64,000 nt of DNA, from the NCBI GenBank assembly GCA_049697055.1, contig JBAVVA010000020.1, forward strand, positions 219-64,218, written 5' to 3'. The DNA is from Candidatus Aminicenantales bacterium. Its GTDB lineage: Bacteria > Acidobacteriota > Aminicenantia > Aminicenantales > JAFGAV01. The translations under genes were made by a program, and so were the position numbers. The notes beneath the pieces were generated by a model, which was given only the letters and a program-made list of their open reading frames with translations, had not been told where the DNA came from and did not search any database. Below are positions 1 to 64,000 of the stretch, piece after piece; positions within the stretch are counted from its first letter, which is position 1, and every line of letters begins with the position of its first letter.

Positions 1-67
1 AATTCTTTACCGACATAGAAAATTCCGGAGGCCGCGGATGATTCCGGAAGGCTAGGAGGAGGCATCC

Positions 68-847
68 ATGGACTGGGGATTGAAAAACCGTCTGTCGCGC
101 ATCATCAAACCCGACACCGGCCGCACAGTCATGCTGGCCGTGGACCACGGCTACTTTCTCGGCCCCACCGCCGGCCTGGAGGTCCCCCGCCGGACCATCG
201 AGCCGCTCCTGCCCTACGCCGACTCGCTGATGCTGACCCGCGGGGTGCTGCGCACGTCGGTCCCCCCCGAAGCCGACATCCCCATCGTCCTCCGCGTCTC
301 GGGCGGGACGAGCATCCTGAGCGAGCTGTCCAACGAAGGGACGACCGTCTCCCTGAAGGACGCCGTCCGGCTCAATGTGGCGGCCGTGGCCCTGTCCATC
401 TTCGTCGGCTCGCCCTACGAGCGGCAGACCTTGCTCAACCTGGCCAACCTGGTCGACGAGGCCGAAGAATACGGGATCGCCGTCCTGGCCGTCACGGCCG
501 TGGGCAAAGACATGGTCCGCGACGCGCGCTACCTCGGCCTGAGCTGCCGCATCGCCGCCGAGCTGGGCGCCCATCTGGTCAAAACTTACTACTGCGAGGA
601 TTTCGAGACGGTGGTGGAATCCTGTCCCGTGCCGGTGGTCATTGCCGGCGGCAAGAAAACGCCGGAAAAGGAGGCCCTGGAGCTGGCGGCCAGCGCCGTC
701 CAAAGCGGCGCCGTGGGCGTGGATATGGGCCGCAACATCTTCCAGTCCGACTCGCCGGTGGCCATGATCAAGGCTGTGCGGGCCATCGTCCACCAGAAGA
801 AATCGGCCGCCGAGGCCTATGACCTATTCAGGCGCGAAAAGAAATGA
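68..847 (+). CDS. Class I (DhnA/FbaB-type, DeoC/LacD fold) aldolase; fructose-bisphosphate aldolase / ADH-synthase / LsrF-like
   Basis: 259 aa; RBS ctaggaggagg before ATG; 'TGRTVMLAVDHGYFLGP' N-terminus and Schiff-base lysine context 'GAHLVKTYY', 'VVIAGG' phosphate-binding stretch typical of archaeal-type class I aldolases. Confidence 0.7.
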   Translation: MDWGLKNRLSRIIKPDTGRTVMLAVDHGYFLGPTAGLEVPRRTIEPLLPYADSLMLTRGVLRTSVPPEADIPIVLRVSGGTSILSELSNEGTTVSLKDAVRLNVAAVALSIFVGSPYERQTLLNLANLVDEAEEYGIAVLAVTAVGKDMVRDARYLGLSCRIAAELGAHLVKTYYCEDFETVVESCPVPVVIAGGKKTPEKEALELAASAVQSGAVGVDMGRNIFQSDSPVAMIKAVRAIVHQKKSAAEAYDLFRREKK

Positions 848-896
848 GAGGGCCGGGCCAGCCCTCGCCATGATTCAGGGGACCGGGGAAAGAACC

Positions 897-1922
897 ATGC
901 GCGTAGCGATGTACTACCGCAACAGCGACATCCGTCTGGAGGAGAGGCCGATCCCGGCCATCGGCCCCGACGAGCTTCTGGTCAAGATCATGGCCAGCGG
1001 CATCTGCGGCAGCGACGTCCTGGAGTGGTACCGGATCAAGAAAGCGCCCCTCGTCCTGGGGCACGAAATTGCCGGCGTGGTGGAGGAGGCCGGGCCGAAG
1101 GTTTCCAAGTTTAAGCCCGGCGACAGGGTCTTCGTCTCCCACCATGTGCCCTGCAATACCTGTCCTTACTGTCTGGCCGGACATCAGACCGCCTGTCAAA
1201 CTCTCCACACCACCAACTTCGACCCGGGCGGGTTTGCCGAATATGTCCGCGTCCCGGCCCTGAACGTGGACCGCGGGACGTTGCTCCTGCCCGAGGAGCT
1301 CTCCTTCGAGGAGGGGACGTTCATCGAGCCTTTGGGCTGCGTGCTGCGCGGGCAGAGGGTGGCCGGCCTGGGGCCGGGTCTGACCGTTCTGGTCATCGGC
1401 AGCGGACTCTCCGGCCTGCTCCACATCAAGCTGGCCGTGTCCCGCGGGGCCGGCCGGGTGGTGGCCACAGACATCAGCCCCTTTCGATTGAAAATGGCCC
1501 GCTCCTGCGGCGCCGGCCACGTATTCCAGGCCGAGGAATTCAACGCCGAAAAGCTCAGGCAAGTCAATGAAGGCCGGCTGGCTGACCTGGTCATCCTATG
1601 CGCCGGGGCGCTCCAGGCCGCCCATCAAGCCCTGGCCTCCGTGGACCGGGGCGGGACGGTCCTCTTCTTCGCCGTCCCCCATCCCGACGACAAGCTCATC
1701 CTGCCGGCCAACGAATTCTGGCGGAATGAGATCACCCTGAAAACTTCTTACGCCGCCAGCCTCGACGATCTGGTCCAAACCGTCGCTCTCCTCCGCTTCA
1801 AACGGATCACTGTCACCGACCTCATCACCCATCGGCTTCCTCTGGCCGAGACGGGGTTGGGCTTCGACCTCACGGCCAAGGCCGGCAACTCAATGAAAAT
1901 CATCATAGAGCCCCAAAGATAG
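897..1922 (+). CDS. Zn-dependent medium-chain alcohol dehydrogenase (threonine/sorbitol dehydrogenase-like)
   Basis: Internal ATG at 897 preceded by ggggaaagaacc; 'GICGSD', 'GHEIAG', structural-Zn Cys cluster 'CNTCPYCLAGHQTAC', Rossmann 'VIGSGLSG'. Confidence 0.85.
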   Translation: MRVAMYYRNSDIRLEERPIPAIGPDELLVKIMASGICGSDVLEWYRIKKAPLVLGHEIAGVVEEAGPKVSKFKPGDRVFVSHHVPCNTCPYCLAGHQTACQTLHTTNFDPGGFAEYVRVPALNVDRGTLLLPEELSFEEGTFIEPLGCVLRGQRVAGLGPGLTVLVIGSGLSGLLHIKLAVSRGAGRVVATDISPFRLKMARSCGAGHVFQAEEFNAEKLRQVNEGRLADLVILCAGALQAAHQALASVDRGGTVLFFAVPHPDDKLILPANEFWRNEITLKTSYAASLDDLVQTVALLRFKRITVTDLITHRLPLAETGLGFDLTAKAGNSMKIIIEPQR

Positions 1923-1986
1923 ATAGGGAATATTTGAAATCATACAGGGATATGTACTTAATTCTCTGGAATTAGGTACGTATCCC

Positions 1987-3300
1987 TTAAGATCTTTGCC
2001 GCTCCATCCTCCGCACATCCAGCCCGCGCTCAAGAGCGCCCAGCCTGTACAAGCAAATTTCCCGCAGAGAAGAGGGGTGGTGGAGGACTTCGGATAGAGA
2101 TTGGCGGCCGGCGGCCCACACGCCCCCACCCCGCACCACGACCATTTTGTTATCTTGTAGAAGCCGGATGATATCGTCCGTTTTCGTCCCGGGGGGCACA
2201 ACGGGCACAACCGGATAGAGGAAACCGCCTTCCGCGTCAATGGCCGTGATGCGCTCGGCCGGCCGGCCCGTGGCCGGGTCAACCCAGTGCGCCTGAGCTT
2301 CGGCCTCCGGCAGATGGCAGTGCAGGAGGGTTTGGAAATCACTCCCGGCCAAGAGGGCCTTATGGCGGCTGATTTCGGGACCGTCGTTCGGCTGCGGATC
2401 GAGGGGAAGACAGAGAAGCGGCCCGGGAAGATCCCGGGGCATGGAGGCTTGGGGTGCCAAGAGCAGGTGCTTCGTCCTGCGCGCCGAAAGCGAACCGGTG
2501 TGAAAAGGCGAAAGGCGTGATTCGAAAATACGGGCGCCCGTCTTGATGAACTCGGCCCGCATCTCTTCCTCCTCCTGGAACTCACAGCCTGGCTCGCTCC
2601 CGGCTTCATAGGGATGAGGCTTGAAATCGAAGCAGGCCGCGGGGTCGTTTTGAATCTCGACCCTCAGCCGGTCCACGTCCACCTTCAATTTTTCCAGGAG
2701 ACGAACGATAAAACCCGAATTATTGGCTAGGCAGGCATGGAATAAAGCTTCCTGGAGCGTCCCCCCTCGGGTGAACACCCCATGAGCCTGGATCATGGCG
2801 GCGGGATAAACCGCCAGGCGGGAGGAAACAATTCCGGCCATCTCAGCGGAACCGCTGGGGACCCGGACCCAGTCCACGGGGATGAGACCCTTGAGATGGG
2901 TGAAGCCCAGAAGGTCCACGGGGACGAAAGGACGGGGGACGTTGGGCTTAGGCTCATCGTCCAGGGTGGCCACCAGGAGATCCTTGGTGTGGGCATGGAG
3001 CGAAGCGCTGACACCCGCCAGGCTGAGAATCCGGGCGTGGATGTTCGACTCCCTGGAAGCCCTGGACGATCTTAGGTCCGTTACAGGTAAGGGGAGGAAA
3101 CAGATCTGTCCAGGCTCCAGATCGCCCTTCTGGGACCCGGTGGCGGTAACGGCCATGACCTCCCGGCCGCCGGCCCCCCTGATTTTCAGAGCCATGTTGC
3201 CCGAATGGCTGTTCTGGATGTCGCCGAGAAGAGAAGCCCGCCCTATGGATTGAAACAGCTTTACGACTTCCCCGGTCGCCATCTGGCCAATAGGCTCCAT
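1987..3300 (-). CDS. Tandem class II aldolase/adducin-domain protein (fuculose-phosphate aldolase / ribulose-5-P 4-epimerase superfamily, duplicated domain)
   Basis: N-half has 'HSGNMALK', 'HAHT' metal site and 'HGVFTRGGTLQEALF'; C-half repeats the pattern ('FHTGSLSAR', 'LHCHLPE', 'RGGGVWAAGRQSLSEVL'). Confidence 0.55.
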   Translation of the reverse strand: MEPIGQMATGEVVKLFQSIGRASLLGDIQNSHSGNMALKIRGAGGREVMAVTATGSQKGDLEPGQICFLPLPVTDLRSSRASRESNIHARILSLAGVSASLHAHTKDLLVATLDDEPKPNVPRPFVPVDLLGFTHLKGLIPVDWVRVPSGSAEMAGIVSSRLAVYPAAMIQAHGVFTRGGTLQEALFHACLANNSGFIVRLLEKLKVDVDRLRVEIQNDPAACFDFKPHPYEAGSEPGCEFQEEEEMRAEFIKTGARIFESRLSPFHTGSLSARRTKHLLLAPQASMPRDLPGPLLCLPLDPQPNDGPEISRHKALLAGSDFQTLLHCHLPEAEAQAHWVDPATGRPAERITAIDAEGGFLYPVVPVVPPGTKTDDIIRLLQDNKMVVVRGGGVWAAGRQSLSEVLHHPSSLREICLYRLGALERGLDVRRMERQRS

Positions 3301-3464
3301 ATGTTCTCCCTCACCCGGAATGAGCGGCTCTCTTGAAATATATCTTTTTTGGAATTATCATTTCAATACAAAACTGGAAAGGAAGGAGGGCCTCCCGTGG
3401 ATCCTGTCGGGACTATTCAAGCCCCTGTCGCAAGAACCGCCGCTTATCTTATAAGGAAAAGCAA

Positions 3465-6400
3465 ATGAAAGAGCCGCGCCGTTTAGGCATTGTCATTGTC
3501 ACAGAAGAGAAATTCGGGGAAAAGAAGTGCCTTGGCCCCCGGGGCGCCAAGAAACCGGTCCTGGGGAAAGCCCTCATTTGGCTATGGTTGAGCCTCCTTT
3601 GCCTGACCCCGGCTCTTCAGGCCCAAGAGGAGCCTTTTCAGGTTCGACGCCTGGCCAACCAGGAAGGCCTGTCCCAAAACGCGGTGAATTGGATTATCCA
3701 GGACCGTAAAGGATTCATGTGGATCGGTACACAGGACGGGCTGAACCAATATGACGGTCTCCGCTTCACCGTCTATGCCTCCGACCCGGCGGATCCCAAC
3801 AGCCTTCCCGACGGCAATATCCTGGCCCTCCATGAAGACGGCCAGGGAAACATCTGGATCGGAACATTGGCGGGCGGGCTCAACCGGCTGGATCGGGAAA
3901 CTAGAAAGATAACAAGCTTTCGTCATGAACGAGGAAACCCCAACAGCCTGGCCAACGACCGAGTCACCTCCATTTGCGAAGACAACTCCGGCACCCTGTG
4001 GGTCGGCACTTACGGAGGGGGGCTCGACCGTTTTGACCCAGCTTCAAAAAAATTCACCCATTATCGGAACGATTTAAAAAATCCCAACAGCCTTATTAAT
4101 GACCGCATTAATTGCCTTATAAGGGACAGTTCCGGGCTGCTGTGGGTGGGCACCTTCGACGGCCTTGATCGATTCAACCCCGGCCCAGGAGAATTTGTCC
4201 ATTTCCGGCATGCCCCCCACGACGCCGCCAGCCTCAACGACAACCAGGTTGTGGCCATCTGTGAAGACCGCTCCGGCAACCTGTGGATCGGCACGGAAAA
4301 CGGAGGGCTCAACGAGTATATCCTCCGGGAAAAGCGTTTCATCAGTTTCGGGAATAACCCCCAGGATCCCCTGAGTTTCAGCACCAACAACATCCGCACC
4401 ATCTTTGAGGACTCCCGGGGGTTGATCTGGATCGGCACCAGAAGAGGAGGCTTGAGCCTGTTGAACCCGGAGACGCAGAAGGTCACCCGCTACCGATATG
4501 ATTCGAAGAACCCGAACGGCTTGAGCAGTGATGATATCCGTTTCTTTTATGAAGATAGGACGGGAATGATCTGGATCGGCACATTCGGCGGCGGCCTCAA
4601 TTGTTACAACCCCGCCAAAAAAGCGTTCATTCACTATACCCGCCAAGAGGGCGATCCACAGAGCCTGGCCGGCTATGCCGTTCGGGCCATTTACCAAGAC
4701 AGGTTGGGGAATTTGTGGATTGGGACATTCAACGGCCTGAACCGCTTCGACCCGAAAACGAAGCGATTCAATCTCTATCAATACAACCCGGGAGCCTCCC
4801 AGGGTTTGAGCAGCAACCTGGTTTATTGTATTACCGAAGACAGGCAGGGAGCTTTATGGGTAGGAACTCAGGGCGGCGGCCTCAACCGGTTTGATCCCAG
4901 GACGAACCTCTGGACTCGCTACCTTCATAATCCCAAAAATCCCGGCAGCCTCTCGGACGATATTGTCAACACTATTTTTTTTGATCGGGGCGGAGTGCTC
5001 TGGGTGGGGACTCTTTTGGGGCTGGACCGATTCGATCGCAGCAAAAACAGTTTTTCCCATTGCCAGAACGATCCGAATGACCCGGCCAGCTTGAGCGACA
5101 ATGACATCCGCGTTGTTTACGAAGATAGGTCGGGGAAGATGTGGATTGGGACCCGCAACGGCGGGCTCAATGCCTTCGACCGTTCTACTGGGAAATTCCG
5201 GCGCTATCTGCACGACCCGGAGAATCCCCAAAGCCTGAGCAACAACTGCATCTTCTGCATCTACGAAGACCGCTCGGGAATCATCTGGCTGGCCACCAGG
5301 GGCGGGGGGCTGAACCGCTTCAACCCGGCCACGGAAACCTTCAGCCATTATACGGTCAAGCAGGGCTTGCCCAACAACGTGGTCTACGGCATTCTCGAGG
5401 ATGACCCGGGGAATCTGTGGCTGTCCACCAACAGAGGGTTAGCCTGTTTCAACCCGAATACTCAAAAATTCAAGAAATACGACGTCCGGGACGGGCTGCA
5501 GAGCAATGAGTTCAATTTCGGGGCTTACTGCAAGACCAAAAACGGAGAGATGCTCTTCGGCGGCATCAACGGCTTCAACATCTTTCACCCCTCCGACCTC
5601 AAGGATAATCCTCATATTCCGCCGGTGGTGATCACGGATTTCCAGATCTTTAACAAGTCGGTCCCCCTAGGCCAGGGGCCGGGCGGGCGCCCCATCTTGA
5701 AAAAGTGCATCACCGAATCGGAAGCCGTCGCGCTTTCCTATAAAGAAAACGTTTTTTCTTTCGAATTCGCGGCCCTGGATTTCATCATGCCGGATAGGAA
5801 TGAGTACGCCTACAAGATGGACGGTTTCGAAAAAGATTGGAATTACGTGGGCCAACGGCATTTTGTGACCTATACGAATCTGCCGCCGGGCCGTTATGTC
5901 TTCAGGGCCAAGGGCTCCAACAACGATGGGGTCTGGAACGAAGAAGGCGCGGCCCTGAAGATCACCATCACCCCTCCCTTCACCCAGACGATTTGGTTCA
6001 GGGGCGGGGCCATCCTGGCCGGCCTCCTCCTCATCCTTTCTTACATCCAGCTGAGGACCCGGGCCATTCGGCAGAAAAATATCCAATTAGAAGAGAATGT
6101 TCAAGAACGCACCTCGGAGCTTCAGAAAGAAATCCAGGAGCGCCGGCAGGCCGAGCAGATCATACAGAAAGAAGCGGCCAAACTGGGAGCGATGATCTCG
6201 GGCATGGAAGAAGGGATCCTCTTGGCCGACCCTCATGATCAGATCCTGGAAGTCAACGGCTACTTCCTCAAGCTTTTGGGCAAGAAAAAGTCCGAGTTGA
6301 TCGGAAAGCCTCTTTGGGATTTCGACCCCTTCCAGGAAGCCGGCGATTTGAGGAAGGATATCCAGGAATTCAAGGAAAAGCCGAATTCCAGCGCCGTCGT

Positions 6401-8108
6401 CAAGGAAGCGCCCTTCCGCGGGCTGGAAACTATTTTCCGGCTTCAGCCGGTCTATCTCAACGGCCACTACGAGGGGTTTATTTTCAACCTGATTGATGTG
6501 ACCGAGCTGGTCCTGGCCAAGAAGGAAGCCCAGGCCGCCAGCCGGGCCAAGAGCGAATTCCTGGCCAACATGAGCCACGAGATCCGAACTCCCATGAACG
6601 GGATATTCGGAATGACCGAGCTGGCCCTGGGCACGGAGCTCACTCCGGAGCAGCGGGAGTACCTGGAAGCCATAAAGACTTCCTCCGAATCCTTGATGAA
6701 CATCATTAACGACATTCTCGACTTCTCCAAAATCGAGGCCAAAAAGTTCGAACTCGATCCCGTCCAATTCAATCTCCGGGACACGATCCATAACATTATT
6801 TCCGTTATGGCCATCCAGGCCGACAGGAAAGGCCTGGAACTGGCTTACTCCATTCCGCCGGATATTCCGGACCGGGTGATCGCCGATCCCGGACGACTCC
6901 GCCAAATCCTGACCAACCTCATCGGCAACGGCATCAAATTTACGGCCAAGGGAGAAGTGATTGTGACTTTGGAAAAAGGCGAGCAGACGCCCTCCGGCAC
7001 GTTGATCCATTTCAAGGTAAAGGATACAGGAATTGGAATCCCCCCGGTCAAACAAAAGATGATCTTCGACCCCTTCATGCAGGTGGACAGCTCCATATCG
7101 CGAAAATACGGGGGGACGGGCCTGGGCCTGGCCATCACCTCCCATCTGGTCGAGATCATGGGCGGAGAAATATGGGTGGAAAGCGAGCTCGGGCGAGGCA
7201 GCACTTTTCATTTCACCGTTCAGATGGGGCTGGCTCAGACTCCGGAGGTGGAGTTGAAACCCGTGGAATTCAAGGATATCAAGGACCTCAGAGTGCTGGT
7301 GGTGGACGACAACGCCACCAACCGGCAAATCCTTCAAGAGATGCTCACCAACTGGCAGATGCTGCCGGCCGCGGCGGAAAGCGGAATCCAAGCGCTGACC
7401 ATGCTGGAAAGCTCCAGCACCCTGGGCCAATCCTTTCCCCTTATTCTTCTCGACGCCAATATGCCCGAAATGGACGGCTTCACTTTTGCCCAGAGAATCA
7501 AACAGGATCCCCGATTTTCCAGCATTCTCATCATGATGATCAGTTCCGCCGGCATCCGCGGCGACGCCGCCCTCTGCCGGAAACTGGGTATTTCCGCCTA
7601 TCTGACCAAGCCGATCAAGCAATCGCTTCTTCTGGACGCCATCCTGCTGACGCTCGGAACGACCGCCGAAAAACAAGAAGCCCTGCCCTTGATCACCCGT
7701 CATTCTCTACGTAAAGCCGGCCGTCCCCTAAAAATTCTCGTGGCCGAAGACAACATCATTAACCAAAAGATGACCGAGCGCGTCCTCCAGAAATATGGTC
7801 ATAGCGTCAAGATTGCCCAAGACGGCGTTGAGGTGCTGTCCCTCCTGCCGACCGACACTTTCGACCTTATCCTGATGGACGTCCAGATGCCCAACCTGGA
7901 CGGCTGCCATACGACCATGGCCATTCGCCAAGAGGAGAAAAAAACGGGCACTCATATTCCCATTGTGGCCATGACCGCCCACGCCATGAAAGACGACAAA
8001 GAACGCTGCCTGGCCTCGGGCATGGATGATTATATCTCCAAGCCCATCAAGCCGGAATTCCTGATCGAAGTGATCAATCGGGTGATCGTGCGAAAAGAGA
8101 CCTTCTAG
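3465..8108 (+). CDS. Hybrid sensor histidine kinase with periplasmic double beta-propeller (two-component-regulator propeller repeats + Y_Y_Y), TM, coiled coil, PAS, HisKA, HATPase and two receiver domains
   Basis: Start at ATG 3465 (RBS aaggaaa). Signal-like 'LIWLWLSLLCLTPALQAQ'. More than 14 repeats of 'DxxGxLWIGTxxGLNRFD'. H-box 'HEIRTPMNGI'; G-boxes 'GNGIKFT', 'GGTGLGLAI'. Two REC domains (asp pockets 'LLDANMPEMDG', 'LMDVQMPNLDG'). Confidence 0.85.
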   Translation: MKEPRRLGIVIVTEEKFGEKKCLGPRGAKKPVLGKALIWLWLSLLCLTPALQAQEEPFQVRRLANQEGLSQNAVNWIIQDRKGFMWIGTQDGLNQYDGLRFTVYASDPADPNSLPDGNILALHEDGQGNIWIGTLAGGLNRLDRETRKITSFRHERGNPNSLANDRVTSICEDNSGTLWVGTYGGGLDRFDPASKKFTHYRNDLKNPNSLINDRINCLIRDSSGLLWVGTFDGLDRFNPGPGEFVHFRHAPHDAASLNDNQVVAICEDRSGNLWIGTENGGLNEYILREKRFISFGNNPQDPLSFSTNNIRTIFEDSRGLIWIGTRRGGLSLLNPETQKVTRYRYDSKNPNGLSSDDIRFFYEDRTGMIWIGTFGGGLNCYNPAKKAFIHYTRQEGDPQSLAGYAVRAIYQDRLGNLWIGTFNGLNRFDPKTKRFNLYQYNPGASQGLSSNLVYCITEDRQGALWVGTQGGGLNRFDPRTNLWTRYLHNPKNPGSLSDDIVNTIFFDRGGVLWVGTLLGLDRFDRSKNSFSHCQNDPNDPASLSDNDIRVVYEDRSGKMWIGTRNGGLNAFDRSTGKFRRYLHDPENPQSLSNNCIFCIYEDRSGIIWLATRGGGLNRFNPATETFSHYTVKQGLPNNVVYGILEDDPGNLWLSTNRGLACFNPNTQKFKKYDVRDGLQSNEFNFGAYCKTKNGEMLFGGINGFNIFHPSDLKDNPHIPPVVITDFQIFNKSVPLGQGPGGRPILKKCITESEAVALSYKENVFSFEFAALDFIMPDRNEYAYKMDGFEKDWNYVGQRHFVTYTNLPPGRYVFRAKGSNNDGVWNEEGAALKITITPPFTQTIWFRGGAILAGLLLILSYIQLRTRAIRQKNIQLEENVQERTSELQKEIQERRQAEQIIQKEAAKLGAMISGMEEGILLADPHDQILEVNGYFLKLLGKKKSELIGKPLWDFDPFQEAGDLRKDIQEFKEKPNSSAVVKEAPFRGLETIFRLQPVYLNGHYEGFIFNLIDVTELVLAKKEAQAASRAKSEFLANMSHEIRTPMNGIFGMTELALGTELTPEQREYLEAIKTSSESLMNIINDILDFSKIEAKKFELDPVQFNLRDTIHNIISVMAIQADRKGLELAYSIPPDIPDRVIADPGRLRQILTNLIGNGIKFTAKGEVIVTLEKGEQTPSGTLIHFKVKDTGIGIPPVKQKMIFDPFMQVDSSISRKYGGTGLGLAITSHLVEIMGGEIWVESELGRGSTFHFTVQMGLAQTPEVELKPVEFKDIKDLRVLVVDDNATNRQILQEMLTNWQMLPAAAESGIQALTMLESSSTLGQSFPLILLDANMPEMDGFTFAQRIKQDPRFSSILIMMISSAGIRGDAALCRKLGISAYLTKPIKQSLLLDAILLTLGTTAEKQEALPLITRHSLRKAGRPLKILVAEDNIINQKMTERVLQKYGHSVKIAQDGVEVLSLLPTDTFDLILMDVQMPNLDGCHTTMAIRQEEKKTGTHIPIVAMTAHAMKDDKERCLASGMDDYISKPIKPEFLIEVINRVIVRKETF

Positions 8109-8118
8109 CCGGAGGCCG

Positions 8119-8631
8119 TTAACCCAGTAAAATATTTTGAAGCGTCTGTTCGGCTTCTTTCATCCTGAAATCAACAACGGGCGCGGGGGGAAGGCCGAGA
8201 GAAGCGAGCAGGGAGGCCAGGATGGTCTCCCGGACGACAAGGAGCGTGGGCCCGGCCCGCACGGCCAAGGCCATGTCCAGCGCTTTCCGCACTCCGCCAC
8301 CCTGAAGCTCGAGGGGCCCCACCTCGTCCACGGCCAGGAGGCCGGTCAAGGGTGCCCGGCGAATGATCCCTACGGCCCGGCGCAGGCCTTGCGGAATAAG
8401 AAGGAAGGGACCGACCTTGGGCCAGCTCGGCCGGCCTTCTCTTCTTAAGAACGGCAGACGGCCGCCCGCCCCAAGGTCAACCAGGTCATATCCTTCAACC
8501 CTGCCCCCTGACCAAAGGGCCGGGGTCGCATAACCCCCGACCTGAAGACCGCCGTCTTGAAGCTTGGGGATGACTTTCCGGAGAAAGGTTGTCTTGCCCG
8601 CGTGGAGGGGACCGGTCAGGATCGCGATCAT
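8119..8631 (-). CDS. THEP1-like P-loop NTPase
   Basis: Internal ATG (MIAILTGPLHAGKTTFL = Walker A), 'LLAVDEVGPLEL' Walker B; ~170 aa as in the THEP1/NTPase_1 family. The longer upstream start would overlap the secretin by 140 nt. Confidence 0.5.
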   Translation of the reverse strand: MIAILTGPLHAGKTTFLRKVIPKLQDGGLQVGGYATPALWSGGRVEGYDLVDLGAGGRLPFLRREGRPSWPKVGPFLLIPQGLRRAVGIIRRAPLTGLLAVDEVGPLELQGGGVRKALDMALAVRAGPTLLVVRETILASLLASLGLPPAPVVDFRMKEAEQTLQNILLG

Positions 8632-8656
8632 ACTCGACCAATGGAACAGGGACCGA

Positions 8657-10798
8657 CTAGCGCACCACCACCCGGGCGTTTCGGGTGGTGAAAGAGACGA
8701 CCTGTCCGCCGGGGCCGTTAGCCGTGACGCCGCCGATGGAGATCTGTGTCTCGCCCGGATTGACCGTTTCAAAGAGGAGAACGGCCAGATTCCCAACGGC
8801 CTTGATCCCTTTGCTCAAATCCGTGCTGGAAATGCCGATGGTGCAGGCGCCCGCGGCATTATCCACGTTCTTGAGAAATGGCGCGTTCTCGCCCAACTGC
8901 TTGACCAAGGGGCCTTCGACCACATCCTTGAGCTTGATGACCTGGCTGTTGAAGTTGAGGTTCAGGGAGAGGTTGCCCACCGGCTGGGCGCTCTGTATGT
9001 TGACCGTAATGCGGAACTCCCCGCGGTTGCGGGACAGCTCGAAATTGGCCGGGCTGAGCACGATCTGATTTCCGCTTTCATGCCCGGCCTCTTCGGGACG
9101 GGGCGGCCGGAGCCGGCTGAGGAGCTCCCGTTCCATGTACTGTTCGTCCGCCTGCGGTTCCCCGGCCGGGGCGCCGGCCTCCTTGATGTCCACCCACAGG
9201 GCCTTGCGGTCCTCGGGGGTCAGGGGGACCCGCCGGATGATATAGGGCGTGATCATCAGAATAACGTCCGTCTGCTCGAGCCGCGTGTCCTCGGAGGAGA
9301 AGAGCCGGCCCAGGAGCGGCAGGCTTTTCAGGCCGGGAATGCCGGTGATGGATTTGCGCTCTTCATCCCGGAGCAGGCCGGCCAGGAGGTTGGTCTCGCC
9401 GTCCCTCAGCCGGAGGACGTTCTTGATCTCCCGGGTGGTGATGATGGGGATGTCGGCCACACCCGTCCCGCCCAGGGAGGTGATCTTCAGCTCCAGGTTG
9501 AGGGTGACCTCTCCCTCCAAGTGAACCTGGGGGGTGATCTTGATGTCGATGCCCACGTCCTGATAATCGTAATTGGTGATGGGCTGCTGGCTGACGCCGC
9601 CCGCGGCGATGGGGGCAAAGGTCGTTTTGGGGATGGGCACCTTCTGGCCGACCATAGACTTCATCTCCTCGCCGCTCAGCCCCCTCAGCCGGGGCTGGGC
9701 GATGATGCGGGTGTCGGCGTCCGATTCCAGGAACTGGAGAAAGGCCAGGGGCAGGGTCAGCATGAAATTCCCGGCCTTGCTGAAGTCCAGGTCCTTAAGG
9801 TTGACCCAGCTTGTCCCTCCCGCGGCCGGGGGTTCGCCGTAGCGCAGGCCGACGATGCTCTGGTCAAAGCTGAGGCCGAGCTGCCGCATCCTGATACGCG
9901 ACACTTCCATGATCTCCAGGTCGATCAGGACCTCGGCCTTGGGCTTGTCCCATTGGCTGAGCAGCCGCCAGGCCAGCTCCACCGTCTCCGGCGTGTCGCG
10001 GACGGTGATGGTGTTGAGGGACTTGTCGGCGAAGACCTTGGACGCTTTGAATGAGCTGGAGATCATTTGCTGCAGGGGTTGGAGGGCCTCCTCGGCCTTG
10101 ATGTTGGACAGGTAGAAGGTTTTTATGGCGTTCATCTCGTACTGGATTCTCTTCATGGGCTGGTCGGGCACGATGATGACCGACCGTTCGTCGATGAGCC
10201 GGTAGAAGTTCTTGGTGGCGATGCACAGGGCCGAGAGGGCCTGCGCGAAGGTGACCTCGGCCAAGTTGATGGAGAAGGGGATATCGCGGAAATTCTCATC
10301 GAAGAGGATGTTCACGCCGGCGGACCGGCCCAGGGCCAGGAACAGGGAGCGGAGGCTCGTCTCCTGGGGAAAATTCAGGGTGACGACTTCGTTCCCGGCC
10401 CGAAGCTTGAAGGGCAGTTCCAGCTTCTCCGGAGCCTGGTTCTCCACCTGCTTGGGAGTCTCGCCCAGGCGGCGGATTTCCTCCAGCAGGAAGCGGTTGG
10501 ACGGATCGTAGGCGCGGGCCTTGGCATATTCGGCCAGGGCCTCCTGGATCTTGCCCTCACCGGCCAGGCGGCGCCCCTGAAGGATGTATCCCAGGCTGGC
10601 GGCATACTTGACCCGGGCCATGGCCAGCCGATAGACGGGCTCCTTGGGATCTTCCAGTGCCGCCGCCTCATAGAAGCGAATGGCTTCGGCCCAGTTCCGG
10701 TTGAGCTCAGCCTGGTTCCCCAGCTTGTAGGAACGGTTGAACGTGGCGCATCCCCATAAGCTCAACATCACAGCTGCCAAAAGGACGAACCTCTTCAT
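8657..10798 (-). CDS. pilQ: Secretin (PilQ/GspD family) lipoprotein with TPR N-terminal region and C-terminal extra beta-sandwich (cohesin-like) domain
   Basis: Lipobox 'LSLWGC'; TPR-like 'WAEAIRFYEAAALEDP...EALAEYAKARAYDP'; secretin hallmark 'ETNLLAGLLRDEERKSITGIPGLKSLPLLGRLFSS...VILMITPYII'; ~200-aa C-terminal extension after the secretin domain. Confidence 0.85.
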   Translation of the reverse strand: MKRFVLLAAVMLSLWGCATFNRSYKLGNQAELNRNWAEAIRFYEAAALEDPKEPVYRLAMARVKYAASLGYILQGRRLAGEGKIQEALAEYAKARAYDPSNRFLLEEIRRLGETPKQVENQAPEKLELPFKLRAGNEVVTLNFPQETSLRSLFLALGRSAGVNILFDENFRDIPFSINLAEVTFAQALSALCIATKNFYRLIDERSVIIVPDQPMKRIQYEMNAIKTFYLSNIKAEEALQPLQQMISSSFKASKVFADKSLNTITVRDTPETVELAWRLLSQWDKPKAEVLIDLEIMEVSRIRMRQLGLSFDQSIVGLRYGEPPAAGGTSWVNLKDLDFSKAGNFMLTLPLAFLQFLESDADTRIIAQPRLRGLSGEEMKSMVGQKVPIPKTTFAPIAAGGVSQQPITNYDYQDVGIDIKITPQVHLEGEVTLNLELKITSLGGTGVADIPIITTREIKNVLRLRDGETNLLAGLLRDEERKSITGIPGLKSLPLLGRLFSSEDTRLEQTDVILMITPYIIRRVPLTPEDRKALWVDIKEAGAPAGEPQADEQYMERELLSRLRPPRPEEAGHESGNQIVLSPANFELSRNRGEFRITVNIQSAQPVGNLSLNLNFNSQVIKLKDVVEGPLVKQLGENAPFLKNVDNAAGACTIGISSTDLSKGIKAVGNLAVLLFETVNPGETQISIGGVTANGPGGQVVSFTTRNARVVVR

Positions 10799-11367
10799 AT
10801 GTTTTCTCCCTTGATGGAGATCGTTTTCGTCTGGCCGTCCGGGCCGGCCAGTTCCAGGGTCTCGGGGCTGATTTTCAGGACAGTGTAGTCGCCGGCCACC
10901 CGGTCGCCCTCGGCCACGGCCAGGGCTTGGCCGTTCACCAGGACCAGCCCGACGATCTTCCGGGCCGTTGTGACAAAGCCGATATAGCGGATATCTGGGC
11001 CGACGGATTCCGGCACGGCCTTGTCGGAGGGAGTCTCGACCTGGGGCGGGGCCACGTTGGCCGGCGGCCCCGGCTCGACGGCTGCTCCTCCGCCGCGAAC
11101 AAAGATGTTCCGCCTCGGCCGCACCTCCGCAGGCCGGGGCTTCACCAGCAGGTCCTTGCGGATGAGGCTTTGGCCGGGCGAAAGTTCCGTCGTTTTAACC
11201 TCCCGTTTGTCCACCGACCCGGCCAAAAGCAGCCCGCCTGCAAGTATTATCAGAATTCCAAGACATACTTCATCTTTCAACCTATTAAAGAAGCTTTTCT
11301 TTTTCCGTAAGGCATCCGTATGAAAAAAGTGGACGGCTGGCGCGAAAAAGCGATCCTTATATCGCAT
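10795..11367 (-). CDS. pilP: PilP/GspC-like inner-membrane pilus/secretion assembly protein
   Basis: Single TM 'LGILIILAGGLLLAG', Pro-rich linker, C-terminal beta-domain 'IGFVTTARKIVGLVLVNGQALAVAEGDRVAGDYTVLKI'; ATGA overlap with the secretin start. Position matches pilMNOPQ order. Confidence 0.55.
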   Translation of the reverse strand: MRYKDRFFAPAVHFFHTDALRKKKSFFNRLKDEVCLGILIILAGGLLLAGSVDKREVKTTELSPGQSLIRKDLLVKPRPAEVRPRRNIFVRGGGAAVEPGPPANVAPPQVETPSDKAVPESVGPDIRYIGFVTTARKIVGLVLVNGQALAVAEGDRVAGDYTVLKISPETLELAGPDGQTKTISIKGENI

Positions 11368-11917
11368 AGTAAGCCGCCAGTGTGATTTTCAAGAGGAGGT
11401 TTCCGCTGCCCGTATCGATATTGAGAAAGTTGATCCTTTCCACAAAAAGAAAACGGGGCTGCTTTTCAACCTCGGCCAGAAATTGCTTAAGCAGCCCGTA
11501 GGATCCCGAAAAATTGAAACTGACCGCGACCTTGCGGGCTTTCTCTTTTTCAAACTCTAAATAATCGAACTTGGCCTGAGGGAATTCCAGGCCTACCCCG
11601 CTGAAGACCTCCTGGAGGTCGAGGCGCAGTTCATTGATGCCGTTTGATTCCCGGTAGAAACGGTCCTGGCGCAAAGCCAGGCCGTCCCGGCCGGCCTCTT
11701 CCCATTGGGAAAACTCCTGCCGGAGGGCGGTTCTTTCCCGGTCGGCCGATTGGAACTGCCGGCGCAGGGAATTCACCGCCGATACCCGTCGGCTGAAGGC
11801 CCCCCCCGCCGCCAGGGAGAAGGCCAGCAGGAATACCAGCAGCGCCCCCAACAGCGCAGACAAGCCGGCCAGGATTTTCCGCTCCCCGGGCTCTAAAAAT
11901 TTAACGAGTTCCTTCAT
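11357..11917 (-). CDS. pilO: PilO-like pilus assembly protein
   Basis: Start at internal ATG (MKELVKFL) 4 codons from the pilN stop; N-terminal TM then coiled coil; position between pilN and pilP. Confidence 0.55.
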   Translation of the reverse strand: MKELVKFLEPGERKILAGLSALLGALLVFLLAFSLAAGGAFSRRVSAVNSLRRQFQSADRERTALRQEFSQWEEAGRDGLALRQDRFYRESNGINELRLDLQEVFSGVGLEFPQAKFDYLEFEKEKARKVAVSFNFSGSYGLLKQFLAEVEKQPRFLFVERINFLNIDTGSGNLLLKITLAAYYAI

Positions 11918-12467
11918 AGACCACCGAGATTTCAGATTCCAACTGACCGTAGCCGTTCTTCCCCTCGCTGATGAGTCGGATGCTGGAAAACCCGCGGGCA
12001 TTCAGGTTCTGGATAAAGGTCAGCAGGTCGTTCAGGCTCTGGAAAACGGCCGTCATCGTCACTTCGGCTTTCGAGCCTCCGCTGAAAGCCGGGCTGAGCG
12101 AAGTGACGGCGCCCGAGGCGGGCAGGGCTTCCTCCAGCCGAGACAGGAGGCCGACCCAGGAAAAGCTCTTGCGCAGAATGAGGTCGTTCATAAAATCTAC
12201 CTGGGCCTTTTCCTTCTTGGACAAATCCAGGGCTCGGGAGCGGAAGCGGGACGATTCGAACCGGGCCGACTCCATAGAGCGCTCCAGGCCGGCCGACTCG
12301 ACGGCCAGCCGGCGGCTCCTGACCTCCTGGCGGATAAAGCTCCAGCCGGCGACAAAACCGACCCCCACCACCAGAACCAACAAAAGGGCCAGCAGCGCCC
12401 GAAAGAGGCGCTTGTTCTGCAGCGGCTGGCTGGCCAGGTTGATGCGGATCGTGCGGTTGTTTCTCAT
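11901..12467 (-). CDS. pilN: PilN-like fimbrial assembly protein
   Basis: 'MRNNRTIRINLASQP' N-terminus typical of PilN, single TM 'ALLALLLVLVVGVGFVAGW'. Confidence 0.6.
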   Translation of the reverse strand: MRNNRTIRINLASQPLQNKRLFRALLALLLVLVVGVGFVAGWSFIRQEVRSRRLAVESAGLERSMESARFESSRFRSRALDLSKKEKAQVDFMNDLILRKSFSWVGLLSRLEEALPASGAVTSLSPAFSGGSKAEVTMTAVFQSLNDLLTFIQNLNARGFSSIRLISEGKNGYGQLESEISVVYEGTR

Positions 12468-13396
12468 GCCCAATATCCAAGAAGCGGCGCCAGAAAATGC
12501 CTCTCCCGGGAAGTCAAGCCGAAGGAGGCCGGAGGCTCGAGGGTGCGGACGGGCAGGGGAAGCTTTTTCTGAAAAGCCTCAGCCAGGGCCGAGACGTCGG
12601 CCCCCAGGCCCCCTCTCAGCCACAAAGTCTTGACCGTCTTCTTCTCCCGGTCCTCAAGATAGGTCAGAGTGCCGGCCACCTCCTTGATGACGCTGTTCTC
12701 CAGGCTGTGTCCAGTCGGCCCGGATTCGGCCAGGTAGGGTTTGAAACGGTAGAGAGCCGGCTCTCCCTCCAGCACGGCCAGCAGGCTGACCGCATCCTCC
12801 TCGACATTGGCCAGGAGGACGTCCTTCTCCCTGTCCCTGTCCAGGAGGTTGAACAGTCCCAAAGTGGGAAGGCCGACGCTCCGGACCTTCAACCCCCCGG
12901 CGGCAAACACATTCTCAAACTCCCCGATGACGGCCGGCCGGGCTACGGAAATGAAGACGCGCTGGAGAGAGCCGTTGCCCAACAGGTCGAAGGACAGCCG
13001 GACGTCTTCCGGCAGGGAGGGCATCTGTTTTTTCAGCCTCCATAGGAGAAGCTCCCGTCGCTCCTCGGCTGAGGCCGGAAATTCATCGAAGGTGAGGATA
13101 AAGCTCTTCAGGCAGGATTCGGGCACCAAGAGGGCAGCCTCTCGGACAGCCGGTTGCGTCCGGCGCAGGGCTTCTCTGATCTTTTCACCCAACTCCGCCG
13201 TGTCCTTGATGTTGGGACGTTCGAAAGAAGGCACCACAGCGCCCGGCTTCAAGGCCAGCAGGGCTTGGCTTCTGGCCCGGCGCTCACGGCCCGGGGCGTA
13301 CAGACAGCTCAGGCTGCGTCCCGTCAGCATGAAGGACAGGGAGAGAACCGGGCCGCGGGCGAAATAATCTTTCAGGCTGTCCAACAGGCCGCTCAT
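12464..13396 (-). CDS. pilM: PilM/GspL-cyto-like actin-fold pilus assembly protein
   Basis: 310 aa cytoplasmic protein directly upstream of pilN with ATGA overlap; order M-N-O-P-Q. Confidence 0.55.
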   Translation of the reverse strand: MSGLLDSLKDYFARGPVLSLSFMLTGRSLSCLYAPGRERRARSQALLALKPGAVVPSFERPNIKDTAELGEKIREALRRTQPAVREAALLVPESCLKSFILTFDEFPASAEERRELLLWRLKKQMPSLPEDVRLSFDLLGNGSLQRVFISVARPAVIGEFENVFAAGGLKVRSVGLPTLGLFNLLDRDREKDVLLANVEEDAVSLLAVLEGEPALYRFKPYLAESGPTGHSLENSVIKEVAGTLTYLEDREKKTVKTLWLRGGLGADVSALAEAFQKKLPLPVRTLEPPASFGLTSRERHFLAPLLGYWA

Positions 13397-13400
13397 CGGT

Positions 13401-15011
13401 TCACTCCGCGAAGGTCACCTTATTCAGCTCTTTCAGGCTGGTCAAGCCTTGGAAAACCTTGTCCATGCCCACTTCTCTGAGAAAGACCATGCCCTCCGCC
13501 TTGGCCCGCTTTTTCACCTCGGATAGGGGCTTGCGCTCCAGGATCATTTCCCGAATGACGTCCGACAGCTCCAGCAGCTCGGCGATGGCCGTCCGGCCGC
13601 GGTAGCCGGTCATCCCGCACTCGGCACAGCCCCGGGTTTCGAAGAAGGCCTGCCGGCGCGATTTCTCCGGGCTCAGCCCGGACTCGGCCAGCAGGGCCTC
13701 ACTGGGCTTGACCAGCGCCTTGCACTGCGGACAGAGGAGCCGCACCAGACGCTGGGCCAGGATGCAGTTCAAGGCGGAGATGAAGCTGTAGGGGTCCACC
13801 TGCATGTGGAGGAAGCGGCCGATGACGTCGAAGACGTTGTTGGCGTGGACGGTGGTGAAGACCAGGTGCCCGGTCAGGGCGGATTGAATGGCGATCTGAG
13901 CCGTCTCCGGGTCGCGGATCTCGCCCACCATGATCTTATCCGGGTCGTGGCGCAGGATGGAGCGCAGCCCCCGGGCGAAGGTAAGGCCCTTCTTCTCGTT
14001 GACCGGAATCTGGGTCAGGCCCTCAATCTGGTATTCGACCGGGTCCTCGATGGTGATGATCTTGTCCTCGGGGCTCTTGATCTCGGTCAGGGCGGCGTAC
14101 AGAGTCGTGGTCTTGCCGCTGCCGGTGGGGCCGGTGACCAGGATCATCCCGTAGGGCTGGACGATGTAGCGGCGGAATTTCTGCAGGATCTCCGCGGAAA
14201 AACCCAGCAGATCCAGGCGCAGCTCGGCGAAGGCTTCAGTGATCATCTCCTTGTCCAGAATACGAATCACCGCGTCCTCGCCGAAGATGGCGGGCATGAT
14301 GGAAATGCGGAAGTCTATGGTCTTGTCCTTGATGCGGAGCCGGAAGCGGCCGTCCTGGGGGACCCGCCGCTCGGCGATGTCCAGTTCGGCCATGACCTTG
14401 ATGCGGGTAATGATGGGCGAGTGGAACTTCCGGTCGACAGGCTCCATGGCCTCGCTGAGGACGCCGTCCACGCGGTATTTGACCCGGACGCCCTCTTCCC
14501 GCGATTCGATGTGGATGTCCGAGGCCCGCTTCTGAACGGCGGTGAAGATGATGGTGTTGACCAGCTTGATGATGGAGCCGTCCTGGTCGGCCAGCTTCTC
14601 GATGGAGATGACCTCCTCCTCCTCACCCCCCTCCTTCTCCACGATCTGGGTGATGAACCCCTCGGTGGCGTCCTTGAGAACCTGCAGGGCGGCCTCGCTC
14701 CTGCGCAAGGCCTCGTGGATGGCCCGCTTGGAAGCGGCGAAAACCTGAACCTTGCGGCCCAGGAAGGACTCCACGGCGTCGATGGTTTCGATGTCGGAGG
14801 GGTCGGCCACCGCCACCTGGACGGCTTGGCCCTCCCGGCCGAAGGGGATGAAGTTGGCCCGGTAGAGGAAGTCCGGGGGGAAGGACTGGACCAGCTCCCG
14901 GTCAAGCGAAACCCGGCCCAAATCCACGGTCGGGACATGATAGCGCTCGGCCAGCTTTCTGACCTCCTTCTCCTCGGAGAGGAGGGTCGTCTCTGTTTCC
15001 TTTTTAGCCAT
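13401..15011 (-). CDS. pilB: Type II secretion / type IV pilus assembly ATPase (GspE/PilB family)
   Basis: Walker A 'GPTGSGKTT', Asp box, His box 'TGHLVFTTVHAN', tetracysteine 'CPQC...CAEC'. Confidence 0.9.
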   Translation of the reverse strand: MAKKETETTLLSEEKEVRKLAERYHVPTVDLGRVSLDRELVQSFPPDFLYRANFIPFGREGQAVQVAVADPSDIETIDAVESFLGRKVQVFAASKRAIHEALRRSEAALQVLKDATEGFITQIVEKEGGEEEEVISIEKLADQDGSIIKLVNTIIFTAVQKRASDIHIESREEGVRVKYRVDGVLSEAMEPVDRKFHSPIITRIKVMAELDIAERRVPQDGRFRLRIKDKTIDFRISIMPAIFGEDAVIRILDKEMITEAFAELRLDLLGFSAEILQKFRRYIVQPYGMILVTGPTGSGKTTTLYAALTEIKSPEDKIITIEDPVEYQIEGLTQIPVNEKKGLTFARGLRSILRHDPDKIMVGEIRDPETAQIAIQSALTGHLVFTTVHANNVFDVIGRFLHMQVDPYSFISALNCILAQRLVRLLCPQCKALVKPSEALLAESGLSPEKSRRQAFFETRGCAECGMTGYRGRTAIAELLELSDVIREMILERKPLSEVKKRAKAEGMVFLREVGMDKVFQGLTSLKELNKVTFAE

Positions 15012-15017
15012 ATCCGG

Positions 15018-16226
15018 TTATCTCGTTATCTTTATTATATTAAAAATGGGCAGGTAAACGGAAAGGAGCATGGCCGCCACGAGAAGCCCCATGACGATGA
15101 TGAGGACCGGCTCGATCAGGGAGACAAAGGTATCCACCCGCGAGCGGACCTCTTCGTCATAGACATCCGAGACCTCGGACAGCATGCCCTCCAGGTTGGC
15201 CGAGGACTCGCCGATACGGATCATGTCAATGGCCAGGGAGGGGAAAAAGCCGGCCTTGACCAGGGAATCAGAGAGGTTCTGGCCGTTTTTGATATCATCC
15301 GGGACGCCGGCTACTCGGTGGACCAGGAAGCGGTTGGGAATGGCCCGGCAGGAAATGACCAAGGCCTGAATGAGCGTAATGCCGGCTCCCAGCAGGAGCC
15401 CCATCGTCCGGGAAAATAGGGAAACGCCTGACTCGATCCAGATCCGCCTGGCATAGGGAAGGCGGAGTTTGATACGGTCGAGCCAGACGCGGTTCCTCTC
15501 CCTCCGCTTCAACCAGAAATAGGCCGCCCCGAGAAGAACTCCGAACAAGAGGAGGAAGAGCATGGAACGCCGGATGGCCAGGGCGGCAGCCATGATCCAG
15601 CGGGTAATCCCCGGCAGTTCGGACCGGAAATCGGCATAGAAACCGGAAAAGCGGGGCAGGATGAAATTAATGAGGACCATCATCAGGGAGAAGGAAAAGA
15701 CCAGAAGCAGGCTGGGATAGATCAGGGCCGACCGGATGCGGGACTTGGTCTTGTTGATGTCCTTGGCATAATCCGTGTAGCGGTTGATGGCCTGGGCCAG
15801 GTTGCCGCTCTGCTCGCCGGCCATCAGGGAAGCGGTGTAGACTGTGGAAAAACGGTCTTGAAAAGGAGTGAAGGCCTCGGACAGGGTCCTTCCGCTGCGC
15901 ACATCGTCCGCCACCCGCAAGAGGACCTCCTTCATGTTCTGGTTCTTGGTCCGGCTCATGATAAGCTCCAGGCTCTTGAGGACCGGATAGCCGGCCCGCA
16001 GCAGGTACATCAGCTCCTGGTTGAACAGGATGAAATCCTTTTCCCGCACCCGCCGGTCCAGGCTGGAGAGCGAGAGCTGGACCTTGCCCCAATCCTTGCG
16101 GACGGACAGGACGCACAGGCCGCGGGACTCGTAATATTTGCGGCATTCTTCGCGGGACGGCGCCAAGCAGGATTCTTTGATCAACCGGCCGTCATCCGTG
16201 GCTAAGCGGCAGAGGAAATAAGGCAT
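15018..16226 (-). CDS. pilC: Type II secretion / type IV pilus platform protein (GspF/PilC family)
   Basis: 402 aa, duplicated T2SSF domain with three TM segments, 'LIEPVLIIVMGLLVAAMLLSVYLPIF' C-terminus. Confidence 0.9.
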   Translation of the reverse strand: MPYFLCRLATDDGRLIKESCLAPSREECRKYYESRGLCVLSVRKDWGKVQLSLSSLDRRVREKDFILFNQELMYLLRAGYPVLKSLELIMSRTKNQNMKEVLLRVADDVRSGRTLSEAFTPFQDRFSTVYTASLMAGEQSGNLAQAINRYTDYAKDINKTKSRIRSALIYPSLLLVFSFSLMMVLINFILPRFSGFYADFRSELPGITRWIMAAALAIRRSMLFLLLFGVLLGAAYFWLKRRERNRVWLDRIKLRLPYARRIWIESGVSLFSRTMGLLLGAGITLIQALVISCRAIPNRFLVHRVAGVPDDIKNGQNLSDSLVKAGFFPSLAIDMIRIGESSANLEGMLSEVSDVYDEEVRSRVDTFVSLIEPVLIIVMGLLVAAMLLSVYLPIFNIIKITR

Positions 16227-16412
16227 AAGATAAAGATTACCTCATTAAGAAACTCGATGGCTCGTCTTTCTGTTGCCAGCTGTTGCTAGGAAATCTCCAT
16301 GTTAGGGGAACCAGGGGCTGTTGTCAAATTCATGAAACAGCTTTAGATCTGGCAAATTGGAGATTCCGCCGAATTGGTTGACAAACCTGATGGAAAGCCT
16401 TAATTTTAGAGT

Positions 16413-16703
16413 GTGAAAAGAAAGGCATGTCTGGCGGCCTGCTTCGTGGCAGCCCTGGGGCTGGCCTCCCTCCTCTCCCCTCCCCAGAGGCCGACGACGC
16501 CGAAGGGTGGGGCCTACTCCGGCGTTTTGCAGGCCCAGGAAAACGTCCCCGCCCAGAAACCATCATTTGATTATATGAGCACCTTTCTATCCCGCAACAC
16601 CAAGCCCTTGGGGTTGGAGGAGGACAAGGAGGTCAAAAAGCTGAAGCAGCAGCCGGCCATCAAATGGGCCGTCCGGTCCAGCCTGCGTCATTCGCTTCAA
16701 TAG
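16413..16703 (+). CDS. Small secreted hypothetical protein (GTG start)
   Basis: 96 aa, signal peptide 'KRKACLAACFVAALGLASLL'; putative sigma70 promoter TTGACA-N17-TAATTT upstream. Confidence 0.3.
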   Translation: MKRKACLAACFVAALGLASLLSPPQRPTTPKGGAYSGVLQAQENVPAQKPSFDYMSTFLSRNTKPLGLEEDKEVKKLKQQPAIKWAVRSSLRHSLQ

Positions 16704-19602
16704 GATATTTTTTTTGCATAATGGGTTCAATTTTTTGGATTTGATACGATGAACAAACGTCTCACCTCCCTGGCCATCCCTCTCATCCTCATTCTCCTCG
16801 GCCTGGGAGGGTTCAATATCTATCGCCGCGTCACTTGGAAAGAACCGACGGACGGAGTGCAGTGGGCGGAACGGTCCACCGGCCTCATCGCGGTCAAGGT
16901 CATCAGAGACAGCCCGGCCTATCTGTCCGGGATCAAACTGGGCGACATCCTGTTCAAGATCAACGGCAATCCGGTCAAGAACCGAGCCGACCAGGTTAAG
17001 CTGCTGTGGGTGATCTACCAAACGGGCCAGAAGGCTATCTACGAGATCGGAAGGGAAGGGCAGCCTCCCCTGTCCCCTTCCTTCTATCTGGCCGTCAAAG
17101 GCACGGCTTTGAGCTATTATTATCTGGCCCTGGTGGGGCTCACCGCCTTCGTCATCGGACTTGTCGTCCTGTTCAGCGCGAAATCCCCTTTGACCCTGCC
17201 CTACATTTATTTCTATCTGGCCTCCCTCTGCTTGTATGCCATGTATATCTTCTCTCCCACCGGCCAGCTCGACACATTCGACAGCCTCTTCTTCTGGCTG
17301 GATAAGCTGGCCTTCCTGTTCTTTCCGCCCCTTCTCTTCCACTACTTCAGCATCTTCCCCCAACGGAAGAGGTTTCTAAAGCGCCTGCCCGCCCTCCCCA
17401 TCGTCTTCTACATCCCCGCCCTGCTCCTGCTGGCCGGCCAGGCAGCCCTATTCCTCCCCTGGTTCCAGGGCCTGGAGTCGGGGCGGATGCTGGACCTTTA
17501 CGGCGGGCTGGATAAGATCGGGCTTCTCCACTTCTGCGCTTTCGCCCTGCTGACCATCGGCACGACTTATCACAGCGCCCGCCGCACCTCGAGCGTCCTG
17601 GTCCGCAAGCAGTACACCTGGATCGCTTACGGCCTGGGCATCGGCACCATCCCCTTCCTGGCCTTGGACGCCATCCCCCACCTTGTGGGCCGGGTGCCCA
17701 CGGGCACCGGCGAGCTGACCATCCTCTTTCAGGCGCTCATCCCATTGACCGTGGCCTATTCCATCTCTCGGCATAAAATCATGGATTTCGAGATCGTCCT
17801 TAAAAAGGCCGCCACCCTGGCTTTTTCCTACTTCGTCATCGCCAGCCTCTACCTGGTAGTCAGCTCCCAGACGAGATTTTTCTCCGAAAACCGGCTGAAC
17901 GTGGTCATCCTGGGAGTGCTGGCCATCGTCCTGGGGGCCACGCTTTTCGGCCCGCTGAAAAAGCTCTTTCAGTCCATTCTCGACCGAGTCTTTTATAGGC
18001 GCAGCTACAAGTACCGAAAAACGCTTCTATTCATCAGTCAGGAGTTGAGCCGGGAGCGCAACCTTCAGCAGCTCAGCCAGCGGCTGCTGGAACTCATCGC
18101 CAACGCCCTATCCTTGAAAGGCATCGCCCTGCTGCTGACCGAGGAGAAAGTGCCCCATGCTTTCTCCCTCCTCCAGGCCAGGGGAGAATTCCCTCCCCTG
18201 CCCTCCCGGATCATCCTCGACCCGGACCTCTTCCAGTCCTTCAAGGAATCGGAGCATTTGTCCTACTACGCCTTCCCCGACCGGCGCGACCTTCGCTTCC
18301 GCCTGGAGAAACTATCGGTGTGGGGCTTCTTTCAGTTCATGCCCCTCAAGGTCGAGGACAAGTTCATCGGCTGCTTGGCCATGAGCAAAAAAACGAATGC
18401 CGCCTACCTCACCAGCGAGGACTGGGAGCTGCTGACTACCATCTCCTACCCGGTGGCCTTGGCCCTGGAGAACGCCTATCTCTACGACCAGGCCAGCCTG
18501 CGGACCATGGAAATGGAACGGCTCAAGGATTACAGCGAGAACATCATCGAAAGCCTGACCGTGGGCGTGGCCGTCCTCGACCAGGAGGGAAAAATCATCG
18601 GCTGGAACCGGGTCCTGGAAGAGACCTTCCTCCGCCGGAAGGACAGCGTCCTGGGGCAGAGCCTGTCGGCCATGATCGGTGAGACGAACTTCTCGGCCAT
18701 ATTCCTCCCCGACACCCAGCAGGAGTACCAACTGCTGAGCGAGATCCGCATGGACATCCGTCCCGGCTTGACCAAGATCTTCGACATCGCCAAAACCCCT
18801 CTCCTGGACAACCGGCTCAACCCCTACGGCACGATCATCGTCTTCGAGGACATCACCGACAAGATCATGCTTCAGCAGCAGCTGATAACCTCGGAGAAAC
18901 TGGCCTCCATCGGGCTGCTGTCGGCCGGCGTGGCTCACGAGATCAACACGCCCTTGACCGGCATCTCCAGCTACGTGCAAATGCTGCAGAAAAGGCTGAC
19001 CGATCCCCATTTCGCCCAGATCCTGGAGAAAATAGAGGCCCAGACCGACCGGGTGGCACGGATCATCAAAAACCTGCTCAACTTCGCCCGGAACCCCTCC
19101 GGGATCGCCTTCAGCCGGGTCAACCTCATCGACAACCTGAAGGAAATCCTGGCCCTCATCGAGTATAAACTGAAGGCCATGAACATCCGGCTGGAATTCA
19201 ACTCCGCGCCGCTGCGGCCCATCTGGGCTCAAGGCGAGCGGCTGCAGCAGGTCTTCATCAACATCATCCTCAACGCCCTGGACGCCATGCCCGAGGGCGG
19301 CATCCTGCGCCTCGACATCAGTCAGCAGAACAGCGAGGCCCTGGTGCGCATCGCCGATACGGGCACGGGCATCAAGAAAGACCACCTGCCTCGGATCTTC
19401 GACCCCTTCTTCACCACTAAGGGTCTGGGCAAGGGAACCGGGCTGGGGCTGTCCATCAGCTATGCCATCATTAAAGAACACGAGGGTAGGATCACCGTGG
19501 AGAGCCTGGAGGGCAAAGGCTCGACCTTCAGCGTGGTGCTGCCCATGGACTTGGACGTCCGACGCCGGCATCCGGAAAACTCTCGCCCTCAAGGAACAAA
19601 CC

Positions 19603-20991
<1,389 letters not shown>

Positions 20992-21017
20992 CGCTCCGCC
21001 TTGTCAGTTTTGAGCCT

Positions 21018-23642
21018 CTAGCGGACAACCGTCAGGCGTCCCGGCACGAGCCTGACCGGGTTGACCTTCACCTCGGCGAGCCAGCCGCGGAAGGGCAGGC
21101 TGAAGGATGCCTCCTTCGTTTCCACAATGATTTTTCGGTTGATCTTGTTTCCCGCCTCGGACCATTCCAGCCAGAGGGGAAAGATAAAAACGTCGGACTT
21201 CTGGTTGACCTCGACCTGGAGAAAACGCTCCTGGCCCTTTTTGACCTCGCTCAGAATGATCCTGGCCTCGGGCAGGGTGTAGGAATCGAACCACGGCCCG
21301 AAGAACACATCGAGCTTTCGTCCGGAGGCCTGCTCCATAGCCTGGATGAAATCGCCCGTGCTGGCCGCGCCGTAGCGATGCCTGGAGAAGAAATCCCTGA
21401 TTCCGGACCAGAAGGCCTCCGGGCCGATGATTTCCTGGAGGAGGTTCAGGACGGCCGAAGTCTTGTTGTAGAGAATAGCCTGGTAGGCATCGAAATTAAG
21501 AAAACTGAGCCGTGAGCCGAGAGAGATTTGTCCCCACACGGACAGCTTGTCCGTCCATTGACAGAACCTATCCATGATGGAGGTGTAAGTCCGCTCGCCG
21601 TATTTCCGTCTCAGGAACTGGGTCGTGCCGAACTGAGCCAGCCCCTCGCTGAGCCACTGGTCACGATAGGATTTCCAGGTCAGGCCTTGGCCCCACCATT
21701 GATGGGCGATCTCATGGGCGACGAAATATTCCTTCCAGCGGGAAAGGTCCACGGGGCTGGCCGCATTGAGGAACGGCTGGTTGCTCTCCACCGAGCGCGG
21801 CAACTCATTCAGGACGGCGAATGAGGCGGGGCTGTGGCCTCCTCCGGAAGACCACAGGCGGTGGATGACGGCCAGTTTCTCGTAGGGGAAAGGACCGAAC
21901 AGCGCTTCATAGAAATCGAGAATTTCGCTGATTGTTGAAATGGTCAGCTTTCTGAGGAACATATTAGAGGTCACGTAATAACTCACCGGCAGGGGTTGGG
22001 CGATTTCGCCTTCCAGGTCGAAATCGCCGACTATGAAGGACAGATACTTGACCGGTTTTTGGGTATTAAAGACAAACATCACTCGCCCGGATTTGTTGGG
22101 TTCCCCCTCTGTCGGCGGGCCGTTGAACGTGGAGCGCTCCTGGAGCAGGCCGTTGGCTTGGCAAGAATATTCCGGCGGGACGATGATGCTCTGCTGGGCG
22201 GTGAAGTAGTCTTCCTCGGAAGGCTCGGGATACCAGGCGGCCGAACGGCTGAAGAGGAAACTGTCGTAGCGGGGAGGAGTCAGGATCAGCGTTTCGCCGA
22301 ACTGCCCGGCCGAAACGATATCGGTGGTCTGCTCGGGCGGGAGCAGCCGGCCGCGGTAATGGATGTCGAGGGAAAAAATCGTATTCTGATTGCAGGACTC
22401 CAACAAATAGATATACAGCAAATCCCGGAGCTTATCCTGGGTATAAAACAACTCCCGCCCCTTGGAGTCTAGGATGCGGACGATCTCCAGGTCCCGGTTG
22501 AGGCGGAACTTCAGGCTGTCCAGAGAATCCCTGTTGGATAGGACGAAAACTCTGGCCCGGACCGAAAGCCAGGTCGTCTGAGGCCAGAAGCGGACCTCCA
22601 GGTCATAATGCTGGACGTCGAATTTCTCCTGGAAGGAGATGAACATATTTTTCCCCGCGCCTTGCCCGGGCGGAGAATAAAGGTTGATCAGCCTCTGCCT
22701 GGGCTGTTCGATGAGATGAATCTCTTCCTGAGCAAAGGGCGTGAAAATGTAGGAGAACTCCTTCTTCTGGCTCGTCTGGAACTCAAGGATGGCCTCCTCC
22801 CCCTGGGGCAGGAAGGAGAGGCGCTCCCGGCCCAGGGAACTGACCACGGTGAAAAAGCGGGGGTAATGCTTATCGAAAAGGGCCGCCGCCCTGGTCCTGA
22901 CCGCCTCGGAAAGGGCGACGGGCCGGCTGGCCTCGTTCTGTTCAATCCGGATATTCTCATTGAAAAAGGAATCGGAGAACCGGCAGAAGGCATACTCGAT
23001 TTTTTCTTGGAGCTGGCGGGTCCGGTAGGCCAGTTCGAGCTGATGCTCTTCTTTCGGATCGGAGGGCCTATAAGAAACAAGCCCAGGGCCCATGACCAGG
23101 AGGGCCGTCTCCAGGCCGGGTATATTATCGTAGAAGACTAAAGCGTTGGTGAAGGTGAGGGAGATGTCCTGGTGGCTGATCTCAACCCGCGAGGCGAGCT
23201 CGACCCGCTCGGAAGGGAGCTTAATCTTGTACAAGAGGCCGAGGTCGCCCCTGACCAACTTATCGGCAATCAGCCAGCCCCCGCCGTTTCGCTCCAGGCG
23301 GAGCTCCCAATACTGGACAAAGGCCGAATAATCATTCTCAAAAATCGCCTGGAAAAAGACCCGCCCATCATCCGCGGCAACGGCCTTTTCACTCGACAAA
23401 AAAAAGGAAGCCCGGTCCATGGTAAAGATTTCGAAAAGTCTGCGCTGGAAAACGGCTTCCTGTTCTCGGATGGCTGGGGCAAAGAAGTCCACATAGGCCG
23501 TGCTGTTCTTGTCCATGATGGAGGCCCGCAGCTTGGCGGCCAGGTCATCGAGCCCCTGACCGGCCGGCAGCAAATCCGAAGCCTGGGATAGGATAAAAAA
23601 TAGCCAAAAGAAAAGGGTCGCCCGAGCCGCTTTATTGGTCAT
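21018..23642 (-). CDS. M1-family zinc metallopeptidase (aminopeptidase N-like) with long N-terminal extension, secreted
   Basis: 'VAHEIAHQWWG' + E 18 residues downstream (HEXXH-X18-E); start at internal ATG giving signal peptide 'MTNKAARATLFFWLFFILSQA'. Confidence 0.8.
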   Translation of the reverse strand: MTNKAARATLFFWLFFILSQASDLLPAGQGLDDLAAKLRASIMDKNSTAYVDFFAPAIREQEAVFQRRLFEIFTMDRASFFLSSEKAVAADDGRVFFQAIFENDYSAFVQYWELRLERNGGGWLIADKLVRGDLGLLYKIKLPSERVELASRVEISHQDISLTFTNALVFYDNIPGLETALLVMGPGLVSYRPSDPKEEHQLELAYRTRQLQEKIEYAFCRFSDSFFNENIRIEQNEASRPVALSEAVRTRAAALFDKHYPRFFTVVSSLGRERLSFLPQGEEAILEFQTSQKKEFSYIFTPFAQEEIHLIEQPRQRLINLYSPPGQGAGKNMFISFQEKFDVQHYDLEVRFWPQTTWLSVRARVFVLSNRDSLDSLKFRLNRDLEIVRILDSKGRELFYTQDKLRDLLYIYLLESCNQNTIFSLDIHYRGRLLPPEQTTDIVSAGQFGETLILTPPRYDSFLFSRSAAWYPEPSEEDYFTAQQSIIVPPEYSCQANGLLQERSTFNGPPTEGEPNKSGRVMFVFNTQKPVKYLSFIVGDFDLEGEIAQPLPVSYYVTSNMFLRKLTISTISEILDFYEALFGPFPYEKLAVIHRLWSSGGGHSPASFAVLNELPRSVESNQPFLNAASPVDLSRWKEYFVAHEIAHQWWGQGLTWKSYRDQWLSEGLAQFGTTQFLRRKYGERTYTSIMDRFCQWTDKLSVWGQISLGSRLSFLNFDAYQAILYNKTSAVLNLLQEIIGPEAFWSGIRDFFSRHRYGAASTGDFIQAMEQASGRKLDVFFGPWFDSYTLPEARIILSEVKKGQERFLQVEVNQKSDVFIFPLWLEWSEAGNKINRKIIVETKEASFSLPFRGWLAEVKVNPVRLVPGRLTVVR

Positions 23643-23793
23643 GGATGGTCCGCCCTTATATCGATCATGGCCACAGATACCAATTTTTATTTGCAGTATT
23701 TGTGCCAAGAAAAATAAGGCTTTTCTAGATATAAATTCTAAACCAAGGCTAAAAAAATGTAAATTCTTTTTACAGCGGAATCTGGAACACGGT

Positions 23794-24099
23794 TTATTTT
23801 TTCAATAGTCTGTGGAGGATGCCCTCGATGTCCTTGACTTTGCCCTCCAGCCGGCCTTTGGCCCCCTCCCGGTCATCGATGGCAATATGGGTCATGACTC
23901 GGCCGGCCTCCTGCCTCATCTTGGAGTGGCACTCTTTAATCAAGGCCAACACGGCCTCCCATTCTCCCTCGACGATGGTCCCCATGGCCGTCACTTTATA
24001 GGGCAAGCCGCTGTGGTCAATAATGTCCAGGAGCTTGGCCACGGGCCCGGCCAGCTCTTCGCCGCGGCCTATGGGCACGATGCTGAATTCAACTACCAT
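23794..24099 (-). CDS. MTH1187/YkoF-family (DUF77) small protein
   Basis: 101 aa 'MVVEFSIVPIG...' family-typical size and N-terminus. Confidence 0.65.
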   Translation of the reverse strand: MVVEFSIVPIGRGEELAGPVAKLLDIIDHSGLPYKVTAMGTIVEGEWEAVLALIKECHSKMRQEAGRVMTHIAIDDREGAKGRLEGKVKDIEGILHRLLKK

Positions 24100-24550
24100 T
24101 ATTTCTCTCCTTGCGCCGCTCTTCTTCCTTTCTCTTGCGCAGGTCTTCCTCCCAGGTCACAAAGCTGTGGTAGAAGACGGCATCTCCCTCGTCGATGCCG
24201 CGGGTGATCTCGGTGATGTGCGAGGTCGAGGCGCCGAAGGCCTCCACGGCAAAAAAAACCGCTTTTTCCGGGTCCACTTCCGCGCCGCAGGTGTAGATGT
24301 CGAGCGCTCCGTAGCCGTGTTCGGGCCAGGTGTGGATGGAGATGTGAGATTCGGAGATAACCACCACGCCGCTGACGCCGTTGGGCGGGAATCGGCTGAA
24401 GGAGATAGCCCACACTTTGGCGCCGGCTATCTCAGCGGACTTGACCAGGATTTGTTGCACCTTCTCTATGCTGCCGATGATGTTCGGGTCGCAGTTTGAG
24501 GCTTCCACGATGTAATGATGGCCGATGGTCTGGAATTCCTTCTCCGCCAT
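24089..24550 (-). CDS. speH: S-adenosylmethionine decarboxylase proenzyme (pyruvoyl-dependent, SpeH type)
   Basis: Self-cleavage motif 'VVVISESHISIHTWPE'. Confidence 0.85.
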   Translation of the reverse strand: MAEKEFQTIGHHYIVEASNCDPNIIGSIEKVQQILVKSAEIAGAKVWAISFSRFPPNGVSGVVVISESHISIHTWPEHGYGALDIYTCGAEVDPEKAVFFAVEAFGASTSHITEITRGIDEGDAVFYHSFVTWEEDLRKRKEEERRKERNNGS

Positions 24551-24608
24551 ATCTCACCTCCTGCCCGGAAAAGCCCATTATGGCACAATGGGTCCGCCTG
24601 TCAATCAG

Positions 24609-25052
24609 TTACACCAGCACCCGCCGCTCTTCCTTGACCGTATTCAGCACGAGGTGGGTGACGCTGCGGTCCACGTTGGGCAGCGACAGCATTTTTTTAA
24701 TGAAGGCGTTGAGGTCATCCCGGCTGCGGAAACGGCCGATGACCAGGGAATCCCATTCGCCGGTGATGTCATAGACGGCGCTGACCCGGGGGTCCTCGCC
24801 AATACGCTTTTGCGTTTCGAGCAGCTTCCCTTTGGAGATGCGCAGGGCAATGATGGCCGTCAGGTCCAGGCCGAAAGCGGCGGCATTGACCACGGGAATA
24901 TAGCCCTGGACGGCGCCCGTGCTCTCCATCTGCTTCACTTTATGGATAACGGAGGTGACCGAGGTGCCCGCTGCCTTGGCGATCTCGCGGAAGCTCTGAC
25001 GGGCGTTGACATTCATTATACCGATGATCTTCCGGTCAAGGTCGTCGATCAT
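24609..25052 (-). CDS. lrp: Lrp/AsnC-family transcriptional regulator
   Basis: N-terminal HTH 'LDRKIIGIMNVNARQSFREIAKAAGTS', C-terminal RAM domain; divergent from glnA. Confidence 0.85.
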   Translation of the reverse strand: MIDDLDRKIIGIMNVNARQSFREIAKAAGTSVTSVIHKVKQMESTGAVQGYIPVVNAAAFGLDLTAIIALRISKGKLLETQKRIGEDPRVSAVYDITGEWDSLVIGRFRSRDDLNAFIKKMLSLPNVDRSVTHLVLNTVKEERRVLV

Positions 25053-25210
25053 GGGCTCCTCCTTGATCTATTGAACTTATTTTTACGTTATTTGATGTCA
25101 ATTGTCAATAAATAAGATTTTTAGCTTGACATTTGACTTTTATTAATTTATATTTTGCTACAATAAGCATGGCCCAAGATAGAGCTTCATATAAAAAAGG
25201 AGGCCCGCTC
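25053..25210. promoter_or_regulatory. AT-rich divergent lrp/glnA control region with direct repeats TTGTCAAT-TGTCAATA and TTGACATTTGAC
   Basis: Visibly AT-rich relative to flanks; repeats read directly; RBS aaaaaggagg before glnA ATG. Confidence 0.4.
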
Positions 25211-26614
25211 ATGACCCCCACGGCCAAAACGTCCAAGCCCTTCGGCTTCAAGTCCGAAGAGGATGTGCTGAGGTACGTCCGGACTCCGGCTCACAATATC
25301 GAATTCATCAGGGTGATATTCCCCGATATCCTGGGCCGGCCCATGGACTTCACCTTTCCCCGCGAAGAGTTGGAGTCGGCCTTCCGGGAGGGGAAAGGCT
25401 TCGACGGATCCTCCATCGAGGGGTTCGTCCGCATCGAAGAAAGCGACCTGGTCATCCGGCCGGAAGCCCGCACCTTCCGCGTCCTGCCCTGGGAATACGC
25501 CGGCTTCCAGCCGGACACCCGCTGGCGGGAAGGCGTCATGTTCGGAGACATTCTGACCCCGGAGGGGAGGCCCTACGAGGCCGACACGCGCCGGATTCTC
25601 CGAGAGGCCTTGAAAAAGGCTAAAACGGAATTCGGGGTTGATGACTTCAAGGTGGGGCCCGAGCTCGAATTCTTTTTCTTCCCCTCCAATAAAGAAGCCC
25701 GTCCCCTGGACGAAGGCGGCTACTTCTTTTCCGGCCACCACGGCGAGGTCCGCAAGGAAATCCAACTCCTGCTGAAGAAAATGGGTATCGCCTCCGAGTA
25801 CGATCATCACGAAGTGGCCCACGGCCAGCACGAGATTGATCTGAGGTACGGCGGGGCGCTGGACATGGCCGACATCGGGATGCTCTTCCGCTACATGGTG
25901 AAGAAAGTGGCCCGCATGCACGGCCTGTATGCCACCTTCATGCCCAAACCCCTTAACGGCCATAACGGCAGCGGCATGCACGTCCACCAGTCGCTGTGGC
26001 GCGGAGGCAAAAATATTTTCTTCGACCCCAAAGACCGTTACCACCTCTCGGCTACGGCCCGCCACTATGTGGCCGGTCTGATGACCTATGCCCGGGAAAT
26101 TTCCTCCGTGCTCAGCCAGTGGGTCAATTCCTACAAGCGCCTGATCGAGGGCTACGAGGCGCCGGTTTACATCGCCTGGGGCCAGCGCAACCGCTCGGCC
26201 TACATCCGAGTGCCCCAGTACCAGCCGGGCAAAGAGCACGCCACCCGCATTGAACTGCGCTGCCCGGACCCGGGCTGCAACCTCTACCTGGCCCTGACGG
26301 TGATGCTGGCCGCCGGGCTGCGGGGCCTAAAGGACAAGTCTCCCCTGGCCTCCTCGATCGAGGAAAACATTTATCATATGAGCAATGCCCGCCAGAAACA
26401 GTTCGCCATAAAAACCCTGCCGCGCAACCTGGAGGAGGCGATCAAGCTCACCGAGAAGAGTGACCTGGTCCGGGGGGCGCTGGGCGAGGTCCTTTTTCAG
26501 AAATTCCTGGCCAACAAACGGGAGGAGATCGAGGAGTACAATCAGAACGTATCCGGCGAATATGAAAAGCAGGTCAGCGACTACGAAGTCCAGAAATACA
26601 TGGTCTTTCTCTGA
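25211..26614 (+). CDS. glnA: Glutamine synthetase type I
   Basis: ATG 25211 after RBS aaaaggagg; 'KPLNGHNGSGMHVHQSLW' ATP-binding signature, 'GFDGSSIEGF', 'DPGCNLYLAL'. Confidence 0.9.
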   Translation: MTPTAKTSKPFGFKSEEDVLRYVRTPAHNIEFIRVIFPDILGRPMDFTFPREELESAFREGKGFDGSSIEGFVRIEESDLVIRPEARTFRVLPWEYAGFQPDTRWREGVMFGDILTPEGRPYEADTRRILREALKKAKTEFGVDDFKVGPELEFFFFPSNKEARPLDEGGYFFSGHHGEVRKEIQLLLKKMGIASEYDHHEVAHGQHEIDLRYGGALDMADIGMLFRYMVKKVARMHGLYATFMPKPLNGHNGSGMHVHQSLWRGGKNIFFDPKDRYHLSATARHYVAGLMTYAREISSVLSQWVNSYKRLIEGYEAPVYIAWGQRNRSAYIRVPQYQPGKEHATRIELRCPDPGCNLYLALTVMLAAGLRGLKDKSPLASSIEENIYHMSNARQKQFAIKTLPRNLEEAIKLTEKSDLVRGALGEVLFQKFLANKREEIEEYNQNVSGEYEKQVSDYEVQKYMVFL

Positions 26615-26815
26615 TTATAGAGTCCATTAAGTCGTCCGCTGTTTTCACCATCTCCTCCACGGCGGGGGGAGGACTGTCGGTGGAAAAATAAATAATCAAG
26701 ACAAAATATCCCAGCCTCATGATGGAGTTCCAAGCCGGGATCAGAAAATGGGAATATAGGAGTCAATAATCCCCCGGCTAAAACAAGGGGAATGCCGCAA
26801 GGTCCGGCCCTGCGC

Positions 26816-26845
26816 TTGACAAGCCGGAAAAAACTCTGATATAAG
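26816..26845 (+). promoter_or_regulatory. Near-consensus sigma70 promoter (TTGACA - 18 nt - TATAAG with TGn extension) for the nuoE-like/GOGAT operon
   Basis: 'cTTGACAagccggaaaaaactcTGaTATAAGttt' read directly; leaves ~225-nt 5' leader before the first CDS. Confidence 0.5.
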
Positions 26846-27074
26846 TTTGAGTTCTTTTATAGGTTGAGTTCGTATTTATCGGTTGAGAAGAGGAGTCATA
26901 CATTCTTAGCCTAGCGGTTTCTCCGCACCTTCAGGCGGGGGGAAGCGGCTCTTTCTCCGGCCTGAAATCAGCCTTCTCTGTTCGATTTCCAGCCCGGGCT
27001 CTATTCCCTCTGGCCCCCAGCCTCTGCCGCAGGGGGAATCAAGCTTGAGCCATATTGCCGTGGGAGGGATAGCG

Positions 27075-27548
27075 GTGCACGTCGAAACACAAAAAGTTAA
27101 GAAAATCCTGGCCGAGCATAAGAACCAGAAAAAAGCGCTCATCCCCATCCTCCAGGACATCCAAGCCGAATACAATTATCTTCCCCCCGAGGCCTTGAAG
27201 ATCGTCTCCCAAACCCTGGCCCTTCCCTTGATTGATGTGGTCGGTGTGGCCACCTTTTACCGGGCTTTCAGCTTAAAGCCTCGGGGCCAGAATGTGGTCA
27301 CGGTCTGCCTGGGAACGGCCTGTCACGTGAGAGGGGGGCCGAAAATTCTCGATGAATTTGAAAAAAAGTTGAACATCAAAGCTGGCGAAACGACAAAAGA
27401 CAATCACTTTACCCTGGAAATCGTCAACTGCCTGGGCGCCTGTGCCCTGGGTCCCATTACCGTCATCAATGGAAATTATTTCGGGCAGATGAAGATCAAA
27501 AACGTTGACCGCCTGATCAAGAAATTCGGCCCGGCCAAAAGGAGTTGA
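27075..27548 (+). CDS. NuoE/HoxE-like thioredoxin-fold [2Fe-2S] subunit (24-kDa subunit family)
   Basis: GTG 27075 with RBS gggaggga 5 nt upstream (TTG 27045 is an alternative start); 'ALIPILQDIQAEYNYLP', Cys ligands 'CLGTAC...CLGAC'. Confidence 0.8.
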   Translation: MHVETQKVKKILAEHKNQKKALIPILQDIQAEYNYLPPEALKIVSQTLALPLIDVVGVATFYRAFSLKPRGQNVVTVCLGTACHVRGGPKILDEFEKKLNIKAGETTKDNHFTLEIVNCLGACALGPITVINGNYFGQMKIKNVDRLIKKFGPAKRS

Positions 27549-30500
27549 TGCCCCTAATGAAACCAACAGTGGATTTTGAAAAATTAAAAGAAATCAGGGC
27601 TGAAATTCTAAAGGATAGAAAAAAACGCAAGAGGACGATCACTGTTTGCGGAGGAACGGGGTGCCATGCCTATGGGTGCCTCAAGGTGGCCCAAGCCTTC
27701 CAGCGGGAAATCAAAAAGCAACGACTTCAAAATTCTGTCGAGGTCAGAACCACCGGCTGTCATGGCTTCTGCGAGAGGGGACCGATCGTCGTGATTCAGC
27801 CCGAGGGGATCTTCTACCAAAGGTTAAAACTGAAGGACGTCAAAGAGGTCATTTCCAAAACAATTAAAAACAAAAAAATAATCGACCGGCTCTTATATGT
27901 GGATCCGGAGACGAACAAGAAAATCGTTTATGAGAAGGCCGTCCCCTTTTATAAAAAGCAAAAACGCATTATTTTCGGCCACAACGGCCTCATCGATCCT
28001 ACAGAAATAAAGGATTATATCGCGGTCAACGGTTATTCCGCCCTGTCCAAAGTCTTGAGTCGAATGACCCCCCCGGAAGTTATTGAAGAAATAAAAAATT
28101 CCGGACTCAGGGGACGCGGGGGGGCGGGCTTTCCCACGGGGTCCAAATGGGAAGTCACGGCCAAGGCGCCAAGCCCGGTCAAGTATATTGTCTGCAACTG
28201 CGACGAAGGCGATCCCGGAGCCTATATGGATCGAAGCTTGTTGGAAGGAAATCCCCACAGTGTCCTGGAAGGCATGCTGATTGGAGCCTTTGCCATAGGG
28301 GCCCAGGAGGGATACGTTTATGTCCGGGCTGAATATCCCATTGCCGTAGAAAACATTTCCATCGCCATTGAACAGGCCAGGAAATACAACCTGCTGGGGA
28401 ATAATATCTTGGGGTCCGATTTCAGTTTCGATGTTTTCGTCTCCAAAGGGGCGGGCGCTTTTGTGTCCGGGGAGGAGACAGCCCTTTTGGCCAGTATTGA
28501 AGGCAAAATTGGGGTCCCCCAACAAAGGCCGCCCTATCCGGCCCAAAAAGGACTGCGGGGAAAGCCGACCAATATTAATAATGTAGAGACATGGGCGAAC
28601 GTGCCCTTCATCATCAATAAAGGCGCTTCCTGGTATTCTCAAATCGGGACCAATGGAAGCAAGGGGACCAAGATATTTTCTCTGGTGGGGAAAATCAACA
28701 ACACCGGCTTGGTCGAAGTGCCCATGGGAATGACCCTTAGGGAAATCATCTTTGATATAGGCGGAGGAATTCCAGAAGGGAAAAAATTCAAAGCCGTCCA
28801 GACCGGAGGACCCTCCGGGGGATGCATTCCCCAAGAACTCATTGATTTGCCCATCGACTATGAAAGCCTGGCCAAGGCCGGCTCGATCATGGGCTCGGGC
28901 GGCATGATCGTCATGGACGAGAACACCTGTATGGTGGACGTGGCCAAGTATTTCCTCAACTTCCTCCGTGACGAGTCCTGCGGCAAATGCGTTTCCTGCC
29001 GCGAAGGCACCCAGCGAATGTGGGAGATCGTTAAGAACATCACCGACGGCCGGGCCAAGATGGAAGACCTGGCACTCCTGGAGGAACTGGCCGGCGCGGT
29101 CAAGGACGCCTCCCTGTGCGGATTGGGCCAGACGGCGGCCAACCCGGTGTTGTCCACGCTCCGCTATTTCCGCCACGAGTACGAGACGCACCTTAAGCAG
29201 ATGCGCTGCCCGGCTTTGGTCTGCAAGGAGATCGTCGGGTCTCCCTGCCAGTATATCTGCCCTGCCGACCAGGAAGCCTCGACCTACATCGCCCTGATCG
29301 CCCGGGGCGACCTGGCGGAAGCCTATCGCATCATTCGCAAGGACAATCCCCTGCCCAGCGTCTGCGGCCGGGTTTGCAACCATCCCTGCGAGAAAGTCTG
29401 CCGGGCGAGCGAGATGGGCGAGCCCATCGCCATCCGCGCCCTCAAGCGCTTCGTCCTGGACTGGGCGGCTTCCCACAACTTGAAGCCCTCGCTCCCCTCC
29501 CGTGAATTGAAGAGCGAGAAGGTGGCCGTGGTAGGCGCCGGGCCGGCCGGCTTGTCCGCCGCCTACATTCTTAGCCTGAAGGGCTACCCGGTAACGGTCT
29601 ATGAGGCCTCTCCGGTCGCCGGCGGCTGGCTGGCTCTCGGCATCCCCGAGCACCGGCTGCCCCGCCAGGCCCTCCAGGCCGACCTGGACCATATCCGGAA
29701 GGCCGGGGTGACCATAAAAACCAACACCGTCCTGGGACGGGACATCACCGTCTCCGGTCTGTTCAGCCAGGGGTTCAAGGCGGTGTTCATCGCCACCGGA
29801 GCCCACAAGTCGATGAAGCTGGAAATAGCGGGCGAGGAAGCCCGGGGCGTGCTCAAGGGGACCGAATACCTGAAAAAAATCAACCTGGGCCAGAAGGCGG
29901 AGCTGGGCCGCCGGGTCGCCGTTATCGGCGGCGGCAATACAGCCATCGACGCCGCCCGGGCGGCGGTGCGCGACCCTGCCTGCCAAAAAGTCATAATCCT
30001 CTATCGCCGGACGCGCGAGGAGATGCCGGCCTTCTCCGAGGAAGTGGAGGCGGCCATCGAGGAAGGGGTGGACATCAGGTTCCTGGCGGCCCCCGTTAAA
30101 GTCCTGACCGAGGGAGGCCGGGTCATCGGCCTGGAGTGTATCCGCATGAAGCTGGGAGACAAAGACGAGAGCGGCCGGCGGAAACCGGTGCCCCTCCCCG
30201 GCTCGGAGTTCAAGGTGAAGCTGGACACGGTCATCGCCGCCATCGGCGAAAGAGCCGACGCCGCTTCTTTCACCAAGGGTGAGTCCATCGACATCAGCCA
30301 GTGGGAGACGATCGTAACCGACCCGGAGACTCTGGCCACCAACCGGCCGGGCGTCTTCGCCGGAGGCGACGTGGCCACCGGGCCGCGGACGGTTGTGGAG
30401 GCCATCGGCCAAGGCAAGCTCGCGGCAGAATCCATGGCCCACTATCTGGAAGGCGTTCAGCCGGTGCGCGAGTACAAGCTCAATCGGCCGTCGCTGTACG

Positions 30501-30706
30501 TCGAGCCGATGGAACTCTCCGAAGAAGAGACGGCTAAAGCTTCCCGGCCGAAGATTCCTCGTCTGACGGTCAAAGACAGACACCTTTCCTTCCGCGAGGT
30601 CATCCAGGGGTTGAACGAGGCGCAAGCCGTGCGCGAAGCGCGGCGCTGCCTGCGCTGCGACCTGGAGACGGAAGACGGCAAGAAAGCCATAGGAAAGAAC
30701 ACATGA
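27545..30706 (+). CDS. Fusion protein: NuoE-like [2Fe-2S] domain + NuoF-like NADH/FMN/[4Fe-4S] module + GltD-like FAD/NAD(P) oxidoreductase (glutamate synthase small-subunit / NfnB / SudA-like)
   Basis: 'TVCGGTGCHAYGC...TTGCHGFCERGP'; NuoF 'GRGGAGFPTGSKW', 'GAGAFVSGEETALLASIEG', 'ESCGKCVSCREG'; GltD part two [4Fe-4S] Cys clusters, 'VAVVGAGPAGLSAAY', 'VAVIGGGNTAIDAAR'. Confidence 0.85.
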   Translation: MMPLMKPTVDFEKLKEIRAEILKDRKKRKRTITVCGGTGCHAYGCLKVAQAFQREIKKQRLQNSVEVRTTGCHGFCERGPIVVIQPEGIFYQRLKLKDVKEVISKTIKNKKIIDRLLYVDPETNKKIVYEKAVPFYKKQKRIIFGHNGLIDPTEIKDYIAVNGYSALSKVLSRMTPPEVIEEIKNSGLRGRGGAGFPTGSKWEVTAKAPSPVKYIVCNCDEGDPGAYMDRSLLEGNPHSVLEGMLIGAFAIGAQEGYVYVRAEYPIAVENISIAIEQARKYNLLGNNILGSDFSFDVFVSKGAGAFVSGEETALLASIEGKIGVPQQRPPYPAQKGLRGKPTNINNVETWANVPFIINKGASWYSQIGTNGSKGTKIFSLVGKINNTGLVEVPMGMTLREIIFDIGGGIPEGKKFKAVQTGGPSGGCIPQELIDLPIDYESLAKAGSIMGSGGMIVMDENTCMVDVAKYFLNFLRDESCGKCVSCREGTQRMWEIVKNITDGRAKMEDLALLEELAGAVKDASLCGLGQTAANPVLSTLRYFRHEYETHLKQMRCPALVCKEIVGSPCQYICPADQEASTYIALIARGDLAEAYRIIRKDNPLPSVCGRVCNHPCEKVCRASEMGEPIAIRALKRFVLDWAASHNLKPSLPSRELKSEKVAVVGAGPAGLSAAYILSLKGYPVTVYEASPVAGGWLALGIPEHRLPRQALQADLDHIRKAGVTIKTNTVLGRDITVSGLFSQGFKAVFIATGAHKSMKLEIAGEEARGVLKGTEYLKKINLGQKAELGRRVAVIGGGNTAIDAARAAVRDPACQKVIILYRRTREEMPAFSEEVEAAIEEGVDIRFLAAPVKVLTEGGRVIGLECIRMKLGDKDESGRRKPVPLPGSEFKVKLDTVIAAIGERADAASFTKGESIDISQWETIVTDPETLATNRPGVFAGGDVATGPRTVVEAIGQGKLAAESMAHYLEGVQPVREYKLNRPSLYVEPMELSEEETAKASRPKIPRLTVKDRHLSFREVIQGLNEAQAVREARRCLRCDLETEDGKKAIGKNT

Positions 30707-31395
30707 TCACCATCACCCTCAACGGTGTCGAAGTCCAGGTTGAGGAGCATTGGTCCGTCCTCGAGGCGACTAAGTTCTACGGCCTGGCCATTCCGACGCT
30801 CTGCTATCACGAGGGGCTGAGCCCCTTCGGCGGCTGCCGCCTGTGCCTGGTCGAGATCGGGGAAGCGCCCCGGACCAAGCTCATTTCCTCCTGCACTTAC
30901 CGGGTCGAGCCCGGCCTCATCGTCAGGACGGACACCCGGCGGGTAGTCGAAGCCCGGCGGATGATGATCGAGCTGATGCTGTCCACGGCGCCTTATTCCA
31001 AGGTCCTCCAGGACCTGGCCTCCAAGTACGGGGTAACCCGCCAGAGGTTCAAGCCGCGCAACGACGAATGCATCCTGTGCGGCCTGTGCGTCCGGATTTG
31101 CGCCGAGCAGATGGACGGACGGGCCATCGGCTTCCAGAACCGGGGCCATAAGAAGAAGGTGTCCACGCCTTTCGACAGGCGCTCCGAGGAATGCCGGCTG
31201 TGCGGCGCCTGCATGTACATCTGCCCGGCCTGCCAGCTCCGCTGCCAGGGGCCTCAGGCCGACACGGCCCTGTGCAACGCCTGCCTGACCATGGAGCCCA
31301 CCTGCCTGGAGCAATATGACGAGCTCCGCTGCTGGATGTACGACGCCGGACGGTGCGGGACCTGTGTCCAGCCCAACCCGGATCAAAGCAAATAG
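30703..31395 (+). CDS. NuoG/HydA N-terminal-like ferredoxin ([2Fe-2S] + His-ligated [4Fe-4S] + 2x[4Fe-4S])
   Basis: 'ITLNGVEVQVEE...CYHEGLSPFGGCRLCLVEI', 'CILCGLCVRIC', 'CRLCGACMYICPAC'. Confidence 0.75.
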   Translation: MITITLNGVEVQVEEHWSVLEATKFYGLAIPTLCYHEGLSPFGGCRLCLVEIGEAPRTKLISSCTYRVEPGLIVRTDTRRVVEARRMMIELMLSTAPYSKVLQDLASKYGVTRQRFKPRNDECILCGLCVRICAEQMDGRAIGFQNRGHKKKVSTPFDRRSEECRLCGACMYICPACQLRCQGPQADTALCNACLTMEPTCLEQYDELRCWMYDAGRCGTCVQPNPDQSK

Positions 31396-31463
31396 AGCCA
31401 GGAAGCAAGCGATGCCCACGACTGGCTTGATCATAGACGGACACCAATAATAAGGAGGTCATC

Positions 31464-33041
31464 ATGTCTTATACGAAACTCAATCGCAGCGCAGCGACCC
31501 TGACCAAGAACAGAACGGAAGGCTCGATCAGCCCCTTCAGCGGGATGTGCGTCACCTGCGTGGACGGCTGCATCGGGATGTGCGAGATCGGCAAATCCGC
31601 CTACCGGGGCCCGGAAGTCCTCTATCCCCAGCCCTTCGGCCTGATCACCGCGGCCTCGGAGAAAGAATATCCCTTCGACCTGTCCCATTTCAGCATCATG
31701 GGCACGGCCGTCGGCGCCCACGGCTGCGCGGCCGATTCCGACGTGGCCACCTTCGAAAAGGTCACCGTGGAGACCAAGATCGGCCGGGACAAGTCCATCA
31801 AGCTCAAGCTGCCCTTCGTCCTGGGCGGGATGGGCTCGACCAACGTAGCCAAGCAGAATTGGGAGGGGATCGGCATCGGGGCGGCCATTTCCGGCGTCAT
31901 CCTGACCGTGGGCGAGAACGTCTGCGCCATGGACGAAGAATCCGAGATCAAGAACGGCCGGGTGGTCCGCTCCCCGGATATGGAAATGCGGGTCAAGAGC
32001 TTCCAGAATTGGTATGACGGCTACGGCACGGTCGTCGTCCAGGCCAACGTGGAGGACACCCGGCTGGGAGTTCAGGAATACGCCATCAACAAGCTGGGCG
32101 TCCAGGCCGTCGAGCTCAAGTGGGGCCAGGGGGCCAAGGACATCGGCGGCGAGGTCAAGATCAAGAGCCTGAAAAAGGCCCAGGAATTGCGCGGGCGGGG
32201 CTACATCGTCCTGCCCGACCCCGAGGACCCCAACGTCATCAAAGCCTTCGAGAAGGGCAGCTTCAAAGAATTCGAGCGGCACTCCCGGCTGGGCATGGTC
32301 GAGGAGGAAAGTTTCATGAAGCGCGTGGAGGAGCTCCGCCGGGCCGGGGCCAAGCACGTCTTCCTCAAGACCGGCGCCTACCGTCCGGCCGACCTGGCCC
32401 GCGCGGTCAAATACGCCTCCCAGGCTAAAATCGACATGCTGACCGTGGACGGCGCAGGCGGCGGCACGGGCATGAGTCCCTGGCGGATGATGAACGAGTG
32501 GGGCATCCCCTCGGTCGAGATCTGGTCGCTGACCCACCAGTATGAGGATAAACTGGCCCAGCGGGGCGAGTACGTGCCCGACACCGTTTTCGGCGGGGGC
32601 ATCACCTTTGAGGACCAGATCTTCAAAGCCCTGGCCCTGGGCTCACCCTACGTCAAGGCGGTGGGCATGGCCCGCGGCCCGCTGGCCTCGGCCATGGTGG
32701 GCAAGACCATCGGCAAGCGGATCGCCGAGAGCCAGATCCCGGTTTACGTCGAGCGGTTCGGCTATTCGGTCGAGGAGATTTTCGTCACCGCCCCCGAACT
32801 CAAGCACAAATACGGCGACCGGTTCGCCCAATTGCCCACCGGAGCCATCGGCGTCTACACCTACTTCCGGCGGCTGAGCCAGGGCCTGCGCCAGCTCATG
32901 GCCGGCAACCGCAAGTTCGGACTGGAGCACATCACCCGCGACGACATCGCCTCCCTGACCAAGGAAGCGGCCGACATCTCCGGCATCTCTTATGTCCTGG
33001 ACGTGGACAAAGACGAGGTGGAGAAGATACTGAAGGGCTGA
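31464..33041 (+). CDS. Glutamate synthase large-subunit FMN/[3Fe-4S] synthase domain as stand-alone protein (archaeal-type GltB)
   Basis: RBS taaggagg; 'CVTCVDGCIGMCE' Cys cluster, 'GGMGSTN', 'DGAGGGTGMSPW' FMN-domain motifs. Confidence 0.8.
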   Translation: MSYTKLNRSAATLTKNRTEGSISPFSGMCVTCVDGCIGMCEIGKSAYRGPEVLYPQPFGLITAASEKEYPFDLSHFSIMGTAVGAHGCAADSDVATFEKVTVETKIGRDKSIKLKLPFVLGGMGSTNVAKQNWEGIGIGAAISGVILTVGENVCAMDEESEIKNGRVVRSPDMEMRVKSFQNWYDGYGTVVVQANVEDTRLGVQEYAINKLGVQAVELKWGQGAKDIGGEVKIKSLKKAQELRGRGYIVLPDPEDPNVIKAFEKGSFKEFERHSRLGMVEEESFMKRVEELRRAGAKHVFLKTGAYRPADLARAVKYASQAKIDMLTVDGAGGGTGMSPWRMMNEWGIPSVEIWSLTHQYEDKLAQRGEYVPDTVFGGGITFEDQIFKALALGSPYVKAVGMARGPLASAMVGKTIGKRIAESQIPVYVERFGYSVEEIFVTAPELKHKYGDRFAQLPTGAIGVYTYFRRLSQGLRQLMAGNRKFGLEHITRDDIASLTKEAADISGISYVLDVDKDEVEKILKG

Positions 33042-33057
33042 CGCGCCGCAACAGGAT

Positions 33058-33098
33058 AAAAAGGGCTCCTCGCTATAAAAACGAGGAGCCCTTTTTAT
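33058..33098 (+). terminator. Rho-independent terminator after the GOGAT-like operon
   Basis: 'AAAAGGGCTCCTCG-ctataaaaa-CGAGGAGCCCTTTTTAT' perfect 13-bp stem + T-run. Confidence 0.8.
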
Positions 33099-33119
33099 AT
33101 AAATCATTTCTTTTCGGTT

Positions 33120-33284
33120 GCATCTCCAAACGTTTGATATATGGGGAGGGGTGGCACGGCGCCAGTTCCCGCCCGCCCGAAGCGCATGGTGGTGGGTGGG
33201 CGGGTCTTGCGCGAGGACGGACGGGAACGCGCCGTGACAGGACCCCTCCTCTTTTTAAATGCTAGATCATACATTTGGAGATGC
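33120..33284. repeat. Hairpin-forming repeat element copy A (terminal GCATCTCC...GGAGATGC, core GGGGAGGGGTGGCACGGCG / GCCGTGACAGGACCCCTCCTCT)
   Basis: Shares 8-bp inverted termini and ~20-nt core arms with the copy at 40780-40913; variable apical region is internally complementary. Confidence 0.6.
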
Positions 33285-33364
33285 AACCTTTCTTTTCACC
33301 ATTTTTTTCACCATCCCTTTACCGCCCGAAGGCGATATGCTATAAATAGCTGCGGTTTGCTGAC

Positions 33365-34060
33365 ATGAACATCCTCTTCACCGCCATCCAGCTGTTCGTG
33401 CTCCTGTTCGCCATCACCATCCATGAGACGGCTCACGGCTGGGCGGCCATGAAGAAGGGAGACCTGACCGCCTACAGCATGGGCCGCGTCTCGCTCAACC
33501 CCCTGGCCCACATCGACCCGTTCGGCACGATCCTGGTCCCGCTCCTACTCGTCCTGCTCCGGGCCCCGGCCTTCGGCTGGGCCAAACCCGTGCCGGTCAA
33601 CCCTTTCAACCTCAAAAACCCGCGCCGGGACAGCTTATGGATCTCGGCGGCCGGCCCGGCCTCCAACATCCTAACCGCCATAGTGGCCCTGGGCCTCATT
33701 ATTCTTCTTAAGGCTGTCAGCCCCGGCGTCCAACTCTTTTTCGAAAACCTAAGCACTTTTCAAGCCACGCGGGCCGGAGGGGCTGTAGGCATCAGCCTCG
33801 TAAACGGCCTGGCCCTCATCCTCTTCTTCGCCGTACTGGTCAACACCTACCTGGCCGTTTTCAACCTCATTCCCATCCCCCCGCTGGACGGCGGCGGCGT
33901 GCTCATAGGGTTGCTTTCCCCGGCAGCCGCCTCATCCTATGAGCGGATCCGGCCCTACGGCTTTTTGCTGGTGATGGGGCTCATCTACCTGCGCGTCCTG
34001 GATATCATCATCCAGCCCATCCTCTCCCTCATTTTCACCGTCATATTCATCAAGCTATGA
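33365..34060 (+). CDS. Site-2 protease family (M50) membrane zinc metalloprotease, short form
   Basis: 'HETAHG' HExxH in TM helix, 'NLIPIPPLDGG' LDG motif, polytopic. Confidence 0.7.
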   Translation: MNILFTAIQLFVLLFAITIHETAHGWAAMKKGDLTAYSMGRVSLNPLAHIDPFGTILVPLLLVLLRAPAFGWAKPVPVNPFNLKNPRRDSLWISAAGPASNILTAIVALGLIILLKAVSPGVQLFFENLSTFQATRAGGAVGISLVNGLALILFFAVLVNTYLAVFNLIPIPPLDGGGVLIGLLSPAAASSYERIRPYGFLLVMGLIYLRVLDIIIQPILSLIFTVIFIKL

Positions 34061-35055
34061 ACCAGAACATCCCCCGGAACAAAGTCATCCTGAGCGGTGT
34101 GCGGCCCACCGGGCCGCAGCACTTGGGCAACCTGGTCGGCGCGCTCCGCAACTGGCTCAAGCTCCAGGAAGCGAACCTCTGCCACTTTACCATCGTGGAC
34201 TGGCACGCTCTGAGCTCCGAGTACCAGAACCCGCAGGTCATCCGCGGCTTTGTCTTCGAAGTGGCCGCCGACTGGCTGAGCATCGGCCTCGACCCCGAGC
34301 GCAGCGTCCTGTTCGTCCAGTCCCAGGTCAAGGAGCACGCCGAGCTTCACCTGCTGCTGTCCATGTACGTCCCCCTGCCCTGGCTGGAGCGGGTTCCGAC
34401 CTACAAGGAGATGCAGCAGGACCTGGCCGACAAGGACATCAACACCTACGGTTTTCTGGGCTATCCCGTCTTGCAGACGGCGGACATCATCATCTATAAA
34501 GCGGAAGTCGTGCCCGTGGGCGAAGACCAGGTGCCCCACGTGGAGCTGGCCCGGGAGATCGCCCGGCGTTTCAACCGCCTCATCCGTCCGGTCTTCCCCG
34601 AGCCCCAGGCCTACCTGACCGAAGTGCCCAGGCTGGCCGGCACCGACGGCCGGAAGATGAGCAAATCCTTCGGCAACTCCATCTACCTCAAGGACCCGCC
34701 CGAGGTCATCCGGGCCAAGATCGAGCCCATGACCACCGACACCCGGCGGGTTCGGCGCACCGACCCGGGCGAACCGGACGACTGTCCGGTCTTCACCCTG
34801 CATAAAGCCTTCGTCGAAAAGGAAAAGCGGGAGGAGTTGGCCGCCGGCTGCCGCACGGCCGGCATCGGCTGCCTGGACTGCAAGAAAGTGGTCATCGACC
34901 GGATCATCACCGAGCTGACTCCTTTCCGGGAGAAGCGCAGCCGCTTGGAGAAGAACCCTCAACTGGTTTGGGACATCCTGGCCGAGGGTGCCCGCAAAGC
35001 CAGGGACAGGGCCCAGCGAACGTTGGAGGAAGTCCGGAACAGCCTGGGTCTGTGA
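34057..35055 (+). CDS. trpS: Tryptophan--tRNA ligase
   Basis: HIGH-type 'PQHLGNLVGAL', 'KMSKS', 332 aa. Confidence 0.9.
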   Translation: MNQNIPRNKVILSGVRPTGPQHLGNLVGALRNWLKLQEANLCHFTIVDWHALSSEYQNPQVIRGFVFEVAADWLSIGLDPERSVLFVQSQVKEHAELHLLLSMYVPLPWLERVPTYKEMQQDLADKDINTYGFLGYPVLQTADIIIYKAEVVPVGEDQVPHVELAREIARRFNRLIRPVFPEPQAYLTEVPRLAGTDGRKMSKSFGNSIYLKDPPEVIRAKIEPMTTDTRRVRRTDPGEPDDCPVFTLHKAFVEKEKREELAAGCRTAGIGCLDCKKVVIDRIITELTPFREKRSRLEKNPQLVWDILAEGARKARDRAQRTLEEVRNSLGL

Positions 35056-35086
35056 CCCGGCTTCAGCCCGAACCGGAGACCATCCC

Positions 35087-35857
35087 ATGGACATGGAACA
35101 GGTCGAGACGACGGAGAGCGAAAGCTACCACATCAAGATCGAGGTCTTTGAAGGCCCCATGGACCTCCTGATTTTCCTCATCCGGAAGAAAAAGATCGAC
35201 ATCACCGACATCCCCATCGCCGCCATCACCCACGAGTACCTGATCTACCTCGGGCGCAAGGAACAGATCAACCTCGACCGGGAGGCCGAGTTCCTGCTCA
35301 TGGCCGCCCTGCTCATCTCCATCAAGTCCCAGCTCCTGCTGCCCCGGCCCGAGCCGCTGGGCGATGAGGAAGACCCGCGGCGGCCGCTGGTCGACCGTCT
35401 GCTCGAGTACCAGCGCATGAAAACGGCCAGCTCCCGGCTCCGGGAACGGGAGGAAGAGCAGCTGCAGATGTGGCAGAGGTCGGTCCCCCCTCAATCCGAA
35501 GCCGGGGATGAGCCCGGCCTCATCGAAGTTTCGCTCTTCGAGCTGGCCGAGTCGTTCTTCCTTCTCCTCAAGCGGCGGGAGACCGACCACTTCAGATCTC
35601 TCAAGGGCCAGGAGGTTTCGCTCGAGGAAAAGATGCGGGAGATCATCCGTGAGCTCGAGGAGCGCCAGTTTCTCGATTTTCTGGATTACCTGGGCCGGCA
35701 GGAGACTCTGGAGGAAGCGCTCATCGCCTTCTTCTGCCTGCTGGAACTGATTAAAAGCCGCGTCGTCATCGCCGTCCAGGAACAGCTATTTCACACCATC
35801 AAGGTCTGGCTGCGCCGCAGCCGGCCCGCCCCGCAGGCCAATGGACAGTCAGCTTAA
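35087..35857 (+). CDS. scpA: Segregation and condensation protein A
   Basis: Internal ATG (MDMEQVE...); 'IEVFEGPMDLLIFLIRKKKIDITDIPIAAITHEYL' ScpA N-terminus. Confidence 0.8.
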   Translation: MDMEQVETTESESYHIKIEVFEGPMDLLIFLIRKKKIDITDIPIAAITHEYLIYLGRKEQINLDREAEFLLMAALLISIKSQLLLPRPEPLGDEEDPRRPLVDRLLEYQRMKTASSRLREREEEQLQMWQRSVPPQSEAGDEPGLIEVSLFELAESFFLLLKRRETDHFRSLKGQEVSLEEKMREIIRELEERQFLDFLDYLGRQETLEEALIAFFCLLELIKSRVVIAVQEQLFHTIKVWLRRSRPAPQANGQSA

Positions 35858-36392
35858 AGACATCCTGGAGGCGCTCATCTTTATTTCGGTCGAGCCCCTG
35901 ACCCTGGACCGCATCAAGGAAGTCCTGGCCGACACGCCGGAGGAGGAGCTGCGCCGGGCGTTGGACGAGCTGGCTCAGGAATACGGCCGGCCCGGCCGGG
36001 GCATCAGTCTCCAGAGCGCGGCGGGAGGCTATCTCTTCACCACCAAATCGGAATGCGACCCCTGGGTGCGGCGCCTGCTCCAGATCGAGCGCAAGAGCAG
36101 GCTGTCCCGGGCCGCGGTGGAGACACTGGCCGTCATCGCCTATCATCAGCCGGCCACCCAGGCCGAGATCCAGGCCATCCGCGGGGTGGACTCCTCCTAT
36201 ACGGTCCACACCCTGCTGGAGAAAAAACTGGTAAAGATCAGCGGCCGGAAGAAGGCGCCGGGCAGTCCCCTGCTCTACAAGACAACCGATAGGTTCTTGA
36301 CTTATTTCGGCCTCAACGACCTGAGCGAACTGCCTTCGGTTGAAGAGGTGGCCAAAATGCTGGAAGAAGAAGAGCAGCATGCGGAGAAGTAA
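35841..36392 (+). CDS. scpB: Segregation and condensation protein B
   Basis: 'LEALIFISVEPLTLDRI', winged-helix 'AEIQAIRGVDSSYTVHTLLEKKLV'. Confidence 0.85.
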   Translation: MDSQLKDILEALIFISVEPLTLDRIKEVLADTPEEELRRALDELAQEYGRPGRGISLQSAAGGYLFTTKSECDPWVRRLLQIERKSRLSRAAVETLAVIAYHQPATQAEIQAIRGVDSSYTVHTLLEKKLVKISGRKKAPGSPLLYKTTDRFLTYFGLNDLSELPSVEEVAKMLEEEEQHAEK

Positions 36393-36435
36393 GCATACCG
36401 CGCCACCCCTTTACGATTACAGGGAATCACGGAAA

Positions 36436-38169
36436 ATGGGATGCTTCCCGAGGAAAATTCGCGATTTGTTTTTCTGTATTTTAATATTATCGGCCGGGTC
36501 GGGAAACTCTCCTGCCGTCATCTCTGCTCAGGAAGCCCGGCCGCCTTCCGACCGCCATCAACCCTATAATTTCACGGGCTGGCAGGGCATGGTCGTGGCG
36601 GCCAACCCCCTGGCCGCCGAGGCGGGCCTGGAGATGCTCAAGGAAGGCGGCAACGCCGTGGACGCCGCGCTGGCCACCTCCTTCGCCCTGAACGCGGCCG
36701 AGCCCTTCGCCTCAGGCCTGGGCGGCGGAGGCTGGATGCTCATCTATCTGGCCAAGGAAAACAAGATCACCGTCATAGACTACCGGGAGCGGACGCCCGC
36801 CGCGGCCTCCCCCCGGATGTTTGAGGAGAACGGTGAAGTCAAACAGGAATGGCGGGAAGCCCACGGATTGGCCGTCGCCGTTCCCGGCACCCCGGCCGGC
36901 TGGGAATACGCCTTGAAGCACTACGGCACCAAGACCTTAGCCGAGGTCAGCCGCCGGGCCGTGGAACTGGCCGAGCAGGGCTATCCGGTAAGCCCCACCT
37001 TCGCCGGCATCAACAAGGACGAGTACGAGAAGCTGCTGGCCAACGCCGGAGAGACGACCTGCTACCTGAACCGGGGCGTTCCCTATGAGACGGGCGAAAT
37101 CTTCAAAAACCCGGACCTGGCCCGCACCTTCAAGCTCCTGGCTGAAAAAGGGATGGGAGAGTTTTACCGGGGCGAACTGGCCCGTAAGATCGTTGAGGCG
37201 GTGAAGGCCAAGGGAGGGATTCTGACCCTGGAAGACCTGGCCTCCTTCCAGGCCAGGGAAGTGAAGCCGCTGCGGGGCGTCTATAAGGATTATGTCCTTT
37301 ATACCATCCCCCCGCCCAGCTCGGGCGGGCTCCATGCCATCCAGCTCTTGAACATCCTGGAAGCCTGGCCGCTGCGCGACTGGGGCCAAAACTCTCCGGC
37401 CACCATCCACCACTTCAGCGAGGCCCTGCGCTTCGTGTTCGCCGACCGGGAGCGCTACCTGGGCGATCCGGATTTCGTATCGATTCCAACCCAGGCCATC
37501 TGCGAAAAGGATTATGCCCGCCGCCTCGCTTCTCTCATCAAACCCGACCGGGTGCTGGGAGATTATCCCTCCGGCACGTTTGAGAAGCACAGCCCCACCG
37601 GCAACACGACTCACCTCTGCGTGGTGGACCGGGAGGGCAATATCGTCTCCCAGACTCAATCGATCAACCTCTTCTTCGGCTCGGGCATCATCCCCGAAGG
37701 AACGGGCTTCCTGCTGAACGACATCATGGACGATTTCTCCGAGGACCCCGAGTCTCTGAACGCCCCCCGGCCCGGCCGCCGGCCGCTGAGCTCCATGGCC
37801 CCGCTTATTCTATTTAATAAGGACAGGCCCTACCTTGTTCTCGGCTCCCCGGGCGGCACCCGCATTTTTTCCAGCCTGGTGCAGATCATCCTCAACGTGG
37901 TGGAGTTCGGCCTGTCCCTCGACGAAGCCATCGAGGCTCCGCGTTTCTTCTCTGATTCGGTCAAGGGCAAAGCCCGGCCGGTGGCCCTCGAGTCGCGCAT
38001 CCCGGAAGCGACGCGGGCGGCCCTGGAGAAACTGGGCCACCAAATTAGCTTGAAGGAAGCTTATGACAAGTACTTCGGCGGAGCCCAGGGCTTGCTGATC
38101 CTGCGCGACAAACGGCTCATCCTGGGCGGCGCCGACTCCCGCCGCGACGGCTCAGGCGCCGGCTACTAG
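36436..38169 (+). CDS. ggt: Gamma-glutamyltranspeptidase
   Basis: Signal peptide 'FFCILILSAGSG'; autoprocessing 'GNTTHLCVVD', 'GSPGGTRI', 'LNDIMDDF'. Confidence 0.85.
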   Translation: MGCFPRKIRDLFFCILILSAGSGNSPAVISAQEARPPSDRHQPYNFTGWQGMVVAANPLAAEAGLEMLKEGGNAVDAALATSFALNAAEPFASGLGGGGWMLIYLAKENKITVIDYRERTPAAASPRMFEENGEVKQEWREAHGLAVAVPGTPAGWEYALKHYGTKTLAEVSRRAVELAEQGYPVSPTFAGINKDEYEKLLANAGETTCYLNRGVPYETGEIFKNPDLARTFKLLAEKGMGEFYRGELARKIVEAVKAKGGILTLEDLASFQAREVKPLRGVYKDYVLYTIPPPSSGGLHAIQLLNILEAWPLRDWGQNSPATIHHFSEALRFVFADRERYLGDPDFVSIPTQAICEKDYARRLASLIKPDRVLGDYPSGTFEKHSPTGNTTHLCVVDREGNIVSQTQSINLFFGSGIIPEGTGFLLNDIMDDFSEDPESLNAPRPGRRPLSSMAPLILFNKDRPYLVLGSPGGTRIFSSLVQIILNVVEFGLSLDEAIEAPRFFSDSVKGKARPVALESRIPEATRAALEKLGHQISLKEAYDKYFGGAQGLLILRDKRLILGGADSRRDGSGAGY

Positions 38170-38347
38170 CGCGCCTCCGTGCACTTCCATTTAAGTTTCT
38201 TAAGCCAGTTCTTCCGCCAAAATAGAGGCCGCCAAGGGGCAACCGCTGCCAAAAAAGGGCTTGCCATCGCCCGTGGATAGTTTTAAGATAATATTGTCTT
38301 TTTAGGGGGACGGTTGATGGGACCAGGCAGGAGACAACGTTCTTGTC

Positions 38348-38371
38348 ATGATATTTTTTCGAAAAAATCAT
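38348..38371. promoter_or_regulatory. Imperfect inverted repeat ATGATATTTTTTCGAAAAAATCAT ~40 nt upstream of the PLD gene (candidate operator)
   Basis: Read directly; centred on TTCGAA. Confidence 0.3.
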
Positions 38372-38411
38372 AGCGTCTCAGAATCACTAGATTCCGGGAG
38401 GATACCAAGAC

Positions 38412-40076
38412 ATGAAAATCAAAGTTTTTCACAACGGCGACGATGTCTTCATCGCTTGGAAACCAAAGGGATTCATACCCGGCTGCCGGGGTTTTGCGCT
38501 CCTGCGCCGGCGCAACGGCCTGGAGGAGGTGGTCAGCACTTGGGTCGGCTTTGTGGATGATGAATACCAGGACGGCGAGCGCCGGGCCTCGACGAACTGG
38601 CCGATCCAGAAATACCAATGGACGGATTACATGGCCAAGCCCGGTGACAAACTGCAGTACCGCGTCGTGCCGATGGTGGGGCCGGACAAAAAGAGTTTGA
38701 GGGCCGAGGCGGCCGAGGCCAGCCAGTGGACCGAGGAAATCTCCCTCCAGCACGAAGTGACGCCGAAAATCGAAGCCGTTTTCAACCGCGGCATCGTGGC
38801 CGCCCAATGGGTGTCGCGCCGGCTGGGCATTACCGGGCAGAACGGGCAGGCTCAGAAACTCCGCACGGTGATCAGCCGGCCGAATGACCCCTTCCGCGAC
38901 TATCTGGCCGGGCCGCTGGGGGCCCGGCTGTTTGAATTGCTGGCGGCAGCGGCCAAGGACAAGCGCGAGATTTACGCGGCCCTCTATGAACTGGACGACG
39001 AACAGCTGGAGATGGCGCTGGAGAAGCTCGGCCGACAGGCCCATGTCGTCCTGGCCAACGGCAGCGTTAAAAAGAAGGGCGAAGACCAAAACCGCCGGGC
39101 CCGGAAGCGGCTGGCCGGCAAGATCGACCTGCACGACAGAATGATTTCGCCCCGGGCCCTGGGGCACAACAAATTCCTGGTCATTTGTGATGGCCAGGGA
39201 AAACCGCGCTGGGTCTGGACGGGGAGCCAGAACTGGACAAAAACCGGGCTATGCACCCAGGCCAACAACTCGGTGCTGATCGACAACGGCCGCTTGGCGG
39301 CGGACTATCGCGCCCAATGGGGCTTGCTCGAGGACGCCGGCGACGAAACGCCCCAGGGCCTAAAGGCCAGCAACAGCAAGCCGCGCGACCATAAGCTGGG
39401 GGCGACGCCGCTCCGCCTGTGGTTCACGCCTACCGTGGGCCAGGTCGACCTCAACGAAGCGCGCCGGCTCATCGCCGGCGCCAAACAGGCCATCCTCTTT
39501 TTAATGTTCAACCCGGGGCCCAAGGAGACCTTGCTCAATGAAATTATCAAAACGGCCCGGGCCGGCGTGACGGGCCGGCGTCTTTACATCCACGGAGTGA
39601 TCAACCAGGACCCCAGCACTTCCCAGAACCCGGTCGAGCTCTTTCAAGGCAAGAACTCGGAAAAGGCCGATTTTGAGGTCGTCCTGCCGGCGGCCGTCGA
39701 CGAGGTGACATCCTTCTGGCACAAAGAATTGAAACAACTGCCGGGCACCTTTGCCATGGTCCACAGCAAGGTGGTGCTCATCGACCCGTTCAGCGCCCAT
39801 CCGCTGCTGCTGACCGGCTCGCACAACCTCGGCCCCAAAGCGAGCGGGGTCAACGACGAGAACCTGCTCGTCATCCGCGAGGCGCCCCTGCTGGCGGCCG
39901 CCTACGCCACAAACATCATGGCCATCTACAACCAATATCGCTGGCGCTTCCGCCGTCAGACCCAGCCCCAGAGCAAGCGGTGGAAGGGGCTGATGGATGG
40001 GGATGCCTGGCAGAAGGGCTACCTCAAGCCCGGCAGCCAGGCGCTGCGCGAGATCGATTTCTGGGTGGGCGACTGA
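38412..40076 (+). CDS. Phospholipase D superfamily protein with two HKD motifs (no signal peptide) and ~120-aa N-terminal beta-rich domain
   Basis: HKD1 'GHNKFLVICDGQGKPRWVWTGSQNWT', HKD2 'VHSKVVLIDPFSAHPLLLTGSHNLGPKA'. Confidence 0.75.
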   Translation: MKIKVFHNGDDVFIAWKPKGFIPGCRGFALLRRRNGLEEVVSTWVGFVDDEYQDGERRASTNWPIQKYQWTDYMAKPGDKLQYRVVPMVGPDKKSLRAEAAEASQWTEEISLQHEVTPKIEAVFNRGIVAAQWVSRRLGITGQNGQAQKLRTVISRPNDPFRDYLAGPLGARLFELLAAAAKDKREIYAALYELDDEQLEMALEKLGRQAHVVLANGSVKKKGEDQNRRARKRLAGKIDLHDRMISPRALGHNKFLVICDGQGKPRWVWTGSQNWTKTGLCTQANNSVLIDNGRLAADYRAQWGLLEDAGDETPQGLKASNSKPRDHKLGATPLRLWFTPTVGQVDLNEARRLIAGAKQAILFLMFNPGPKETLLNEIIKTARAGVTGRRLYIHGVINQDPSTSQNPVELFQGKNSEKADFEVVLPAAVDEVTSFWHKELKQLPGTFAMVHSKVVLIDPFSAHPLLLTGSHNLGPKASGVNDENLLVIREAPLLAAAYATNIMAIYNQYRWRFRRQTQPQSKRWKGLMDGDAWQKGYLKPGSQALREIDFWVGD

Positions 40077-40083
40077 CCCAGCC

Positions 40084-40707
40084 TTAATACATCACCCCGC
40101 ACTGGTCGATCAGCGTCCCGCTGAATTTTTTAAGCTGCAGGTAGAGATGACCCTTCATGATGCCGGCCTGCACCTCTTTACTATGCGGCGTCGCCTCCGT
40201 CACATAATCAAAAACATGGTTCAAGGTGAAACCACTTTCCGTAAACTGCATAGGGGGGACTTTGGGAATGCGGCAATCAAACACATAATCCTCCCATTCC
40301 TGGTTGATGTTGAGTTTGAAAAGACAGGCCTTGAGTTTTTCTCCGGATACAAGTCCATCGATGTCGATCTTTCCCTTCAAGGCCGCCTGGCACTTTGCCC
40401 CATTGGGGGCAGTCGCTGTGGAAGTCCCCTTGGCATCTTTAACCAAACCTTTTATGGCCCAGATGCCGACCTTATCATTCCAGGAGATCTCGAAAGGGAT
40501 ATTTGCCCTTAAGTCAATTTCATGGACGCCATGGCTGACATACTTGAGAGTCTCGTGGAACTCAAATTCCCCGGTGAAGTTCGGTTTTGTTTCGCCCGGT
40601 TGGCTGGGCGGGGAGGAATGGGCAGTTCCGTCGGCCGGCCCGCCGGCTAAGAATGAGATTAGCCCAGCCGCCAATACCAAGGCCAAAAAGGGAATAGCTT
40701 TTTTCAT
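40084..40707 (-). CDS. Exported hypothetical protein
   Basis: Signal peptide 'MKKAIPFLALVLAAGLISFLAG'; visibly lower GC than neighbours; no recognisable domain. Confidence 0.4.
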   Translation of the reverse strand: MKKAIPFLALVLAAGLISFLAGGPADGTAHSSPPSQPGETKPNFTGEFEFHETLKYVSHGVHEIDLRANIPFEISWNDKVGIWAIKGLVKDAKGTSTATAPNGAKCQAALKGKIDIDGLVSGEKLKACLFKLNINQEWEDYVFDCRIPKVPPMQFTESGFTLNHVFDYVTEATPHSKEVQAGIMKGHLYLQLKKFSGTLIDQCGVMY

Positions 40708-40779
40708 GACCCCTCCCCCATCGCGAGGGAGTATAAGGCCCGCCTCAAAAAAATGTCAAGGAAAGTTCTGACAAAAGAA

Positions 40780-40913
40780 GCATCTCCAACCCTGTGATAT
40801 AAGGGGAGGGGTGGCACGGCGGAAGGGCTCCCCACCCGCGCGCAGCTTGGCGAGCACGGATGGGGAGGAGCCGTGACAGGACCCCTCCTCTTCTTGAAGC
40901 TCAAATCACACAA
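40780..40913. repeat. Hairpin-forming repeat element copy B
   Basis: Same termini and core arms as 33120-33284; apical part differs but keeps complementarity (GGCTCCCCA...TGGGGAGGAGCC). Confidence 0.6.
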
Positions 40914-41067
40914 AAGGAGATGCTTTCTCTGATAAACTGGATCTATCACGAAAAAAGTGATGCTTTCCTGGCCGTTTCTCTCATTGAGAAAATCAGGAGA
41001 ATATGAGATAAATAAAGGCCGTGCCTCATCAAAAGCTTTCCCAGCCTTTGCCGTCAAAGTGAGGAGA

Positions 41068-41595
41068 ATGATGATGAAAATCCGATGGAGCCCTGTTCTT
41101 GTCCTTGTCTTTCTGTCGCTGGCCCTTGTCTGCTGCCAGCGCCAAGGGGAGGAGAAGCCCGCCGGGACCCTGCCCGTCAGAGAGCTCCTGGCAGCCGGAC
41201 GGTCGCCGGTGGAGATCCGGTCCATCGTCCCCATGCTGGTCAGCCTGGCCGCCCCGACTTTCAAAGTCACAGTCAAGAACGTCACCGATGCGCCCTTGAC
41301 CTCCATCGTCTGGACGGCGGTGGCCTTCGATGAAAACGGAAATCCCATCCCCGAGGGGGAGGTCGAGGGAGGCTATGCCGACTCTCTCAACCCCATGGCC
41401 GCCGGCGAGACCAGCGAGCTCAGCTTCATGATTCAGGTGGAGAAGACCGCCAGCGTCAAACTGGTGCTCAAGGAAGTGATCTACAAGGCGCCCAACCCGA
41501 TGGGCAAGAAGTATGGCGACCTGCCCTATAAATGGACCAACCCTTACTACCAAGCGGAGCTGAAAAAAGCCAGGGGGATCTCCATCAGTGACTGA
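41068..41595 (+). CDS. Hypothetical lipoprotein/secreted protein
   Basis: Internal ATG giving 'MMMKIRWSPVLVLVFLSLALVCC' signal; no recognised domain. Confidence 0.35.
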   Translation: MMMKIRWSPVLVLVFLSLALVCCQRQGEEKPAGTLPVRELLAAGRSPVEIRSIVPMLVSLAAPTFKVTVKNVTDAPLTSIVWTAVAFDENGNPIPEGEVEGGYADSLNPMAAGETSELSFMIQVEKTASVKLVLKEVIYKAPNPMGKKYGDLPYKWTNPYYQAELKKARGISISD

Positions 41596-41605
41596 ACGAG
41601 AAGGA

Positions 41606-42166
41606 ATGAAAAAGCTGCTTTCTTTGATTTCAGGAGTCATGCTCCTGGCCTCCCTGGCCCTGGCCGCAGCGCCGGCCGGTCAAACGGATGGAATATTCGT
41701 GCAGCCCATTCTCCTGACCTCAGCCGGCCAGAGCGCCGACATTCAACTGGCCTCCGTGCTCCTTAAAAGGGGCGGCCTGAACTACACCCTGGTCAAGCTG
41801 GCCACGGACAAAGACCTGGAAGGATACAAGACCGTGGTCCTGGTGCTGGGCGCCAGCCTCAAGGGATTGGGCGCGGCCGGGCTCGACCTGCCCCGGGAAA
41901 GGGAGCGGGTCAGCGCTCTGCTCAAAACGGCCCGCGACAAAAACATTCCCGTCTTCTGCCTTCACCTGGGCGGGGCAGACCGGCGGGGCCAGACCACGGA
42001 CGAGCTGGTGACGGCTTTCCTGCCGCTGGCTAGGATGGCGGTAGTGGTCAGGTCGGGCAACCATGACGGCTTGTTCACCAGGATTTGCCGGGATAAAAAC
42101 ATCCCGCTGGTCGAGGTGGACAAGACCATTGAGGCGGCCGAGCCAATAAAAAAAGCCTTTAAATAA
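41606..42166 (+). CDS. Secreted hypothetical protein, possibly transporter-associated
   Basis: ATG 41606 after gaaggaa; signal 'MKKLLSLISGVMLLASLALAAA'; immediately upstream of a polytopic permease gene. Confidence 0.35.
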   Translation: MKKLLSLISGVMLLASLALAAAPAGQTDGIFVQPILLTSAGQSADIQLASVLLKRGGLNYTLVKLATDKDLEGYKTVVLVLGASLKGLGAAGLDLPRERERVSALLKTARDKNIPVFCLHLGGADRRGQTTDELVTAFLPLARMAVVVRSGNHDGLFTRICRDKNIPLVEVDKTIEAAEPIKKAFK

Positions 42167-42193
42167 TCTGAAAATTTATCGCCGACAGCCATA

Positions 42194-43687
42194 ATGCCGG
42201 AATACCTTGTCTTCATCCTGATGGTGGCGGTATTCGTGGCGCTGGCCATGGCCTTCAAGCTGCCCATCGGCCTGGCCCTAGTGGCTTCGGCTGTGGCCGG
42301 GATGCTGGCCGGCGGCCAAGGGTTCAGCCTCCGTCACTTGGTCGAGGGAAGCTTCGGGTTCTTCGACGTCATCCTCATCATCTCGACGGCCATGATCTAC
42401 ATGAAGGTCCTCCAGGCCTCCGGCATCCTGGACAGCGTCACCGCCCTGCTCCTGCGGGCCTTTTACCGGAGAAAGACGCTGCTGTTGCTGGCGGCCATGC
42501 TGCTGGTCATGTTCCCCGGCATGATCACCGGCTCGTCGGTGACCTCGGTGCTTGCCGCCGGCCCCCTGGTAGCGCCCGTGCTGCAGAAGCTGGGGATGTC
42601 GCGGCTCAAGACCGCGGCCTTCATCGCCATGGGCGGCATCCTGGGCATGATCGCCCCGCCGGTCAATATCCTGGTCATGATCATGGGCGGCGGAGTGGAC
42701 CTCCCCTACGTGGGCTTCACCCTCCCGCTCCTGGCGCTGACCTTTCCACCCGCGATTTTCACCGCCCTGTGGCTGGGAGGCGGGGGGGTCAAGGTTATCA
42801 GCCGCCGGGAGATGACGGCCATTCTGCCGCAGTCCTGGTTCCCTCAGTACGGCTTCAAGCTCTTCCTGCCGCTGGCCGTGCTGGCCGCACTTTTCCTCGG
42901 TCAGGGCGCGCTGGCCCGCGTCATGCCCGACCCGGGCATTCCGGCTTTCTTCCTTATCAGCAGCCTGGTTGGCCTCCGAACCGGCCGGCCCTTCAATTTT
43001 TTCAAGGCCGCCCAGCAAGCCATTGGGGAGGTGATCCCCCTGCTGACCCTCCTTTTCGGAGTCGGTATGTTCATCCAGGTCATGACCCTGACCGGGGCCC
43101 GGGGCTGGACGGTCATCACCATACTGTCCCTGCCCGCTTTTCTGATCTATCCGGGAATGGCCCTCAGCCTGCCGATCTTCGGCGGCGTGTCGGCCTTCGG
43201 CTCGGCCTCCATCCTGGGCGTACCCTTCATCCTGGCCCTCCTGGACAAGAATGCCGTCATCACCGTCTCGGCCCTGTCGGGCATCGTCGGGCTGGGAGAC
43301 CTGATGCCGCCCTCGGCCATCGCCGGCAGGTTTTCGGCCAAGGTTGTCGGCGAGGGTAGTTTCTTCAAAGTTGTCCGGCACTGCCTCGTGCCGGCCCTGG
43401 TCCTGCTCGCCGCCGGCCTGGCCTTCCTTCTGCTGGCTCCCCAGTTGGCCAGCCTGCTCGTGCCCGGCCCGGGAGCCGTTCCGGTCAAAACCGGCGCCCC
43501 TCTCCCAAGCTCTTCCTCATTCCAGGACATCATGGCCGGCGGCTTGCCCATCGCCTACCAGCTCATCGTCTTATTCCTGGCCGGAAGCCTGGTGTGGTAC
43601 CTTTGGCGGGAGAAGAAATTCCTCGGCCAGCTCAGCGCCTCCCTGGTCCTGGTCATGTTCCTATTAAGGCTGTTCCTCATCAAGTGA
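42194..43687 (+). CDS. Polytopic membrane transporter permease (TRAP DctM-like / TctA-like)
   Basis: 497 aa, 12 or more hydrophobic helices, Gly-rich 'MIMGGGVDLPYVG', no soluble domains. Confidence 0.5.
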   Translation: MPEYLVFILMVAVFVALAMAFKLPIGLALVASAVAGMLAGGQGFSLRHLVEGSFGFFDVILIISTAMIYMKVLQASGILDSVTALLLRAFYRRKTLLLLAAMLLVMFPGMITGSSVTSVLAAGPLVAPVLQKLGMSRLKTAAFIAMGGILGMIAPPVNILVMIMGGGVDLPYVGFTLPLLALTFPPAIFTALWLGGGGVKVISRREMTAILPQSWFPQYGFKLFLPLAVLAALFLGQGALARVMPDPGIPAFFLISSLVGLRTGRPFNFFKAAQQAIGEVIPLLTLLFGVGMFIQVMTLTGARGWTVITILSLPAFLIYPGMALSLPIFGGVSAFGSASILGVPFILALLDKNAVITVSALSGIVGLGDLMPPSAIAGRFSAKVVGEGSFFKVVRHCLVPALVLLAAGLAFLLLAPQLASLLVPGPGAVPVKTGAPLPSSSSFQDIMAGGLPIAYQLIVLFLAGSLVWYLWREKKFLGQLSASLVLVMFLLRLFLIK

Positions 43688-43694
43688 GAGGAGG

Positions 43695-44831
43695 ATGACC
43701 AAGCCCCTCAGATCAATCCTGGCCGGAGCCGGCCTGCTAGCCTTCAGCGCCGCGGTCAGCCTCCTGGCCGGCCTCAGCTTCTGGAGCCTGCACCGGCCCG
43801 AGCCCCTTTATCCCGGCGCCGGGCTGGCCGGCCGCAGGATGCTCAGCGACTATTTCCCCGGCCTCAAAAAGACAAAAGGCGATACCGAAGTTTTTCTCTT
43901 TGAAGGGAAAGAGCCGGGCGGGACAATGCTCATCCTGGGGGGCACTCACGCCAATGAACCCGGCGGGTTCATTACCGCCGTGGTTATGCTGGAAAATATC
44001 GCCGTCCGCCGAGGCCGGGTCCTCATCGTGCCCCGGGCCAACTCGAGCGCCTTCAGCCACAGCGATCCTCAGGAAGCCGCGCCCCAGCGTTTTTTCCTGG
44101 CCAGGCCGGGCGGAGGCCGGCGCTGGTTTCGCTACGGGTCGCGCTTGACCAATCCCGTTGACCAGTGGCCCGATCCAACCCTCTACATCAACCCGGCCGG
44201 CCAGTTGCTGTCCGGGGCCGAGGCGCGGAACCTCAACCGCTGTTACCCCGGCCGGCCTCACGGCTACCTGACGGAGAAGATCGCTTTCGGGATCATGGAA
44301 CTCATCCGCCGCGAGAAGGTGGACCTGGGGTTGGACGTCCACGAGTCTGCGCCGGAGTACCCGGTCATCAACGCCATCGTCTTCCACGAACAGAGCGCGG
44401 AGCTGGCCGCCCTGGCCAAGCTCGAAGTGGAGGCGGGGGGCTTCGACATCCGGCTGGAGGGGTCGCCCCCGACCCTGCGCGGCCTCAGTCACCGTGAATG
44501 GGGAGATTACGCCGGCATCCACTCCATCTTGATCGAGACGGCCAACCCCTCCCAAGGCCGCCTCAAGGGCAAGCCCACCGCGAATCTTATCCTGGAGGGC
44601 AAGGACAAGTTTTATCTCCGGGCGGCGGGGCTCGGCCGCCTGTTCGTGCCATACAGCCGGGAGGGCATTCCCCTGCGGGTTCGACTGGCGCGTCACCTGG
44701 CCACCATCCAGGCCCTCGTCTCGAGCTTCAACAGCCTCTATCCGGCGAAGGAGATCCTTATCGACAACCTGCCCGCGCCGTCCGAAGTGCAGAAGAAGGA
44801 CGTGGGCTTTTTCCTCAGGCCCCCGCCCTGA
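43695..44831 (+). CDS. Succinylglutamate desuccinylase/aspartoacylase (AstE/AspA) family zinc hydrolase, membrane-anchored/periplasmic
   Basis: N-terminal TM/signal; Zn site 'LILGGTHANEPGG', 'CYPGRP', 'HESAPEY'. Confidence 0.7.
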   Translation: MTKPLRSILAGAGLLAFSAAVSLLAGLSFWSLHRPEPLYPGAGLAGRRMLSDYFPGLKKTKGDTEVFLFEGKEPGGTMLILGGTHANEPGGFITAVVMLENIAVRRGRVLIVPRANSSAFSHSDPQEAAPQRFFLARPGGGRRWFRYGSRLTNPVDQWPDPTLYINPAGQLLSGAEARNLNRCYPGRPHGYLTEKIAFGIMELIRREKVDLGLDVHESAPEYPVINAIVFHEQSAELAALAKLEVEAGGFDIRLEGSPPTLRGLSHREWGDYAGIHSILIETANPSQGRLKGKPTANLILEGKDKFYLRAAGLGRLFVPYSREGIPLRVRLARHLATIQALVSSFNSLYPAKEILIDNLPAPSEVQKKDVGFFLRPPP

Positions 44832-44840
44832 ACCCGTTGT

Positions 44841-45869
44841 CTAAAAATTCCGTTTGGGCCAGACCGGGCTGGACGGGTTTTGTCCAGGTTCCCAGACCAT
44901 CCGGCCCTGCCGGTCCACATAGCCCTCCCGGCCGAGAAGGCTGACCCGGGCCAAGCCGTTGATGAAACAATCGGCTTGGGCAAATCGGAAATCGATGACC
45001 GTCTGTCCCTGCCGGTCGAGGTAGCCCCATTTCCCGCGCTGGCTGACGGCGGCCAGCCCTCCGCAGAAAGGCAGGGCCTGTTCGTAGCGCGGCAGGATGA
45101 TGGTCGCCCCTTGGGCATTGATGAACCCGAAGCGGCCGGAGGGCGCCAGGCGCACGGCCGCCAGGCCCTCGGAAAAATACTGGGCTTCGGGAAAGTCACG
45201 TCCGGCAAAAAGAACCCGGCCCTGAGGGTCAATAAAGTTCGCGCCCCGCGGGGTCCCCACCACGGCCCGCCCTTCCTGGAATTCTTCCGCCGCCAGGAAG
45301 CGGGGGGTAATGACGACTTTCCCCGTCTTGTCGATGTAGCCCCATAGACCTCTCATTTTGACCGCGGCCAGGCCTTCGAAGAAATCACGGGCCTCCTCAT
45401 AGCCGCCCAGCCCGATGCGGTTCCCCTTGGCATCCAGGTATCCCCACAGGCCGGCCAGTTTCACTCTAGCCCGTCCCTCCTGGAAGGGGCCGGCCTCCTC
45501 GAATGCGGCGGCGATGACCCGGCGCCCGGTCTGGTCGATGTAACCCATCCGGCCTTTAACGGCCACCACGGCCAACCCCTCGGAGAAAAAGCCCGCTTCG
45601 TCGAACTGAGCTTGGATCACTAAGCGTCCCGTCCGGTCGATATAGCCCCACAGCGGCCCTCTCCGGGCGGCGCACAGGTCCTCGGAGAAAAAGCCCACGG
45701 CCTCGAACTGGGGATTAATGACCAGGCGTCCGGAAGAATCGATAAACCCCACCCTGGTCAGAACGCGGACATCCCACAGCCCGCTGGTATTCTCCAGCCG
45801 CTTTTCCTTGGCCGGCAGAGAAACGCTCAAGGCCAGGAAGATGATCAGGATTTTTGCATATTTGGTCAT
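44841..45869 (-). CDS. WG-containing repeat (KWG) protein, secreted
   Basis: ATG after ggggaggaag RBS; signal 'MTKYAKILIIFLALSVSLPA'; about 10 repeats 'GLWGYID.TGR.VI...F.EA..F.EGLA.V'. Confidence 0.7.
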   Translation of the reverse strand: MTKYAKILIIFLALSVSLPAKEKRLENTSGLWDVRVLTRVGFIDSSGRLVINPQFEAVGFFSEDLCAARRGPLWGYIDRTGRLVIQAQFDEAGFFSEGLAVVAVKGRMGYIDQTGRRVIAAAFEEAGPFQEGRARVKLAGLWGYLDAKGNRIGLGGYEEARDFFEGLAAVKMRGLWGYIDKTGKVVITPRFLAAEEFQEGRAVVGTPRGANFIDPQGRVLFAGRDFPEAQYFSEGLAAVRLAPSGRFGFINAQGATIILPRYEQALPFCGGLAAVSQRGKWGYLDRQGQTVIDFRFAQADCFINGLARVSLLGREGYVDRQGRMVWEPGQNPSSPVWPKRNF

Positions 45870-46077
45870 TAGCTTCCTCCCCGGAGCGAGGCCGCCCCGG
45901 CCCAATCTTGTACAAATCATAGGTCAACAGCCCGAAAAAACCAAGAGTCCCCCCCGCTGGGCACGAGCTTCTGGGGGGGCGTCGGGCTGCCGCTAAGTGA
46001 AGATTTTATTTAGACTTAGGGTTGACAAAAGGCCTCCCCTGGAGTAGTATGAGGGACTATTTTTTAAGACATTTTTC

Positions 46078-46962
46078 TTGAGTATGGAAATCATCATTGC
46101 CAAAAACACCGGGCTCTGCTACGGTGTCAAACGAGCCCTCCGCTTGGCCCGAGAAGTCCGCGAATCTCAGGCCGGGCCGGTGACCGCTTTCGGCGAACTC
46201 ATCCATAATCCCCAGGTCATCGGGGCTCTCAGCCGGCAGGGCATTGTCTCCTGCAGCGACCTCGACCGGATCTCAGAGGGAACAGTCATCATCCGCAGCC
46301 ACGGCGTCTCGCCCGAAATCTATGAGCTCCTCAGCCGCAAGAACCTGACCGTAGCCGACGCCACCTGCCCCATCGTCCGCCGGATCCAGAAGCGGGTCGA
46401 ACGGCTGGCCCGCCGCGGCGGAGAACTGGTCATCGTCGGAAATCGTGAGCATCCCGAGATCATAGGGCTGCTGGGTTACAGCCGCGGCCAAGCCGTGGTA
46501 GTGGAAAACGAGAGCCAGGCCGAAGAGCTTCCTTTCTGCCGGAAGCGGTCCGTCCTGGCTCAGTCCACCCTGGACCTGGACTTGTTCGAAAAGGTCGTAT
46601 CCCGGCTGCTGGAGAGGACCGAAGTGCTGGCCGTCTTCAACACCATCTGCCGCTTCACCCGGGTCCGCCAGCGGGCCGCCCTGGATCTGGCCCAGCAGGT
46701 TGAGGCCCTCTTCGTCATCGGCGGGCAAAACAGCTCCAACACCCGCACCCTCTTCCAGCTTTCCCGGCGCCTCCAGCCGCGCACCTACTTCATCGAGTCC
46801 GCCGCCGAGATCCGGCCCGAAATGCTGGAGGGGGTCGAACGCATAGGAATCTCCGGGGGAGCCTCGACTCCGCCCGAAGCCATAGACGAAGCTGTCCACT
46901 CCATCAAAAACAGTTTCAAATCCAAAACGCACAGGGAGATGAACGTCCAATGTCAGAAATAA
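46078..46962 (+). CDS. ispH: 4-hydroxy-3-methylbut-2-enyl diphosphate reductase
   Basis: 'GLCYGVKRA', 'HNPQV', 'TCPIV', 'SSNTRTL' motifs. Confidence 0.9.
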   Translation: MSMEIIIAKNTGLCYGVKRALRLAREVRESQAGPVTAFGELIHNPQVIGALSRQGIVSCSDLDRISEGTVIIRSHGVSPEIYELLSRKNLTVADATCPIVRRIQKRVERLARRGGELVIVGNREHPEIIGLLGYSRGQAVVVENESQAEELPFCRKRSVLAQSTLDLDLFEKVVSRLLERTEVLAVFNTICRFTRVRQRAALDLAQQVEALFVIGGQNSSNTRTLFQLSRRLQPRTYFIESAAEIRPEMLEGVERIGISGGASTPPEAIDEAVHSIKNSFKSKTHREMNVQCQK

Positions 46963-48701
46963 CCAAGCGACCAGACAACGATGAGAAGCAGGAGAACGAG
47001 GACTACGCCAGCCTGCTGGACCAGTACCAGTTCAGCGCCAAGGGAGTTTCACCCGGAAAGGTCGTCCGCGGCCGGGTGGTCCGCATCACCCCCAACCATG
47101 TCCTGGTGGATATCGGTTTCAAGTCCGAGGGGATAATCCCCGTGGAGGAGTTTGACAGCCATGACTTGCATAAGCTCAAGCCGGGAGATGAGGTGGATGC
47201 CATCTTGGAGCGGACCGACGCCAAGGAGGGCACGCTGATCCTGTCCAAGCGCCAAGCCGATACCCTCCACGCCCTGGACAACCTGGAAAAAGCCTACCAC
47301 ACCAAAAGCTGGATCACCGGCAAAGTCATAGAAAAAACCAATAACGGCTACATCGTCAACGTGGGCATTAAAACCTTCCTGCCCGATTCCCACGCCGACC
47401 TGCGCATGGTCCGCAACCCCGAGACCCTCATCGGCAACGCCTATAAATTCAAGGTCATCAAGTTCGACCGGAAGAGCGAGAATGCCGTCCTGTCGCGCAA
47501 GCTCTTCCTTCAGGAGGAAAGGGAGAAGAAGAAGAAAAAAGTTTTCGGCGCCCTGGCCCAGGGCCAGCGGCTCAAGGGCCAGGTCCGGTCCCTGACCAGC
47601 TTCGGGGCCTTCGTCGACATCGGCGGGGTGGAAGGGCTTCTCCACATCTCCGATATGACCTGGGGCAAGCTGGGCCATCCCTCGGAAATGCTCAAGGTCG
47701 GCCAGGAGGTGGAAGTGGTCGTCCTAGACTTCATCGAAAAAGAGGAGCGTATCTCCCTGGGCCTAAAACAGCTTACCCCCGACCCCTGGTCCAATATCGC
47801 CGACAAATATTTCCAGGGGCAGCGGGTTCACGGCAAGGTGGTCAGCCTGACCGACTTCGGGGCCTTCGTCGAGCTGGAGAAGGGCGTGGAGGGGCTGGTC
47901 CATATTTCCGACCTGAGCTGGTCGCGCAAACTCGTCCACCCCAAGAAAGTCCTGAGCGTGGGCCAGGAGGTGGAGGTCACCGTGCTCGACGTCAACCCCG
48001 AGTCCAAGCGCATCTCCCTGGGCTTGAAGCAGATCCAGCCCCACCCCCTGGAGCTCCTCAAGCAGAGGATCAATCCCGGCAGCCGGATCAAGGGCCGCAT
48101 CACCAGCCTGACCGACTTCGGGGCCTTCCTGGAGGTTGAGCCCGGCATCGAGGGCCTGATCCACATTTCGGACATCTCCTGGGAGAAGGTCAAGCACCCT
48201 TCGGAAAAGCTCAAGGTCGGGGATGAGGTTGAGGCCGTAGTCCTCAACATCGACGTCGAGAAACAGAAAGTCTCCCTGGGCATCAAACAGCTGCAAGGCG
48301 ACATTTGGGAAGATTTCTTCTCCCGCCATAAGCCGGGCGACCTGCTCAACGTCAAGATCGTCCGCTTGGCCGACTTCGGCGTTTTCGTCGAGGTCATGCC
48401 CGGAATCGAGGGAGTCGTTTTCCTGTCCGAGCTGGACGAACGGCGCATCGACAACCCCGCCGAGGTTTTTAAAGCCGGCGAGGAAAAAACGGCCAAGATC
48501 ATCAAGATGAGCGCCAAGGACAAGAAACTGTCCCTCAGCTTCCGCCAAGCTCAGGACGAGTTGCACCGGATGGAATACCAGAAATTCATGGACAGCCAGG
48601 ACGACCGTCTGACCCTGGGCGACCTGATGCGGGAGAAGCTGGAGAGCATCAAATCGCAAAGGCTTGCCGCAGCCAAGAAGGAGGGGAAGAGCGATGATTA
48701 A
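46950..48701 (+). CDS. rpsA: 30S ribosomal protein S1 (six S1 domains)
   Basis: Repeated 'G.V..LTDFGAFV.....EGL.HISD.SW' S1 motifs; classic ispH-rpsA adjacency. Confidence 0.9.
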   Translation: MSEITKRPDNDEKQENEDYASLLDQYQFSAKGVSPGKVVRGRVVRITPNHVLVDIGFKSEGIIPVEEFDSHDLHKLKPGDEVDAILERTDAKEGTLILSKRQADTLHALDNLEKAYHTKSWITGKVIEKTNNGYIVNVGIKTFLPDSHADLRMVRNPETLIGNAYKFKVIKFDRKSENAVLSRKLFLQEEREKKKKKVFGALAQGQRLKGQVRSLTSFGAFVDIGGVEGLLHISDMTWGKLGHPSEMLKVGQEVEVVVLDFIEKEERISLGLKQLTPDPWSNIADKYFQGQRVHGKVVSLTDFGAFVELEKGVEGLVHISDLSWSRKLVHPKKVLSVGQEVEVTVLDVNPESKRISLGLKQIQPHPLELLKQRINPGSRIKGRITSLTDFGAFLEVEPGIEGLIHISDISWEKVKHPSEKLKVGDEVEAVVLNIDVEKQKVSLGIKQLQGDIWEDFFSRHKPGDLLNVKIVRLADFGVFVEVMPGIEGVVFLSELDERRIDNPAEVFKAGEEKTAKIIKMSAKDKKLSLSFRQAQDELHRMEYQKFMDSQDDRLTLGDLMREKLESIKSQRLAAAKKEGKSDD

Positions 48702-48975
48702 AGCCGATATGATCTCCAAGATCTCCAAGGACATGAACATTCCCAAGCAGGAGGCCGAGCAGGGGGTAAACCTGTTCTTCACCACCATCCGCGACGCCCT
48801 GCTCAAGGGACAGGAGATTGAGGTCAGGGGGTTCGGCAGTTTTCGCTTCCGGACCCGGCCGGGCCGCACGGGCCGCAACCCCCGTACCGGCACCCCGGTC
48901 AGCGTGCCTCCCAAGAAGGTCCTCTACTTCAAGCCCAGCAAACAGCTCAAGGAGCTGATCAACAAGGCCAAGTGA
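48694..48975 (+). CDS. ihfB: Integration host factor beta / HU-family DNA-binding protein
   Basis: ATG 48694; 'GFGSFRFRTRPGRTGRNPRTG' beta-arm; rpsA-ihfB synteny. Confidence 0.85.
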   Translation: MIKADMISKISKDMNIPKQEAEQGVNLFFTTIRDALLKGQEIEVRGFGSFRFRTRPGRTGRNPRTGTPVSVPPKKVLYFKPSKQLKELINKAK

Positions 48976-49487
48976 TGGAGTACCTGGCCGCCCCCTGGAG
49001 AGAAGTGTACGTTCGGAAGCTCGCCGCCCAGGCCAAGGGCTGCATCTTCTGCGCCGCTCTCCGCAAGAAGGATGACCGCCGGGCCTACATCCTTTATCGG
49101 GGCAACCACAACTTCATCATGCTCAACAAGTTTCCTTATACGCCCGGCCATCTGATGATCGCTCCGTTCCGCCATATGGCCTTCTTCGAGAAGTCGGCCA
49201 AGCCCGCCTCGGACGAACTGGGCGACTTGCTGAAGCTGTGCCTGCGGGTACTGCGGCGCCGCTACCGGCCCCACGGTTTCAATACCGGCATGAACCTGGG
49301 CCAGGCGGCCGGGGCCGGTGTCACCGATCACTACCACCTCCATGTCATCTGCCGCTGGGCGGGCGACTCAAATTTCATGCCCCTAGTGGGCGGGGCTAAG
49401 GTCGTCATCGAGGATTTGGACACGACCTTCCGCCATCTGCGGCCCCTATTCCAAACGACGGCCAAGAAGGTGAGCCATGGACTTTGA
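48972..49487 (+). CDS. HIT (histidine triad) family nucleotide hydrolase/transferase
   Basis: 'HYHLHVI' histidine triad, 'NKFPYTPGHLMIAP'. Confidence 0.75.
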   Translation: MMEYLAAPWREVYVRKLAAQAKGCIFCAALRKKDDRRAYILYRGNHNFIMLNKFPYTPGHLMIAPFRHMAFFEKSAKPASDELGDLLKLCLRVLRRRYRPHGFNTGMNLGQAAGAGVTDHYHLHVICRWAGDSNFMPLVGGAKVVIEDLDTTFRHLRPLFQTTAKKVSHGL

Positions 49488-50622
49488 ACTGAGCGAAGAA
49501 CAGCGTCTCCTCCAGGACTTGGTCCGGGATTTTGCCCGGAAGGAGATCGCTCCGCAGGCCGAAGAGTTGGAGGAGCGGGCTGAATTCCCCAGGGATATCC
49601 TGGGCAAGCTGGCCGGCCTGGGCCTGATGGGCATGACCGTTCCGTCCGAGTACGGCGGCATCCGGACGGATTCCCTGTCCCTGGCCCTAGCCTTGGAGGA
49701 ATTGAGCAAAGCCTCGCCCTCGGTCTGCGTCATCCTCAGCGTCCACTGCTCCCTGTTCTGCCATGCCCTCCTGACTTTCGGCACGGAAGAACAGAAGCGC
49801 CAGTACCTTCCGCCGGCCGCCCGCGGCGAGATTTTGGGCGCTTTTTCCCTGACCGAGCCCAATGCCGGCTCGGACATCCAGGCTCTGCGGACCACGGCCC
49901 TCCGCCGGGGCGACCGGTTCATCCTGAACGGCCAGAAGGCCTGGGTAACCGGCGGCAGCGAGGCCAAGGCCCTGCTCCTTTTCACCGCCGCGGCCGACCC
50001 CTCGGGCAAAAAAAAGCTCAACGCCTTCATCGTTGAGCGGGGCTTTCCCGGCTTTAAGGTATCCAAGGTCGAGAACAAAATGGGCCTGCATTCCTCGCTG
50101 ACTGTCGAGATTGCGCTGGAGGATTGCGAAGTCCCGGCCCAAAACCTCCTGGGTGGAGAAGGCCGGGGCATGACTATCGCCCTCCAGTGTTTGGATTACT
50201 CCCGCATAGGGATCGCCGCTCAGGCCGTCGGCCTGGCCCAGCGGGCGCTCGAGGAAGCGGTCCGCTACGCTAAGCAACGCGAGGTTTTTGGCGGGAAGGT
50301 GGCCGACCTGCAGGCCATTCAGGTCATGATTGCCGATATGGCCACCCAGGTCGAAGCGGCCCGGCTGCTGACCCATCGGGCCGCCGCACTCAAAGACACC
50401 GGCCAACCCTTTACCGCCCAGGCTTCCATGGCCAAGCTGTTCGCCTCGGAAGCGGCCAATAAAATAGCCTACCAGGCCCTCCAGATCCATGGCGGCTACG
50501 GATATTCCCGGGAGTTCCCCATCGAACGGCTCTACCGGGACGCCCGTGTGCTGACCCTCTACGAAGGGACCTCGGAGATCCAGCGGCTGGTCATCGCCCG
50601 TCAGCTGCTAAAAGATATGTGA
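49477..50622 (+). CDS. Acyl-CoA dehydrogenase (short/butyryl-CoA type)
   Basis: 381 aa, 'FELSEEQ', 'GAFSLTEPNAGSD', catalytic 'YEGTSEIQ'. Confidence 0.9.
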   Translation: MDFELSEEQRLLQDLVRDFARKEIAPQAEELEERAEFPRDILGKLAGLGLMGMTVPSEYGGIRTDSLSLALALEELSKASPSVCVILSVHCSLFCHALLTFGTEEQKRQYLPPAARGEILGAFSLTEPNAGSDIQALRTTALRRGDRFILNGQKAWVTGGSEAKALLLFTAAADPSGKKKLNAFIVERGFPGFKVSKVENKMGLHSSLTVEIALEDCEVPAQNLLGGEGRGMTIALQCLDYSRIGIAAQAVGLAQRALEEAVRYAKQREVFGGKVADLQAIQVMIADMATQVEAARLLTHRAAALKDTGQPFTAQASMAKLFASEAANKIAYQALQIHGGYGYSREFPIERLYRDARVLTLYEGTSEIQRLVIARQLLKDM

Positions 50623-50625
50623 GGT

Positions 50626-52584
50626 GTGATCATGCTCAAAACGATGCGCAAGAATTTCAAATCGTTCGCCCCGGCCCTATGGGTCGTTATCATCACCTTT
50701 ATGGTGGCCATCTTCGCCGTATGGGGCGCCGGCGGGTTCAACCGGGAGGACAAGAACAGCGCCGACAACGTTCCCGTGGCCGAAGTGGCCGGGCGGACGA
50801 TTTACGCCCAGCAGTACGCCAACGGCCTGCAGATGGAGATTCAAAAAAACAGCCAGAGAATTGGCGGGAAATCAACTATAACCAAGAACCTCATCCAGCA
50901 GCTGGACTTGCCCAACAGGACTCTGCGGGGACTCATCCAGTCCACTCTCCTCCTGGAGCTGGCTAAGGAACGGCATGTGCAGGTTACGGACCAGGAGTTC
51001 CAGGGGGAGGTGCGGCGCCTCTATCCCCTGTTCTTCAACGAGAAAAGCGGCCAGTTTGTGGGCCAGAAAGAATACGAGCAGATCCTGGCCTATTATAAGG
51101 TTTCGGTCGCCGAGTTCGAACGGAGCGTCGAGGATTCCATCCGCTTGCAGAAGATCCAGAGCTTGCTGACGGCCGGTCAATCGGTGACGCCCGAGGAGCT
51201 CTGGGACAGCTACCGCAAGGATAAAGAGACGGCCCGCCTGGAGTACCTGGTCCTGGAAAAGGACAAGATGAAGCTGGAGGCCCAGCCGGGCGAGGCGGAG
51301 GTCCAGGACTACTTCAATCGTCATAAGGACGAGTTCCGCATTCCCGAAAAGCGGGAAGCGGTCTATGTTTTCTTTGACCGCTCCGACCTTAAAAAGCAGG
51401 TCGAGCTTTCTTCTCAGGAGATCGAAAAATACTATCAGGACAACCGGGACCAGTTCAAGAATCCGGAGGAGATCAATGTCAGCCGCATCTATCTCCCCTT
51501 CGCCGGCCGGAACAAGGAAGAAGTGAAGGCCGAGATGCGCAGCCTGGCCGAACAATTGGGCCGGGCCGAAGATTTCGCCGAGCTGGCCAAGAAGCACTCC
51601 AAGGATGCCAAAGCTTCCGGGGGCGGCGCCTGGGGGCCCTTTGAATGGCGCTCGCTTTCGGACAAAGAACAAACTGAGATCAAAAAACTCTCCGCCGGCC
51701 GGGTCTCGGGAGTCGTTGAGATCGAGGACGGCCTGTCGCTGCTCAAGGTGACGGCTAAGAAAGAAGCCTCCGACATTCCCCTGGAGGAGGCGCGCCAGCG
51801 CATCAAGGGTATCCTGGAGGACCAGAAGGCCCAGCCCCTGGCCGCGGAGCGGGTCGGCCGGCTGGAGAAAGAAGCCAAGAAAGAGAACAGCCTGGAAAAA
51901 GCGGCTTCCCGCCTGGGCTTGACAACGGAGAAGAGCGGCCCGCTCAAAAAAGGCGATCCCCTGGGCCAAGTGGATCCATCCGGAGTGGTCAGCCAGGCCC
52001 TCTTCCAACTCCAAAACAAGGGCATCTCCGGGCCGCTCTATTCCTACCAGGGAGTCGGGTTGGCCCAGCTCCTGTCCGTCCTTCCCGCACATCCGGCCAC
52101 CTTGGAAGAAGCGCGGGGCGATGTCCTGAACAGGGTGACCGAGGCCAGGAAAAAAGAAATGATCTTGGGCAGGCTGCAAAGCCTCCGGACCCGGATGGCC
52201 GGCCAGAGCTGGGAGGACCTGAGCGCCAAGGAAAAACTGGAATATAAAACGGTCAATGAACATAAGCGCGGCCAGTATCTGGGCACCATCGGAGAAAATG
52301 AGGAAGTGGACCAGTTGGCCTTTTCCCTGCCGCTCCAGACGGTCAGTGAGCCGGTGGACTTCGGCAACGGCTATGTGGTCCTGCGTGTCCTGGCCCGCCA
52401 GGAAGTCACCCGGGAGGATTTCGAAAAGAACAAAGAAGAGATGCGCAGCGCGCTGCTGGAGATGAAGCAGAATCTCTTTCTGGGCTCTTATCTATCCAAG
52501 GTGCAGCGGGAACGGGGCACCGAGGTCAACTATGAGAACTACCTACAGGTCGTCTCGTCCATCCTGTCCAGGTACGAGGACTAA
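50626..52584 (+). CDS. ppiD: Periplasmic chaperone PpiD-like (N-terminal TM, SurA-N, parvulin domain)
   Basis: TM 'FAPALWVVIITFMVAIFAVWGAGGF'; parvulin-like 'GGGAWGPFEWRSLSDKEQTEIKKL...LLKV'. Confidence 0.7.
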   Translation: MIMLKTMRKNFKSFAPALWVVIITFMVAIFAVWGAGGFNREDKNSADNVPVAEVAGRTIYAQQYANGLQMEIQKNSQRIGGKSTITKNLIQQLDLPNRTLRGLIQSTLLLELAKERHVQVTDQEFQGEVRRLYPLFFNEKSGQFVGQKEYEQILAYYKVSVAEFERSVEDSIRLQKIQSLLTAGQSVTPEELWDSYRKDKETARLEYLVLEKDKMKLEAQPGEAEVQDYFNRHKDEFRIPEKREAVYVFFDRSDLKKQVELSSQEIEKYYQDNRDQFKNPEEINVSRIYLPFAGRNKEEVKAEMRSLAEQLGRAEDFAELAKKHSKDAKASGGGAWGPFEWRSLSDKEQTEIKKLSAGRVSGVVEIEDGLSLLKVTAKKEASDIPLEEARQRIKGILEDQKAQPLAAERVGRLEKEAKKENSLEKAASRLGLTTEKSGPLKKGDPLGQVDPSGVVSQALFQLQNKGISGPLYSYQGVGLAQLLSVLPAHPATLEEARGDVLNRVTEARKKEMILGRLQSLRTRMAGQSWEDLSAKEKLEYKTVNEHKRGQYLGTIGENEEVDQLAFSLPLQTVSEPVDFGNGYVVLRVLARQEVTREDFEKNKEEMRSALLEMKQNLFLGSYLSKVQRERGTEVNYENYLQVVSSILSRYED

Positions 52585-52643
52585 GCCCAGCTAATGCAGG
52601 AGCATTTCCGGCACTCTAATCTGAGTGGAGGGGTGACGCGGCC

Positions 52644-53585
52644 GTGAATAAGCTGGACCGAGCGGCCCGCAAAGCCATCAGCCAATGCCTGAAACTCAAG
52701 CCCACGGACAAGTTCCTGCTGGTCACTGACGAGGCCAAGCTGGAGATTGCCGAGGCCCTGGCCGCCTGGGCTCGGCGAAGCCGCGCCGAGACCACCGTCT
52801 ACCTGATGGCTGAAGCGCTGCGGCCCATCAGCGAGCCGACCGGCCTCTTCCGGGAAATGGCCAGCCGGGCGACGGCCATGGCCTATGTCCTAGAATCCCG
52901 CCTCGAGGAGAAGCCCTTCCGCAGCTTCATGGTCAGTTCGGCCCGTCGGCGCGGCCGCATCCTGATGATGCCCGGCCTGACCCGCGAGATGATGGAGCGG
53001 CTGGTCAACCTCGACTATACCAAAATGATAAGCTTCACCCGCCGTCTGGCCCGCGTCCTTCAGGACGCCGCGGAGGTCGAGGTGGAGAACCCCGACGGCA
53101 CGCATCTCGCCTTCAGCCTCAAGGGCCGGGCCTGGAACCTGAGCCTGGGCGACATCAGCCGCCGCGGCAGTCACGGCAACCTGCCGGCCGGCGAATGCTA
53201 CACCGCTCCGGTGGAGGAGACCTTCTCCGGCCGGCTGGTCCTGCGCCTCATCGACGACAAGGTCGGCCGGGGAGTGATGGACTTCAAGCGGGGCCGGCTG
53301 GTGCGCTGGAGCGGGAAAGGCGTGGCCGAGGTGGTCAGGCTCATCGGCAGCGACCGCTCGGGTTTTATCATCGGCGAGTTCGGCATCGGCACCAACCCCG
53401 GAGCGCGCCTCTGCCCCAACATGCTCGAAGCGGAAAAGGCCCTGGGCACGGTCCACTTCGCCATCGGCGACTCCTACGGCCTGGGCCGGAACCAAAGCCG
53501 GCATCATTACGACGCCCTGGCGGTCAAGCCCACCATCCGGGTCAGAGGCCGGGTCATCGCCCGCCACGGGAAATTCCTGATCTAA
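52644..53585 (+). CDS. M29-like (AmpS/PepS-type) aminopeptidase, short form (GTG start)
   Basis: 'GECYTAP', 'GIGTNPGA', 'EAEKALGTVHFAIGD' resemble M29 metal-site blocks; only 313 aa. Confidence 0.45.
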   Translation: MNKLDRAARKAISQCLKLKPTDKFLLVTDEAKLEIAEALAAWARRSRAETTVYLMAEALRPISEPTGLFREMASRATAMAYVLESRLEEKPFRSFMVSSARRRGRILMMPGLTREMMERLVNLDYTKMISFTRRLARVLQDAAEVEVENPDGTHLAFSLKGRAWNLSLGDISRRGSHGNLPAGECYTAPVEETFSGRLVLRLIDDKVGRGVMDFKRGRLVRWSGKGVAEVVRLIGSDRSGFIIGEFGIGTNPGARLCPNMLEAEKALGTVHFAIGDSYGLGRNQSRHHYDALAVKPTIRVRGRVIARHGKFLI

Positions 53586-53652
53586 GCCTTCCTCAAGCTA
53601 TCCGATCCGGGTTCCTCATAATCGTCGTCCGCTATCTGCGCCTCAGTTTGGC

Positions 53653-54417
53653 CTATGGCCGCAGCAGCTCGAAGAACAATGATTCGACCCTGGCTTCCAG
53701 GGCGGTCCGAAACCGCTCCACCGACTCCTCGGCGCTGCCGGCCAGATGGTCGGTGATGAACATCGGCCGGCCCACGTTCAGCCGGACCCGGACCGGCAGG
53801 AATAACGGACGGTGGGTGCCGAAAAAGGCCAGGGGGGTGACGGGTATGGTTAGGCCGTCGCGGACGAACAGGTCGTGGACGATGTGAGCCACCCCGCTGC
53901 GGAAAGTTTCCACGAAAGGATTACGGAATATCTTTCGCAGCCGGCCCCGGCCCTGGAGGGCGACCACGGCCCGTCCCTGCCGGATATGGTTGGCGATCTT
54001 CTCCAAGGTCTCCCCTTTCCTGCGATTTGGAGAAATGTCCACCGGAATGGTTCCCACCTTGCCGATGTTGGTGGAAATGAAGCGCACCAAAGGGGACCGG
54101 AGGGGAGCCAGCAGGCTGTTGAGGCTTAGCCCCGGCTGCCCCAGGCTGCGCTTGAGATGCCGGCGGATGAGAAAATTGAGTTTATTGAAATCGAAAACCT
54201 CTTTGTTGGCCGTAAAGAAAATGGGCCGGGGCACTGATTTGAAAAGAACGGCCACATCCTTGAAGCTGCCGATGTGATTGCCGACCAGGATGTTGGGGCC
54301 CTGCCTCACAAAATTTTCGGCGCCCCGGACCTCAACCTTTTTCCCCAGTAGAGCCAGGCGGGTCAGCCTCCGGATGACCGGCCCGAACCTCTGGAGTTCC
54401 TGCTCATAGGTCGCCAT
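53653..54417 (-). CDS. 1-acyl-sn-glycerol-3-phosphate acyltransferase family (PlsC-like)
   Basis: Internal ATG; 'VGNHIGSFKD' HX4D, 'VALQGRGR', 'PVTPLAFFG'. Confidence 0.7.
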   Translation of the reverse strand: MATYEQELQRFGPVIRRLTRLALLGKKVEVRGAENFVRQGPNILVGNHIGSFKDVAVLFKSVPRPIFFTANKEVFDFNKLNFLIRRHLKRSLGQPGLSLNSLLAPLRSPLVRFISTNIGKVGTIPVDISPNRRKGETLEKIANHIRQGRAVVALQGRGRLRKIFRNPFVETFRSGVAHIVHDLFVRDGLTIPVTPLAFFGTHRPLFLPVRVRLNVGRPMFITDHLAGSAEESVERFRTALEARVESLFFELLRP

Positions 54418-54734
54418 ACAAGCCCTCGCGGCTGAGCGTATTTTATGTGGGGGGAAGAATTTTGACAAGGGAAAGGGAGCTTCGACCACCCACGGCCGAC
54501 TCTTTAAGAAGAATAATGTATAAATATGATAAAATTTCAGAGGTTTAAAAGGAGGTCTGATATGGCAGAATACCCCAACCCATCGTTTTATTCATAGCCG
54601 CCCCGCAGACGGAAAAAGCTCAGCCTTGGGCAATTCAATGCCATTCCCTTGTCACCTCTAAACAATCATGATACTGTAAAGCCCATCTAATTGTTTTTGG
54701 TGTTAATATTTAAAAAAAGAAAGGAGTCGAAGGC

Positions 54735-55907
54735 GTGATCACCCTGATCCGCAACGGAACAGTCTTTGCTCCCCGGCCCTTGGGCCGTAAAGACATCCTG
54801 ATCCTGGACTCTAAGATCGGCGCGGTCAGCGATCCGGGCGCCGTGCAGATGAAGGGCCTTGAGGTCAAGGTCGTCGAGGCGGAGGGCCTGAGCGTCCTGC
54901 CCGGCCTCATCGACAGCCATGCCCACTTCCTGGGCGGCGGGGGCGAGGGCGGGCCGGCCACCCGGGCGCCGGAGATCGACATCGAGGACATGATCCGCAG
55001 CGGAGTGACCACGGCCATCGGCTGCCTGGGCACGGACGGCATAACCCGCCACCTGTCCTCATTGCTGGCCAAGGCCAGGGCGCTGGAGCTGGAGGGCGTG
55101 ACGACTTATATCTTTGTCGGCTCTTATGATGTGCCGGTGCTCACTGTGACTGGAAGCGTCCGTTCCGATATCGCCCTCCTGGACAAGGTCATCGGCGCCG
55201 GTGAAGTGGCCATCTCCGACCACCGTTCCTCTCAGCCCACCTTCCAGGAGATCGCCCGTCTGGCGGCCGAGTGCCGGGTGGGCGGAATGCTGGGGGGTAA
55301 AGCCGGCGTCCTCCATCTCCATTTAGGGGCGGGCCAGCGGAAGTTGGAGATGCTCTTCCGCCTGGTGGCCGAAACCGAGATCCCTGCCACTCAAGTCATC
55401 CCCACCCACATCAACCGCAACCGCAGCCTTCTCGAGGAGGGGTTGCGCTGGCTTCGGGCGGGCGGCTGGGTGGACTTTACCGCGGGAACGCCGCCGGAAC
55501 AAGAAAGCGATGACGACATCAGCGTGGAGACTGCCGTGCGCCTCTGCCGGGAGCAAGGCTTCCTCGGCCGGATTGCCGTGAGTTCCGACAGCAACGGCAG
55601 CCTGCCGGTTTTCAACGACAAGGGCGAACTCATCGGCCTGACCATCGCCCGGCAGGACACCTTATTTTTCACTTTTCGCTCGCTCGTCCGCCGCAAGATT
55701 CTGACCCTGGAGGAGGCGGCGGCTCTCTTCGCTTCAAACCCGGCTGCCTTTTACAAGCTAGGCCAAAAAGGCCTGGTGGCCAAAGGCAAAGACGCCGACC
55801 TACTTCTTCTTGACGGCGACCTCAACCTGAAAGGTGTTTTTTGCCGCGGCGCGGAGATGATGTCAGAGGGCCGGCTGCTGGCCCAGGGGACCTTCCGCCG
55901 GACTTAG
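54735..55907 (+). CDS. iadA: Isoaspartyl dipeptidase (amidohydrolase superfamily)
   Basis: GTG after aaaggag; near-colinear with IadA: 'GLIDSHAHFLGGGGEGGPATRAPE', 'AISDHRSS', 'VGGMLGGKAGV', 'IPTHINRN', 'SSDSNGSLP'. Confidence 0.85.
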   Translation: MITLIRNGTVFAPRPLGRKDILILDSKIGAVSDPGAVQMKGLEVKVVEAEGLSVLPGLIDSHAHFLGGGGEGGPATRAPEIDIEDMIRSGVTTAIGCLGTDGITRHLSSLLAKARALELEGVTTYIFVGSYDVPVLTVTGSVRSDIALLDKVIGAGEVAISDHRSSQPTFQEIARLAAECRVGGMLGGKAGVLHLHLGAGQRKLEMLFRLVAETEIPATQVIPTHINRNRSLLEEGLRWLRAGGWVDFTAGTPPEQESDDDISVETAVRLCREQGFLGRIAVSSDSNGSLPVFNDKGELIGLTIARQDTLFFTFRSLVRRKILTLEEAAALFASNPAAFYKLGQKGLVAKGKDADLLLLDGDLNLKGVFCRGAEMMSEGRLLAQGTFRRT

Positions 55908-55917
55908 GAGATCGGGG

Positions 55918-57360
55918 GTGAACGCACCGTCGGCTCCCAACGGCCCCCCTGGCCGCAAAGTCCCTCTGCCCGTAGCCCTCCTGCCCCTCCTCTTTATGGC
56001 CGGCCTCCTGGGGGTGGGCTACGGAGTCTACAAGATCAAGCCCCAGGTGCTGCTGGTGGTGGCGGCCTTCTTCACCGGCCTCCTGGCCCTCCTCCTCCAC
56101 TTCAACTGGAAAGAGATGGAGCGGGGCATCGTGGACAGCATCCACAAAGCCATGCCGGCCATCCTCATCATGCTGACGGTGGGCATCCTCATCGGGGCCT
56201 GGATCTCCTGCGGCACCATCCCCCTGGTCATCTATTACGGTTTGAAGATCATCTCCCCCCAGTTCTTCCTGGTGACGGCCTGCCTGGTGTGCACTATAGC
56301 CGCCATGGCCACCGGCACCTCGTGGGGCACGGTCGGCACGCTGGGCGTGGCCTTCATGGGCATCGCCATGGGCCTGGGCATCCCTCTGGGTCCGGCGGCC
56401 GGCGCTGTGGTGGCTGGCTCCTACATGGGCGACAAGATGTCCCCTCTATCCGATATCCCCAACCTGGCTACGGTCATCTCCGGGTCGAACCTCTTCGACC
56501 ACATCAAGCACATGATGTGGTCGGCCGTTCCGGCCTGGCTCATCGGCCTGGCCGTTTACGGCCTGGCCGGCCTGGGCTACGGCCAGGGCGGAGTCAGCTC
56601 CGAGACGGTGAACCTCATCACCGACACTCTGCGCCGGGAGTTCCTCAACCGGAACCCCTGGCTCAATCTGCTGCTGCTCCTGCCCATGGCCATCGTCTTC
56701 TTCTTCGCCGTGGCCAAGAAGCCGACCATCCCAGCCATGCTCCTGTCCTCGGCGGCGGCCGCCGTCCTGGCCCTGGTCCTCCAGAAAATGCCCCTCACCG
56801 AGTTCGCCGTAGCGGTCAACTCCGGCTACCGGGCCCACAGCGGCGTGGAGATGGTGGACAAGCTGCTGTCGCGGGGCGGGATGATGAGCATGATGGAGAC
56901 CCAGCTGGTGGCCTTCACCGCCTTCAGCTTCGGGGGCATTATGCAGAGCACCGGCATGCTGCGCGTCATCCTCAATTCCATCATGGGCCTCTGCCGGAGG
57001 GTGTGGAGCCTAGTCCTGACCACGGTGGCCACGGCCATCGTCTCGGCCCTGGTCACGGGCAGTTCCTACCTGTCCATGATCATCCCCGCCGAGCTGCTGG
57101 CGCCGGCCTTTAAGGAGAAAGGCCTGGCGGCCAAGAACATGTCGCGGATCATCGAGGAAAGCGGCGGGATCATCGTCCCCCTCATCCCCTGGAGCATGGC
57201 CGGCGTCTACATCACCGGCACCATCGGCGTCCCCACCTTGTCCTACCTGCCCTGGGCCATTATGAACTATGCTTCGGTGGCCATCCTCATCCTCTTCGGG
57301 GCCACGGGCTTCACCATGGCCGCCCGCAAACGGGAAGACGAAACGCAGGCCGGAAGCTGA
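55918..57360 (+). CDS. NhaC-family membrane transporter (Na+/H+ antiporter NhaC-like), co-transcribed with iadA
   Basis: 480 aa, about 12 TM, 11-nt gap after iadA. Confidence 0.65.
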   Translation: MNAPSAPNGPPGRKVPLPVALLPLLFMAGLLGVGYGVYKIKPQVLLVVAAFFTGLLALLLHFNWKEMERGIVDSIHKAMPAILIMLTVGILIGAWISCGTIPLVIYYGLKIISPQFFLVTACLVCTIAAMATGTSWGTVGTLGVAFMGIAMGLGIPLGPAAGAVVAGSYMGDKMSPLSDIPNLATVISGSNLFDHIKHMMWSAVPAWLIGLAVYGLAGLGYGQGGVSSETVNLITDTLRREFLNRNPWLNLLLLLPMAIVFFFAVAKKPTIPAMLLSSAAAAVLALVLQKMPLTEFAVAVNSGYRAHSGVEMVDKLLSRGGMMSMMETQLVAFTAFSFGGIMQSTGMLRVILNSIMGLCRRVWSLVLTTVATAIVSALVTGSSYLSMIIPAELLAPAFKEKGLAAKNMSRIIEESGGIIVPLIPWSMAGVYITGTIGVPTLSYLPWAIMNYASVAILILFGATGFTMAARKREDETQAGS

Positions 57361-57811
57361 TCCAGTCCAGCCGAGGCTTATTTCTTTTGACAATCACTCA
57401 TTTAATGGCGAAGTTTGCCGGAGGCGGGAATAGCGCGATCAAAGGCCCAGTTCTTGATCTGTTTAACGAATTATTACTCCATTCTTATTAATATCTTTAT
57501 ATATATCATTTATATCTTTTGAAAACTTGGCACAGGCGCCCGGCTTTCCCCAAATTGTTGTAGCTATAAAGAAATTATTGTTTTCTGCTTTCGTTTCATC
57601 TGAATAGAGCTGTATTACATTCGAATTAAAAATATGTATCCGCATTTTTAATAATATAGAATATGCATACTGCGAAAAATTATCAATAAGGATAATATCT
57701 TATGGCAATAATAGGAATAAAATGGGGAAAACCATTAAAAAGAATTCGGGGTATTGAACTGTCTGTTTCCGATTTATTGACATTCCTTAGAGATATCCTC
57801 AAAATGCAATT

Positions 57812-59191
57812 ATGAAAAAAATGGGCCTGCTTTTTCTTGTTCCTTTGGTTTTTTCGCTGTTAACTTTTCCGGCACTCTCTGTCGCTGCGGCGGTCGACGA
57901 GACAGAGCTCCACCAAATCCTGAAGGACGCGGTGGAGAATCGGCGTACGGTCGGCATCGTCGTGGGGATCGTCGATGCCAATGGCAAGATGATCTCCAGC
58001 TATGGAAAAACCGCAATTGGCGGCGGCGATGTCGATGGAGACAGCGTCTTCGAGATCGGCTCGATTTCCAAGGTATTCACAACCACGCTGCTGGCCGACA
58101 TGATCCAGCGGGGCGAAATCAGCCTCGATGATCCCGTGTCGAAGTACCTGCCCAAGAATGTGACGATGCCGGCACGCGGCGGCAAAGTGATCACTTTGCT
58201 CGACCTGGCGACGCACCGGTCCGGGCTTCCTCGCCTTCCGGATAATATCAAGCCGGCAGATCCCATGAATCCGTACGCCGGCTACACGGCCGAGATGCTG
58301 TTCGATTTCCTCTCGCGTTGCACCTTGACCAGGGACATCGGCCAGAGCTATGAATACTCGAATCTCGGCGTCGGCCTTCTTGGCGAGGTGCTGGCGCGGA
58401 GAGCTGGCAAGAGCTATGAAGCTTTGCTCACCGAGAGGATCTTCCGCCCCCTGGATATGAACAGCAGCGGCATTGTCTTGAGGCCCGAGATGTCGGCCCG
58501 GCTGGCCATGGGGCATTCGGCCGGATTGGTCCAGGTCAAGAACTGGGACATTGATGCTCTCGCCGGCGCGGGCGCGATCCGCTCGACCGCTACCGATATG
58601 CTCAAATTCATGGCCGCCAACATGGGGCTGGAGCCTTCGCCGCTGGCTAAGTCGATGGCCATGGCCCGGCAGGACCTCAAGGACACGACGATCCCCGGCA
58701 TGCGCATCGGCCTCGCCTGGCACCTGATGACACGCCCGGACACGGTGATCGTGTGGCACAACGGCGGAACCGGCGGGTACCATAGTTTCGCCGGGTTCGA
58801 TTTGAAGAAAGGACTGGGCGTCGTGGTCCTGTCGAACAGCGCGAATAGCATTGATGACATCGGCTTTCACATCTTGGATGATCGATTGCCGCTGGCCAAA
58901 CCTCCGAAGGAGAGGAAGGAGATCGCCTTGGAACCGGCGGAGCTGGATGCGTACGCCGGGGAGTACCAGCTGGCGCCGAATTTTATGATCACCATCACCA
59001 AAGAGGCGGACGCGTTGTTCGCGCAGGCAACAGGGCAGGGCCGCGTGCGCCTGTATCCGGAGGCCGCTGGGGAATTCTTCATCAAAGAAGCGGACGCCCA
59101 GATCTCTTTCGAGAAGGACGCGACGGGGCGGGTGACGCACCTCGTCCTCCATCAGGGCGGCGTCGACCAGAAAGCAAGCAAGGTCAAGTAA
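57812..59191 (+). CDS. Class C beta-lactamase / penicillin-binding-protein family serine hydrolase, secreted
   Basis: Signal 'MKKMGLLFLVPLVFSLLTFPALSVAAA'; 'SISKVF' SxxK, 'YEYSNLG' YxN, 'HNGGTGG'; preceded by a very AT-rich 450-bp spacer. Confidence 0.8.
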   Translation: MKKMGLLFLVPLVFSLLTFPALSVAAAVDETELHQILKDAVENRRTVGIVVGIVDANGKMISSYGKTAIGGGDVDGDSVFEIGSISKVFTTTLLADMIQRGEISLDDPVSKYLPKNVTMPARGGKVITLLDLATHRSGLPRLPDNIKPADPMNPYAGYTAEMLFDFLSRCTLTRDIGQSYEYSNLGVGLLGEVLARRAGKSYEALLTERIFRPLDMNSSGIVLRPEMSARLAMGHSAGLVQVKNWDIDALAGAGAIRSTATDMLKFMAANMGLEPSPLAKSMAMARQDLKDTTIPGMRIGLAWHLMTRPDTVIVWHNGGTGGYHSFAGFDLKKGLGVVVLSNSANSIDDIGFHILDDRLPLAKPPKERKEIALEPAELDAYAGEYQLAPNFMITITKEADALFAQATGQGRVRLYPEAAGEFFIKEADAQISFEKDATGRVTHLVLHQGGVDQKASKVK

Positions 59192-59315
59192 GCGACCCGG
59201 AAAGAATATTCAATGAGGCTCTAGAGCCGGTCCGCACGGCCGATGCCAAGGACATGGCCAGGCGCCTCGCGCGGGAGGAGGCCCTCTTTGTTATAATCTG
59301 GCCACAATTGTTCCC

Positions 59316-59362
59316 GCCGGGGTGGCGGAAGTGGCAGAGGCAAGGGATTTAATACCCTCCTG
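59316..59362 (+). pseudogene. 5' half of a tRNA-Leu(TAA) gene (acceptor 5' strand, D arm, anticodon arm) with upstream TATAAT (59292-59297); no T-arm/3' acceptor follows
   Basis: 'GCCGGGGTGGCGGAAGTGGCAGAGGCAAGGGATTTAATACCCTCC' parallels bacterial tRNA-Leu(UAA) through the anticodon arm; no GGTTCGA-like T-arm nor CCCCGGC follows. Confidence 0.45.
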
Positions 59363-59469
59363 TGGGAGATGATTTGTCTTTTTATTCATAGTGGAAAGAA
59401 GCGCAAGGGGGCACAAAAAATGACTTATGAAGCAATAATTAAAAGGAGAGTTAGGGGCGATACTCACGT

Positions 59470-60669
59470 TTGTCTTTTATTGTGGCTTATCTGTTCAGTT
59501 GCTGGCTGGCCAGTACCCAGCACGCCCAAAGCGCTATCACGCCTTTGATGAAGCCGGACCCCTGGAGTCAAAACATCATCACTCAAAAGGTCCAGATTAT
59601 TCTGCAGATCAAGATGAAATCAGTTTTCAAGGATAGGATCTGCGGCCTCATTACTGAGGATTTCACCTACGATTATGAAATCAATTCAGAGGGCACATTT
59701 CAATACGCGCCGGACTTCAGCCTATTTAGCCTATATGGATATAATGAGGCCCTTGCTCCCAAGCAGATCCGAATCCGGGACGCCAGCGGATATTGGATCC
59801 GGTTCGAGAGCGGATGCCAGGGGGGGACCCGTCATAATTACTCAACTCACCAAGTCCAATACAACGATTGGGCTTATTATGACCTCAGGATCGAGCATCC
59901 CCCACGCTCTGAACACTGCAACGTATATTTTGACAACCATGTGTACCTCCGGTTTCCTGGCTATTCGGGAAATGTTCTCACATCTCCAGAACCGGGTTTC
60001 TATTATGACACCGAGAATATTGACTATATGGTCACTCCGGCGATTATGCAGCAGGCGGTGAGGGAAGGAAGCTATCATAAGACCTTGCAAGTCAGGAGAG
60101 GAGACGGTTCTGAGTATCGCGATTTGACTCTGGACATCACAGTCCTCTTTGAGCCCAAGGAGGAAGGAGTCCTCAAGGTCACGCCACCTGACGGCCTGGA
60201 TGAGTCCTGTCCCAGCTCAAATTGTGATTTCAAATCGCTGGCCAAATCCTATACCCTAACCAACGCGGGCTCTTCTCCGATCAATTACACTGTCTCCAAA
60301 ACGGCAAGCTGGCTTGAACTCACCCCGACTGGTGGCGTATTGCAGCCAGGCGCTTCCACAACTGTAACAGCATCCATTAGCGTTGAGGCCCAAAAAGAAC
60401 TCAAAGAAGGGGTACACAAAGATACTCTTAGCTTCACTAACACGACTAATGGGAAAGGAAACACATCACGCGCTGTCAAGCTGGAGAAGTCTGAACGACA
60501 ATGCTGGCGCGTCACCCTGACTGGACAGGAAACAGATGACATGGGTGGCAGCTTAATGACCATTAAGATGGAAGATGTTTGGAAGCAGGTAACCGTTGAC
60601 TATGGGGTCCGGTTTGACTATCAACTGGTTGCCGAATTCAATATTAGAGCTTGTTCCAAAGTTACGTGA
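59470..60669 (+). CDS. Hypothetical protein, lower-GC, with C-terminal Ig-like/BACON-like beta-sandwich; 3' end created by IS insertion (likely truncated)
   Basis: TTG/GTG start uncertain; 'YTLTNAGSSPINYTVSKTASWLELTPTGGVLQPGASTTVTASI' pattern typical of Ig-like surface domains; last 7 codons (ACSKVT*) lie inside the IS left inverted repeat. Confidence 0.4.
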   Translation: MSFIVAYLFSCWLASTQHAQSAITPLMKPDPWSQNIITQKVQIILQIKMKSVFKDRICGLITEDFTYDYEINSEGTFQYAPDFSLFSLYGYNEALAPKQIRIRDASGYWIRFESGCQGGTRHNYSTHQVQYNDWAYYDLRIEHPPRSEHCNVYFDNHVYLRFPGYSGNVLTSPEPGFYYDTENIDYMVTPAIMQQAVREGSYHKTLQVRRGDGSEYRDLTLDITVLFEPKEEGVLKVTPPDGLDESCPSSNCDFKSLAKSYTLTNAGSSPINYTVSKTASWLELTPTGGVLQPGASTTVTASISVEAQKELKEGVHKDTLSFTNTTNGKGNTSRAVKLEKSERQCWRVTLTGQETDDMGGSLMTIKMEDVWKQVTVDYGVRFDYQLVAEFNIRACSKVT

Positions 60670-62080
60670 TGGCATTTGACAGCGATAAAAAAGAAGGGCT
60701 ACAACCCTCCGTGGTGTCTCCCACAACACTAGGAGGTGTAGCCCAATGGACGACCTCGAAATCAAGATCGCCATCACCTATAAGGTACCAAAAAACAACC
60801 TCACGCTCAACGGTCTTCTGCGCGGGTTGGAGCTCAACCGGGATGAGATCATGAGGGCCATCCTCGGCCGCATCTTGGAAGCCTTGGAAGAGAAGGCCAA
60901 GGACGATTATCCCCCGGGTCGTTATGTCCTGAACGGCCATCAATCGACGGCTCGGAACCTTCGGACCTCGTTCGGGCGGATTCGTCACCGGATGGCTCAG
61001 GTCCTGGATCGGACGACGGGAGCGGTCGTGTTCCCTCTGATCGAACGGTTGAAGATCGAACCGTATCGCCAGTATCAGAGGGAGACGCTGGAAGCGCCGG
61101 TGGGCCAGGCGATCCATCTGTCCTACCGCTGGGCGACGAAGGAGACGCGACGCCTCCGGGGCCATGGACCGAGCACGAGCACGCTCTGGCGTCGGCTTCA
61201 GGAGGTGGCCGAATCTCAGGGCGGCTGGCCGCCTCTCAAACATCGACCGTTTGCCTTTCTGATGGTCGACGGGACCAAGGTCAGGCGCCAACGCCGAGGA
61301 GTCTCCTTGGAGCCGGCGGAAATGCGCTGGGCCTGGGCCTCGGAAGGCGTTGGTAAACCGTTTGAATTGGTGGGGTTCTGGGTGGGAGACAGATGGGAAA
61401 CGATTCGCCGGGACCTCAGTCGCCGTCTGAGCTATGGGCGTCTGCGGATGCTGTTTTCCGATGGCGGGCCGGGCATCGAGGACAACCTCCGTTCGGCGCG
61501 GATGGAGTGTCAGCGGTGCCTCTGGCATGGTCAACACGACTTTCGCTTTCTTCTCTACGCCGATGAGGTCAAGGGACCGGCCCAACGGGAGTTCCTGGAG
61601 CTTTTGAACCGCAATCCTCTCTTCCACCTGCGGCAGGCGGAGCTGGAAACGCTGAAACCCCAGGACGAGCCTCTGGTGCGCAAGCTCGCCCGAACGATCC
61701 GGAGCGGCTTTGGAGAGCTTCTGGCGGCGTTGCCGGAGAGCCGTTATCCGAAAACGCGGACCTACCTTCTGAACTTCTCGAGGCAGGCGTTGGCGTTTTT
61801 CGATTACTGGCTGGACCATCAACAGTGGATTCCGTTCACGACGAACATTGCCGAGTCGGCCTTCAGTCGGGTGGTGAATCGAATCAAGCGAATCGGCCGC
61901 CGCTGGAGCGAGACCGGACTCCTGAACTGGCTGACCATGGCCTTCCGTAAAATCTTTCACCCCGCGTTGTGGACGTCTCTTTGGCGCCAGTATCTGCGGC
62001 TCCATCGCAGCTTGCATCTGGCCTCTTTAATCTCCGAATACCGATGGATCGATGCCATCACGTAACTTTGGAACAAGCTC
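60647..62080 (+). mobile_element. Insertion sequence with 29-bp perfect terminal inverted repeats (GAGCTTGTTCCAAAGTTACGTGATGGCAT ... ATGCCATCACGTAACTTTGGAACAAGCTC) carrying one DDE transposase gene
   Basis: IRs read directly at 60647-60675 and 62052-62080 (imperfect extension to about 60640/62087); encloses ORF 60746-62065. Confidence 0.75.
60746..62065 (+). CDS. DDE transposase (ISL3/IS256/ISLre2-like C-terminal N-x2-E...IKR motif)
   Basis: RBS aggaggtg; 'FLMVDGTKV', 'MLFSDGGPGI', 'TTNIAESAFSRVVNRIKRIGRRW'; stop codon lies within the right IR. Confidence 0.75.
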   Translation: MDDLEIKIAITYKVPKNNLTLNGLLRGLELNRDEIMRAILGRILEALEEKAKDDYPPGRYVLNGHQSTARNLRTSFGRIRHRMAQVLDRTTGAVVFPLIERLKIEPYRQYQRETLEAPVGQAIHLSYRWATKETRRLRGHGPSTSTLWRRLQEVAESQGGWPPLKHRPFAFLMVDGTKVRRQRRGVSLEPAEMRWAWASEGVGKPFELVGFWVGDRWETIRRDLSRRLSYGRLRMLFSDGGPGIEDNLRSARMECQRCLWHGQHDFRFLLYADEVKGPAQREFLELLNRNPLFHLRQAELETLKPQDEPLVRKLARTIRSGFGELLAALPESRYPKTRTYLLNFSRQALAFFDYWLDHQQWIPFTTNIAESAFSRVVNRIKRIGRRWSETGLLNWLTMAFRKIFHPALWTSLWRQYLRLHRSLHLASLISEYRWIDAIT

Positions 62081-62195
62081 GTTTATTAAGAGACAGGCGT
62101 CCTAAAACGAGGACAAGGTCTGCTATCATTTAAGAGTTCTTTTCATTCAATATTTGGCATAAAAAATGCTTATTAATATGCCGAGGAGGGGAAAG

Positions 62196-64000
62196 ATGAG
62201 CAAACATCAAAAAACTTCAATATTTCTGATTATTTTGGGCTTGCTCGCATTCACTTCAGTCGCATCCGCTGAACAGCCCTACAAGGTTGCCTTCAGCCCG
62301 GCCAACCTCTACCTCGGCCATATTTCTTATGTAGAAATCAAAAACGACGGTCAAGACCCAATGATTTTAAGGGAAGGACAATCCGTGCCGGAGATGGCTG
62401 TCCTCAATGCACCCATCGGTCCGGGGGATGTTATCCGGACATCCGCTATCCGGCGATGCGAGATCCAATTTGACACGGCGACCATTATCCGGCTGGACAC
62501 CGACACGGAACTCAGGATTGAGACAGTCTTAGCCCAGACGTTGTCAGCCAGTGACAGAGCGACCAACCTGGTTCTGGCCAAGGGTCAGCTCTACATCATG
62601 TACAAAGAATTCGATTTTCGTGAACTCTTCCAGGTCATGACCCCTGCCGCCGCCATTAAGTTCAGTCAAGATACGGTGGCTCTGGTCAAGGCCGCGACCG
62701 ACGGGGCGACCGAGCTCCAGGTGAAGCGAGGAAAAGCAACAGCGCTTTTTGGCCCGTCGGCGGCCCAGGCTAAGGGAAGAGGGGTCGGAAAATTGGAGAG
62801 CCTGATCGTTTCCAAAGACGGCCTGGTTCAAAAGGCGGCCTATGCCGCTGATACGGATTTCGGGCGCTGGAACGAAGAAATCAACGCCGCTTTCAATGAT
62901 CTGCACAAAGGTCTGAGCTTTTTGCCCAAGCCCGTGCAGCGCTTTTCCCCGGCCATCGTCGCCTGGGCCGAGAAGTATTCCAGCCGATACGGCAGGTGGA
63001 TTTATGACATGCTCTACGGTTATGTATGGCGCCCTGACAACAATGATGTCTATCCGTGGGTAAACTGGCGGCCCTATTTCTATGGCCATTGGACAAGAGC
63101 CTATGATCAATTGTTCTGGGTCTCCGATGAGCAGTGGGGTTGGGCCCCCTATCATCTCGGCGTTTGGGTTTGGGACAAGGAGTTAGGGTGGATTTGGATC
63201 CCTGGCTCTGTCTTTGCCTCGGCCTGGGTAGGCTGGGGATTTTTCAACGGCTACTATTCTTGGTGGCCCTACGAATTCAGCGATTGGTGGATGTGGAATG
63301 CTTGGGGCAGTAATTATTATGATAACTATCAGTCCTGGTATGTTTACTCTACCACCCCGGGCAAAACGCTGAGGAAGATCTCCAAGGCGCAGTTGAAAAA
63401 GCCCGAACCGCCCCTACCCCTGCCCAACGACCTCAAGGCTGTATATGACCGGTTTGCGGCGGCCCTGAAGAAGCAAGACCCACGCCTGATTGCCTCCCTC
63501 CAACAATCGGTCAAGCGCATCGTCTTTGCATATCCTGCTGACATTCATTTCCCAAACATCGCTGAAAGGGCCATCCCTCTTAGCCAGCTTTCTTCTGCGT
63601 CGGAACTTTTGAAGGCCCAGCCAAGCCCGGCCGATAAAATCCGCCATGAAAATCCCCGTGCTGCGGCCGCCTGGGATTGGAAAAAAAATATCCAGCTTGC
63701 GGCCGCTAAAGAGCCGTCTCAGCGAGCCATAGAGCCGATCAATAAAATTGAGTCTTTCCCGGCCAGCGCAGCCGCCCCAAATATTCAAGCCCCTTCCATC
63801 CGCTTTCTGGACTGGAACCCCGACCTGAAAACGGTCACGCGGTTCGGCGGGACTATTCGCTACTCAAGCCGGACGAATGAAGTCCAATGTCCGGAGCTGG
63901 GATTGACCTCTCGCCTCGTATCTGTTATCGGCCTCCCCTTTCGCTCCGCGGTCGTTATAGACGCCTTCATGGGAGGGGCTAGTCAAGGCTCTTCGGCGTT
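62196..64000 (+). CDS. Secreted FecR-domain protein with extremely Trp/Tyr-rich region and Pro-rich linker (3' partial, runs off window)
   Basis: Not in supplied ORF track (no stop before window end), translated manually with no in-frame stop. RBS gaggagggg; signal 'MSKHQKTSIFLIILGLLAFTSVASA'; FecR-like block 'GPGDVIRTSAIRRCEIQFDTATIIRLDTDTELRI...LVLAKGQLYI'. About 21 W in ~115 aa ('WGWAPYHLGVWVWDKELGWIWIPG...WWPYEFSDWWMWNAWG'). Confidence 0.6.
   Translation, partial: MSKHQKTSIFLIILGLLAFTSVASAEQPYKVAFSPANLYLGHISYVEIKNDGQDPMILREGQSVPEMAVLNAPIGPGDVIRTSAIRRCEIQFDTATIIRLDTDTELRIETVLAQTLSASDRATNLVLAKGQLYIMYKEFDFRELFQVMTPAAAIKFSQDTVALVKAATDGATELQVKRGKATALFGPSAAQAKGRGVGKLESLIVSKDGLVQKAAYAADTDFGRWNEEINAAFNDLHKGLSFLPKPVQRFSPAIVAWAEKYSSRYGRWIYDMLYGYVWRPDNNDVYPWVNWRPYFYGHWTRAYDQLFWVSDEQWGWAPYHLGVWVWDKELGWIWIPGSVFASAWVGWGFFNGYYSWWPYEFSDWWMWNAWGSNYYDNYQSWYVYSTTPGKTLRKISKAQLKKPEPPLPLPNDLKAVYDRFAAALKKQDPRLIASLQQSVKRIVFAYPADIHFPNIAERAIPLSQLSSASELLKAQPSPADKIRHENPRAAAAWDWKKNIQLAAAKEPSQRAIEPINKIESFPASAAAPNIQAPSIRFLDWNPDLKTVTRFGGTIRYSSRTNEVQCPELGLTSRLVSVIGLPFRSAVVIDAFMGGASQGSSA

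Follow-up and report, generated by a model that had tools for sequence, protein, structure and literature searches.

The eight co-directional minus-strand genes at positions 8119–16226 of the 64 kb stretch analyzed here (the window), which belongs to a Candidatus Aminicenantales MAG (uncultured Aminicenantes, Acidobacteriota), probably constitute the core assembly operon of a type IVa pilus (T4aP)-type machine. Using the ORF list, Pfam and NCBIfam, we found that they encode a PilC platform, a PilB ATPase, PilM, PilN, PilO, PilP, a secretin and a THEP1-like NTPase. By their coordinates, neighboring genes are separated by 6 nt (pilC/pilB), 4 nt (pilB/pilM) and 25 nt (secretin/NTPase), or overlap by a 4-nt ATGA (pilM/pilN and pilP/secretin), 17 nt (pilN/pilO) and 11 nt (pilO/pilP). 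This packing bears out the original prediction that platform, assembly ATPase, PilMNOP and secretin are encoded by a single operon. To place the operon among its relatives we used 347 tblastn-confirmed relatives taken from one-genome-per-species contigs, the best 80 of which were all of the Aminicenantes type. The order C-B-M-N-O-P-Q was kept in at least 59 of these 80 species-level loci and was common to every one of the 80 with sufficient flank; the same order was also observed around more distant TPR-secretin(-cohesin) genes. The secretin of a sibling chromosome (OY969762.1) is 97% identical to that of the window.

The inner-membrane platform (15018–16226, minus strand, 402 aa) contains two Pfam T2SSF domains (173 bits), with NCBIfam scores of 277 bits for GspF and 249 bits for PilC, both under the equivalog cut-offs, and its closest solved relative is the Myxococcus PilC of 3jc8 (193 bits). 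The assembly ATPase (13401–15011, minus strand, 536 aa) scored 431 bits for Pfam T2SSE and 71 bits for MshEN, with the MshEN/T2SSE_N domain at the N-terminus and a CxxC...CxxC motif read in the sequence. Its closest solved relatives are the PilB proteins of Geobacter (430 bits, full length) and Myxococcus (416 bits), while GspE reached 369 bits and aligned from residue 141 only.

PilM (12464–13396, minus strand, 310 aa) is a divergent cytoplasmic protein without a membrane segment. It had no Pfam match and fell under the cut-off of NCBIfam TIGR01175 (E=9e-11); its family profile matched the PilM proteins of Myxococcus (3jc8, 2e-6) and Thermus (2e-3), and hhalign aligned it to a PF11104-positive PilM of a distant operon with 99.65% probability (E=5e-25, 275 columns). 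The PilN-like protein (11901–12467, minus strand, 188 aa) had no sequence match in the families or the PDB, and its identity rests on motif, topology and position: an IRINLASQP motif at the N-terminus and then a single membrane helix, with N10, L11, A12, P15 and N18 nearly invariant among 38 orthologues. An ORF at 11932–12480 was rejected as spurious, the pilN-like gene occupying a different frame. The PilO/GspM-like protein (11357–11917, minus strand, 186 aa) starts at M29 of the listed ORF, and its orthologues begin with MKE. It matched Pfam T2SSM_b (26 bits), PilO under the cut-off (19.9 bits) and NCBIfam GspM_XpsM (E=1e-7), and its family profile matched Myxococcus PilO (3jc8, 1.4e-3). The PilP-like protein (10795–11367, minus strand, 190 aa) has a membrane anchor or signal, an SLIRKDLL motif and a C-terminal beta domain without a PDZ domain; it reached at best E=0.12 against the NCBIfam pilP_fam model, and its family profile matched Neisseria PilP (4av2_M, 1.3e-5; 2ivw, 2.5e-5).

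The secretin (8657–10798, minus strand, 713 aa) was recognized by Pfam Secretin (126 bits), Secretin_N (46 bits), TPR_2 (27 bits) and Cohesin (27.2 bits, cut-off 24.1). A lipoprotein signal (LWGC, Cys17) and a TPR region (residues 22–112) lie at 10463–10798, and the AF2 domain map places the N0 and N1 domains (residues 139–283) at 9950–10384 and the secretin core (residues 287–524) at 9227–9940, all on the minus strand. A disordered linker of about 45 residues (532–575) leads to a cohesin domain (residues 578–713; 8660–9067, minus strand; Pfam, AF2). C17, which follows LWG, is invariant. Modeled alone, the C-terminal domain had a pLDDT of 92.8, and its top 50 PDB matches were all cohesins (TM 0.66–0.79). 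The secretin profile matched GspD and Neisseria PilQ about equally; the NCBIfam scores were 155 bits for GspD and 112 bits for PilQ.

The original prediction that pilin, PilD and PilT are absent holds, and it extends over the whole 64 kb window. Six frames contained no class-III signal peptide, a phmmer search for another T2SSE-type ATPase, platform or secretin found none, PilD, minor pilins and PilY1 of Aminicenantes used as queries had no match in the window, and its remaining called genes were housekeeping only (Pfam). Pilins immediately outside the window, an arrangement the original prediction had considered, do not occur on the left side: about 20 kb beyond that end contains no pilin but does contain a PilD (119 + 68 bits), 12.8–13.6 kb past the end on a contig 96.5–97.8% identical to the window; within the species this prepilin peptidase is some 21 kb away from the secretin. 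Neither the major pilin nor PilT of this genome was found. Among relatives, a sister clade has a FimT/PilV/PilW/PilX/PilY1 cluster and PilD 2–9 kb 3' of the secretin, and clusters of N_methyl prepilins, PilX_N and PilY1 (PF05567) were observed in 16 of the 44 loci whose downstream flank spans at least 9 kb; PilD was seen at four loci (L004, L023, L033, L048). The oddity implied by a machine without pilin, peptidase and PilT is not supported: the genes of a T4aP system are usually spread over more than one locus (Denise et al. 2019, PMC6668835), and a PilD of the same species lies about 13 kb outside the window. The missing genes are a matter of locus layout.

The original prediction had offered a T2SS-like system and a type IV pilus with its pilins elsewhere. 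The second is favored, because PilM and PilN are split, PilP is present, PilB has T4aP affinities and PilY1 clusters lie nearby in relatives. In the T2SS variant a short pseudopilus would push folded proteins, e.g. the glycoside hydrolases of saccharolytic Aminicenantes, through the secretin, and a retraction ATPase would be unneeded. The two systems share homologous ATPase, platform, O/M protein and secretin (GspC-M, GspD), with comparable family scores, and in the case of secretin, platform and O protein the NCBIfam and Pfam models for T2SS outscored those for T4P by a small margin. PilT is absent near the operon across 66 loci (no second T2SSE ATPase within 10 kb), a distant relative (L083) has two GspG-like prepilin genes directly 3' of its secretin, and the secretin is annotated in sources as 'general secretion pathway protein D'. 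We nevertheless regard this variant as unlikely. The operon lacks GspC, which Denise et al. (PMC6668835) treat as mandatory in their T2SS model, and its P protein is a PilP match without PDZ; there is no fused GspL, PilM and PilN being encoded separately; the secretin has N0 and one N domain rather than N0–N3 and lacks N2/N3; and the window has no pseudopilin operon. In addition, PilB aligned over its full length better with T4aP PilB than with GspE, the sister clade has T4aP-specific PilX_N and PilY1 beta-propeller genes a few kb off, and every T2SS equivalog cut-off was missed widely. The NCBIfam T4aP models likewise did not reach their equivalog cut-offs for any operon protein.

That the T4aP machine serves chiefly in natural competence (DNA uptake), like that of Thermus thermophilus, and not in adhesion or twitching appears very unlikely. 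The secretin profile does also match the competence PilQ of V. cholerae (6w6m) and HofQ models, the PilM profile matches the Thermus 'competence protein PilM', and the secretin has no AMIN domains; these competence-protein matches were no better than those to motility-pilus proteins, none of comEA, comEC and dprA was found in the window, and relatives have PilY1-type adhesin genes adjoining the operon, which suggests a role in adhesion. Decay to an orphan, non-working pilus remnant, as the lack of pilin, peptidase and PilT from the 64 kb window might suggest, is hardly credible, given that none of the eight ORFs is disrupted and all are translationally coupled, that operon, promoter and neighbors are conserved over many species (48–97% protein identity) and that the same species has PilD.

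As a T4aP-type machine, the operon has the same core protein set as the Myxococcus xanthus and Geobacter systems, which supply the closest solved relatives of PilB, PilC, PilM and PilO. It differs from them in being a single C-B-M-N-O-P-Q operon whose cluster contains no pilT or pilA, in a PilM too divergent for Pfam PilM_2, in a neighboring kinase with PDZ and GAF domains and in a secretin with TPR and cohesin domains instead of AMIN. Pseudomonas aeruginosa and Neisseria have a pilMNOPQ operon, with pilBCD, pilT, fimU-pilVWXY1E and the pilotin PilF/PilW at separate loci. The multi-locus layout, the translationally coupled PilMNOPQ block and the match to Neisseria PilP are shared with these species, and relatives of the operon likewise keep the minor-pilin and PilY1 cluster as a separate unit. 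Here, unlike in those species, pilB and pilC are joined to pilMNOPQ, and the candidate pilotin-like TPR lipoprotein module lies within the secretin instead of being a separate protein.

The THEP1-like P-loop NTPase (8119–8631, minus strand, 170 aa) follows 25 nt past the secretin stop. Its start, previously placed at 8796, is revised to M56 of the listed ORF (position 8631, MIAILTGPLHAGKTT), because the longer ORF would run into the secretin gene, and orthologous proteins have about 170 aa. It resembles the THEP1/NTPase_1 family in its Pfam match (PF03266, 69.7 bits, cut-off 23.9), Walker A (GPLHAGKTT) and Walker B (LLAVDEVG), and differs in scoring 55 bits for NCBIfam PRK13695, under the equivalog cut-off of 156. 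To our knowledge this family has no link to type IV filaments. Of 61 loci, 31 have the NTPase 3' of the secretin, within 300 nt in 23 of them, and it does so in just one of two secretin clades. It is probably co-transcribed with the pilus operon but is a clade-specific addition, outside the core.

A sigma-70-like promoter (TTGACA-17-TAACAT; 16299–16327, minus strand) lies about 73 nt 5' of the pilC ATG and is the sole minus-strand promoter-like site within 7900–16900. Of 59 related loci, 56 have the element TTGACA-N17/18-TAnnnT at 37–121 nt 5' of pilC, and no sigma-54 -24/-12 element was found 5' of pilC in the window or these 59 relatives. A link between the sigma-54 regulator and the operon's own promoter is therefore not supported, the conserved site (TTGACA-N17-TAnnAT, 56/59) being sigma-70-like. 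The divergent unit opens with a small protein (16413–16703, plus strand, 96 aa) that has a signal-peptide-like N-terminus and no match to any family. It lies beside the kinase at nearly all loci, its C-terminal half (YDYMSxFLSRNTKPLGLKED...IKWAIR) is strongly conserved, and it may be functionally linked to the pilus. Next is a membrane histidine kinase (16749–19634, plus strand, 961 aa) with an N-terminal helix, PDZ, a multi-pass region, GAF, PAS, HisKA and HATPase (Pfam), which matched generic kinase models alone at NCBIfam and is divergent from pilC in 53 of 62 pilC-containing loci. The third gene encodes a sigma-54-dependent response regulator of PilR-like architecture (19603–20991, plus strand, start M48; REC, AAA+, HTH_8) with Pfam matches to Sigma54_activat (233 bits), Response_reg and HTH_8, and it is kept as a neighbor of the operon across related loci. 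In Geobacter and Myxococcus, pilS/pilR adjoin the pil genes; here too a histidine kinase and a sigma-54 regulator adjoin pilC. The analogy to PilS/PilR makes a pilin gene at another locus, and not the pilus operon, the probable target of the pair.

A single sigma-70-type promoter lies ahead of the eight translationally coupled genes. Following the established T4aP model, PilB would power PilC, which would pull processed pilins from the inner membrane, PilM would bind PilN at its cytoplasmic N-terminus, PilNO together with PilP would span the periplasm as far as the secretin's N0 domain, and the fiber would leave through the secretin pore. Pilins, prepilin peptidase and any retraction ATPase would be encoded at other loci; any retraction or twitching by this machine is putative.

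The secretin, with extra domains at both ends, is the only unusual feature of the operon. It departs from studied PilQ proteins in having no AMIN domain, in being a lipoprotein with a short TPR region and in carrying a cohesin fold after a flexible linker, and its TPR/cohesin architecture recurs among more distant proteins. HxcQ of P. aeruginosa is reportedly a lipoprotein ('self-piloting') secretin. The secretin here resembles it in carrying its own lipoprotein signal, which would make it a putative self-piloting secretin, and differs in the TPR module after the lipid anchor and in belonging to a T4aP-like system rather than a T2SS. Its last 136 residues resemble cellulosomal type I cohesins and non-cellulosomal cohesins such as that of Archaeoglobus fulgidus (2xdh; TM 0.76–0.79, rmsd 2.7 Å, 23% identity). 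Unlike these, the module is fused to a secretin C-terminus and expected to be periplasmic, and no dockerin-like motif or dockerin partner was found in the window. Together, the lipid anchor and the TPR region may form a built-in, pilotin-like targeting module, and the cohesin may act as a periplasmic docking module for a putative partner.

The eight-gene operon read from the window was confirmed by open reading frame inspection together with Pfam and NCBIfam searches, which identified six of its genes. All lie on the minus strand, and the six are a platform protein with T2SSF domains, PilC (15018-16226), an ATPase of the T2SSE family that also carries MshEN/T2SSE_N, PilB (13401-15011), a PilM with a weak match (12464-13396), a PilO/GspM-like protein (11357-11917), a secretin (8657-10798) and an NTPase_1 protein (8119-8631). 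The remaining two, PilN (11901-12467) and PilP (10795-11367), had no family match as single sequences. The junctions consist of 6- and 4-nt gaps, two ATGA overlaps, and 17- and 11-nt overlaps. An overlapping reading frame at 11932-12480 was rejected as PilN in favor of the frame at 11901-12467, and a start for the NTPase at 8796 was replaced by 8631. No RNA elements were matched by Rfam (E<=0.1) within 7900-17000.

The absence of pilin, PilD and PilT genes was also borne out, and extends across the whole 64 kb by signal-peptide, paralogue and homologue searches. No class III signal peptide was observed in any of the six frames of the window. Paralogues of PilB, of PilC and of the secretin were likewise absent from it, as was a second T2SSE ATPase. 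Aminicenantes PilD, minor pilins and PilY1 used as queries gave zero matches in the same 64 kb, and the genes called elsewhere in the window were housekeeping only.

PilB scored 431 bits with T2SSE and aligned over its full length to Geobacter PilB (430 bits), with 416 bits to Myxococcus PilB and 369 bits to GspE, the last alignment beginning only at residue 141. PilC contained two T2SSF domains and was closest to Myxococcus PilC (193 bits). An ATPase and platform protein of PilB/PilC type were thus observed, as in a type IVa pilus (T4aP), though both missed the NCBIfam equivalog cut-offs. The c-di-GMP-binding MshEN motif of MshE is an RLGxx..G..L..Q repeat; judged by eye, the PilB N-terminus lacked this repeat, and we make no claim of c-di-GMP binding.

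Profiles of 38 orthologues each were clearer than single sequences for PilM, PilN, PilO and PilP. The PilM profile matched Myxococcus PilM (3jc8) at 2e-6 and also Thermus PilM, and was aligned over 275 columns to a PF11104-positive PilM (hhalign E=5e-25). Pfam PilM_2 was reached by PilM in two of the more distant operons whose secretins share the C-terminal domain. The PilN profile gave no statistical family match; an N-terminal INLA..P (LNLAS.P) motif and one membrane helix were kept in the 38 orthologues. The operon thus encodes a separate PilM and a bitopic PilN. Profile matches were also found for PilO (Myxococcus PilO, 1.4e-3) and PilP (Neisseria PilP, 1.3e-5), so that both proteins of the T4aP set are present although their single-sequence family scores were below cut-off.

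The original prediction left a choice between a system like the type II secretion system (T2SS) and a type IV pilus with its pilins elsewhere. The pilus half of this was favored, from the split PilM and PilN, PilP, the affinity of PilB and nearby PilX/PilY1 genes, and the T2SS half was not supported, as GspC and GspL are absent. We judge it probable that the operon encodes a T4aP-type machine, and a T2SS-like role unlikely. Slightly higher T2SS family scores for the secretin, platform and O protein would favor secretion, e.g. the secretin scored 112 bits with TIGR02515 (PilQ, cut-off 284) and 155 bits with TIGR02517 (GspD, cut-off 351), as would the GspG-like prepilins 3' of the secretin in one distant locus and the fact that none of 66 loci has a PilT-like ATPase within 10 kb of the operon. 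GspL fuses cytoplasmic, membrane and periplasmic parts, whereas here PilM has no membrane helix and shares a 4-nt overlap with a separate PilN gene. GspC has an HR domain plus a PDZ or coiled coil, and the only candidate for it in the operon, the P protein, has no PDZ and matches PilP. No prepilin genes of the GspG-K type were observed in the window, the affinities of PilB are those of T4aP, and relatives have PilX/PilY1 clusters close to the operon. PilQ-type secretins have N0, N1 and the secretin core, usually with AMIN domains. In an AF2 model the window's secretin has N0 and one N domain, N1 (the two together at residues 139-283), rather than N0-N3, and Neisseria PilQ was aligned over residues 136-521. 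The absent gspC is a mandatory component in the T2SS model of Denise et al. (2019, PMC6668835).

With one genome scanned for each species, 347 relatives were found, and the best 80 loci were all of the Aminicenantes type. These relatives include a complete 3.18 Mb chromosome (OY969762.1) with a secretin 97% identical to that of the window. The order pilC-pilB-pilM-pilN-pilO-pilP-secretin was observed in all loci with enough flank, and was identical around more distant secretins sharing the C-terminal domain, some of them named Acidobacteria or candidate division B38. Many metagenome-assembled records with an Aminicenantes-type locus (L002, L005-L007 and others) are titled 'uncultured Eubacteriales bacterium' or 'Clostridiales bacterium', labels that are probably placeholders or wrong taxonomy.

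A neighbour-joining tree divided the secretins into two clades. The first has tilS directly 3' of the secretin and holds all of the pilin clusters found, while the second, including the window, has the NTPase in this position and no pilin cluster within reach. The NTPase scored 69.7 bits with PF03266 (cut-off 23.9), with Walker A and Walker B motifs present, and 55 bits with the NCBIfam equivalog PRK13695 (cut-off 156). It was observed 3' of the secretin in 31 of 61 loci, all in one clade. We therefore rejected a core role for it and regard it as a vertically inherited neighbour particular to that clade. Its 25-nt distance from the secretin is close enough for predicted co-transcription.

Convergent between the NTPase and an aldolase is a gene for a 1,591-aa hybrid histidine kinase (3333-8108, plus strand) with Reg_prop beta-propellers, Y_Y_Y, PAS, HisKA and HATPase domains and two receiver domains. 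Phmmer found it only in the closest relatives (L001, L084), and it has the look of an insertion specific to this lineage. A 1,053-aa fusion of NuoF-like (Complex1_51K, NADH_4Fe-4S) and GltD-like (Fer4_20, Pyr_redox_2) parts lies within 27045-33041 (plus strand), flanked by NuoE-like, 2Fe-2S/4Fe-4S and glutamate-synthase-domain proteins; the region appears to be an NADH oxidoreductase cluster of the electron-bifurcating type, adjacent to glutamine synthetase. At 59470-64000 the G+C falls to 0.53-0.56 and BACON/Ig-like, UPF0236 (transposase-like) and FecR/DUF6600 proteins are encoded, and from this low G+C and gene content the segment may be mobile or recently acquired.

Parts missing from the window were observed at related loci. 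Of the 44 loci with at least 9 kb of downstream sequence, 16 carried prepilin genes on the strand of the secretin, 2-9 kb beyond it. Minor-pilin/PilY1 clusters (N_methyl, PilX_N, T4P_PilY1 at 62.8 bits) all belonged to the sister clade, such as that of locus L022 with FimT/GspH-like, PilV-like and PilW-like prepilins, a PilX_N protein and a 1,218-residue FG-GAP/PilY1 protein; no FimT/PilV/PilW/PilX/PilY1 cluster was found in the window's own clade. In a distant relative (L083, 12540-13405), two GspG-like prepilin genes (..KEAVLKTDLFRMRDAIDQYYADKGKYP..) follow the TPR-containing secretin by 17 nt, and in this lineage the filament subunits belong to the operon.

PilD was located 3.7-9.8 kb downstream of the secretin in four loci (L004, L023, L033, L048). 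Homology searches also led to a conspecific JGI contig with 96.5-97.8% DNA identity to the window over 10 kb. Beyond the window's left end it carries, in order, CbiX, a Maf/methyltransferase fusion, DUF5916, tilS, asparagine synthase, a large membrane protein, four small genes and a prepilin peptidase (A24_N_bact 119 bits, Peptidase_A24 68 bits). The peptidase lies 12.8-13.6 kb beyond that end, about 21 kb from the secretin stop, so that the PilD of a T4aP is present on this contig though absent from the window. No pilin was observed in the approximately 20 kb covered there. In several relatives (L087 4410-7715, L048 17654-21076, L023, L033) the prepilin peptidase gene is preceded and overlapped by one for a 288-aa TPR protein, and in L087 and L048 ABC-2 transporter genes adjoin the pair; this unit, with the transporter where checked, had no obvious tie to pilus biology.

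Upstream of pilC we observed a TTGACA-N17-TAnnAT promoter at a distance of 37-121 nt in 56 of 59 loci (16327-16299 on the minus strand in the window). Chance alone would give approximately 1.5 such sites per 9 kb over both strands, far fewer than this. No sigma-54 -24/-12 element (TGGCAC-N5-TTGC-like) was found upstream of pilC in the window or its 59 relatives, which excludes action of the neighbouring sigma-54 regulator there through a canonical site. Sigma-54 control of the operon was rejected in favor of the conserved sigma-70-like promoter.

The regulator is encoded, with a small secreted protein and a PDZ-GAF-PAS kinase, in a unit that is transcribed away from pilC in 53 of 62 loci (16413-20991, plus strand, in the window). 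PilS/PilR pairs a membrane kinase with a sigma-54 enhancer-binding regulator that activates the pilin promoter. The architecture of the present regulator (REC, Sigma54_activat, HTH_8) fits PilR, with NCBIfam matches of kinase and regulator being generic only (NtrC/AtoC-type), and the analogy with PilR makes a pilin gene at another locus its possible target. The secreted protein, of 96 aa, matched no family, and conservation is high in its C-terminal half. The PDZ domain of the kinase is extracytoplasmic, which suggests a ligand-sensor pair with the adjoining secreted protein. For the minor-pilin clusters of relatives, good sigma-54 matches were found in 4 of 17 loci (L035, L055, L065, L073), too few for us to claim such regulation. 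These matches (e.g. TGGCATGAATATTGCT in L073) stood approximately 110-290 nt upstream of the first minor-pilin gene and were absent from the other 13 loci.

The secretin is the unusual, structurally novel component of the operon. It is identical to MGB9004295.1 from a Candidatus Aminicenantales metagenome-assembled genome and begins with a lipoprotein signal whose Cys17 is invariant. The AF2 model, with a mean pLDDT of 69 overall and 75-90 within domains, places TPR helices at residues 22-112, the secretin core at 287-524, a disordered linker at 532-575 and a C-terminal beta-sandwich from 578 to about 713, and Pfam found no AMIN domain. The C-terminal domain matched Pfam Cohesin PF00963 (27.2 bits, cut-off 24.1), a match precomputed in most secretin homologues. 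Modelled alone it had a pLDDT of 92.8, and its best 50 PDB matches were all cohesins (2xdh, TM 0.76-0.79). Ten representatives of 700-870 residues matching this domain at their C-termini were all secretins, with TPR matches in nine and Pfam Cohesin in six. By sequence and by modelled fold, which in cohesins is a nine-stranded jelly roll, the domain is a cohesin, and any dockerin binding is putative. A regular expression for the dockerin Ca-loop had no match in the window, and among relatives picked out only single loops, in three minor pilins of PilW-like type; Pfam detected zero dockerin families (E<=0.01) in two of the relatives' prepilins and PilY1.

T4aP pilotins such as PilF, PilW and Tgl are outer-membrane TPR lipoproteins that bind the secretin. 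The N-terminal module of this secretin likewise has a lipobox and TPR helices, with two to three repeats against the six of the pilotins (PMC10653833). We infer a possible built-in pilotin in the lipid-anchored TPR and a possible periplasmic docking module in the cohesin. A speculative reading, which we hold to be rather unlikely, goes further and makes the secretin a new, self-sufficient type, with lipid anchor and TPR replacing the pilotin and the periplasmic cohesin, tethered by its flexible linker, docking a partner at the pore. Candidate partners would be a peptidoglycan anchor replacing AMIN, a TsaP-like ring, or a PilY1/minor-pilin tip complex. If true, it would make this the first type IV filament machine with an assembly step based on a cohesin. 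On the same reading the clade-specific THEP1-like NTPase could serve as one more dedicated accessory. Literature searches on Aminicenantes pili and secretin-cohesin fusions returned nothing relevant, and among the papers searched none joined a secretin, a cohesin domain and a type IV pilus.

Beyond the gene set, its translational coupling and its conservation, which were read directly from the loci, the mechanism is taken from the established T4aP model. By analogy, PilB would power PilC, which would add PilD-processed pilins at the fibre base. PilM would clamp the N-terminus of PilN, while PilNO and PilP would connect the inner-membrane motor to N0 of the secretin ring, through which the fibre would leave.

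T4aP are usually encoded at several loci (Denise et al. 2019, PMC6668835), and owing to this organisation the missing pilin, peptidase and PilT are ordinary. The locus is probably an ordinary sub-locus of a multi-locus T4aP system in a poorly studied lineage, and there is no case for following it up as a novel kind of secretion system; the main value of the finding is in this sense negative. The secretin with its lipoprotein-TPR and cohesin modules, of which the searched literature holds no description, offers a natural test case for targeting and anchoring without separate pilotins or AMIN domains. For the Aminicenantia, an abundant uncultured lineage of sediment and subsurface, the analysis provides a core operon for the pilus that is strongly conserved and has a constant regulatory neighbour; this helps to annotate these genomes and to infer their ability for adhesion or DNA uptake.

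Follow-up and report, generated by a model that had tools for sequence, protein, structure and literature searches.

A HydB-type iron-sulfur core paired with a divergent glutamate-synthase-like FMN protein in Candidatus Aminicenantes and other anaerobes

A HydB-type iron-sulfur core is paired with a divergent FMN protein of the glutamate-synthase type (hereafter D) in a single operon of a Candidatus Aminicenantes genome, and the same pairing is conserved in more than 100 anaerobe genomes and metagenome contigs. ORF and domain analysis places the operon, with its four plus-strand ORFs, between positions 26816 and 33098 of the 64-kb stretch of DNA analysed here (the window); the first three genes encode BfuC, BfuB and a short BfuA and the fourth encodes D. 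We regard it as an evenly balanced possibility that the four products form one soluble multi-subunit iron-sulfur flavoenzyme, a Bfu-type complex in which the glutamate-synthase-like D would be the catalytic subunit. Literature searches found no description of a hydrogenase-type core paired with a glutamate-synthase-like enzyme.

Operon structure

Gene pairs 1/2 and 2/3 each overlap by 4 nt, whilst gene 4 starts 68 nt past gene 3 and has an AAGGAGG ribosome-binding site in front of it. A sigma-70-like promoter can be recognised by eye on the plus strand at 26816-26845, with TTGACA as its -35 hexamer (26816-26821), an 18-nt spacer and an extended -10 of the form TG-n-TATAAG (26837-26845); it was missed by a consensus scanner that demands T at position 6, where the second hexamer here has G. 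There is no match to a sigma-54 -24/-12 element in the intergenic region 26615-27045. The 5' leader of ~200 nt (26846-27044, plus strand) holds no recognised RNA element, an Rfam search of it giving zero matches both at the gathering threshold and at E<=1. At the far end is an intrinsic terminator (33061-33098, plus strand), again identified by eye, with a perfect 10-bp G+C-rich stem (33064-33092), a 9-nt loop and a T-run; the loop exceeds the limit of the scanner. The genes overlap or lie close together and are flanked by a promoter-like site on one side and a strong terminator on the other, which bears out the single operon proposed in the preliminary description of this DNA. Directly upstream is glnA, encoding a type I glutamine synthetase (25133-26614, plus strand; PF00120, PF03951, TIGR00653), and divergent from it on the minus strand is a gene for a Lrp/AsnC-family regulator (24609-25052; PF01037, PF13404), both as previously placed.

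The electron-input module

Gene 1, which is bfuC or nuoE-like (27045-27548, plus strand), encodes a thioredoxin-like [2Fe-2S] protein whose listed length is 167 aa; translation more likely begins at the GTG at 27075, which is preceded by a GGGAGGG ribosome-binding site. Its product matches PF01257 (2Fe-2S_thioredx) with 170 bits together with NuoE/HoxE-like NCBIfam models, in keeping with the NuoE-like protein first proposed, and Cys88, 93, 129 and 133 fall in the NuoE pattern, giving the single [2Fe-2S] cluster (C1) of the Bfu family.

Gene 2 (27545-30706, plus strand) encodes a BfuB-GltD fusion of 1053 aa, delimited by Pfam domains, PDB matches and comparison with the BfuB C-terminus of L002, a fully syntenic Aminicenantes relative. 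The Pfam order runs from a partial 2Fe-2S_thioredx (residues 24-105) through Complex1_51K, SLBB and NADH_4Fe-4S (465-549) to Fer4_20 (553-644) and Pyr_redox_2 (659-957). Residues 32-564 match solved HydB/NfnB chains of bifurcating enzymes at 630-760 bits, with 762 bits for 7t2r_B, the HydB chain of a NiFe hydrogenase complex, and residues 566-1039 match the GltD/NfnL-like parts of 9bov_A and 9n5u_A (NfnA); Pfam order and PDB matches agree on the fusion of NuoE domain, NuoF and GltD that had been suggested. They also show that the 1053-aa protein, with its NuoF module, differs from an ordinary NfnB/SudA.

The N-terminal [2Fe-2S] domain of gene 2 (27614-27859, plus strand; aa 24-105, PF01257 partial) has Cys35, 40, 72 and 76 and occupies the "B2" position; B2 is an extra BfuB cluster that is missing from non-bifurcating homologues (PMC9304861). 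It is followed by a NuoF-like FMN/NADH domain and [4Fe-4S] "B1" site (27998-29191, plus strand; aa 152-549; CGKCVSC...C525; PF01512, PF10589), which matches TIGR01959 (nuoF_fam) with 493 bits and aligns near full-length with solved HydB chains, so that the FMN/NADH site and the NuoF-type [4Fe-4S] cluster of Bfu proteins are both present.

The HydB alignment ends at residue 564 of the 1053, equivalent to position 540 of 597 in 7t2r_B. The C-terminal ferredoxin-like domain of BfuB (two CX2CX2CX3CP motifs; B3/B4), which is kept as a 2x[4Fe-4S] domain in L002, is missing from gene 2 and a GltD-like Fer4_20 stands there instead. This GltD/NfnL-like module (29201-30451, plus strand) comprises PF14691 (Fer4_20, aa 553-644, two [4Fe-4S]) and PF07992, has the FAD Rossmann motif VAVVGAGPAG and the NAD(P)H Rossmann motif VAVIGGGNTA...YRR, and is matched by E. 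coli GltD in a phmmer search at E 4e-69; it has the two [4Fe-4S] clusters, FAD and NAD(P)H sites of GltD, but as a domain fused to BfuB and not as a free subunit. In the region of B5, the [2Fe-2S]/Zn site near the FMN of Bfu enzymes, a CPxxxC stretch (C555/C560) that may form part of the ligand set is shared with 7t2r_B, 7q4v_B and L002.

Gene 3 (30703-31395, plus strand) encodes a short BfuA-type ferredoxin of 230 aa with PF13510 (Fer2_4) and PF12838 (4Fe-4S dicluster), and its NCBIfam matches are to HoxU and the N-terminal parts of NuoG and hydrogenase A6, which accords with the NuoG/HydA-N-terminal-type ferredoxin recognised earlier. Besides an N-terminal [2Fe-2S] motif, the Cys map has CX2CX2CX3C twice and another eight Cys towards the C-terminus; the NuoG-type His-ligated 4Fe-4S domain has no match in gene 3, and residues 80-120 are without Cys or His. 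Domain search and Cys map revealed neither a catalytic nor a FAD domain in the short BfuA, which leaves D as the sole candidate for a catalytic module. By domain and PDB matches the subunit set is indeed the electron-input module of HydABC and other Bfu enzymes.

A divergent GltB2-like protein

Gene 4, or gene D (31464-33041, plus strand), encodes a divergent GltB2-like FMN TIM-barrel protein of 525 aa that is presumed to be the catalytic subunit. Its Pfam match is a partial one to PF01645 (Glu_synthase), with 61 bits over profile positions 185-308 of 369, and it has no match in NCBIfam; the AF2 model (pLDDT 86, pTM 0.90) has FMN TIM-barrels as its fold matches. Against a canonical archaeal-type GltB2, hhalign gave a probability of 97.2% over 283 columns with the key motifs aligned, VQVASGRFGV of GltB2 with VQxNVEDxRLGV of D, GQGAKPGIGGH with GQGAKDIGGE and RGGTGAAP with GGGTGMSP, the D-side residues of these motifs being invariant among 150 homologues. 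A phmmer search of D against E. coli GltB gave E 0.096, hhalign against the FMN domain of that protein reached 56% only, and no GltS chain was retrieved with the D profile from the PDB. These sequence comparisons make D most likely a diverged paralogue of archaeal-type GltB2 and no more than a distant relative of GltB.

Near its N-terminus D carries a motif of four Cys, C29-X2-C32-X3-C36-X3-C40 (31548-31583, plus strand), that is found in every one of 150 aligned homologues and is presumed to bind an Fe-S cluster that receives electrons. The CX5CX4C [3Fe-4S] motif of GltB, with its first Cys at 1127 in the E. coli protein, is absent from D, which is without Cys beyond residue 154. Gene 4 had been read as the FMN/[3Fe-4S] synthase domain of GltB; the assignment to the glutamate-synthase FMN-domain superfamily is supported, the [3Fe-4S] motif and the identity with GltB itself are not. 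Profile searches of each ORF recovered the NuoE, NuoF, Fer2_4 and GltD domains, with Glu_synthase only in part and the NuoG-type His-ligated domain not at all. D has an invariant signature of its own, E230 (Gln in GltB), RHSR272-275 and W340/M342/M343/E345/W346, and this could reflect another substrate. Neither Pfam nor the AF2 model revealed a pyridine-nucleotide-binding domain in D.

Conserved linkage and gene neighbourhood

Linkage was counted among the 103 related loci whose upstream sequence extends over 4.5 kb or more. D directly follows BfuC-BfuB-short BfuA in 99 of them (58 of 61 GTDB species loci and 41 of 42 metagenome loci), and the linked loci span bacterial phyla and archaea with D identities of 64-92%. 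This greatly strengthens the earlier idea that the module and D are wired together, and it is gene order that suggests D would bind the Bfu subunits. BfuB is a GltD fusion in 58 of the linked loci and canonical, with a ferredoxin-like C-terminus, in the other 41; the GltD fusion is therefore an optional and not a constant part of the system, ~40% of loci having a canonical BfuB. The fully syntenic relative L002 is one of the canonical type, and a further locus (L024) has canonical and GltD-fused modules in tandem before a single D. Another arrangement is seen in P0250, where a 4Fe-4S dicluster and FrhB N- and C-terminal domains are joined to a D-like domain with a Cys-rich motif and GQGAKPGMGGE. 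The fusion of this D-type homologue to an FrhB-like F420 module lends support to the view that D is an acceptor module whose donors can be exchanged.

The neighbourhood of D is rich in nitrogen genes. In the window and 17 other loci glnA adjoins the operon, a neighbourhood that synteny reveals to be kept in Aminicenantes and a few other lineages; 22 loci have glutamate dehydrogenase genes near D, at least nine have NrpR nearby, and sigma-54 response-regulator/kinase pairs lie upstream in ~20. Sensory-hydrogenase regulators also recur as neighbours. Across the related loci glnA, gdh, NrpR and aminotransferases turn up repeatedly beside D, and no other pathway recurs.

GATase_2 (PF00310), GltB central and GXGXG (PF01493) domains are encoded nowhere in the operon or the 64-kb window, which agrees with the lack of a nearby amidotransferase noted previously, and GATase_2 and GXGXG genes are missing from 159 of 160 related loci. 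The sole exception is an NC10 locus (L056) in which D, GATase_2, GXGXG and an aminotransferase stand in a row. In L085, a close NC10 relative, a GATase_2-GXGXG pair stands without an intervening GltB2, and D is not near that pair; in L086 the order is canonical, with GltB2 between GATase_2 and GXGXG. A glutaminase may be encoded elsewhere in the genome.

Comparison with known systems

BfuC and BfuB are likewise present in the Bfu family (HydABC, NiFe-HydABCSL, Fdh-, Wor- and Nfn-Bfu; Schut et al. 2022, PMC9304861), and a short Fe-S-only BfuA with a separate third-substrate subunit is the "Type 2/3" layout of that family. The canonical D-linked relatives also share the C-terminal 2x[4Fe-4S] ferredoxin-like domain, whereas the BfuB of the window has the GltD-like module instead. 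The Bfu substrates listed are H2, formate, NADP, F420, aldehydes, pyruvate, CO, benzoyl-CoA, quinone and H2O2 (PMC9304861); a GltB2-like FMN third-substrate subunit falls outside this list and the word "glutamate" is absent from the text of that paper and its supplement. Undiscovered third substrates are explicitly expected for the family (PMC9304861).

The same cofactor modules as here, a BfuBC core with a GltD/NfnL-like [4Fe-4S]x2/FAD/NADPH module and NuoG-N-type clusters, are found in NfnABC/Stn (PDB 9n5u; PMC11829005, PMC12018979, PMC10482914). In Nfn-Bfu, however, the NfnL/GltD-like module is fused to a long BfuA with a mid-potential cluster chain (NfnA, 963 aa), whereas in the operon it is the C-terminal part of BfuB, with BfuA as a protein of its own (230 aa); the operon furthermore has the extra conserved FMN subunit D, and the variant in the window is missing the ferredoxin-docking B3/B4 domain. 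A HydB-type subunit with a glutamate-synthase small-subunit-like domain is also known from archaeal hybrid [FeFe]/[NiFe] hydrogenases (Cell 2024, PMC11216029), where in these HydB-GltA(GltD) fusions the small-subunit-like domain was proposed as the site for a low-potential acceptor; those enzymes have hydrogenase catalytic subunits, but the operon here has none and has D instead.

With the glutamate synthases (GOGAT; bacterial GltBD and archaeal split GltB1/GltB2/GltB3) there is homology of D to GltB2 across the TIM barrel, including QGAK..GG and GGTGxSP, as well as a GltD-like module, an adjacent glnA and, in L056, a D orthologue followed by GltB1- and GltB3-type genes. D is nevertheless too divergent for sequence search to find it with GltB, its N-terminal motif is CX2CX3CX3C and not CX5CX4C, the amidotransferase, central and GXGXG domains are lacking from operon and window, and the donor would be a HydBC-type module. 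Fusions of the P0250 kind, FrhB-GltS fusions ("FGltS"), have been discussed as putative F420-dependent glutamate synthases (PMC9012536); they join a D-type domain to another kind of electron input, the donor being an F420H2-oxidising FrhB and not a Bfu core. As far as literature searches show, the FGltS fusions and all members of the D system are alike in being biochemically uncharacterised.

A proposed enzyme and its alternatives

In the complex that we propose, D would be the third-substrate module in place of a hydrogenase or formate dehydrogenase. NADH would be oxidised at the FMN of BfuB, and electrons would pass through the BfuB and BfuC clusters to the short BfuA ferredoxin, then to the N-terminal four-Cys cluster of D and finally to its FMN, which would reduce a 2-imino acid, most likely 2-iminoglutarate formed from 2-oxoglutarate and ammonia, to give glutamate. 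Such an enzyme may bifurcate or confurcate, and in the canonical relatives its second redox partner would be ferredoxin, docked on the C-terminal ferredoxin-like domain of BfuB. Ferredoxin docks at the B3/B4-bearing BfuB domain in NfnABC (PMC12018979), and this domain was counted in the invariant bifurcating core by Schut et al. (PMC9304861). Since the GltD module replaces the B3/B4 domain in the operon of the window, ferredoxin coupling is less certain there than in the canonical relatives, and the second partner would probably be NADPH, or ferredoxin through the GltD clusters. The 2-oxoglutarate+NH4+/glutamate couple lies at ~ -140 mV at standard conditions, and using ferredoxin to assist the reduction would therefore seem wasteful except where ammonium is very scarce.

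It is conceivable, if doubtful, that the same complex carries out other chemistry, with D reducing a different substrate, for instance some other 2-oxo or 2-imino acid, an enoate or a compound of isoprenoid type, and with the nitrogen genes nearby pointing to regulation or to a separate though related step. The weak, partial Pfam match and the lack of an NCBIfam model, the distinct invariant residues, the missing 3Fe-4S motif and the absence of glutaminase and GXGXG partners from 159 of 160 loci would all fit such a substrate; set against them are the hallmark GltB motifs (QGAK..GG, GGTGxSP and VQ...R.GV) that align with canonical GltB2 at 97%, neighbours that recur from nitrogen metabolism and from no other pathway, and the locus L056, which ties D to GltB1- and GltB3-type genes.

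That last locus could also be taken to mean that D is the GltB2 of a conventional glutamine-dependent split GOGAT, with GATase_2 (GltB1) and GXGXG (GltB3) encoded elsewhere and the Bfu/GltD proteins standing in for GltD or ferredoxin as donor, which we think unlikely. The L085 pair without GltB2 between its members, unlike canonical L086, would be consistent with this, as would the adjoining glnA in the window, glutamine synthetase needing a GOGAT partner for the assimilation cycle; yet the adjacency occurs in one of 160 loci only, D is away from the L085 pair, and the 64-kb window has neither gene.

It would seem very improbable that the operon encodes two enzymes, an Nfn-like NADH/NADPH(/ferredoxin) transhydrogenase made of BfuC, BfuB-GltD and BfuA and an independent D that merely uses its NADPH or reduced ferredoxin, as the NfnABC/Stn cofactor modules held by genes 1-3 (PMC11829005, PMC12018979) and the 68-nt gap before D, while genes 1-3 overlap, could suggest, but in the ~40% of loci where BfuB is without GltD and BfuA is only ~230 aa BfuABC alone would lack a third substrate, yet D still always adjoins it, and the invariant four-Cys motif of D, which has no pyridine-nucleotide-binding domain, suits electrons from Fe-S partners.

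Implications

As a Bfu-type complex with D as its catalytic subunit, the enzyme would couple glutamate formation, beside glutamine synthetase, to the cellular pools of NADH, ferredoxin and NADPH. If this is true, it would perhaps be an unrecognised route from cellular redox carriers to nitrogen assimilation.

Organisation of the operon

The operon (positions 26816-33098, forward strand) consists of four co-oriented ORFs, with 4-nt overlaps between genes 1 and 2 and between genes 2 and 3, and a 68-nt gap before gene 4, which has an AAGGAGG ribosome-binding site ahead of it. A promoter-like site at 26816-26845 (TTGACA, 18 nt, TG-n-TATAAG) was read by eye from the sequence and is omitted by a consensus promoter scanner because its -10 hexamer ends in G, while at the other end a terminator at 33061-33098 combines a perfect 10-bp G+C-rich hairpin with a T-run. 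Rfam detected no riboswitch or leader RNA, either in the 200-nt leader or in the rest of the window. The region ahead of the operon showed no sigma-54 promoter, even though sigma-54 regulators often neighbour the module in related loci. Directly upstream lies glnA, and a divergent Lrp/AsnC gene is found further upstream at 24609-25052.

The four-gene arrangement of NuoE-, NuoF- and NuoG-N-type proteins with GltD and GltB-related content set out in the preliminary description is real, with Pfam placing PF01257 in gene 1; a partial PF01257, Complex1_51K, SLBB, NADH_4Fe-4S, Fer4_20 and Pyr_redox_2, in that order, in gene 2; Fer2_4 and a 4Fe-4S dicluster domain in gene 3; and a partial PF01645 match of 61 bits in gene 4. 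The labelling of gene 4 as the [3Fe-4S] synthase domain of GltB was wrong, as its product lacks the GltB-type [3Fe-4S] motif. The earlier interpretation is partly right, and the finding is well delimited and far more general than the preliminary description could see. An ordinary NfnB/SudA or a canonical gltBD is ruled out by the NuoF module and by the divergence of the gene 4 product, hereafter D.

Two further features of the window were noted. Between the terminator and an M50 peptidase gene lies a near-perfect long hairpin of ~175 nt (33116-33290; arms GGTTGCATCTCCAAA... and ...TTTGGAGATGCAACC), with an RNA MFE of -100.4 kcal/mol (z = -7.4); it belongs to no Rfam family, the window holds no second copy of its arm sequence, and a related metagenome locus, L002, has a methyltransferase gene at its position. 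A MITE/REP-like insertion and a structured RNA are both conceivable. Unrelated to the operon is a type II secretion/type IV pilus-like cluster on the minus strand (8657-16226) encoding a secretin with a cohesin domain, a T2SSM-like protein, a T2SSE ATPase and T2SSF.

Gene D, a divergent relative of GltB2

D (31464-33041, 525 aa) is distant from GltB: E. coli GltB aligns to it with a phmmer E of 0.096, hhalign against the E. coli GltB FMN domain gives a probability of 56% confined to the FMN-phosphate region, and a 150-sequence D profile retrieved no GltS chain from the PDB, where both single-sequence and profile searches returned just chance de novo TIM barrels. There is no NCBIfam model for D, and exact-match lookups for the window protein and for a homologue, P0502, returned no record. 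Of 1.84 billion cluster representatives searched exhaustively, only 1083 matched at E<=1e-3, and D therefore forms a compact, distinct subfamily.

The AF2 model of D is an FMN TIM barrel (pLDDT 86, pTM 0.90), to which Foldseek matched alpha-hydroxy-acid oxidases, type-2 IPP isomerase and GltS with about equal scores, the best query TM-score (0.50) being that of GltS (1ofd, 1llw). For comparison with a canonical archaeal-type GltB2, the FMN synthase subunit of split GOGAT, we used a 503-aa protein from locus L086 with a full-length PF01645 match at 461 bits. Profile comparison with this protein gave a probability of 97.2% over 283 columns and aligned the GltS hallmark motifs, such that VQVASGRFGV, GQGAKPGIGGH and RGGTGAAP of GltB2 correspond to VQxNVEDxRLGV, GQGAKDIGGE and GGGTGMSP of D. 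Because these motifs align with GltB2, and because the D residues within them are invariant in 150 homologues, as is an N-terminal C29-X2-C32-X3-C36-X3-C40 motif, D is, judged on its sequence, a paralogue of GltB2 that has diverged and carries a presumed Fe-S site of its own.

In three loci the module is adjoined by a further D-like gene, a paralogue of 534-543 aa with a weak PF01645 match: L020:4084-5709 (Dethiobacter), L053:12177-13778 (an actinomycetotal MAG) and L061:10228-11856 (Altiarchaeales). The 800-aa protein P0250 from the representative library joins a 4Fe-4S dicluster and FrhB N- and C-terminal (F420-type) domains to a D-like domain, and is predicted to be an enzyme of the D type whose donor module is F420-linked.

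Electron-input proteins

The remaining three genes encode proteins of the Bfu family of HydABC-like electron-bifurcating enzymes (Schut et al. 2022, PMC9304861). Residues 32-564 of the 1053-aa BfuB align near end-to-end with the HydB chains of Bfu-type enzymes whose structures are solved, 7t2r_B (762 bits) being the best PDB match and 7q4v_B, 8a6t_B and the NfnB chain 9n5u_B also being found, and the protein has the Cys patterns of an N-terminal 2Fe-2S cluster (C35/40/72/76) and a NuoF-type 4Fe-4S cluster together with a conserved CPxxxC stretch. The alignment ends at position 540 of the 597 in 7t2r_B, leaving the C-terminal ~57 residues of that chain without a counterpart. At this fusion point canonical relatives, such as that of L002, have two CX2CX2CX3C motifs, and the window protein continues into Fer4_20, a FAD Rossmann fold and an NAD(P)H Rossmann fold with YRR, a GltD/NfnL-like module for which the PDB search ranked 9bov_A and the NfnA chain 9n5u_A highest. 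In cryo-EM work on NfnABC the low-potential path runs C1-B3/B4-ferredoxin, the docking site of ferredoxin lying between the C-terminal domain of BfuC and the ferredoxin-like domain of BfuB (PMC12018979); the window variant has therefore exchanged exactly that domain for an NADPH-type module.

The tail of the fusion protein (30644-30667, aa 1034-1041) reads ARRCLRCD and resembles the N-terminal Cys pair of the GltD Fer4_20 domain. This pair is absent where Fer4_20 starts at aa 553 (profile positions 22-111 only), and E. coli GltD residues 14-51 align weakly with BfuB aa 1014-1051, so that the tail looks like a possible circular permutation of cluster ligands.

Gene 1 has the NuoE Cys pattern of BfuC. 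Gene 3 encodes a 230-aa BfuA-like ferredoxin with one 2Fe-2S and two 4Fe-4S motifs and, towards its C-terminus, eight extra Cys, in which neither a His-ligated cluster motif nor a catalytic domain was found. The extra Cys (30703-31395; C177, 181, 191, 194, 201, 210, 218 and 221, within aa 177-221) may hold one or two more clusters or form a docking element for D.

Distribution and linkage of the Bfu-D module

The nearest homologues of D (83-95% identity) are from Candidatus Aminicenantes MAGs and metagenomes, and the JGI metagenome locus L002 shows full synteny with the window, running M1 peptidase, speH, glnA, the four genes, M50 peptidase, trpS, scpAB and gamma-glutamyltranspeptidase. Closed MAGs with the operon include CP070813, CP070766, CP070756 and CP070677, and homologues are also known from the cultured Calderihabitans maritimus and Caldicoprobacter algeriensis. 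Matching stretches number at least 592 in GTDB species genomes and at least 585 in a metagenome contig collection, with D 64-92% identical across Acidobacteriota (Aminicenantes), Zixibacteria, Planctomycetota, Chloroflexota, Bacteroidota, Bacillota, syntrophic Deltaproteobacteria, Thermoplasmata and Altiarchaeales. The GTDB loci analysed were the best 80 of the at least 592 (D identity 65-92%), and came from Aminicenantes, Zixibacteria, Planctomycetota, Dehalococcoidia, Bacteroidota/Ignavibacteria, Bacillota (Dethiobacter, Thermanaeromonas), Syntrophorhabdus, Smithella, Latescibacterota, Thermoplasmata, Methanobacteriota and Altiarchaeales. Such high conservation of D across phyla suggests that the Bfu-D system has a central function in anaerobes.

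Comparative genomics provides the strongest evidence for the link between Bfu and D. ORFs were called and searched with seed proteins, counting only loci whose upstream sequence extends for 4.5 kb or more: short BfuA and BfuB precede D in 58 of 61 GTDB loci, with BfuC upstream in 57, and in an independent set of 80 metagenome loci the linkage holds in 41 of 42. BfuB is fused to GltD in 33 of the 58 linked GTDB loci and canonical, with a C-terminal ferredoxin-like domain, in 25; the corresponding metagenome figures are 25 and 16. With no catalytic domain in the short BfuA and no site for a third substrate in canonical BfuB, D alone is left as a candidate catalytic partner; Schut et al. reasoned in the same way for Type 2/3 Bfu enzymes (PMC9304861).

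Both input variants occur in tandem before a single D in an Aminicenantes locus (L024:2417-11578), in the order BfuC and BfuB-GltD fusion, BfuC and canonical BfuB, two short BfuA genes and D, which suggests alternative donor modules serving one catalytic subunit.

Proposed reaction and alternatives

The best reading of the operon, held with moderate confidence, is a single Bfu-type complex in which D would reduce a 2-imino acid at FMN, the substrate probably being 2-iminoglutarate formed from 2-oxoglutarate and NH3. NADH would deliver electrons at BfuB, from where they would pass through BfuA to the N-terminal cluster of D; the second partner would be ferredoxin in canonical relatives and, in the window, probably NADPH through the GltD module. 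Each of these steps beyond domain content and gene linkage is one that we infer. The fusion of a D-type domain to an FrhB-like module in P0250 fits one acceptor module with interchangeable donors.

It would seem unlikely that D instead belongs to a glutamine-dependent split GOGAT whose remaining subunits have their genes in other parts of the genome. In favour of this is one NC10/Methylomirabilota locus (L056:2-5066), in which a D orthologue (67% identical), at the start of the contig, is followed by GATase_2 (372 aa), GXGXG (250 aa) and an aminotransferase; this is the sole locus among 160 in which GATase_2 and GXGXG adjoin D. In a close NC10 relative (L085) neither D nor GltB2 accompanies the GATase_2-GXGXG pair, L086 has the canonical GATase_2-GltB2-GXGXG arrangement, and a metagenome scan with the NC10 D for recurrence of D-GATase_2-GXGXG returned no close NC10 relatives, only the 80 further Bfu-linked loci of the metagenome set. 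As the preliminary description had stated, no amidotransferase is encoded nearby: the 64 kb hold no GATase_2, GltB central or GXGXG ORF, with E. coli GltB finding no match to any of these among all six-frame window ORFs and the NC10 GATase_2 and GXGXG proteins finding nothing in the window. That the operon encodes two independent enzymes, an Nfn-like transhydrogenase and D, is very improbable, as the canonical variant without any NADPH module still keeps D.

Within the reading of a single complex, it is possible, though doubtful in its full form, that the enzyme represents a new glutamate synthase class, a confurcating redox valve using NADH and reduced ferredoxin (NADPH if GltD-fused) for ammonia-dependent amination of 2-oxoglutarate with no glutaminase and no ATP. 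The 2-oxoglutarate+NH4+/glutamate couple has an E0' of about -140 mV, and by a Nernst estimate from this value, high glutamate together with micromolar NH4+ would bring it to roughly -320 to -350 mV. Other Bfu third substrates lie in this mid-potential range (Table 1, PMC9304861), and a confurcating enzyme could therefore assimilate ammonium, without ATP, where NAD(P)H-dependent GDH cannot. The glutamate-oxidising, bifurcating direction was set aside as a main role, since by our own estimate only extreme metabolite ratios would make the couple negative enough to reduce ferredoxin and NAD+.

Neighbouring genes and regulators

Among the 160 related loci of the combined GTDB and metagenome sets, neighbours include glutamate dehydrogenase (22 loci), glnA (17), the regulator NrpR, assigned via Pfam (at least 9), class I/II aminotransferase (5), a GAF histidine kinase (17) and a sigma-54 response regulator (23, mostly upstream). 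In many other phyla the kinase and sigma-54 regulator pair lies directly upstream of the module, sometimes accompanied by a small Cys-rich ORF of ~120 aa with no Pfam match; in the window a PDZ/GAF/PAS histidine kinase and a sigma-54-dependent response regulator are found ~6 kb upstream (16749-20991).

HydS-like sensory [FeFe]-hydrogenase genes are present in at least 7 loci (L001:2105-5786; L010, L013, L017, L096, L118 and L161); that of L001 lies upstream with DRTGG, HATPase and PHP-domain regulator genes (Pfam). The operon has no hydrogenase catalytic subunit. The HydS-like neighbours hint at H2-responsive regulation, and where sensory-hydrogenase regulators lie upstream the proposed confurcating enzyme, if it exists, could be an H2-responsive electron sink replacing proton reduction by HydABC.

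Downstream in the window (36340-38169 and 41588-44831), and syntenic in L002, are genes for gamma-glutamyltranspeptidase, DUF6305, a 497-aa ORF with no Pfam match, at whose position L002 has a DctM/DcuC-type transporter, and an AstE/AspA-like protein. Gamma-glutamyltranspeptidase is an Ntn hydrolase that can free ammonia or glutamate from gamma-glutamyl compounds, and these genes may be a glutamyl-compound utilisation cluster.

Significance

The Bfu family, Nfn-Bfu and HydB-GltA fusions have been described already (PMC9304861, PMC11829005, PMC12018979, PMC11216029). A Bfu core with a GltB2-like subunit is in neither the text nor the supplement of the Bfu classification paper (PMC9304861), and no description of a Bfu- or HydBC-linked glutamate synthase or GltB2-like subunit was found in the literature searched, an absence that is not proof. 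The system would be a Bfu enzyme whose catalytic module is new; it could equally be seen as a glutamate-synthase-like enzyme of new architecture. Its two natural BfuB variants, with a ferredoxin-like domain or a GltD module at the same position and sometimes in tandem, are a ready-made experiment on the Bfu low-potential branch. Questions are also raised as to how GS-GOGAT is closed in organisms with glnA and without a recognisable gltB, and whether ferredoxin-level reductant takes the place of ATP in ammonium assimilation. If D and the Bfu core are one enzyme, they would define a glutamate-synthase-like type that standard annotation misses, D having no NCBIfam model and just a partial Pfam match, and a nitrogen-assimilation reaction would join the Bfu third substrates; the proposed confurcating reaction, if true, would give anaerobes high-affinity ammonium assimilation.

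Follow-up and report, generated by a model that had tools for sequence, protein, structure and literature searches.

Two look-alike hairpins lie between genes in the 64,000-nt stretch of Candidatus Aminicenantales DNA that was analysed here (hereafter the window), and the question they raise is whether they represent a structured RNA or a form of mobile DNA, both of which had been proposed in an earlier note made from the sequence alone. The existence of two hairpin copies in intergenic spacers, both on the + strand, was confirmed by the sequence and the gene calls. The arms reported to be shared between them are a 19-nt string (GGGGAGGGGTGGCACGGCG, at 33143-33161 and 40803-40821) and a 22-nt string (GCCGTGACAGGACCCCTCCTCT, at 33231-33252 and 40870-40891); each was found exactly twice in the window, with 0.07 and 0.00 occurrences expected by chance respectively. 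The apical strings that had been quoted are also present in both copies.

Position and boundaries of the two copies

The complete copy A spans positions 33116-33288 (+ strand, 173 bp), with bounds set by 12-bp inverted termini and a 9-bp duplication, and is matched end to end by the family profile (nhmmer). Its left terminal inverted repeat (GGTTGCATCTCC, 33116-33127, +) is the perfect complement of the right one (GGAGATGCAACC, 33277-33288, +), and the identical 9-mer TTTCTTTTC flanks the element on both sides (33107-33115 and 33289-33297, 9/9). A type-1 outer shell here encloses a type-2 apical module of 69 nt (33162-33230, +), which is Y-shaped with two small hairpins in the predicted fold. 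In the same fold the 5' arm of the core stem (33143-33161, +) pairs with the 3' arm (33231-33252, +), the latter with an asymmetric internal loop, ACAGGA.

Copy B is a canonical 152-bp element (40776-40927, +) with a 48-nt type-1 apex (40822-40869, +), the commonest form, and it aligns gap-free with 47 other 152-nt copies. The two core arms (40803-40821 and 40870-40891, both +) are exact matches to those of copy A. The left and right terminal inverted repeats, AGAAGCATCTCC (40776-40787, +) and GGAGATGCTTTC (40916-40927, +), pair at 10/12 positions, and the flanking 9-mers are TCTGACAAA (40767-40775) and TCTGATAAA (40928-40936), which agree at 8/9 positions and differ by one later substitution.

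The 8-bp inverted termini described in the earlier note (GCATCTCC/GGAGATGC) are present and do bound both copies, but the full termini are 12 bp long and the true ends lie 4 nt further out on each side. The right end given for copy B, 40913, fell 10 nt short, as the 8-bp terminus is located at 40916-40923. The 9-bp direct repeats around each copy had been overlooked. A further GCATCTCC pair in the window (24180/24841) was rejected as a chance match inside coding sequence.

To the left of copy A is a glutamate-synthase-like cluster of genes (27545-33041) and to its right a gene for a site-2 protease (33365-34060). The copy begins 18 nt past the hairpin-plus-T-run (about 33053-33098) that ends the glutamate-synthase-like operon, and lies upstream of a conserved promoter-like TATAAAT box of the next gene. 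The operon-end hairpin is kept in relatives with compensatory changes; it was not listed by the terminator scan, its loop being 9 nt by eye and the maximum of the scan one less. Copy B occupies the spacer of a divergent gene pair and is placed 8 nt outside a strong promoter-like site (TTGACA-18-TATACT). The spacers that hold the two copies are probably untranscribed, since copy A follows a terminator and precedes the TATAAAT box, and copy B is placed between diverging genes outside the promoter-like site.

Target duplications, an empty site and the family of copies

The consensus 12-bp terminal inverted repeats of the family are GGAAGCATCTCC ... GGAGATGCTTCC. From the outside inwards, the element consists of these repeats, an imperfect continuation to GTGAT/ATCAC, variable linker arms, a core stem that is conserved and rich in G+C, and an apical hairpin module that can be exchanged. 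Both termini are present in 86 unique copies; in 36 of these the 9-mers at the exact predicted positions on the two sides are at least 8/9 identical, whereas in a control for which the left 9-mer was taken 9 nt further out the agreement never exceeded 5/9. The sequence of the 9-bp direct repeat differs from site to site.

Orthologous sites were fetched via the neighbouring proteins. The site of copy B is empty in L162 (GCA_041479055.1) and L163, where the neighbouring protein is 96% identical; both read GTTCTGACAAACTGGATC, with a single TCTGACAAA and no element. Their spacer aligns base for base with the window, which adds the 152-bp element and a second 9-mer, and the difference in intergenic length is 161 bp, or 152 + 9. 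The insertion of copy A is common to L160 (95% protein identity) and L161 (89%) and absent from L154 (88%) and L157 (81%). L157 was rejected as a base-exact empty site of copy A, being too diverged at 81% identity.

The same termini are found with other contents. A second family has an unrelated palindromic cargo with the same termini and 9-bp duplication (L097, 951-1127), and in L125 an element of 29 bp consists of two termini only, again with a duplication. Since the same ends are found around unrelated cargo or none, it is the termini, and not the cargo, that are mobilised.

Copies are numerous and dispersed, as the copy count suggested in the earlier note bears out. A scan for the 3'-arm 19-mer in one genome per species gave 35 loci, 30 of which (31 exact matches) are in one 3.18-Mb Candidatus Aminicenantes MAG chromosome, OY969762.1, and three in two other Aminicenantes MAGs; the remaining two, in Collinsella and Streptomyces, were discarded as chance matches. 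Four more diverged copies were recovered by a profile search of the fetched flanks, and a metagenome scan demanding both core arms gave 118 further stretches. The search patterns used fix 30 nt of the core, so its conservation across species is partly an effect of ascertainment. Element sizes in the family range from 29 to 403 bp and no ORF fits inside. Three apex types were seen in the metagenome copies, of 48 nt (64 copies, like B), 69 nt (29 copies, like A) and 67 nt (18 copies), and each is nearly invariant within itself.

The genomic context was counted for the 36 copies flanked on each side by a gene that a simple codon-usage finder had called. Essentially all are intergenic; 11 lie between divergent genes and only 2 between convergent genes. 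In tandem gene contexts 13 copies are co-oriented and 10 anti-oriented, and orientation relative to genes is random.

Prokaryotic MITEs are defined as elements shorter than 500 bp with TIRs of 4-30 bp, flanking direct repeats and stable stem-loops (PMC10969869). The small size without coding capacity, the TIRs, the target duplication, the many dispersed copies and the filled and empty sites were all found here and together place the elements within that definition (PMC10969869). Both hairpins are thus, with a probability of about 0.9, copies of a non-coding MITE family of 150-180 bp in Aminicenantes. The MITE-like half of the earlier proposal is therefore the one that stands, backed by the TIRs, the 9-bp duplications, the exact empty site and dozens of dispersed copies. 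The family is undescribed before, yet it is an ordinary kind of selfish mobile DNA and not a new RNA gene.

Movement of such an element would require a transposase encoded elsewhere in the genome, which would bind both element ends, cut the target with a 9-bp stagger and insert the element; repair of the stagger would then duplicate 9 bp of target on each side. The enzyme is presumed to be a DDE-type transposase acting in trans.

Some features run against the MITE reading. The 1.16 Mb of related sequence yielded no autonomous element with matching ends, and the G+C-richness of the element is at odds with the A+T-richness typical of MITEs. Besides the shell seen here, the core is found inside two or more other kinds of outer inverted repeat and in some cases inside none that is recognisable, so it may exist or function independently of the MITE. 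The uneven conservation of the parts of the element, described below, is a further such feature.

Folding, apex exchange and competing readings

Both copies fold into long imperfect hairpins, as first described. The predicted fold of copy A has an energy of -93 kcal/mol (z = -7.05 against shuffles) and that of the complete copy B (40776-40927) -78 kcal/mol; when copy B is cut to 40778-40915, which clips the right terminus, the values are -60 kcal/mol and z = -2.9. Predicted for the two strands separately, the fold energies are -99.0 and -97.9 kcal/mol for copy A, and -78.0 and -80.7 kcal/mol for copy B. The whole-length hairpin is a property of palindromic DNA.

The apical ~60 nt, which differ between the copies and yet remain self-complementary, had been taken as a signature of covariation. 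This was mostly a misreading, as copies A and B carry different modules, of 69 and 48 nt respectively. L161, at the orthologous site, shares with copy A its flanks, the rare GGTTGC terminus and the target repeat but has a 48-nt apex, and in L160 the 69-nt apex is interrupted by two small palindromic modules, X and Y. Apices have therefore been exchanged and invaded at a fixed insertion, with gene conversion through the conserved core stems as the likeliest route of exchange. Modules X and Y differ between genomes in which the neighbouring protein is 95% identical.

Covariation was assessed on 48 gapless 152-nt copies with a 53-pair structure. Standard pairs make up 90% of cells, against 87.1 ± 0.3% when shuffled and 41-48% when partners are slid by 1-3 columns, and both-sided changes occur in 17 pairs, against 11.9 ± 1.5 in shuffles. 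Most of these pairs (14/17) are in the terminal helix, where matching ends are expected anyway because both would have to be bound by the same enzyme and the copies descend from subfamilies; this helix is 78% paired over 23 positions. The other three are in the apex: 59-86 (A-U/G-C, 14 copies), 62-83 (C-G/U-A, 7 copies) and 54-91 (one copy). The palindrome is actively kept. Template switching occurs within quasi-palindromes, and this, subfamily ancestry and gene conversion can each yield kept pairing without an RNA function.

Evidence for a structured RNA was sought in several further ways, and that half of the earlier proposal drew no support from them. Rfam 15 at gathering thresholds gave no match in the window or in 15 related loci except one tRNA, and at permissive E-values both copies, the composite L160 copy and the related loci gave only sub-threshold chance matches. 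A consensus scan detected no promoter-like site inside copy A or copy B. Departures from Watson-Crick consensus pairs are G-U in 54 cases and A-C in 61; selection on a transcript of one strand would predict an excess of G-U, and so no strand-specific RNA selection is seen. Together with the random orientation and the symmetric strand folds, these results show none of the marks of an independent small-RNA gene (its own promoter, a defined strand, a structure on one strand).

Among the other readings considered, one takes the core hairpin (GGGGTGGCRCGGCG ... GCCGTGACAGGACCCC plus apex) to be a selected structured module, either RNA or single-stranded DNA, that rides in several transposon shells with the MITE as its vehicle. 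Pairwise identity among the 48 copies is 0.94 in the part of the outer core stem not fixed by the searches, 0.925 in the apex and 0.91 in the inner 8 nt of the termini, against 0.62-0.67 in the linker arms and 0.50 in the outermost 4 nt. The contrast between core plus apex (0.93-0.94) and linker arms suits a selected module and is not predicted by plain neutral decay after a burst of transposition. Outer repeats of other kinds, CCCCAATTTTTTAAGTTTTC in L008/L014 and GCAATTCTTTTTCCGG in L043, enclose the same core, which is also seen without recognisable termini (L080/L093 and L121); with the same ends also placed on other cargo, this indicates that ends and cargo assort independently. The compensatory apex changes at 59-86 and 62-83 and the conservation of the asymmetric internal loop and of one G-U pair also favour a selected module. 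Against it, the conservation is in part ascertainment, given the 30 core nucleotides fixed by the search patterns; the near-equal G-U and A-C counts, the equal strand folds, the random orientation and the lack of a promoter-like site or an Rfam match all speak against an RNA; the apex is freely replaced, interrupted or deleted and the copy survives; and complementary, homogeneous arms would equally be maintained by gene conversion between copies or by template switching in the palindrome. We consider this reading unlikely.

In a more specific form, the G+C-rich core hairpin would be a selected unit that hops, or is converted, among transposon shells across Aminicenantes lineages as an RNA or single-stranded-DNA signal, with its conserved stems serving both as handles for apex swaps and as landing pads for small hairpins such as modules X and Y. 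Selection would then act on the hairpin and not on the transposon ends. The swapping itself follows from the presence of type 1 and type 2 at one orthologous site, and the proposal as a whole is likewise unlikely.

The MITE copies might alternatively have been taken over by the host as regulators of adjacent genes, acting as terminators, mRNA stabilisers or donors of ribosome-binding sites. Many lie 4-25 nt from gene ends or starts, both termini show an outward-facing GGAG, type-1 copies form a hairpin plus T-run in one orientation, and such effects are known in other MITEs (PMC3184786, PMC10969869). The random orientation and the under-representation of convergent-gene spacers (2/36) do not fit such a role, however, and nor does the placement of the two copies in the window: copy A falls between the terminator that belongs to the operon and the TATAAAT box of the gene that follows, and copy B is between diverging genes, outside the promoter-like site and at a position that is empty in a close relative. 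Takeover of this kind is improbable; as members of a MITE family, copies between genes may incidentally affect their neighbours, by analogy with other MITEs.

In a multicopy family of small-RNA genes, transcription would start from a promoter in the left arm (TGTGATA...) and stop at the core stem with its following T-run, giving transcripts of 90-110 nt that begin at GGGGAGGGG. By eye, the left arm does show TG-n-TATAAG-like sequences, and the type-1 copies have CTCTTCTT or CTCTTTTT after the core stem. This is nevertheless very improbable, as the consensus scan gave no promoter-like site in either window copy, the columns of the supposed -10 box belong to the most variable ones of the element, types 2 and 3 are without the T-run, the inverted repeats and target duplications lie outside the supposed transcript, and neither wobble pairs nor folding energies show a strand bias.

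There is next to no chance that the elements are of the REP/BIME type moved by a RAYT (Y1/HUH), or a palindrome derived from IS200/IS605, in either case moved as single-stranded DNA: they resemble REP/BIME in being G+C-rich, intergenic palindromes with mosaic or nested modules, but REPs measure 20-40 bp, and neither REP nor IS200/IS605-type elements duplicate their target on insertion or have terminal inverted repeats, whereas the unit here is 150-180 bp with both a 9-bp duplication and 12-bp inverted termini, no Y1 transposase domain is present among the Pfam-scanned predicted proteins of the window, and the empty site excludes a mere target preference at copy B. A match to a known REP/BIME family, which the earlier note had set against its own proposal, was not obtained. 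IS110-family elements insert into REP/BIME elements, and an IS110-like element likewise sits at one terminus of the MITE in L029.

Comparable elements and candidate transposases

The closest architecture in the literature to that of the Aminicenantes MITE is Chunjie of Geobacter uraniireducens Rf4, compared here by its published description. Chunjie is 178-235 bp long with TIRs of about 21 bp and 9-bp direct repeats, and has tens of intergenic copies in addition to many partial ones, with predicted hairpins of about -98 to -130 kcal/mol (PMC3184786, PMC10969869). By those accounts, the two are alike in size, duplication length, repeat length and fold energy. They differ in that Chunjie is A+T-rich and belongs to another phylum, while the Aminicenantes MITE has a G+C-rich core; exchangeable apical modules are a feature of the latter, and the texts consulted mention none for Chunjie (PMC3184786, PMC10969869).

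In QMITE2 of Coxiella burnetii the direct repeats measure 7-9 bp, the TIRs 23-29 bp and the core 113-145 bp; the transcript folds at about -113 kcal/mol, and many of the copies are truncated and in that state resemble REPs (PMC10969869). It is similar in build to the Aminicenantes MITE but differs in host and sequence, and no modular apex is reported for it.

ERIC (enterobacterial repetitive intergenic consensus) is also found in longer forms, in which insertions occupy fixed internal positions, and the dinucleotide that flanks Correia elements is TA. Both ERIC and Correia (the latter in Neisseria) are whole-length imperfect palindromes of 100-160 bp, intergenic and multicopy, which are treated as MITEs and fold into long hairpins on transcription; TA also flanks ERIC-type elements (PMC3184786). 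The Aminicenantes MITE is flanked instead by varied 9-bp duplications, has no sequence similarity to either of them and is found in different hosts.

No literature linking Aminicenantes with MITEs was found in the searchable library, and this is apparently the first active MITE family documented in Candidatus Aminicenantes, an uncultured phylum, and one that includes a base-exact pair of filled and empty sites. The identity of the two look-alike intergenic hairpins is settled and a false lead for a new structured RNA removed. In practical terms, the repeats will break short-read assemblies of Aminicenantes genomes, the copies can be used as strain markers, and screens for structured RNAs should mask them. 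The modularity is a modestly interesting case of palindromic-repeat evolution, in that apices are swapped at a fixed site, small hairpins are inserted in nested fashion, two families of cargo share the same ends and one 29-bp element consists of ends only.

In the search for an autonomous partner, which took in 1.16 Mb of fetched loci, every pair of termini separated by 450-5000 bp lay inside coding sequence and was attributable to chance, and orphan termini proved to be the second MITE family, chance matches or the IS110-like insertion. When a target duplication was also required of the pairs, only elements of 29-403 bp were recovered from these loci.

The window does hold an insertion sequence (60640-62087) with 36-nt inverted ends, which encodes a 439-aa transposase of the ISH6 family (NCBIfam NF041731, 412 bits against a cutoff of 240). 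Its ends (...TATTAGAGCTTGTTCCAAAGTTACGTGAT) differ from the MITE termini and share only an internal TCCAAA...GTGAT with the MITE, at a different distance from the tip, and on these grounds it was rejected as an unproven partner. In one Aminicenantes relative (L168), an 8-bp repeat read by eye matches at 6/8 positions.

A 9-bp duplication fits several DDE families, namely IS1, IS4, the IS903 group, IS66, ISLre2 and IS256. Of these, IS66 and IS1 were considered as candidate partners. The ends of the IS66 family are GTAA and its repeats 8-9 bp long; for one member of the family, repeats of 8 bp are on record in the literature. Many right ends of the Aminicenantes MITE read GTAAGC in reverse complement, which we take to recall the GTAA ends of IS66 and to be a lead only.

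Apex exchange at the copy A site

Copy A of the MITE, the hairpin repeat family with 12-bp terminal inverted repeats and a 9-bp target-site duplication, occupies window positions 33116-33288, and the same insertion site is present in the related locus L161 (~581-748; neighbouring protein 89% identical). The two agree in their flanks, in the rare GGTTGC terminus and in the target repeat, but the apex is 48 nt in L161 and 69 nt in the window. The apical module has been swapped in place, presumably by gene conversion via the conserved core stems. The corresponding spacer in locus L154 (~2100-2470; 88% protein identity) lacks the MITE and carries an unrelated insert of ~290 bp, and this spacer may be an insertion hotspot.

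Ends, cores and nested modules

Two further small palindromic repeats, modules X (~100 nt, CCGGAGACACC...GGTGTCTCCGG) and Y (~130-150 nt), are nested within the core or apex of the MITE. They interrupt the copy A orthologue in L160 at ~362-458 and ~478-625, and both are absent from copy A in the window; X and Y have therefore moved recently. Nested modules were also found in L001, L006, L007, L009, L010, L017, L020, L027, L029, L030 and L032. Read by eye, X insertions usually follow (T)GGC and have no target duplication, which suggests that X inserts by a mechanism other than that of the MITE. Module Y also occurs outside the MITE, in L007, L022, L106, L107 and L128.

Short copies of the MITE, of ~93-116 bp, were identified in L018 (2252-2340), L035 (6492-6584) and L021 (6342-6457), in which most of the core or apex is gone and where, by eye, the deletion falls between GGGGAGG direct repeats. 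Both termini and the target duplications are kept in all three (the duplication matching at 8/9 positions in L035 and L021) despite the loss of core or apex, and internal deletions are therefore tolerated.

The same ends also bound a different interior. The element at L097 951-1127, assigned to a second MITE family, has termini as in the first (GGAAGCATCTCC...GTGYGAT) and is flanked by a 9-bp duplication, CATGCCCTG/CATGCCTTG; its palindromic interior (GGTGCCGGAATCGCCCC...) is unrelated to the first family and has a predicted fold of -92.6 kcal/mol. Further members are present in L107, L117, L139, L092 and L042. The 29-bp element at L125 4835-4863 has nothing but the two 12-bp termini joined by a 5-nt loop (GTAAGCATCTCCTTTTCGGAGATGCTTCC), with an 8/9 target duplication on its flanks (TGCTCAGCC/TGCTCAACC). 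Either this is a mobile unit in its minimal form, or it is what an internal deletion has left behind.

Conversely, the same core hairpin also lies inside outer inverted repeats of quite another kind: CCCCAATTTTTTAAGTTTTC.../...GAAAACTTAAAAAATTGGGG in L008 and L014 (JAFGMO01), and GCAATTCTTTTTCCGG.../...CCGGAAAAAGAATTGC in L043. No outer repeat was recognisable around the core hairpin in L080/L093 and L121.

Insertion sequences

IS110-family elements are known to insert into repeat termini in other systems. An IS110-family-like element lies at the terminus of a composite MITE copy in L029 (~6685-7960, overlapping L033 1-775), with a 345-aa ORF (N-terminus MYYMGVDNHK) and its own ends, ATGATGATGTGATGCA...TGCATCACATCATCAT. 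The last 33 nt at its right junction match, without a difference, those that end the L102 copy of the MITE on its 3' side.

Within the window, an apparently complete insertion sequence of ~1.45 kb lies at 60640-62087, with 36-nt inverted ends (60640-60675 / 62052-62087; 92% complementary). Its 439-aa transposase (60746-62065) matches NCBIfam NF041731 (ISH6 family; 412 bits) and Pfam UPF0236. Its relatives in the protein collection number in the hundreds, on contigs of 1.4-1.8 kb.

Genes beside copy B

On the minus strand, a near-consensus promoter-like site for the gene at 40084-40707 (TTGACA-18-TATACT, 11/12; window 40730-40759) stops 8 nt short of the target repeat of copy B (40776-40927). 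The start of the next ORF (40957-41595) is probably set wrongly: its homologues, 173 aa long, span 82% of its length, which puts the real start near 41071.

What the first reader, a model, noticed from the sequence alone, without database searches (positions are those of the whole stretch)
57361..62195. Mosaic, probably horizontally acquired island: AT-rich spacer, class-C beta-lactamase-family hydrolase, tRNA-Leu remnant, low-GC Ig-like gene, IS element
Composition switches abruptly after nhaC (57361-57811 is very AT-rich, then moderately lower-GC genes). The segment contains a tRNA gene fragment (classic integration-site scar) and an intact IS. The serine hydrolase has full SxxK/YxN/HxG motifs and a signal peptide, so it could be a functional beta-lactamase or DD-peptidase.
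Basis: partly seen in the sequence, partly recalled or inferred. Interest (0 to 1): 0.55.

Follow-up and report, generated by a model that had tools for sequence, protein, structure and literature searches.

The report
Patchwork rearrangement junction with gene relics
Downstream of nhaC, this uncultured Aminicenantes bacterium carries a 4.8-kb patchwork of one intact secreted serine hydrolase, one intact ISH6-family insertion sequence and three broken gene remnants, which is ordinary genome wear around a mobile element and not a discrete acquired island or a resistance gene.

Summary
All five listed elements are real, but the interval is not one island. The window comes from a Candidatus Aminicenantes chromosome.

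Gene order is conserved up to the nhaC stop codon (57360). In 66 of 69 related species a sigma-54 activator follows nhaC. None has any gene of this interval there.

The interval is made of abutting blocks with different nearest relatives:
- **AT-rich "spacer":** it holds the first 60 codons of a rare ~315-aa gene on the minus strand.
- **Hydrolase block (57738-59218):** it has normal composition. It is 96% identical to a metagenome contig whose flanks differ on both sides.
- **tRNA-Leu(UAA) relic (59316-59370):** a promoter plus the first 55 nt only.
- **Ig-like BACON_2 gene:** low GC, frameshifted, and missing its last ~134 codons.
- **Insertion sequence (60647-62080):** a 1434-bp ISH6-family element with perfect 29-bp ends. 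Its flanks do not form the family's 8-bp duplication and belong to unrelated loci.

The best reading is a junction built by serial insertion, truncation and IS-mediated deletion or rearrangement. An assembly chimera at the IS cannot be excluded. The hydrolase resembles Pab87/IS11-type enzymes (SISK, YSN, HNG, no KTG) and is not a class C beta-lactamase. Interest is low.

The parts
57361..57737 (.). AT-rich block (GC 0.337). It is unique to this genome and begins right after the nhaC stop codon, where nucleotide homology to the closest relatives ends.
   Evidence: Composition. blastn of L002/L003 ends at 57360. Homology to L097 starts only at 57738.
57466..57645 (-). Relic of a truncated gene: the first 60 codons of a rare ~315-aa family of unknown function, followed by a stop. 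The remaining ~255 codons are missing.
   Evidence: phmmer against 1.84 billion representatives: P0263 E 5e-19, query 19-77 to protein 1-59. tblastn 63% identity over 60 aa, E 7e-23. Full-length members give only a sub-threshold DUF3800 match, and nothing in PADLOC or PHROGs.
57738..59218 (+). Hydrolase block: promoter-like TTGACA-17-CAAAAT (57777-57805), the gene, and 27 nt after the stop. The block is shared at 96% nucleotide identity with contig L097, whose flanks differ on both sides.
   Evidence: blastn L097 459-1937 = window 57738-59218, 96.2%. Breakpoint alignments. Promoter scan.
57812..59191 (+). Intact gene for a secreted serine hydrolase of 459 aa (PF00144 plus C-terminal DUF3471), with SISK84-87, YSN182-184 and HNG316-318.
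   Evidence: Homologs of 456 aa at 66-74% identity are named Aminicenantes or Acidobacteriota. GC 0.596, GC3 0.77.
59289..59297 (+). Extended -10 promoter motif TGTTATAAT, 18 nt upstream of the tRNA-like 5' end.
   Evidence: Read directly from the sequence. Function is inferred, not tested.
59316..59370 (+). tRNA-Leu(UAA) pseudogene fragment covering positions 1-55: acceptor 5' strand, D arm, anticodon arm and the start of the variable arm. There is no T arm and no 3' acceptor strand. It has a C23-to-G change in the D stem, only 3 of 5 anticodon-stem pairs, and T at position 37.
   Evidence: blastn E 3e-6. The matched sequences are tRNA-Leu(taa) by ARAGORN. Alignments. Not called by ARAGORN or Rfam.
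59420..60646 (+). Relic of a low-GC BACON_2 (Ig-like) secreted-protein gene. The likely original ATG is at 59420. A 1-nt deletion in a T-run at 59478/59479 shifts the frame within the signal peptide. The gene is cut off at the IS and lacks its last ~134-150 codons. (The mechanical ORF is 59470-60669; its last 7 codons are read from the IS end.)
   Evidence: Full-length homologs are 570-610 aa. tblastn of P0002 residues 78-470 ends at 60639. Frameshift relative to L082. Nothing of the missing part follows the IS. GC 0.49, GC3 0.56.
60647..62080 (+). ISH6-family insertion sequence, 1434 bp. IRL is 60647-60675 and IRR is 62052-62080 (29 bp, perfect). The transposase gene is 60746-62065 (439 aa). 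The flanking 8-mers are CAATATTA on the left and GTTTATTA on the right, so there is no target-site duplication.
   Evidence: Contig L107 is exactly this 1434-bp unit, and sibling copy L105 has a perfect 8-bp duplication TAATAATA. The family's 8-bp AT-rich target duplication is described in PMC3942029.
62081..64000 (+). Right-hand locus: 115 nt of upstream region and a FecR+DUF6600 gene (62196 onward, running off the window). Homology to L099 (81% nt) starts 4 nt after the IS end.

Best explanation
The interval between nhaC and the FecR-like gene is a lineage-specific rearrangement junction in an Aminicenantes chromosome. It was built by several separate events and is not one integrated island.

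Two units are intact:
- A secreted two-domain serine hydrolase carried on a 1.48-kb gene-sized block that also occurs elsewhere in a different context.
- A 1434-bp ISH6-family insertion sequence.

The other identifiable pieces are broken remnants (a 97-nt stretch, 59219-59315, remains unexplained):
- The first 60 codons of an AT-rich gene on the minus strand.
- The promoter and first 55 nt of a tRNA-Leu(UAA) gene.
- A low-GC BACON_2 gene that is frameshifted at its start and cut off at its end.

Inferred mechanism. The IS uses a Mutator-like DDE transposase that inserts at AT-rich 8-bp targets and duplicates them. Here the left flank is the interior of the BACON_2 gene and the right flank is the upstream region of the FecR-like gene, and the two 8-mers differ. 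The present copy is therefore most simply a hybrid. It would be left by recombination between two copies, or by an IS-mediated adjacent deletion or inversion, that removed the 3' end of the BACON_2 gene and joined two loci that lie apart in relatives.

Shown: the blocks, their breakpoints, the truncations, the loss of synteny and the missing duplication. Inferred: the order of events and the IS-recombination mechanism.

The hydrolase most likely acts on D-amino-acid peptides (cell-wall or environmental) or on esters in the periplasm, as its two structurally characterised two-domain relatives do. It is unlikely to be a beta-lactamase.
For: **Synteny.** The order PpiD/SurA-like gene (50626-52584), [M29 peptidase-like gene, present in a minority], acyltransferase, iadA, nhaC is conserved across the 80 fetched loci where contig length allows. 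Nucleotide homology to the closest relatives stops at 57360. 66 of 69 relatives have a sigma-54 activator on the minus strand within 3.5 kb after nhaC. None has an interval gene there.

**Separate histories of the blocks.**
- Hydrolase block: 96% identical to L097 with sharp breakpoints at 57738 and 59218. A third context exists in L108.
- BACON_2 relic: best homolog 65% identical, on a 48%-GC contig.
- FecR region: 81% identical to L099 from 62085 on, with argS and an MFS transporter to the left in L099.

**Truncations.** (AT-rich relic; tRNA; BACON_2).

**IS.** Its boundaries are fixed by L107, a contig of exactly 1434 nt. The 8-bp duplication is shown by L105. The window flanks CAATATTA and GTTTATTA match at only 5 of 8 positions. 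The family property is described in PMC3942029. Close transposases (87-94% identity) mostly sit on contigs of about 1.0-1.8 kb (longest 8.7 kb), as expected for a multi-copy repeat. More distant homologs (51-74%) are named Aminicenantes, Aminicenantales or Aminicenantaceae.

**Island hallmarks are absent.** The interval has only three sizeable ORFs (hydrolase, BACON_2 relic, transposase) and none is an integrase. The tRNA piece is not repeated elsewhere in the window.
Against: - The window ends at 64000, so the far side of the rearrangement cannot be seen.
- No reciprocal junction or second IS copy lies in the window.
- 5 of 8 flank positions match. This could be a decayed duplication, although ISH6 target preference explains it equally well.
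- The closest available relatives are only 81-82% identical in NhaC, so no 'empty site' from a near-identical genome was available.
- The contiguity across the IS rests on an assembly that I cannot check.
- The order and number of events are inferred.
Confidence: 0.6

Rival explanations
1. Assembly chimera. The contig was joined wrongly across the multi-copy 1.4-kb IS, and possibly at the tRNA-like stretch. If so, nhaC...BACON_2 and FecR... are not neighbours in the real chromosome, and the missing target duplication is an artefact.
For: An independent Logan assembly of run SRR27973238 breaks exactly at these places. L001 ends at 59345, and L083 spans 59318-60672 and ends inside the left IR. 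Close copies of the IS mostly assemble as stand-alone contigs of about 1.4-1.8 kb, and some short contigs show mismatched flanks. The window flanks do not match.
Against: A chimera at the IS would not explain the synteny break at the nhaC stop, the truncated AT-rich gene, the half tRNA or the frameshift. These all lie left of the IS and are identical in the Logan contigs. L001 and L083 overlap by 28 identical nt, so the tRNA-like join is consistent between assemblies. Contig breaks at repeats are expected whether or not the join is correct.
Confidence: 0.2
2. A single genomic island integrated by a site-specific recombinase into a tRNA-Leu gene, and later degraded by deletions and an IS insertion.
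For: A tRNA-Leu fragment sits exactly where GC drops from about 0.60-0.63 to 0.38-0.49. The interval is absent from relatives. Two pieces are compositionally foreign.
Against: There is no integrase and no repeat of the tRNA sequence. The surviving part is the 5' 55 nt, whereas tRNA-targeting integrases leave the 3' part duplicated and the gene intact (established knowledge, not tested here). No relative has a tRNA within 10 kb of nhaC. The hydrolase lies on the 'host' side of the tRNA piece yet is itself non-syntenic. The blocks have different nearest relatives. nhaC and the FecR-like gene are not neighbours in any relative.
Confidence: 0.12
3. Ancestral arrangement retained here and lost in the sampled relatives.
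For: The hydrolase family is common in Aminicenantes and Acidobacteriota.
Against: 66 of 69 species across a wide GC range share the alternative neighbour. The interval consists mostly of truncated genes of differing composition.
Confidence: 0.03

Closest known systems
ISH6-family insertion sequences (prokaryotic Mutator-like transposase group p-MULT 2; the bacterial example is ISDesp5)
   Same: A single transposase ORF scoring above the NCBIfam ISH6 equivalog cutoff, an element of about 1.4 kb, terminal inverted repeats, and AT-rich 8-bp targets duplicated on insertion, as seen in sibling copy L105 (PMC3942029).
   Different: The host is Aminicenantes, whereas the 2014 survey found the family almost only in archaea. 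This copy lacks a matching duplication and joins two unrelated loci.
Hybrid IS copies left by recombination between two IS copies, or by IS-mediated adjacent deletion
   Same: An intact IS whose two flanks carry different target 8-mers and belong to sequences that lie apart in relatives, with a gene truncated at one end.
   Different: The reciprocal product or second copy was not seen. Deletion and inversion cannot be told apart within the window.
Pab87 'CubicO' D-peptidase (PDB 2qmi) and the metagenomic carboxylesterase IS11 (PDB 7spn)
   Same: [quoted passage not shown] The matches cover query 33-425 (2qmi) and 46-410 (7spn), extending only partly into the C-terminal DUF3471 region at 368-447. 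IS11's catalytic residues (Ser68, Lys71; Tyr160, Asn162; motif-3 His299; PMC9972953) parallel the window's S-x-x-K, Y-x-N and His-containing third motif. JGI names homologs 'CubicO group peptidase'.
   Different: The relationship is distant (E 1e-22 to 1e-26). The window protein has a signal-peptide-like N-terminus. Oligomeric state and substrate are unknown. That DUF3471 is lipocalin-like in this protein was not tested by structure.
Class C (AmpC) beta-lactamases and E. coli AmpH
   Same: The PF00144 family, with SxxK and YxN aligned to AmpC S64/K67 and Y150/N152.
   Different: KTG is replaced by HNG. Scores are far below the curated cutoffs (139 against 415; 178 against 266). There is an extra C-terminal domain.
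tRNA-gene-associated genomic islands
   Same: A tRNA-derived sequence at a compositional boundary in a non-syntenic region.
   Different: No integrase and no att repeat. The surviving piece is the 5' and not the 3' part of the tRNA, the tRNA is non-functional, and no tRNA lies at this locus in relatives.

Membership tests
ISH6-family insertion sequence | Transposase matches the curated ISH6 equivalog model above its cutoff | tested here: met
   NF041731 scores 412.4 bits against a cutoff of 240 and covers model positions 2-414 of 414.
ISH6-family insertion sequence | Terminal inverted repeats bounding a single-ORF element of about 1.4-1.5 kb | tested here: met
   Perfect 29-bp IRs at 60647-60675 and 62052-62080, with 0 matches expected by chance. 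The 1434-bp unit equals stand-alone contig L107.
ISH6-family insertion sequence | 8-bp AT-rich target-site duplication | tested here: not met
   For this copy the flanks are CAATATTA and GTTTATTA, 5 of 8 identical. The feature is met in sibling copy L105 (TAATAATA on both sides). The family property is described in PMC3942029.
ISH6-family insertion sequence | Intact DDE catalytic triad | not tested
   Only a full-length model match was obtained; individual residues were not mapped.
Class C beta-lactamase | Score above the NCBIfam bla_class_C cutoff | tested here: not met
   139.2 bits against a cutoff of 415.
Class C beta-lactamase | Motifs S-x-x-K, Y-x-N and K-T-G | tested here: not met
   SISK84-87 and YSN182-184 are present and aligned to AmpC. 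The third box is H316-N-G, and no K[TS]G occurs anywhere in the protein.
AmpH DD-carboxypeptidase/endopeptidase (equivalog) | Score above the NF007943 cutoff | tested here: not met
   178 bits against a cutoff of 266.
PF00144 serine hydrolase with C-terminal DUF3471 (Pab87/IS11-type two-domain enzymes) | Both Pfam domains above their gathering scores | tested here: met
   PF00144 scores 232.8 against 27. PF11954 scores 52.7 against 29.3.
PF00144 serine hydrolase with C-terminal DUF3471 (Pab87/IS11-type two-domain enzymes) | Hydrolytic activity on D-peptides or esters; oligomeric architecture | not testable with these tools
   Needs enzymology and structure.
Functional tRNA-Leu gene | Complete cloverleaf recognised by tRNA finders | tested here: not met
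   ARAGORN finds 0 genes in the window. Rfam gives no tRNA hit even at E up to 10 on 58-301 nt. The T arm and 3' acceptor strand are absent.
Functional tRNA-Leu gene | Sequence similarity to tRNA-Leu(UAA) | tested here: met
   55 nt at 82% identity to positions 1-55, E 3e-6.
tRNA-integrated genomic island | Integrase or recombinase gene in the element | tested here: not met
   The interval has only three sizeable ORFs: hydrolase, BACON_2 relic and DDE transposase.
tRNA-integrated genomic island | Direct repeat of the tRNA 3' segment at the far end | tested here: not met
   The tRNA-like stretch has no second match in the 64-kb window. Sequence beyond 64000 is not visible.
tRNA-integrated genomic island | Flanking genes adjacent in relatives (empty site) | tested here: not met
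   Relatives have nhaC followed by a sigma-54 activator (66 of 69). L099 has argS, an MFS transporter, then the FecR-like gene.

The most novel reading that the evidence does not exclude
The 1.48-kb hydrolase block (promoter plus gene) may be a self-contained cassette that moves between Aminicenantes genomes by an unrecognised site-specific or microhomology-guided mechanism. It is 96% identical in two contigs with unrelated flanks on both sides. It is bounded by the short direct repeat AAAGAATTC / AAAGAATATTC.
Probability: 0.05. Interest if true: 0.5.

Novelty: new member of a known kind. Interest (0 to 1): 0.2.

Why it matters
It mainly matters as a correction. A region that reads like a tRNA-linked resistance island is a decaying rearrangement junction in an uncultured environmental bacterium, and its 'beta-lactamase' is not a class C enzyme by any test applied here. 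Two modest positives remain. First, ISH6-family elements, first described in haloarchaea, are common and apparently active in Aminicenantes. Second, this copy preserves the signature of an IS-mediated deletion or rearrangement. For annotation, three ORF-like or 'intergenic' stretches here should be labelled as pseudogene fragments.

Tried and rejected
- **tRNA finders.** ARAGORN and Rfam were run on the tRNA-like stretch, including short sub-windows that allow truncated matches. They gave no tRNA call. The identity was settled by blastn against annotated or ARAGORN-verified tRNA-Leu genes.
- **Continuation of the BACON_2 gene after the IS.** Local alignment of the 115 nt after the IS against three homolog genes scored no better than shuffles. 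That stretch is homologous to the FecR upstream region of L099.
- **A decayed inverted PF00144 paralog in the AT-rich stretch.** This was suggested by the 21/24 inverted match at 57438-57461 / 58532-58555. A family profile scored no better than 43 of 500 shuffles, so I rejected it. Most of the stretch is instead explained by the N-terminal relic of an unrelated ~315-aa family; the 24-nt match itself lies just outside that relic and remains unexplained.
- **Function of that ~315-aa family.** Pfam, PADLOC and PHROGs gave only a sub-threshold DUF3800 match.
- **Native tRNA-Leu downstream of nhaC.** None of the 80 nhaC-related loci contains any tRNA.
- **Source contig by exact-protein look-up.** Only two short Logan contigs were recovered.
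- **Orthology to the L100/L101-type FecR-like gene.** That gene lies about 10 kb from nhaC, in inverted orientation, in many relatives. At 37-40% identity against 77% for L099, it looks like a paralog, so I did not build an inversion model on it.
- **Searches of public collections.** Plasmids gave one trivial 35-nt hit for the AT-rich stretch. Viral contigs gave no match to the IS end.


Full report
**Organism and setting**

NhaC (55918-57360) is 81-82% identical to proteins of Candidatus Aminicenantes genomes assembled from metagenomes. 80 related loci were fetched. The window has GC 0.59 and carries housekeeping-type genes such as glutamine synthetase, a NuoF-like protein, a PpiD/SurA-like protein and two-component regulators. 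It is therefore chromosomal.

**Checking the observation**

*AT-rich stretch.* Right after the nhaC stop, 57361-57737 has GC 0.337, the lowest in the window (400-nt windows: mean 0.591, sd 0.054).

*Hydrolase.* The gene at 57812-59191 matches PF00144 (232.8 bits) and DUF3471 (52.7 bits). It has SISK84-87, YSN182-184 and HNG316-318. Its GC (0.596) and GC3 (0.77) are typical of the genome (z -0.3 and -0.2).

*tRNA-like stretch.* ARAGORN and Rfam find no tRNA. However, blastn of 59300-59400 against 2.3 Gb of phage records gives E 3e-6 for 59316-59370. ARAGORN shows that the matched sequences are tRNA-Leu(taa), positions 1-55. The copy has a D-stem mismatch, only 3 of 5 anticodon-stem pairs and T at position 37. 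It has no T arm and no 3' acceptor strand, so it is a dead 5' fragment. An extended -10 motif, TGTTATAAT, lies 18 nt upstream.

*Ig-like ORF.* The ORF at 59470-60669 matches BACON_2 at 35 bits. It is the lowest-GC gene of 42 compared (GC 0.489, GC3 0.56, z -3.2).

*Insertion sequence.* It spans 60647-62080, with perfect 29-bp inverted repeats and a full-length ISH6-family transposase (412 bits, cutoff 240).

**Synteny**

The order PpiD/SurA-like gene (50626-52584), [M29 peptidase-like gene, in a minority of loci], acyltransferase, iadA, nhaC is conserved across the 80 loci where contig length allows. Nucleotide homology to the closest relatives ends at 57360. Of the 80 loci, 64 have at least 5 kb downstream of nhaC, and none has a homolog of the hydrolase, the Ig-like protein, the transposase or the FecR-like protein there. 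Instead, 66 of 69 loci with at least 3 kb downstream have a sigma-54 activator on the minus strand within 3.5 kb. The window has only a receiver-domain paralog of that activator, at 19462-20991. No tRNA lies in any of these loci. The arrangement in the window is therefore derived.

**Each block has its own history**

(a) *The AT-rich 'spacer'.* It holds a 60-codon ORF on the minus strand (57466-57645). A search of 1.84 billion representative proteins matched it to the N-terminus (residues 1-59) of ~315-aa proteins (E 5e-19). tblastn gives 63% identity. The remaining ~255 codons are absent, so this is a truncated relic of a rare family of unknown function.

(b) *The hydrolase block.* 57738-59218 is 96% identical to JGI contig L097, and the homology stops sharply on both sides. 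A third context exists in L108 (84% nt). Homologs of 456 aa at 66-74% identity are named Aminicenantes or Acidobacteriota. The gene is therefore native to the lineage but has been relocated or exchanged as a gene-sized unit.

(c) *The BACON_2 gene.* Full-length homologs are 570-610 aa. The best one, P0002 (65% identity), aligns over residues 78-470 and the alignment ends at 60639, leaving ~134 codons missing. Nothing of the missing part follows the IS. Relative to L082, the window has a 1-nt deletion at 59478/59479 that shifts the frame in the signal-peptide region. P0002's contig has 48% GC, whereas other homologs match the GC of their own loci. This is consistent with acquisition from a lower-GC lineage.

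(d) *The FecR+DUF6600 gene and its 115-nt leader.* They are 81% identical to L099 starting at 62085, 4 nt after the IS end. In L099 the left neighbours are argS and an MFS transporter.

**The IS junction**

Contig L107 is exactly the 1434-bp element. Sibling copy L105 is flanked by a perfect 8-bp duplication, TAATAATA. This matches the published ISH6 property of duplicating an AT-rich 8-mer (PMC3942029).

In the window the flanks are CAATATTA (interior of the BACON_2 gene) and GTTTATTA (FecR leader, GTCCATTA in L099). The IS therefore joins two unrelated sequences without a duplication. The simplest reading is a hybrid copy left by recombination between two copies, or an IS-mediated deletion or inversion. 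That event removed the BACON_2 3' end and brought together two loci that are separate in relatives.

The main alternative is a mis-join across a multi-copy repeat. Logan contigs from run SRR27973238 break at 59318-59345 and at 60672. A mis-join would not remove the synteny break at nhaC or the relics to the left of the IS.

**The hydrolase**

It fails the curated cutoffs for class C beta-lactamase (139 bits against 415) and AmpH (178 against 266). KTG is replaced by HNG. Its PDB matches include two two-domain relatives:
- Pab87 (2qmi, aligned over query 33-425) is a peptidase specific for peptides containing D-amino acids (PMC2651629).
- IS11 (7spn, aligned over query 46-410) is a carboxylesterase with Ser/Lys, Tyr/Asn and His motifs and a lipocalin lid (PMC9972953).

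I infer a periplasmic D-peptide or ester hydrolase. Beta-lactamase activity is unlikely but was not tested.

**Verdict**

'Mosaic' and 'not in relatives' hold, and two pieces look foreign by composition. It is not a discrete tRNA-integrated island between nhaC and the FecR-like gene. It has no integrase and no att repeat, and the wrong half of the tRNA survives. It also has two independent synteny breakpoints, and its blocks have different nearest relatives. This is a known kind of genome feature containing new members of known families, and interest is low.

Noticed in passing
window 59289-59297: An extended -10 promoter motif (TGTTATAAT) sits 18 nt upstream of the tRNA-Leu-like fragment. The relic seems to have kept its own promoter, which now points into the frameshifted BACON_2 relic.
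   Followed up: no
window 57438-57461 and 58532-58555: A 24-nt inverted match (21/24) links the AT-rich stretch and the hydrolase gene (QIKNWAFD against QVKNWDID). A profile test for a hidden hydrolase relic was not significant (43 of 500 shuffles scored as well). Most of the stretch is explained by an unrelated N-terminal gene relic, but the 24-nt match lies just outside that relic.
   Followed up: yes
window 57739-57747 and 59204-59214: The hydrolase block shared with L097 is bounded by the short direct repeat AAAGAATTC / AAAGAATATTC. This may be chance in AT-rich sequence.
   Followed up: partly
L082 5371-7185, L084 10001-11716, L086 10001-11830: Full-length members of the BACON_2 (Ig-like) family (570-610 aa) lie next to large Ser/Thr protein kinase plus TPR genes in three otherwise unrelated contigs. 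No such kinase was found among the large window ORFs that were scanned.
   Followed up: partly
L001 (= window 57185-59345) and L083 (= window 59318-60672): Logan contigs from run SRR27973238 are 100% identical to the window but break inside the tRNA-like stretch and inside the left IS end. The break in the tRNA-like stretch implies that another sequence in that sample shares about 30 nt with it, perhaps a strain variant or a second copy.
   Followed up: no
L100 6830-13670 and L101 18300-20400 against L002/L003 17000-21200: A more distant FecR/DUF6600 paralog (37-40% identity) lies about 10 kb downstream of nhaC, in inverted orientation, in many Aminicenantes. The window's FecR-like gene is closer to the separate L099-type locus.
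   Followed up: partly
window 59194-59315: The GC-rich stretch between the hydrolase stop and the tRNA relic reads ...EALEPVRTADAKDMARRLAREEALF in one frame. It might be the tail of another lost gene.
   Followed up: no
L108 1644-3074; L098 (several genes): The hydrolase family sits in many unrelated contexts. L098 carries five further PF00144 genes within 20 kb, so the family is expanded in some Acidobacteriota.
   Followed up: no
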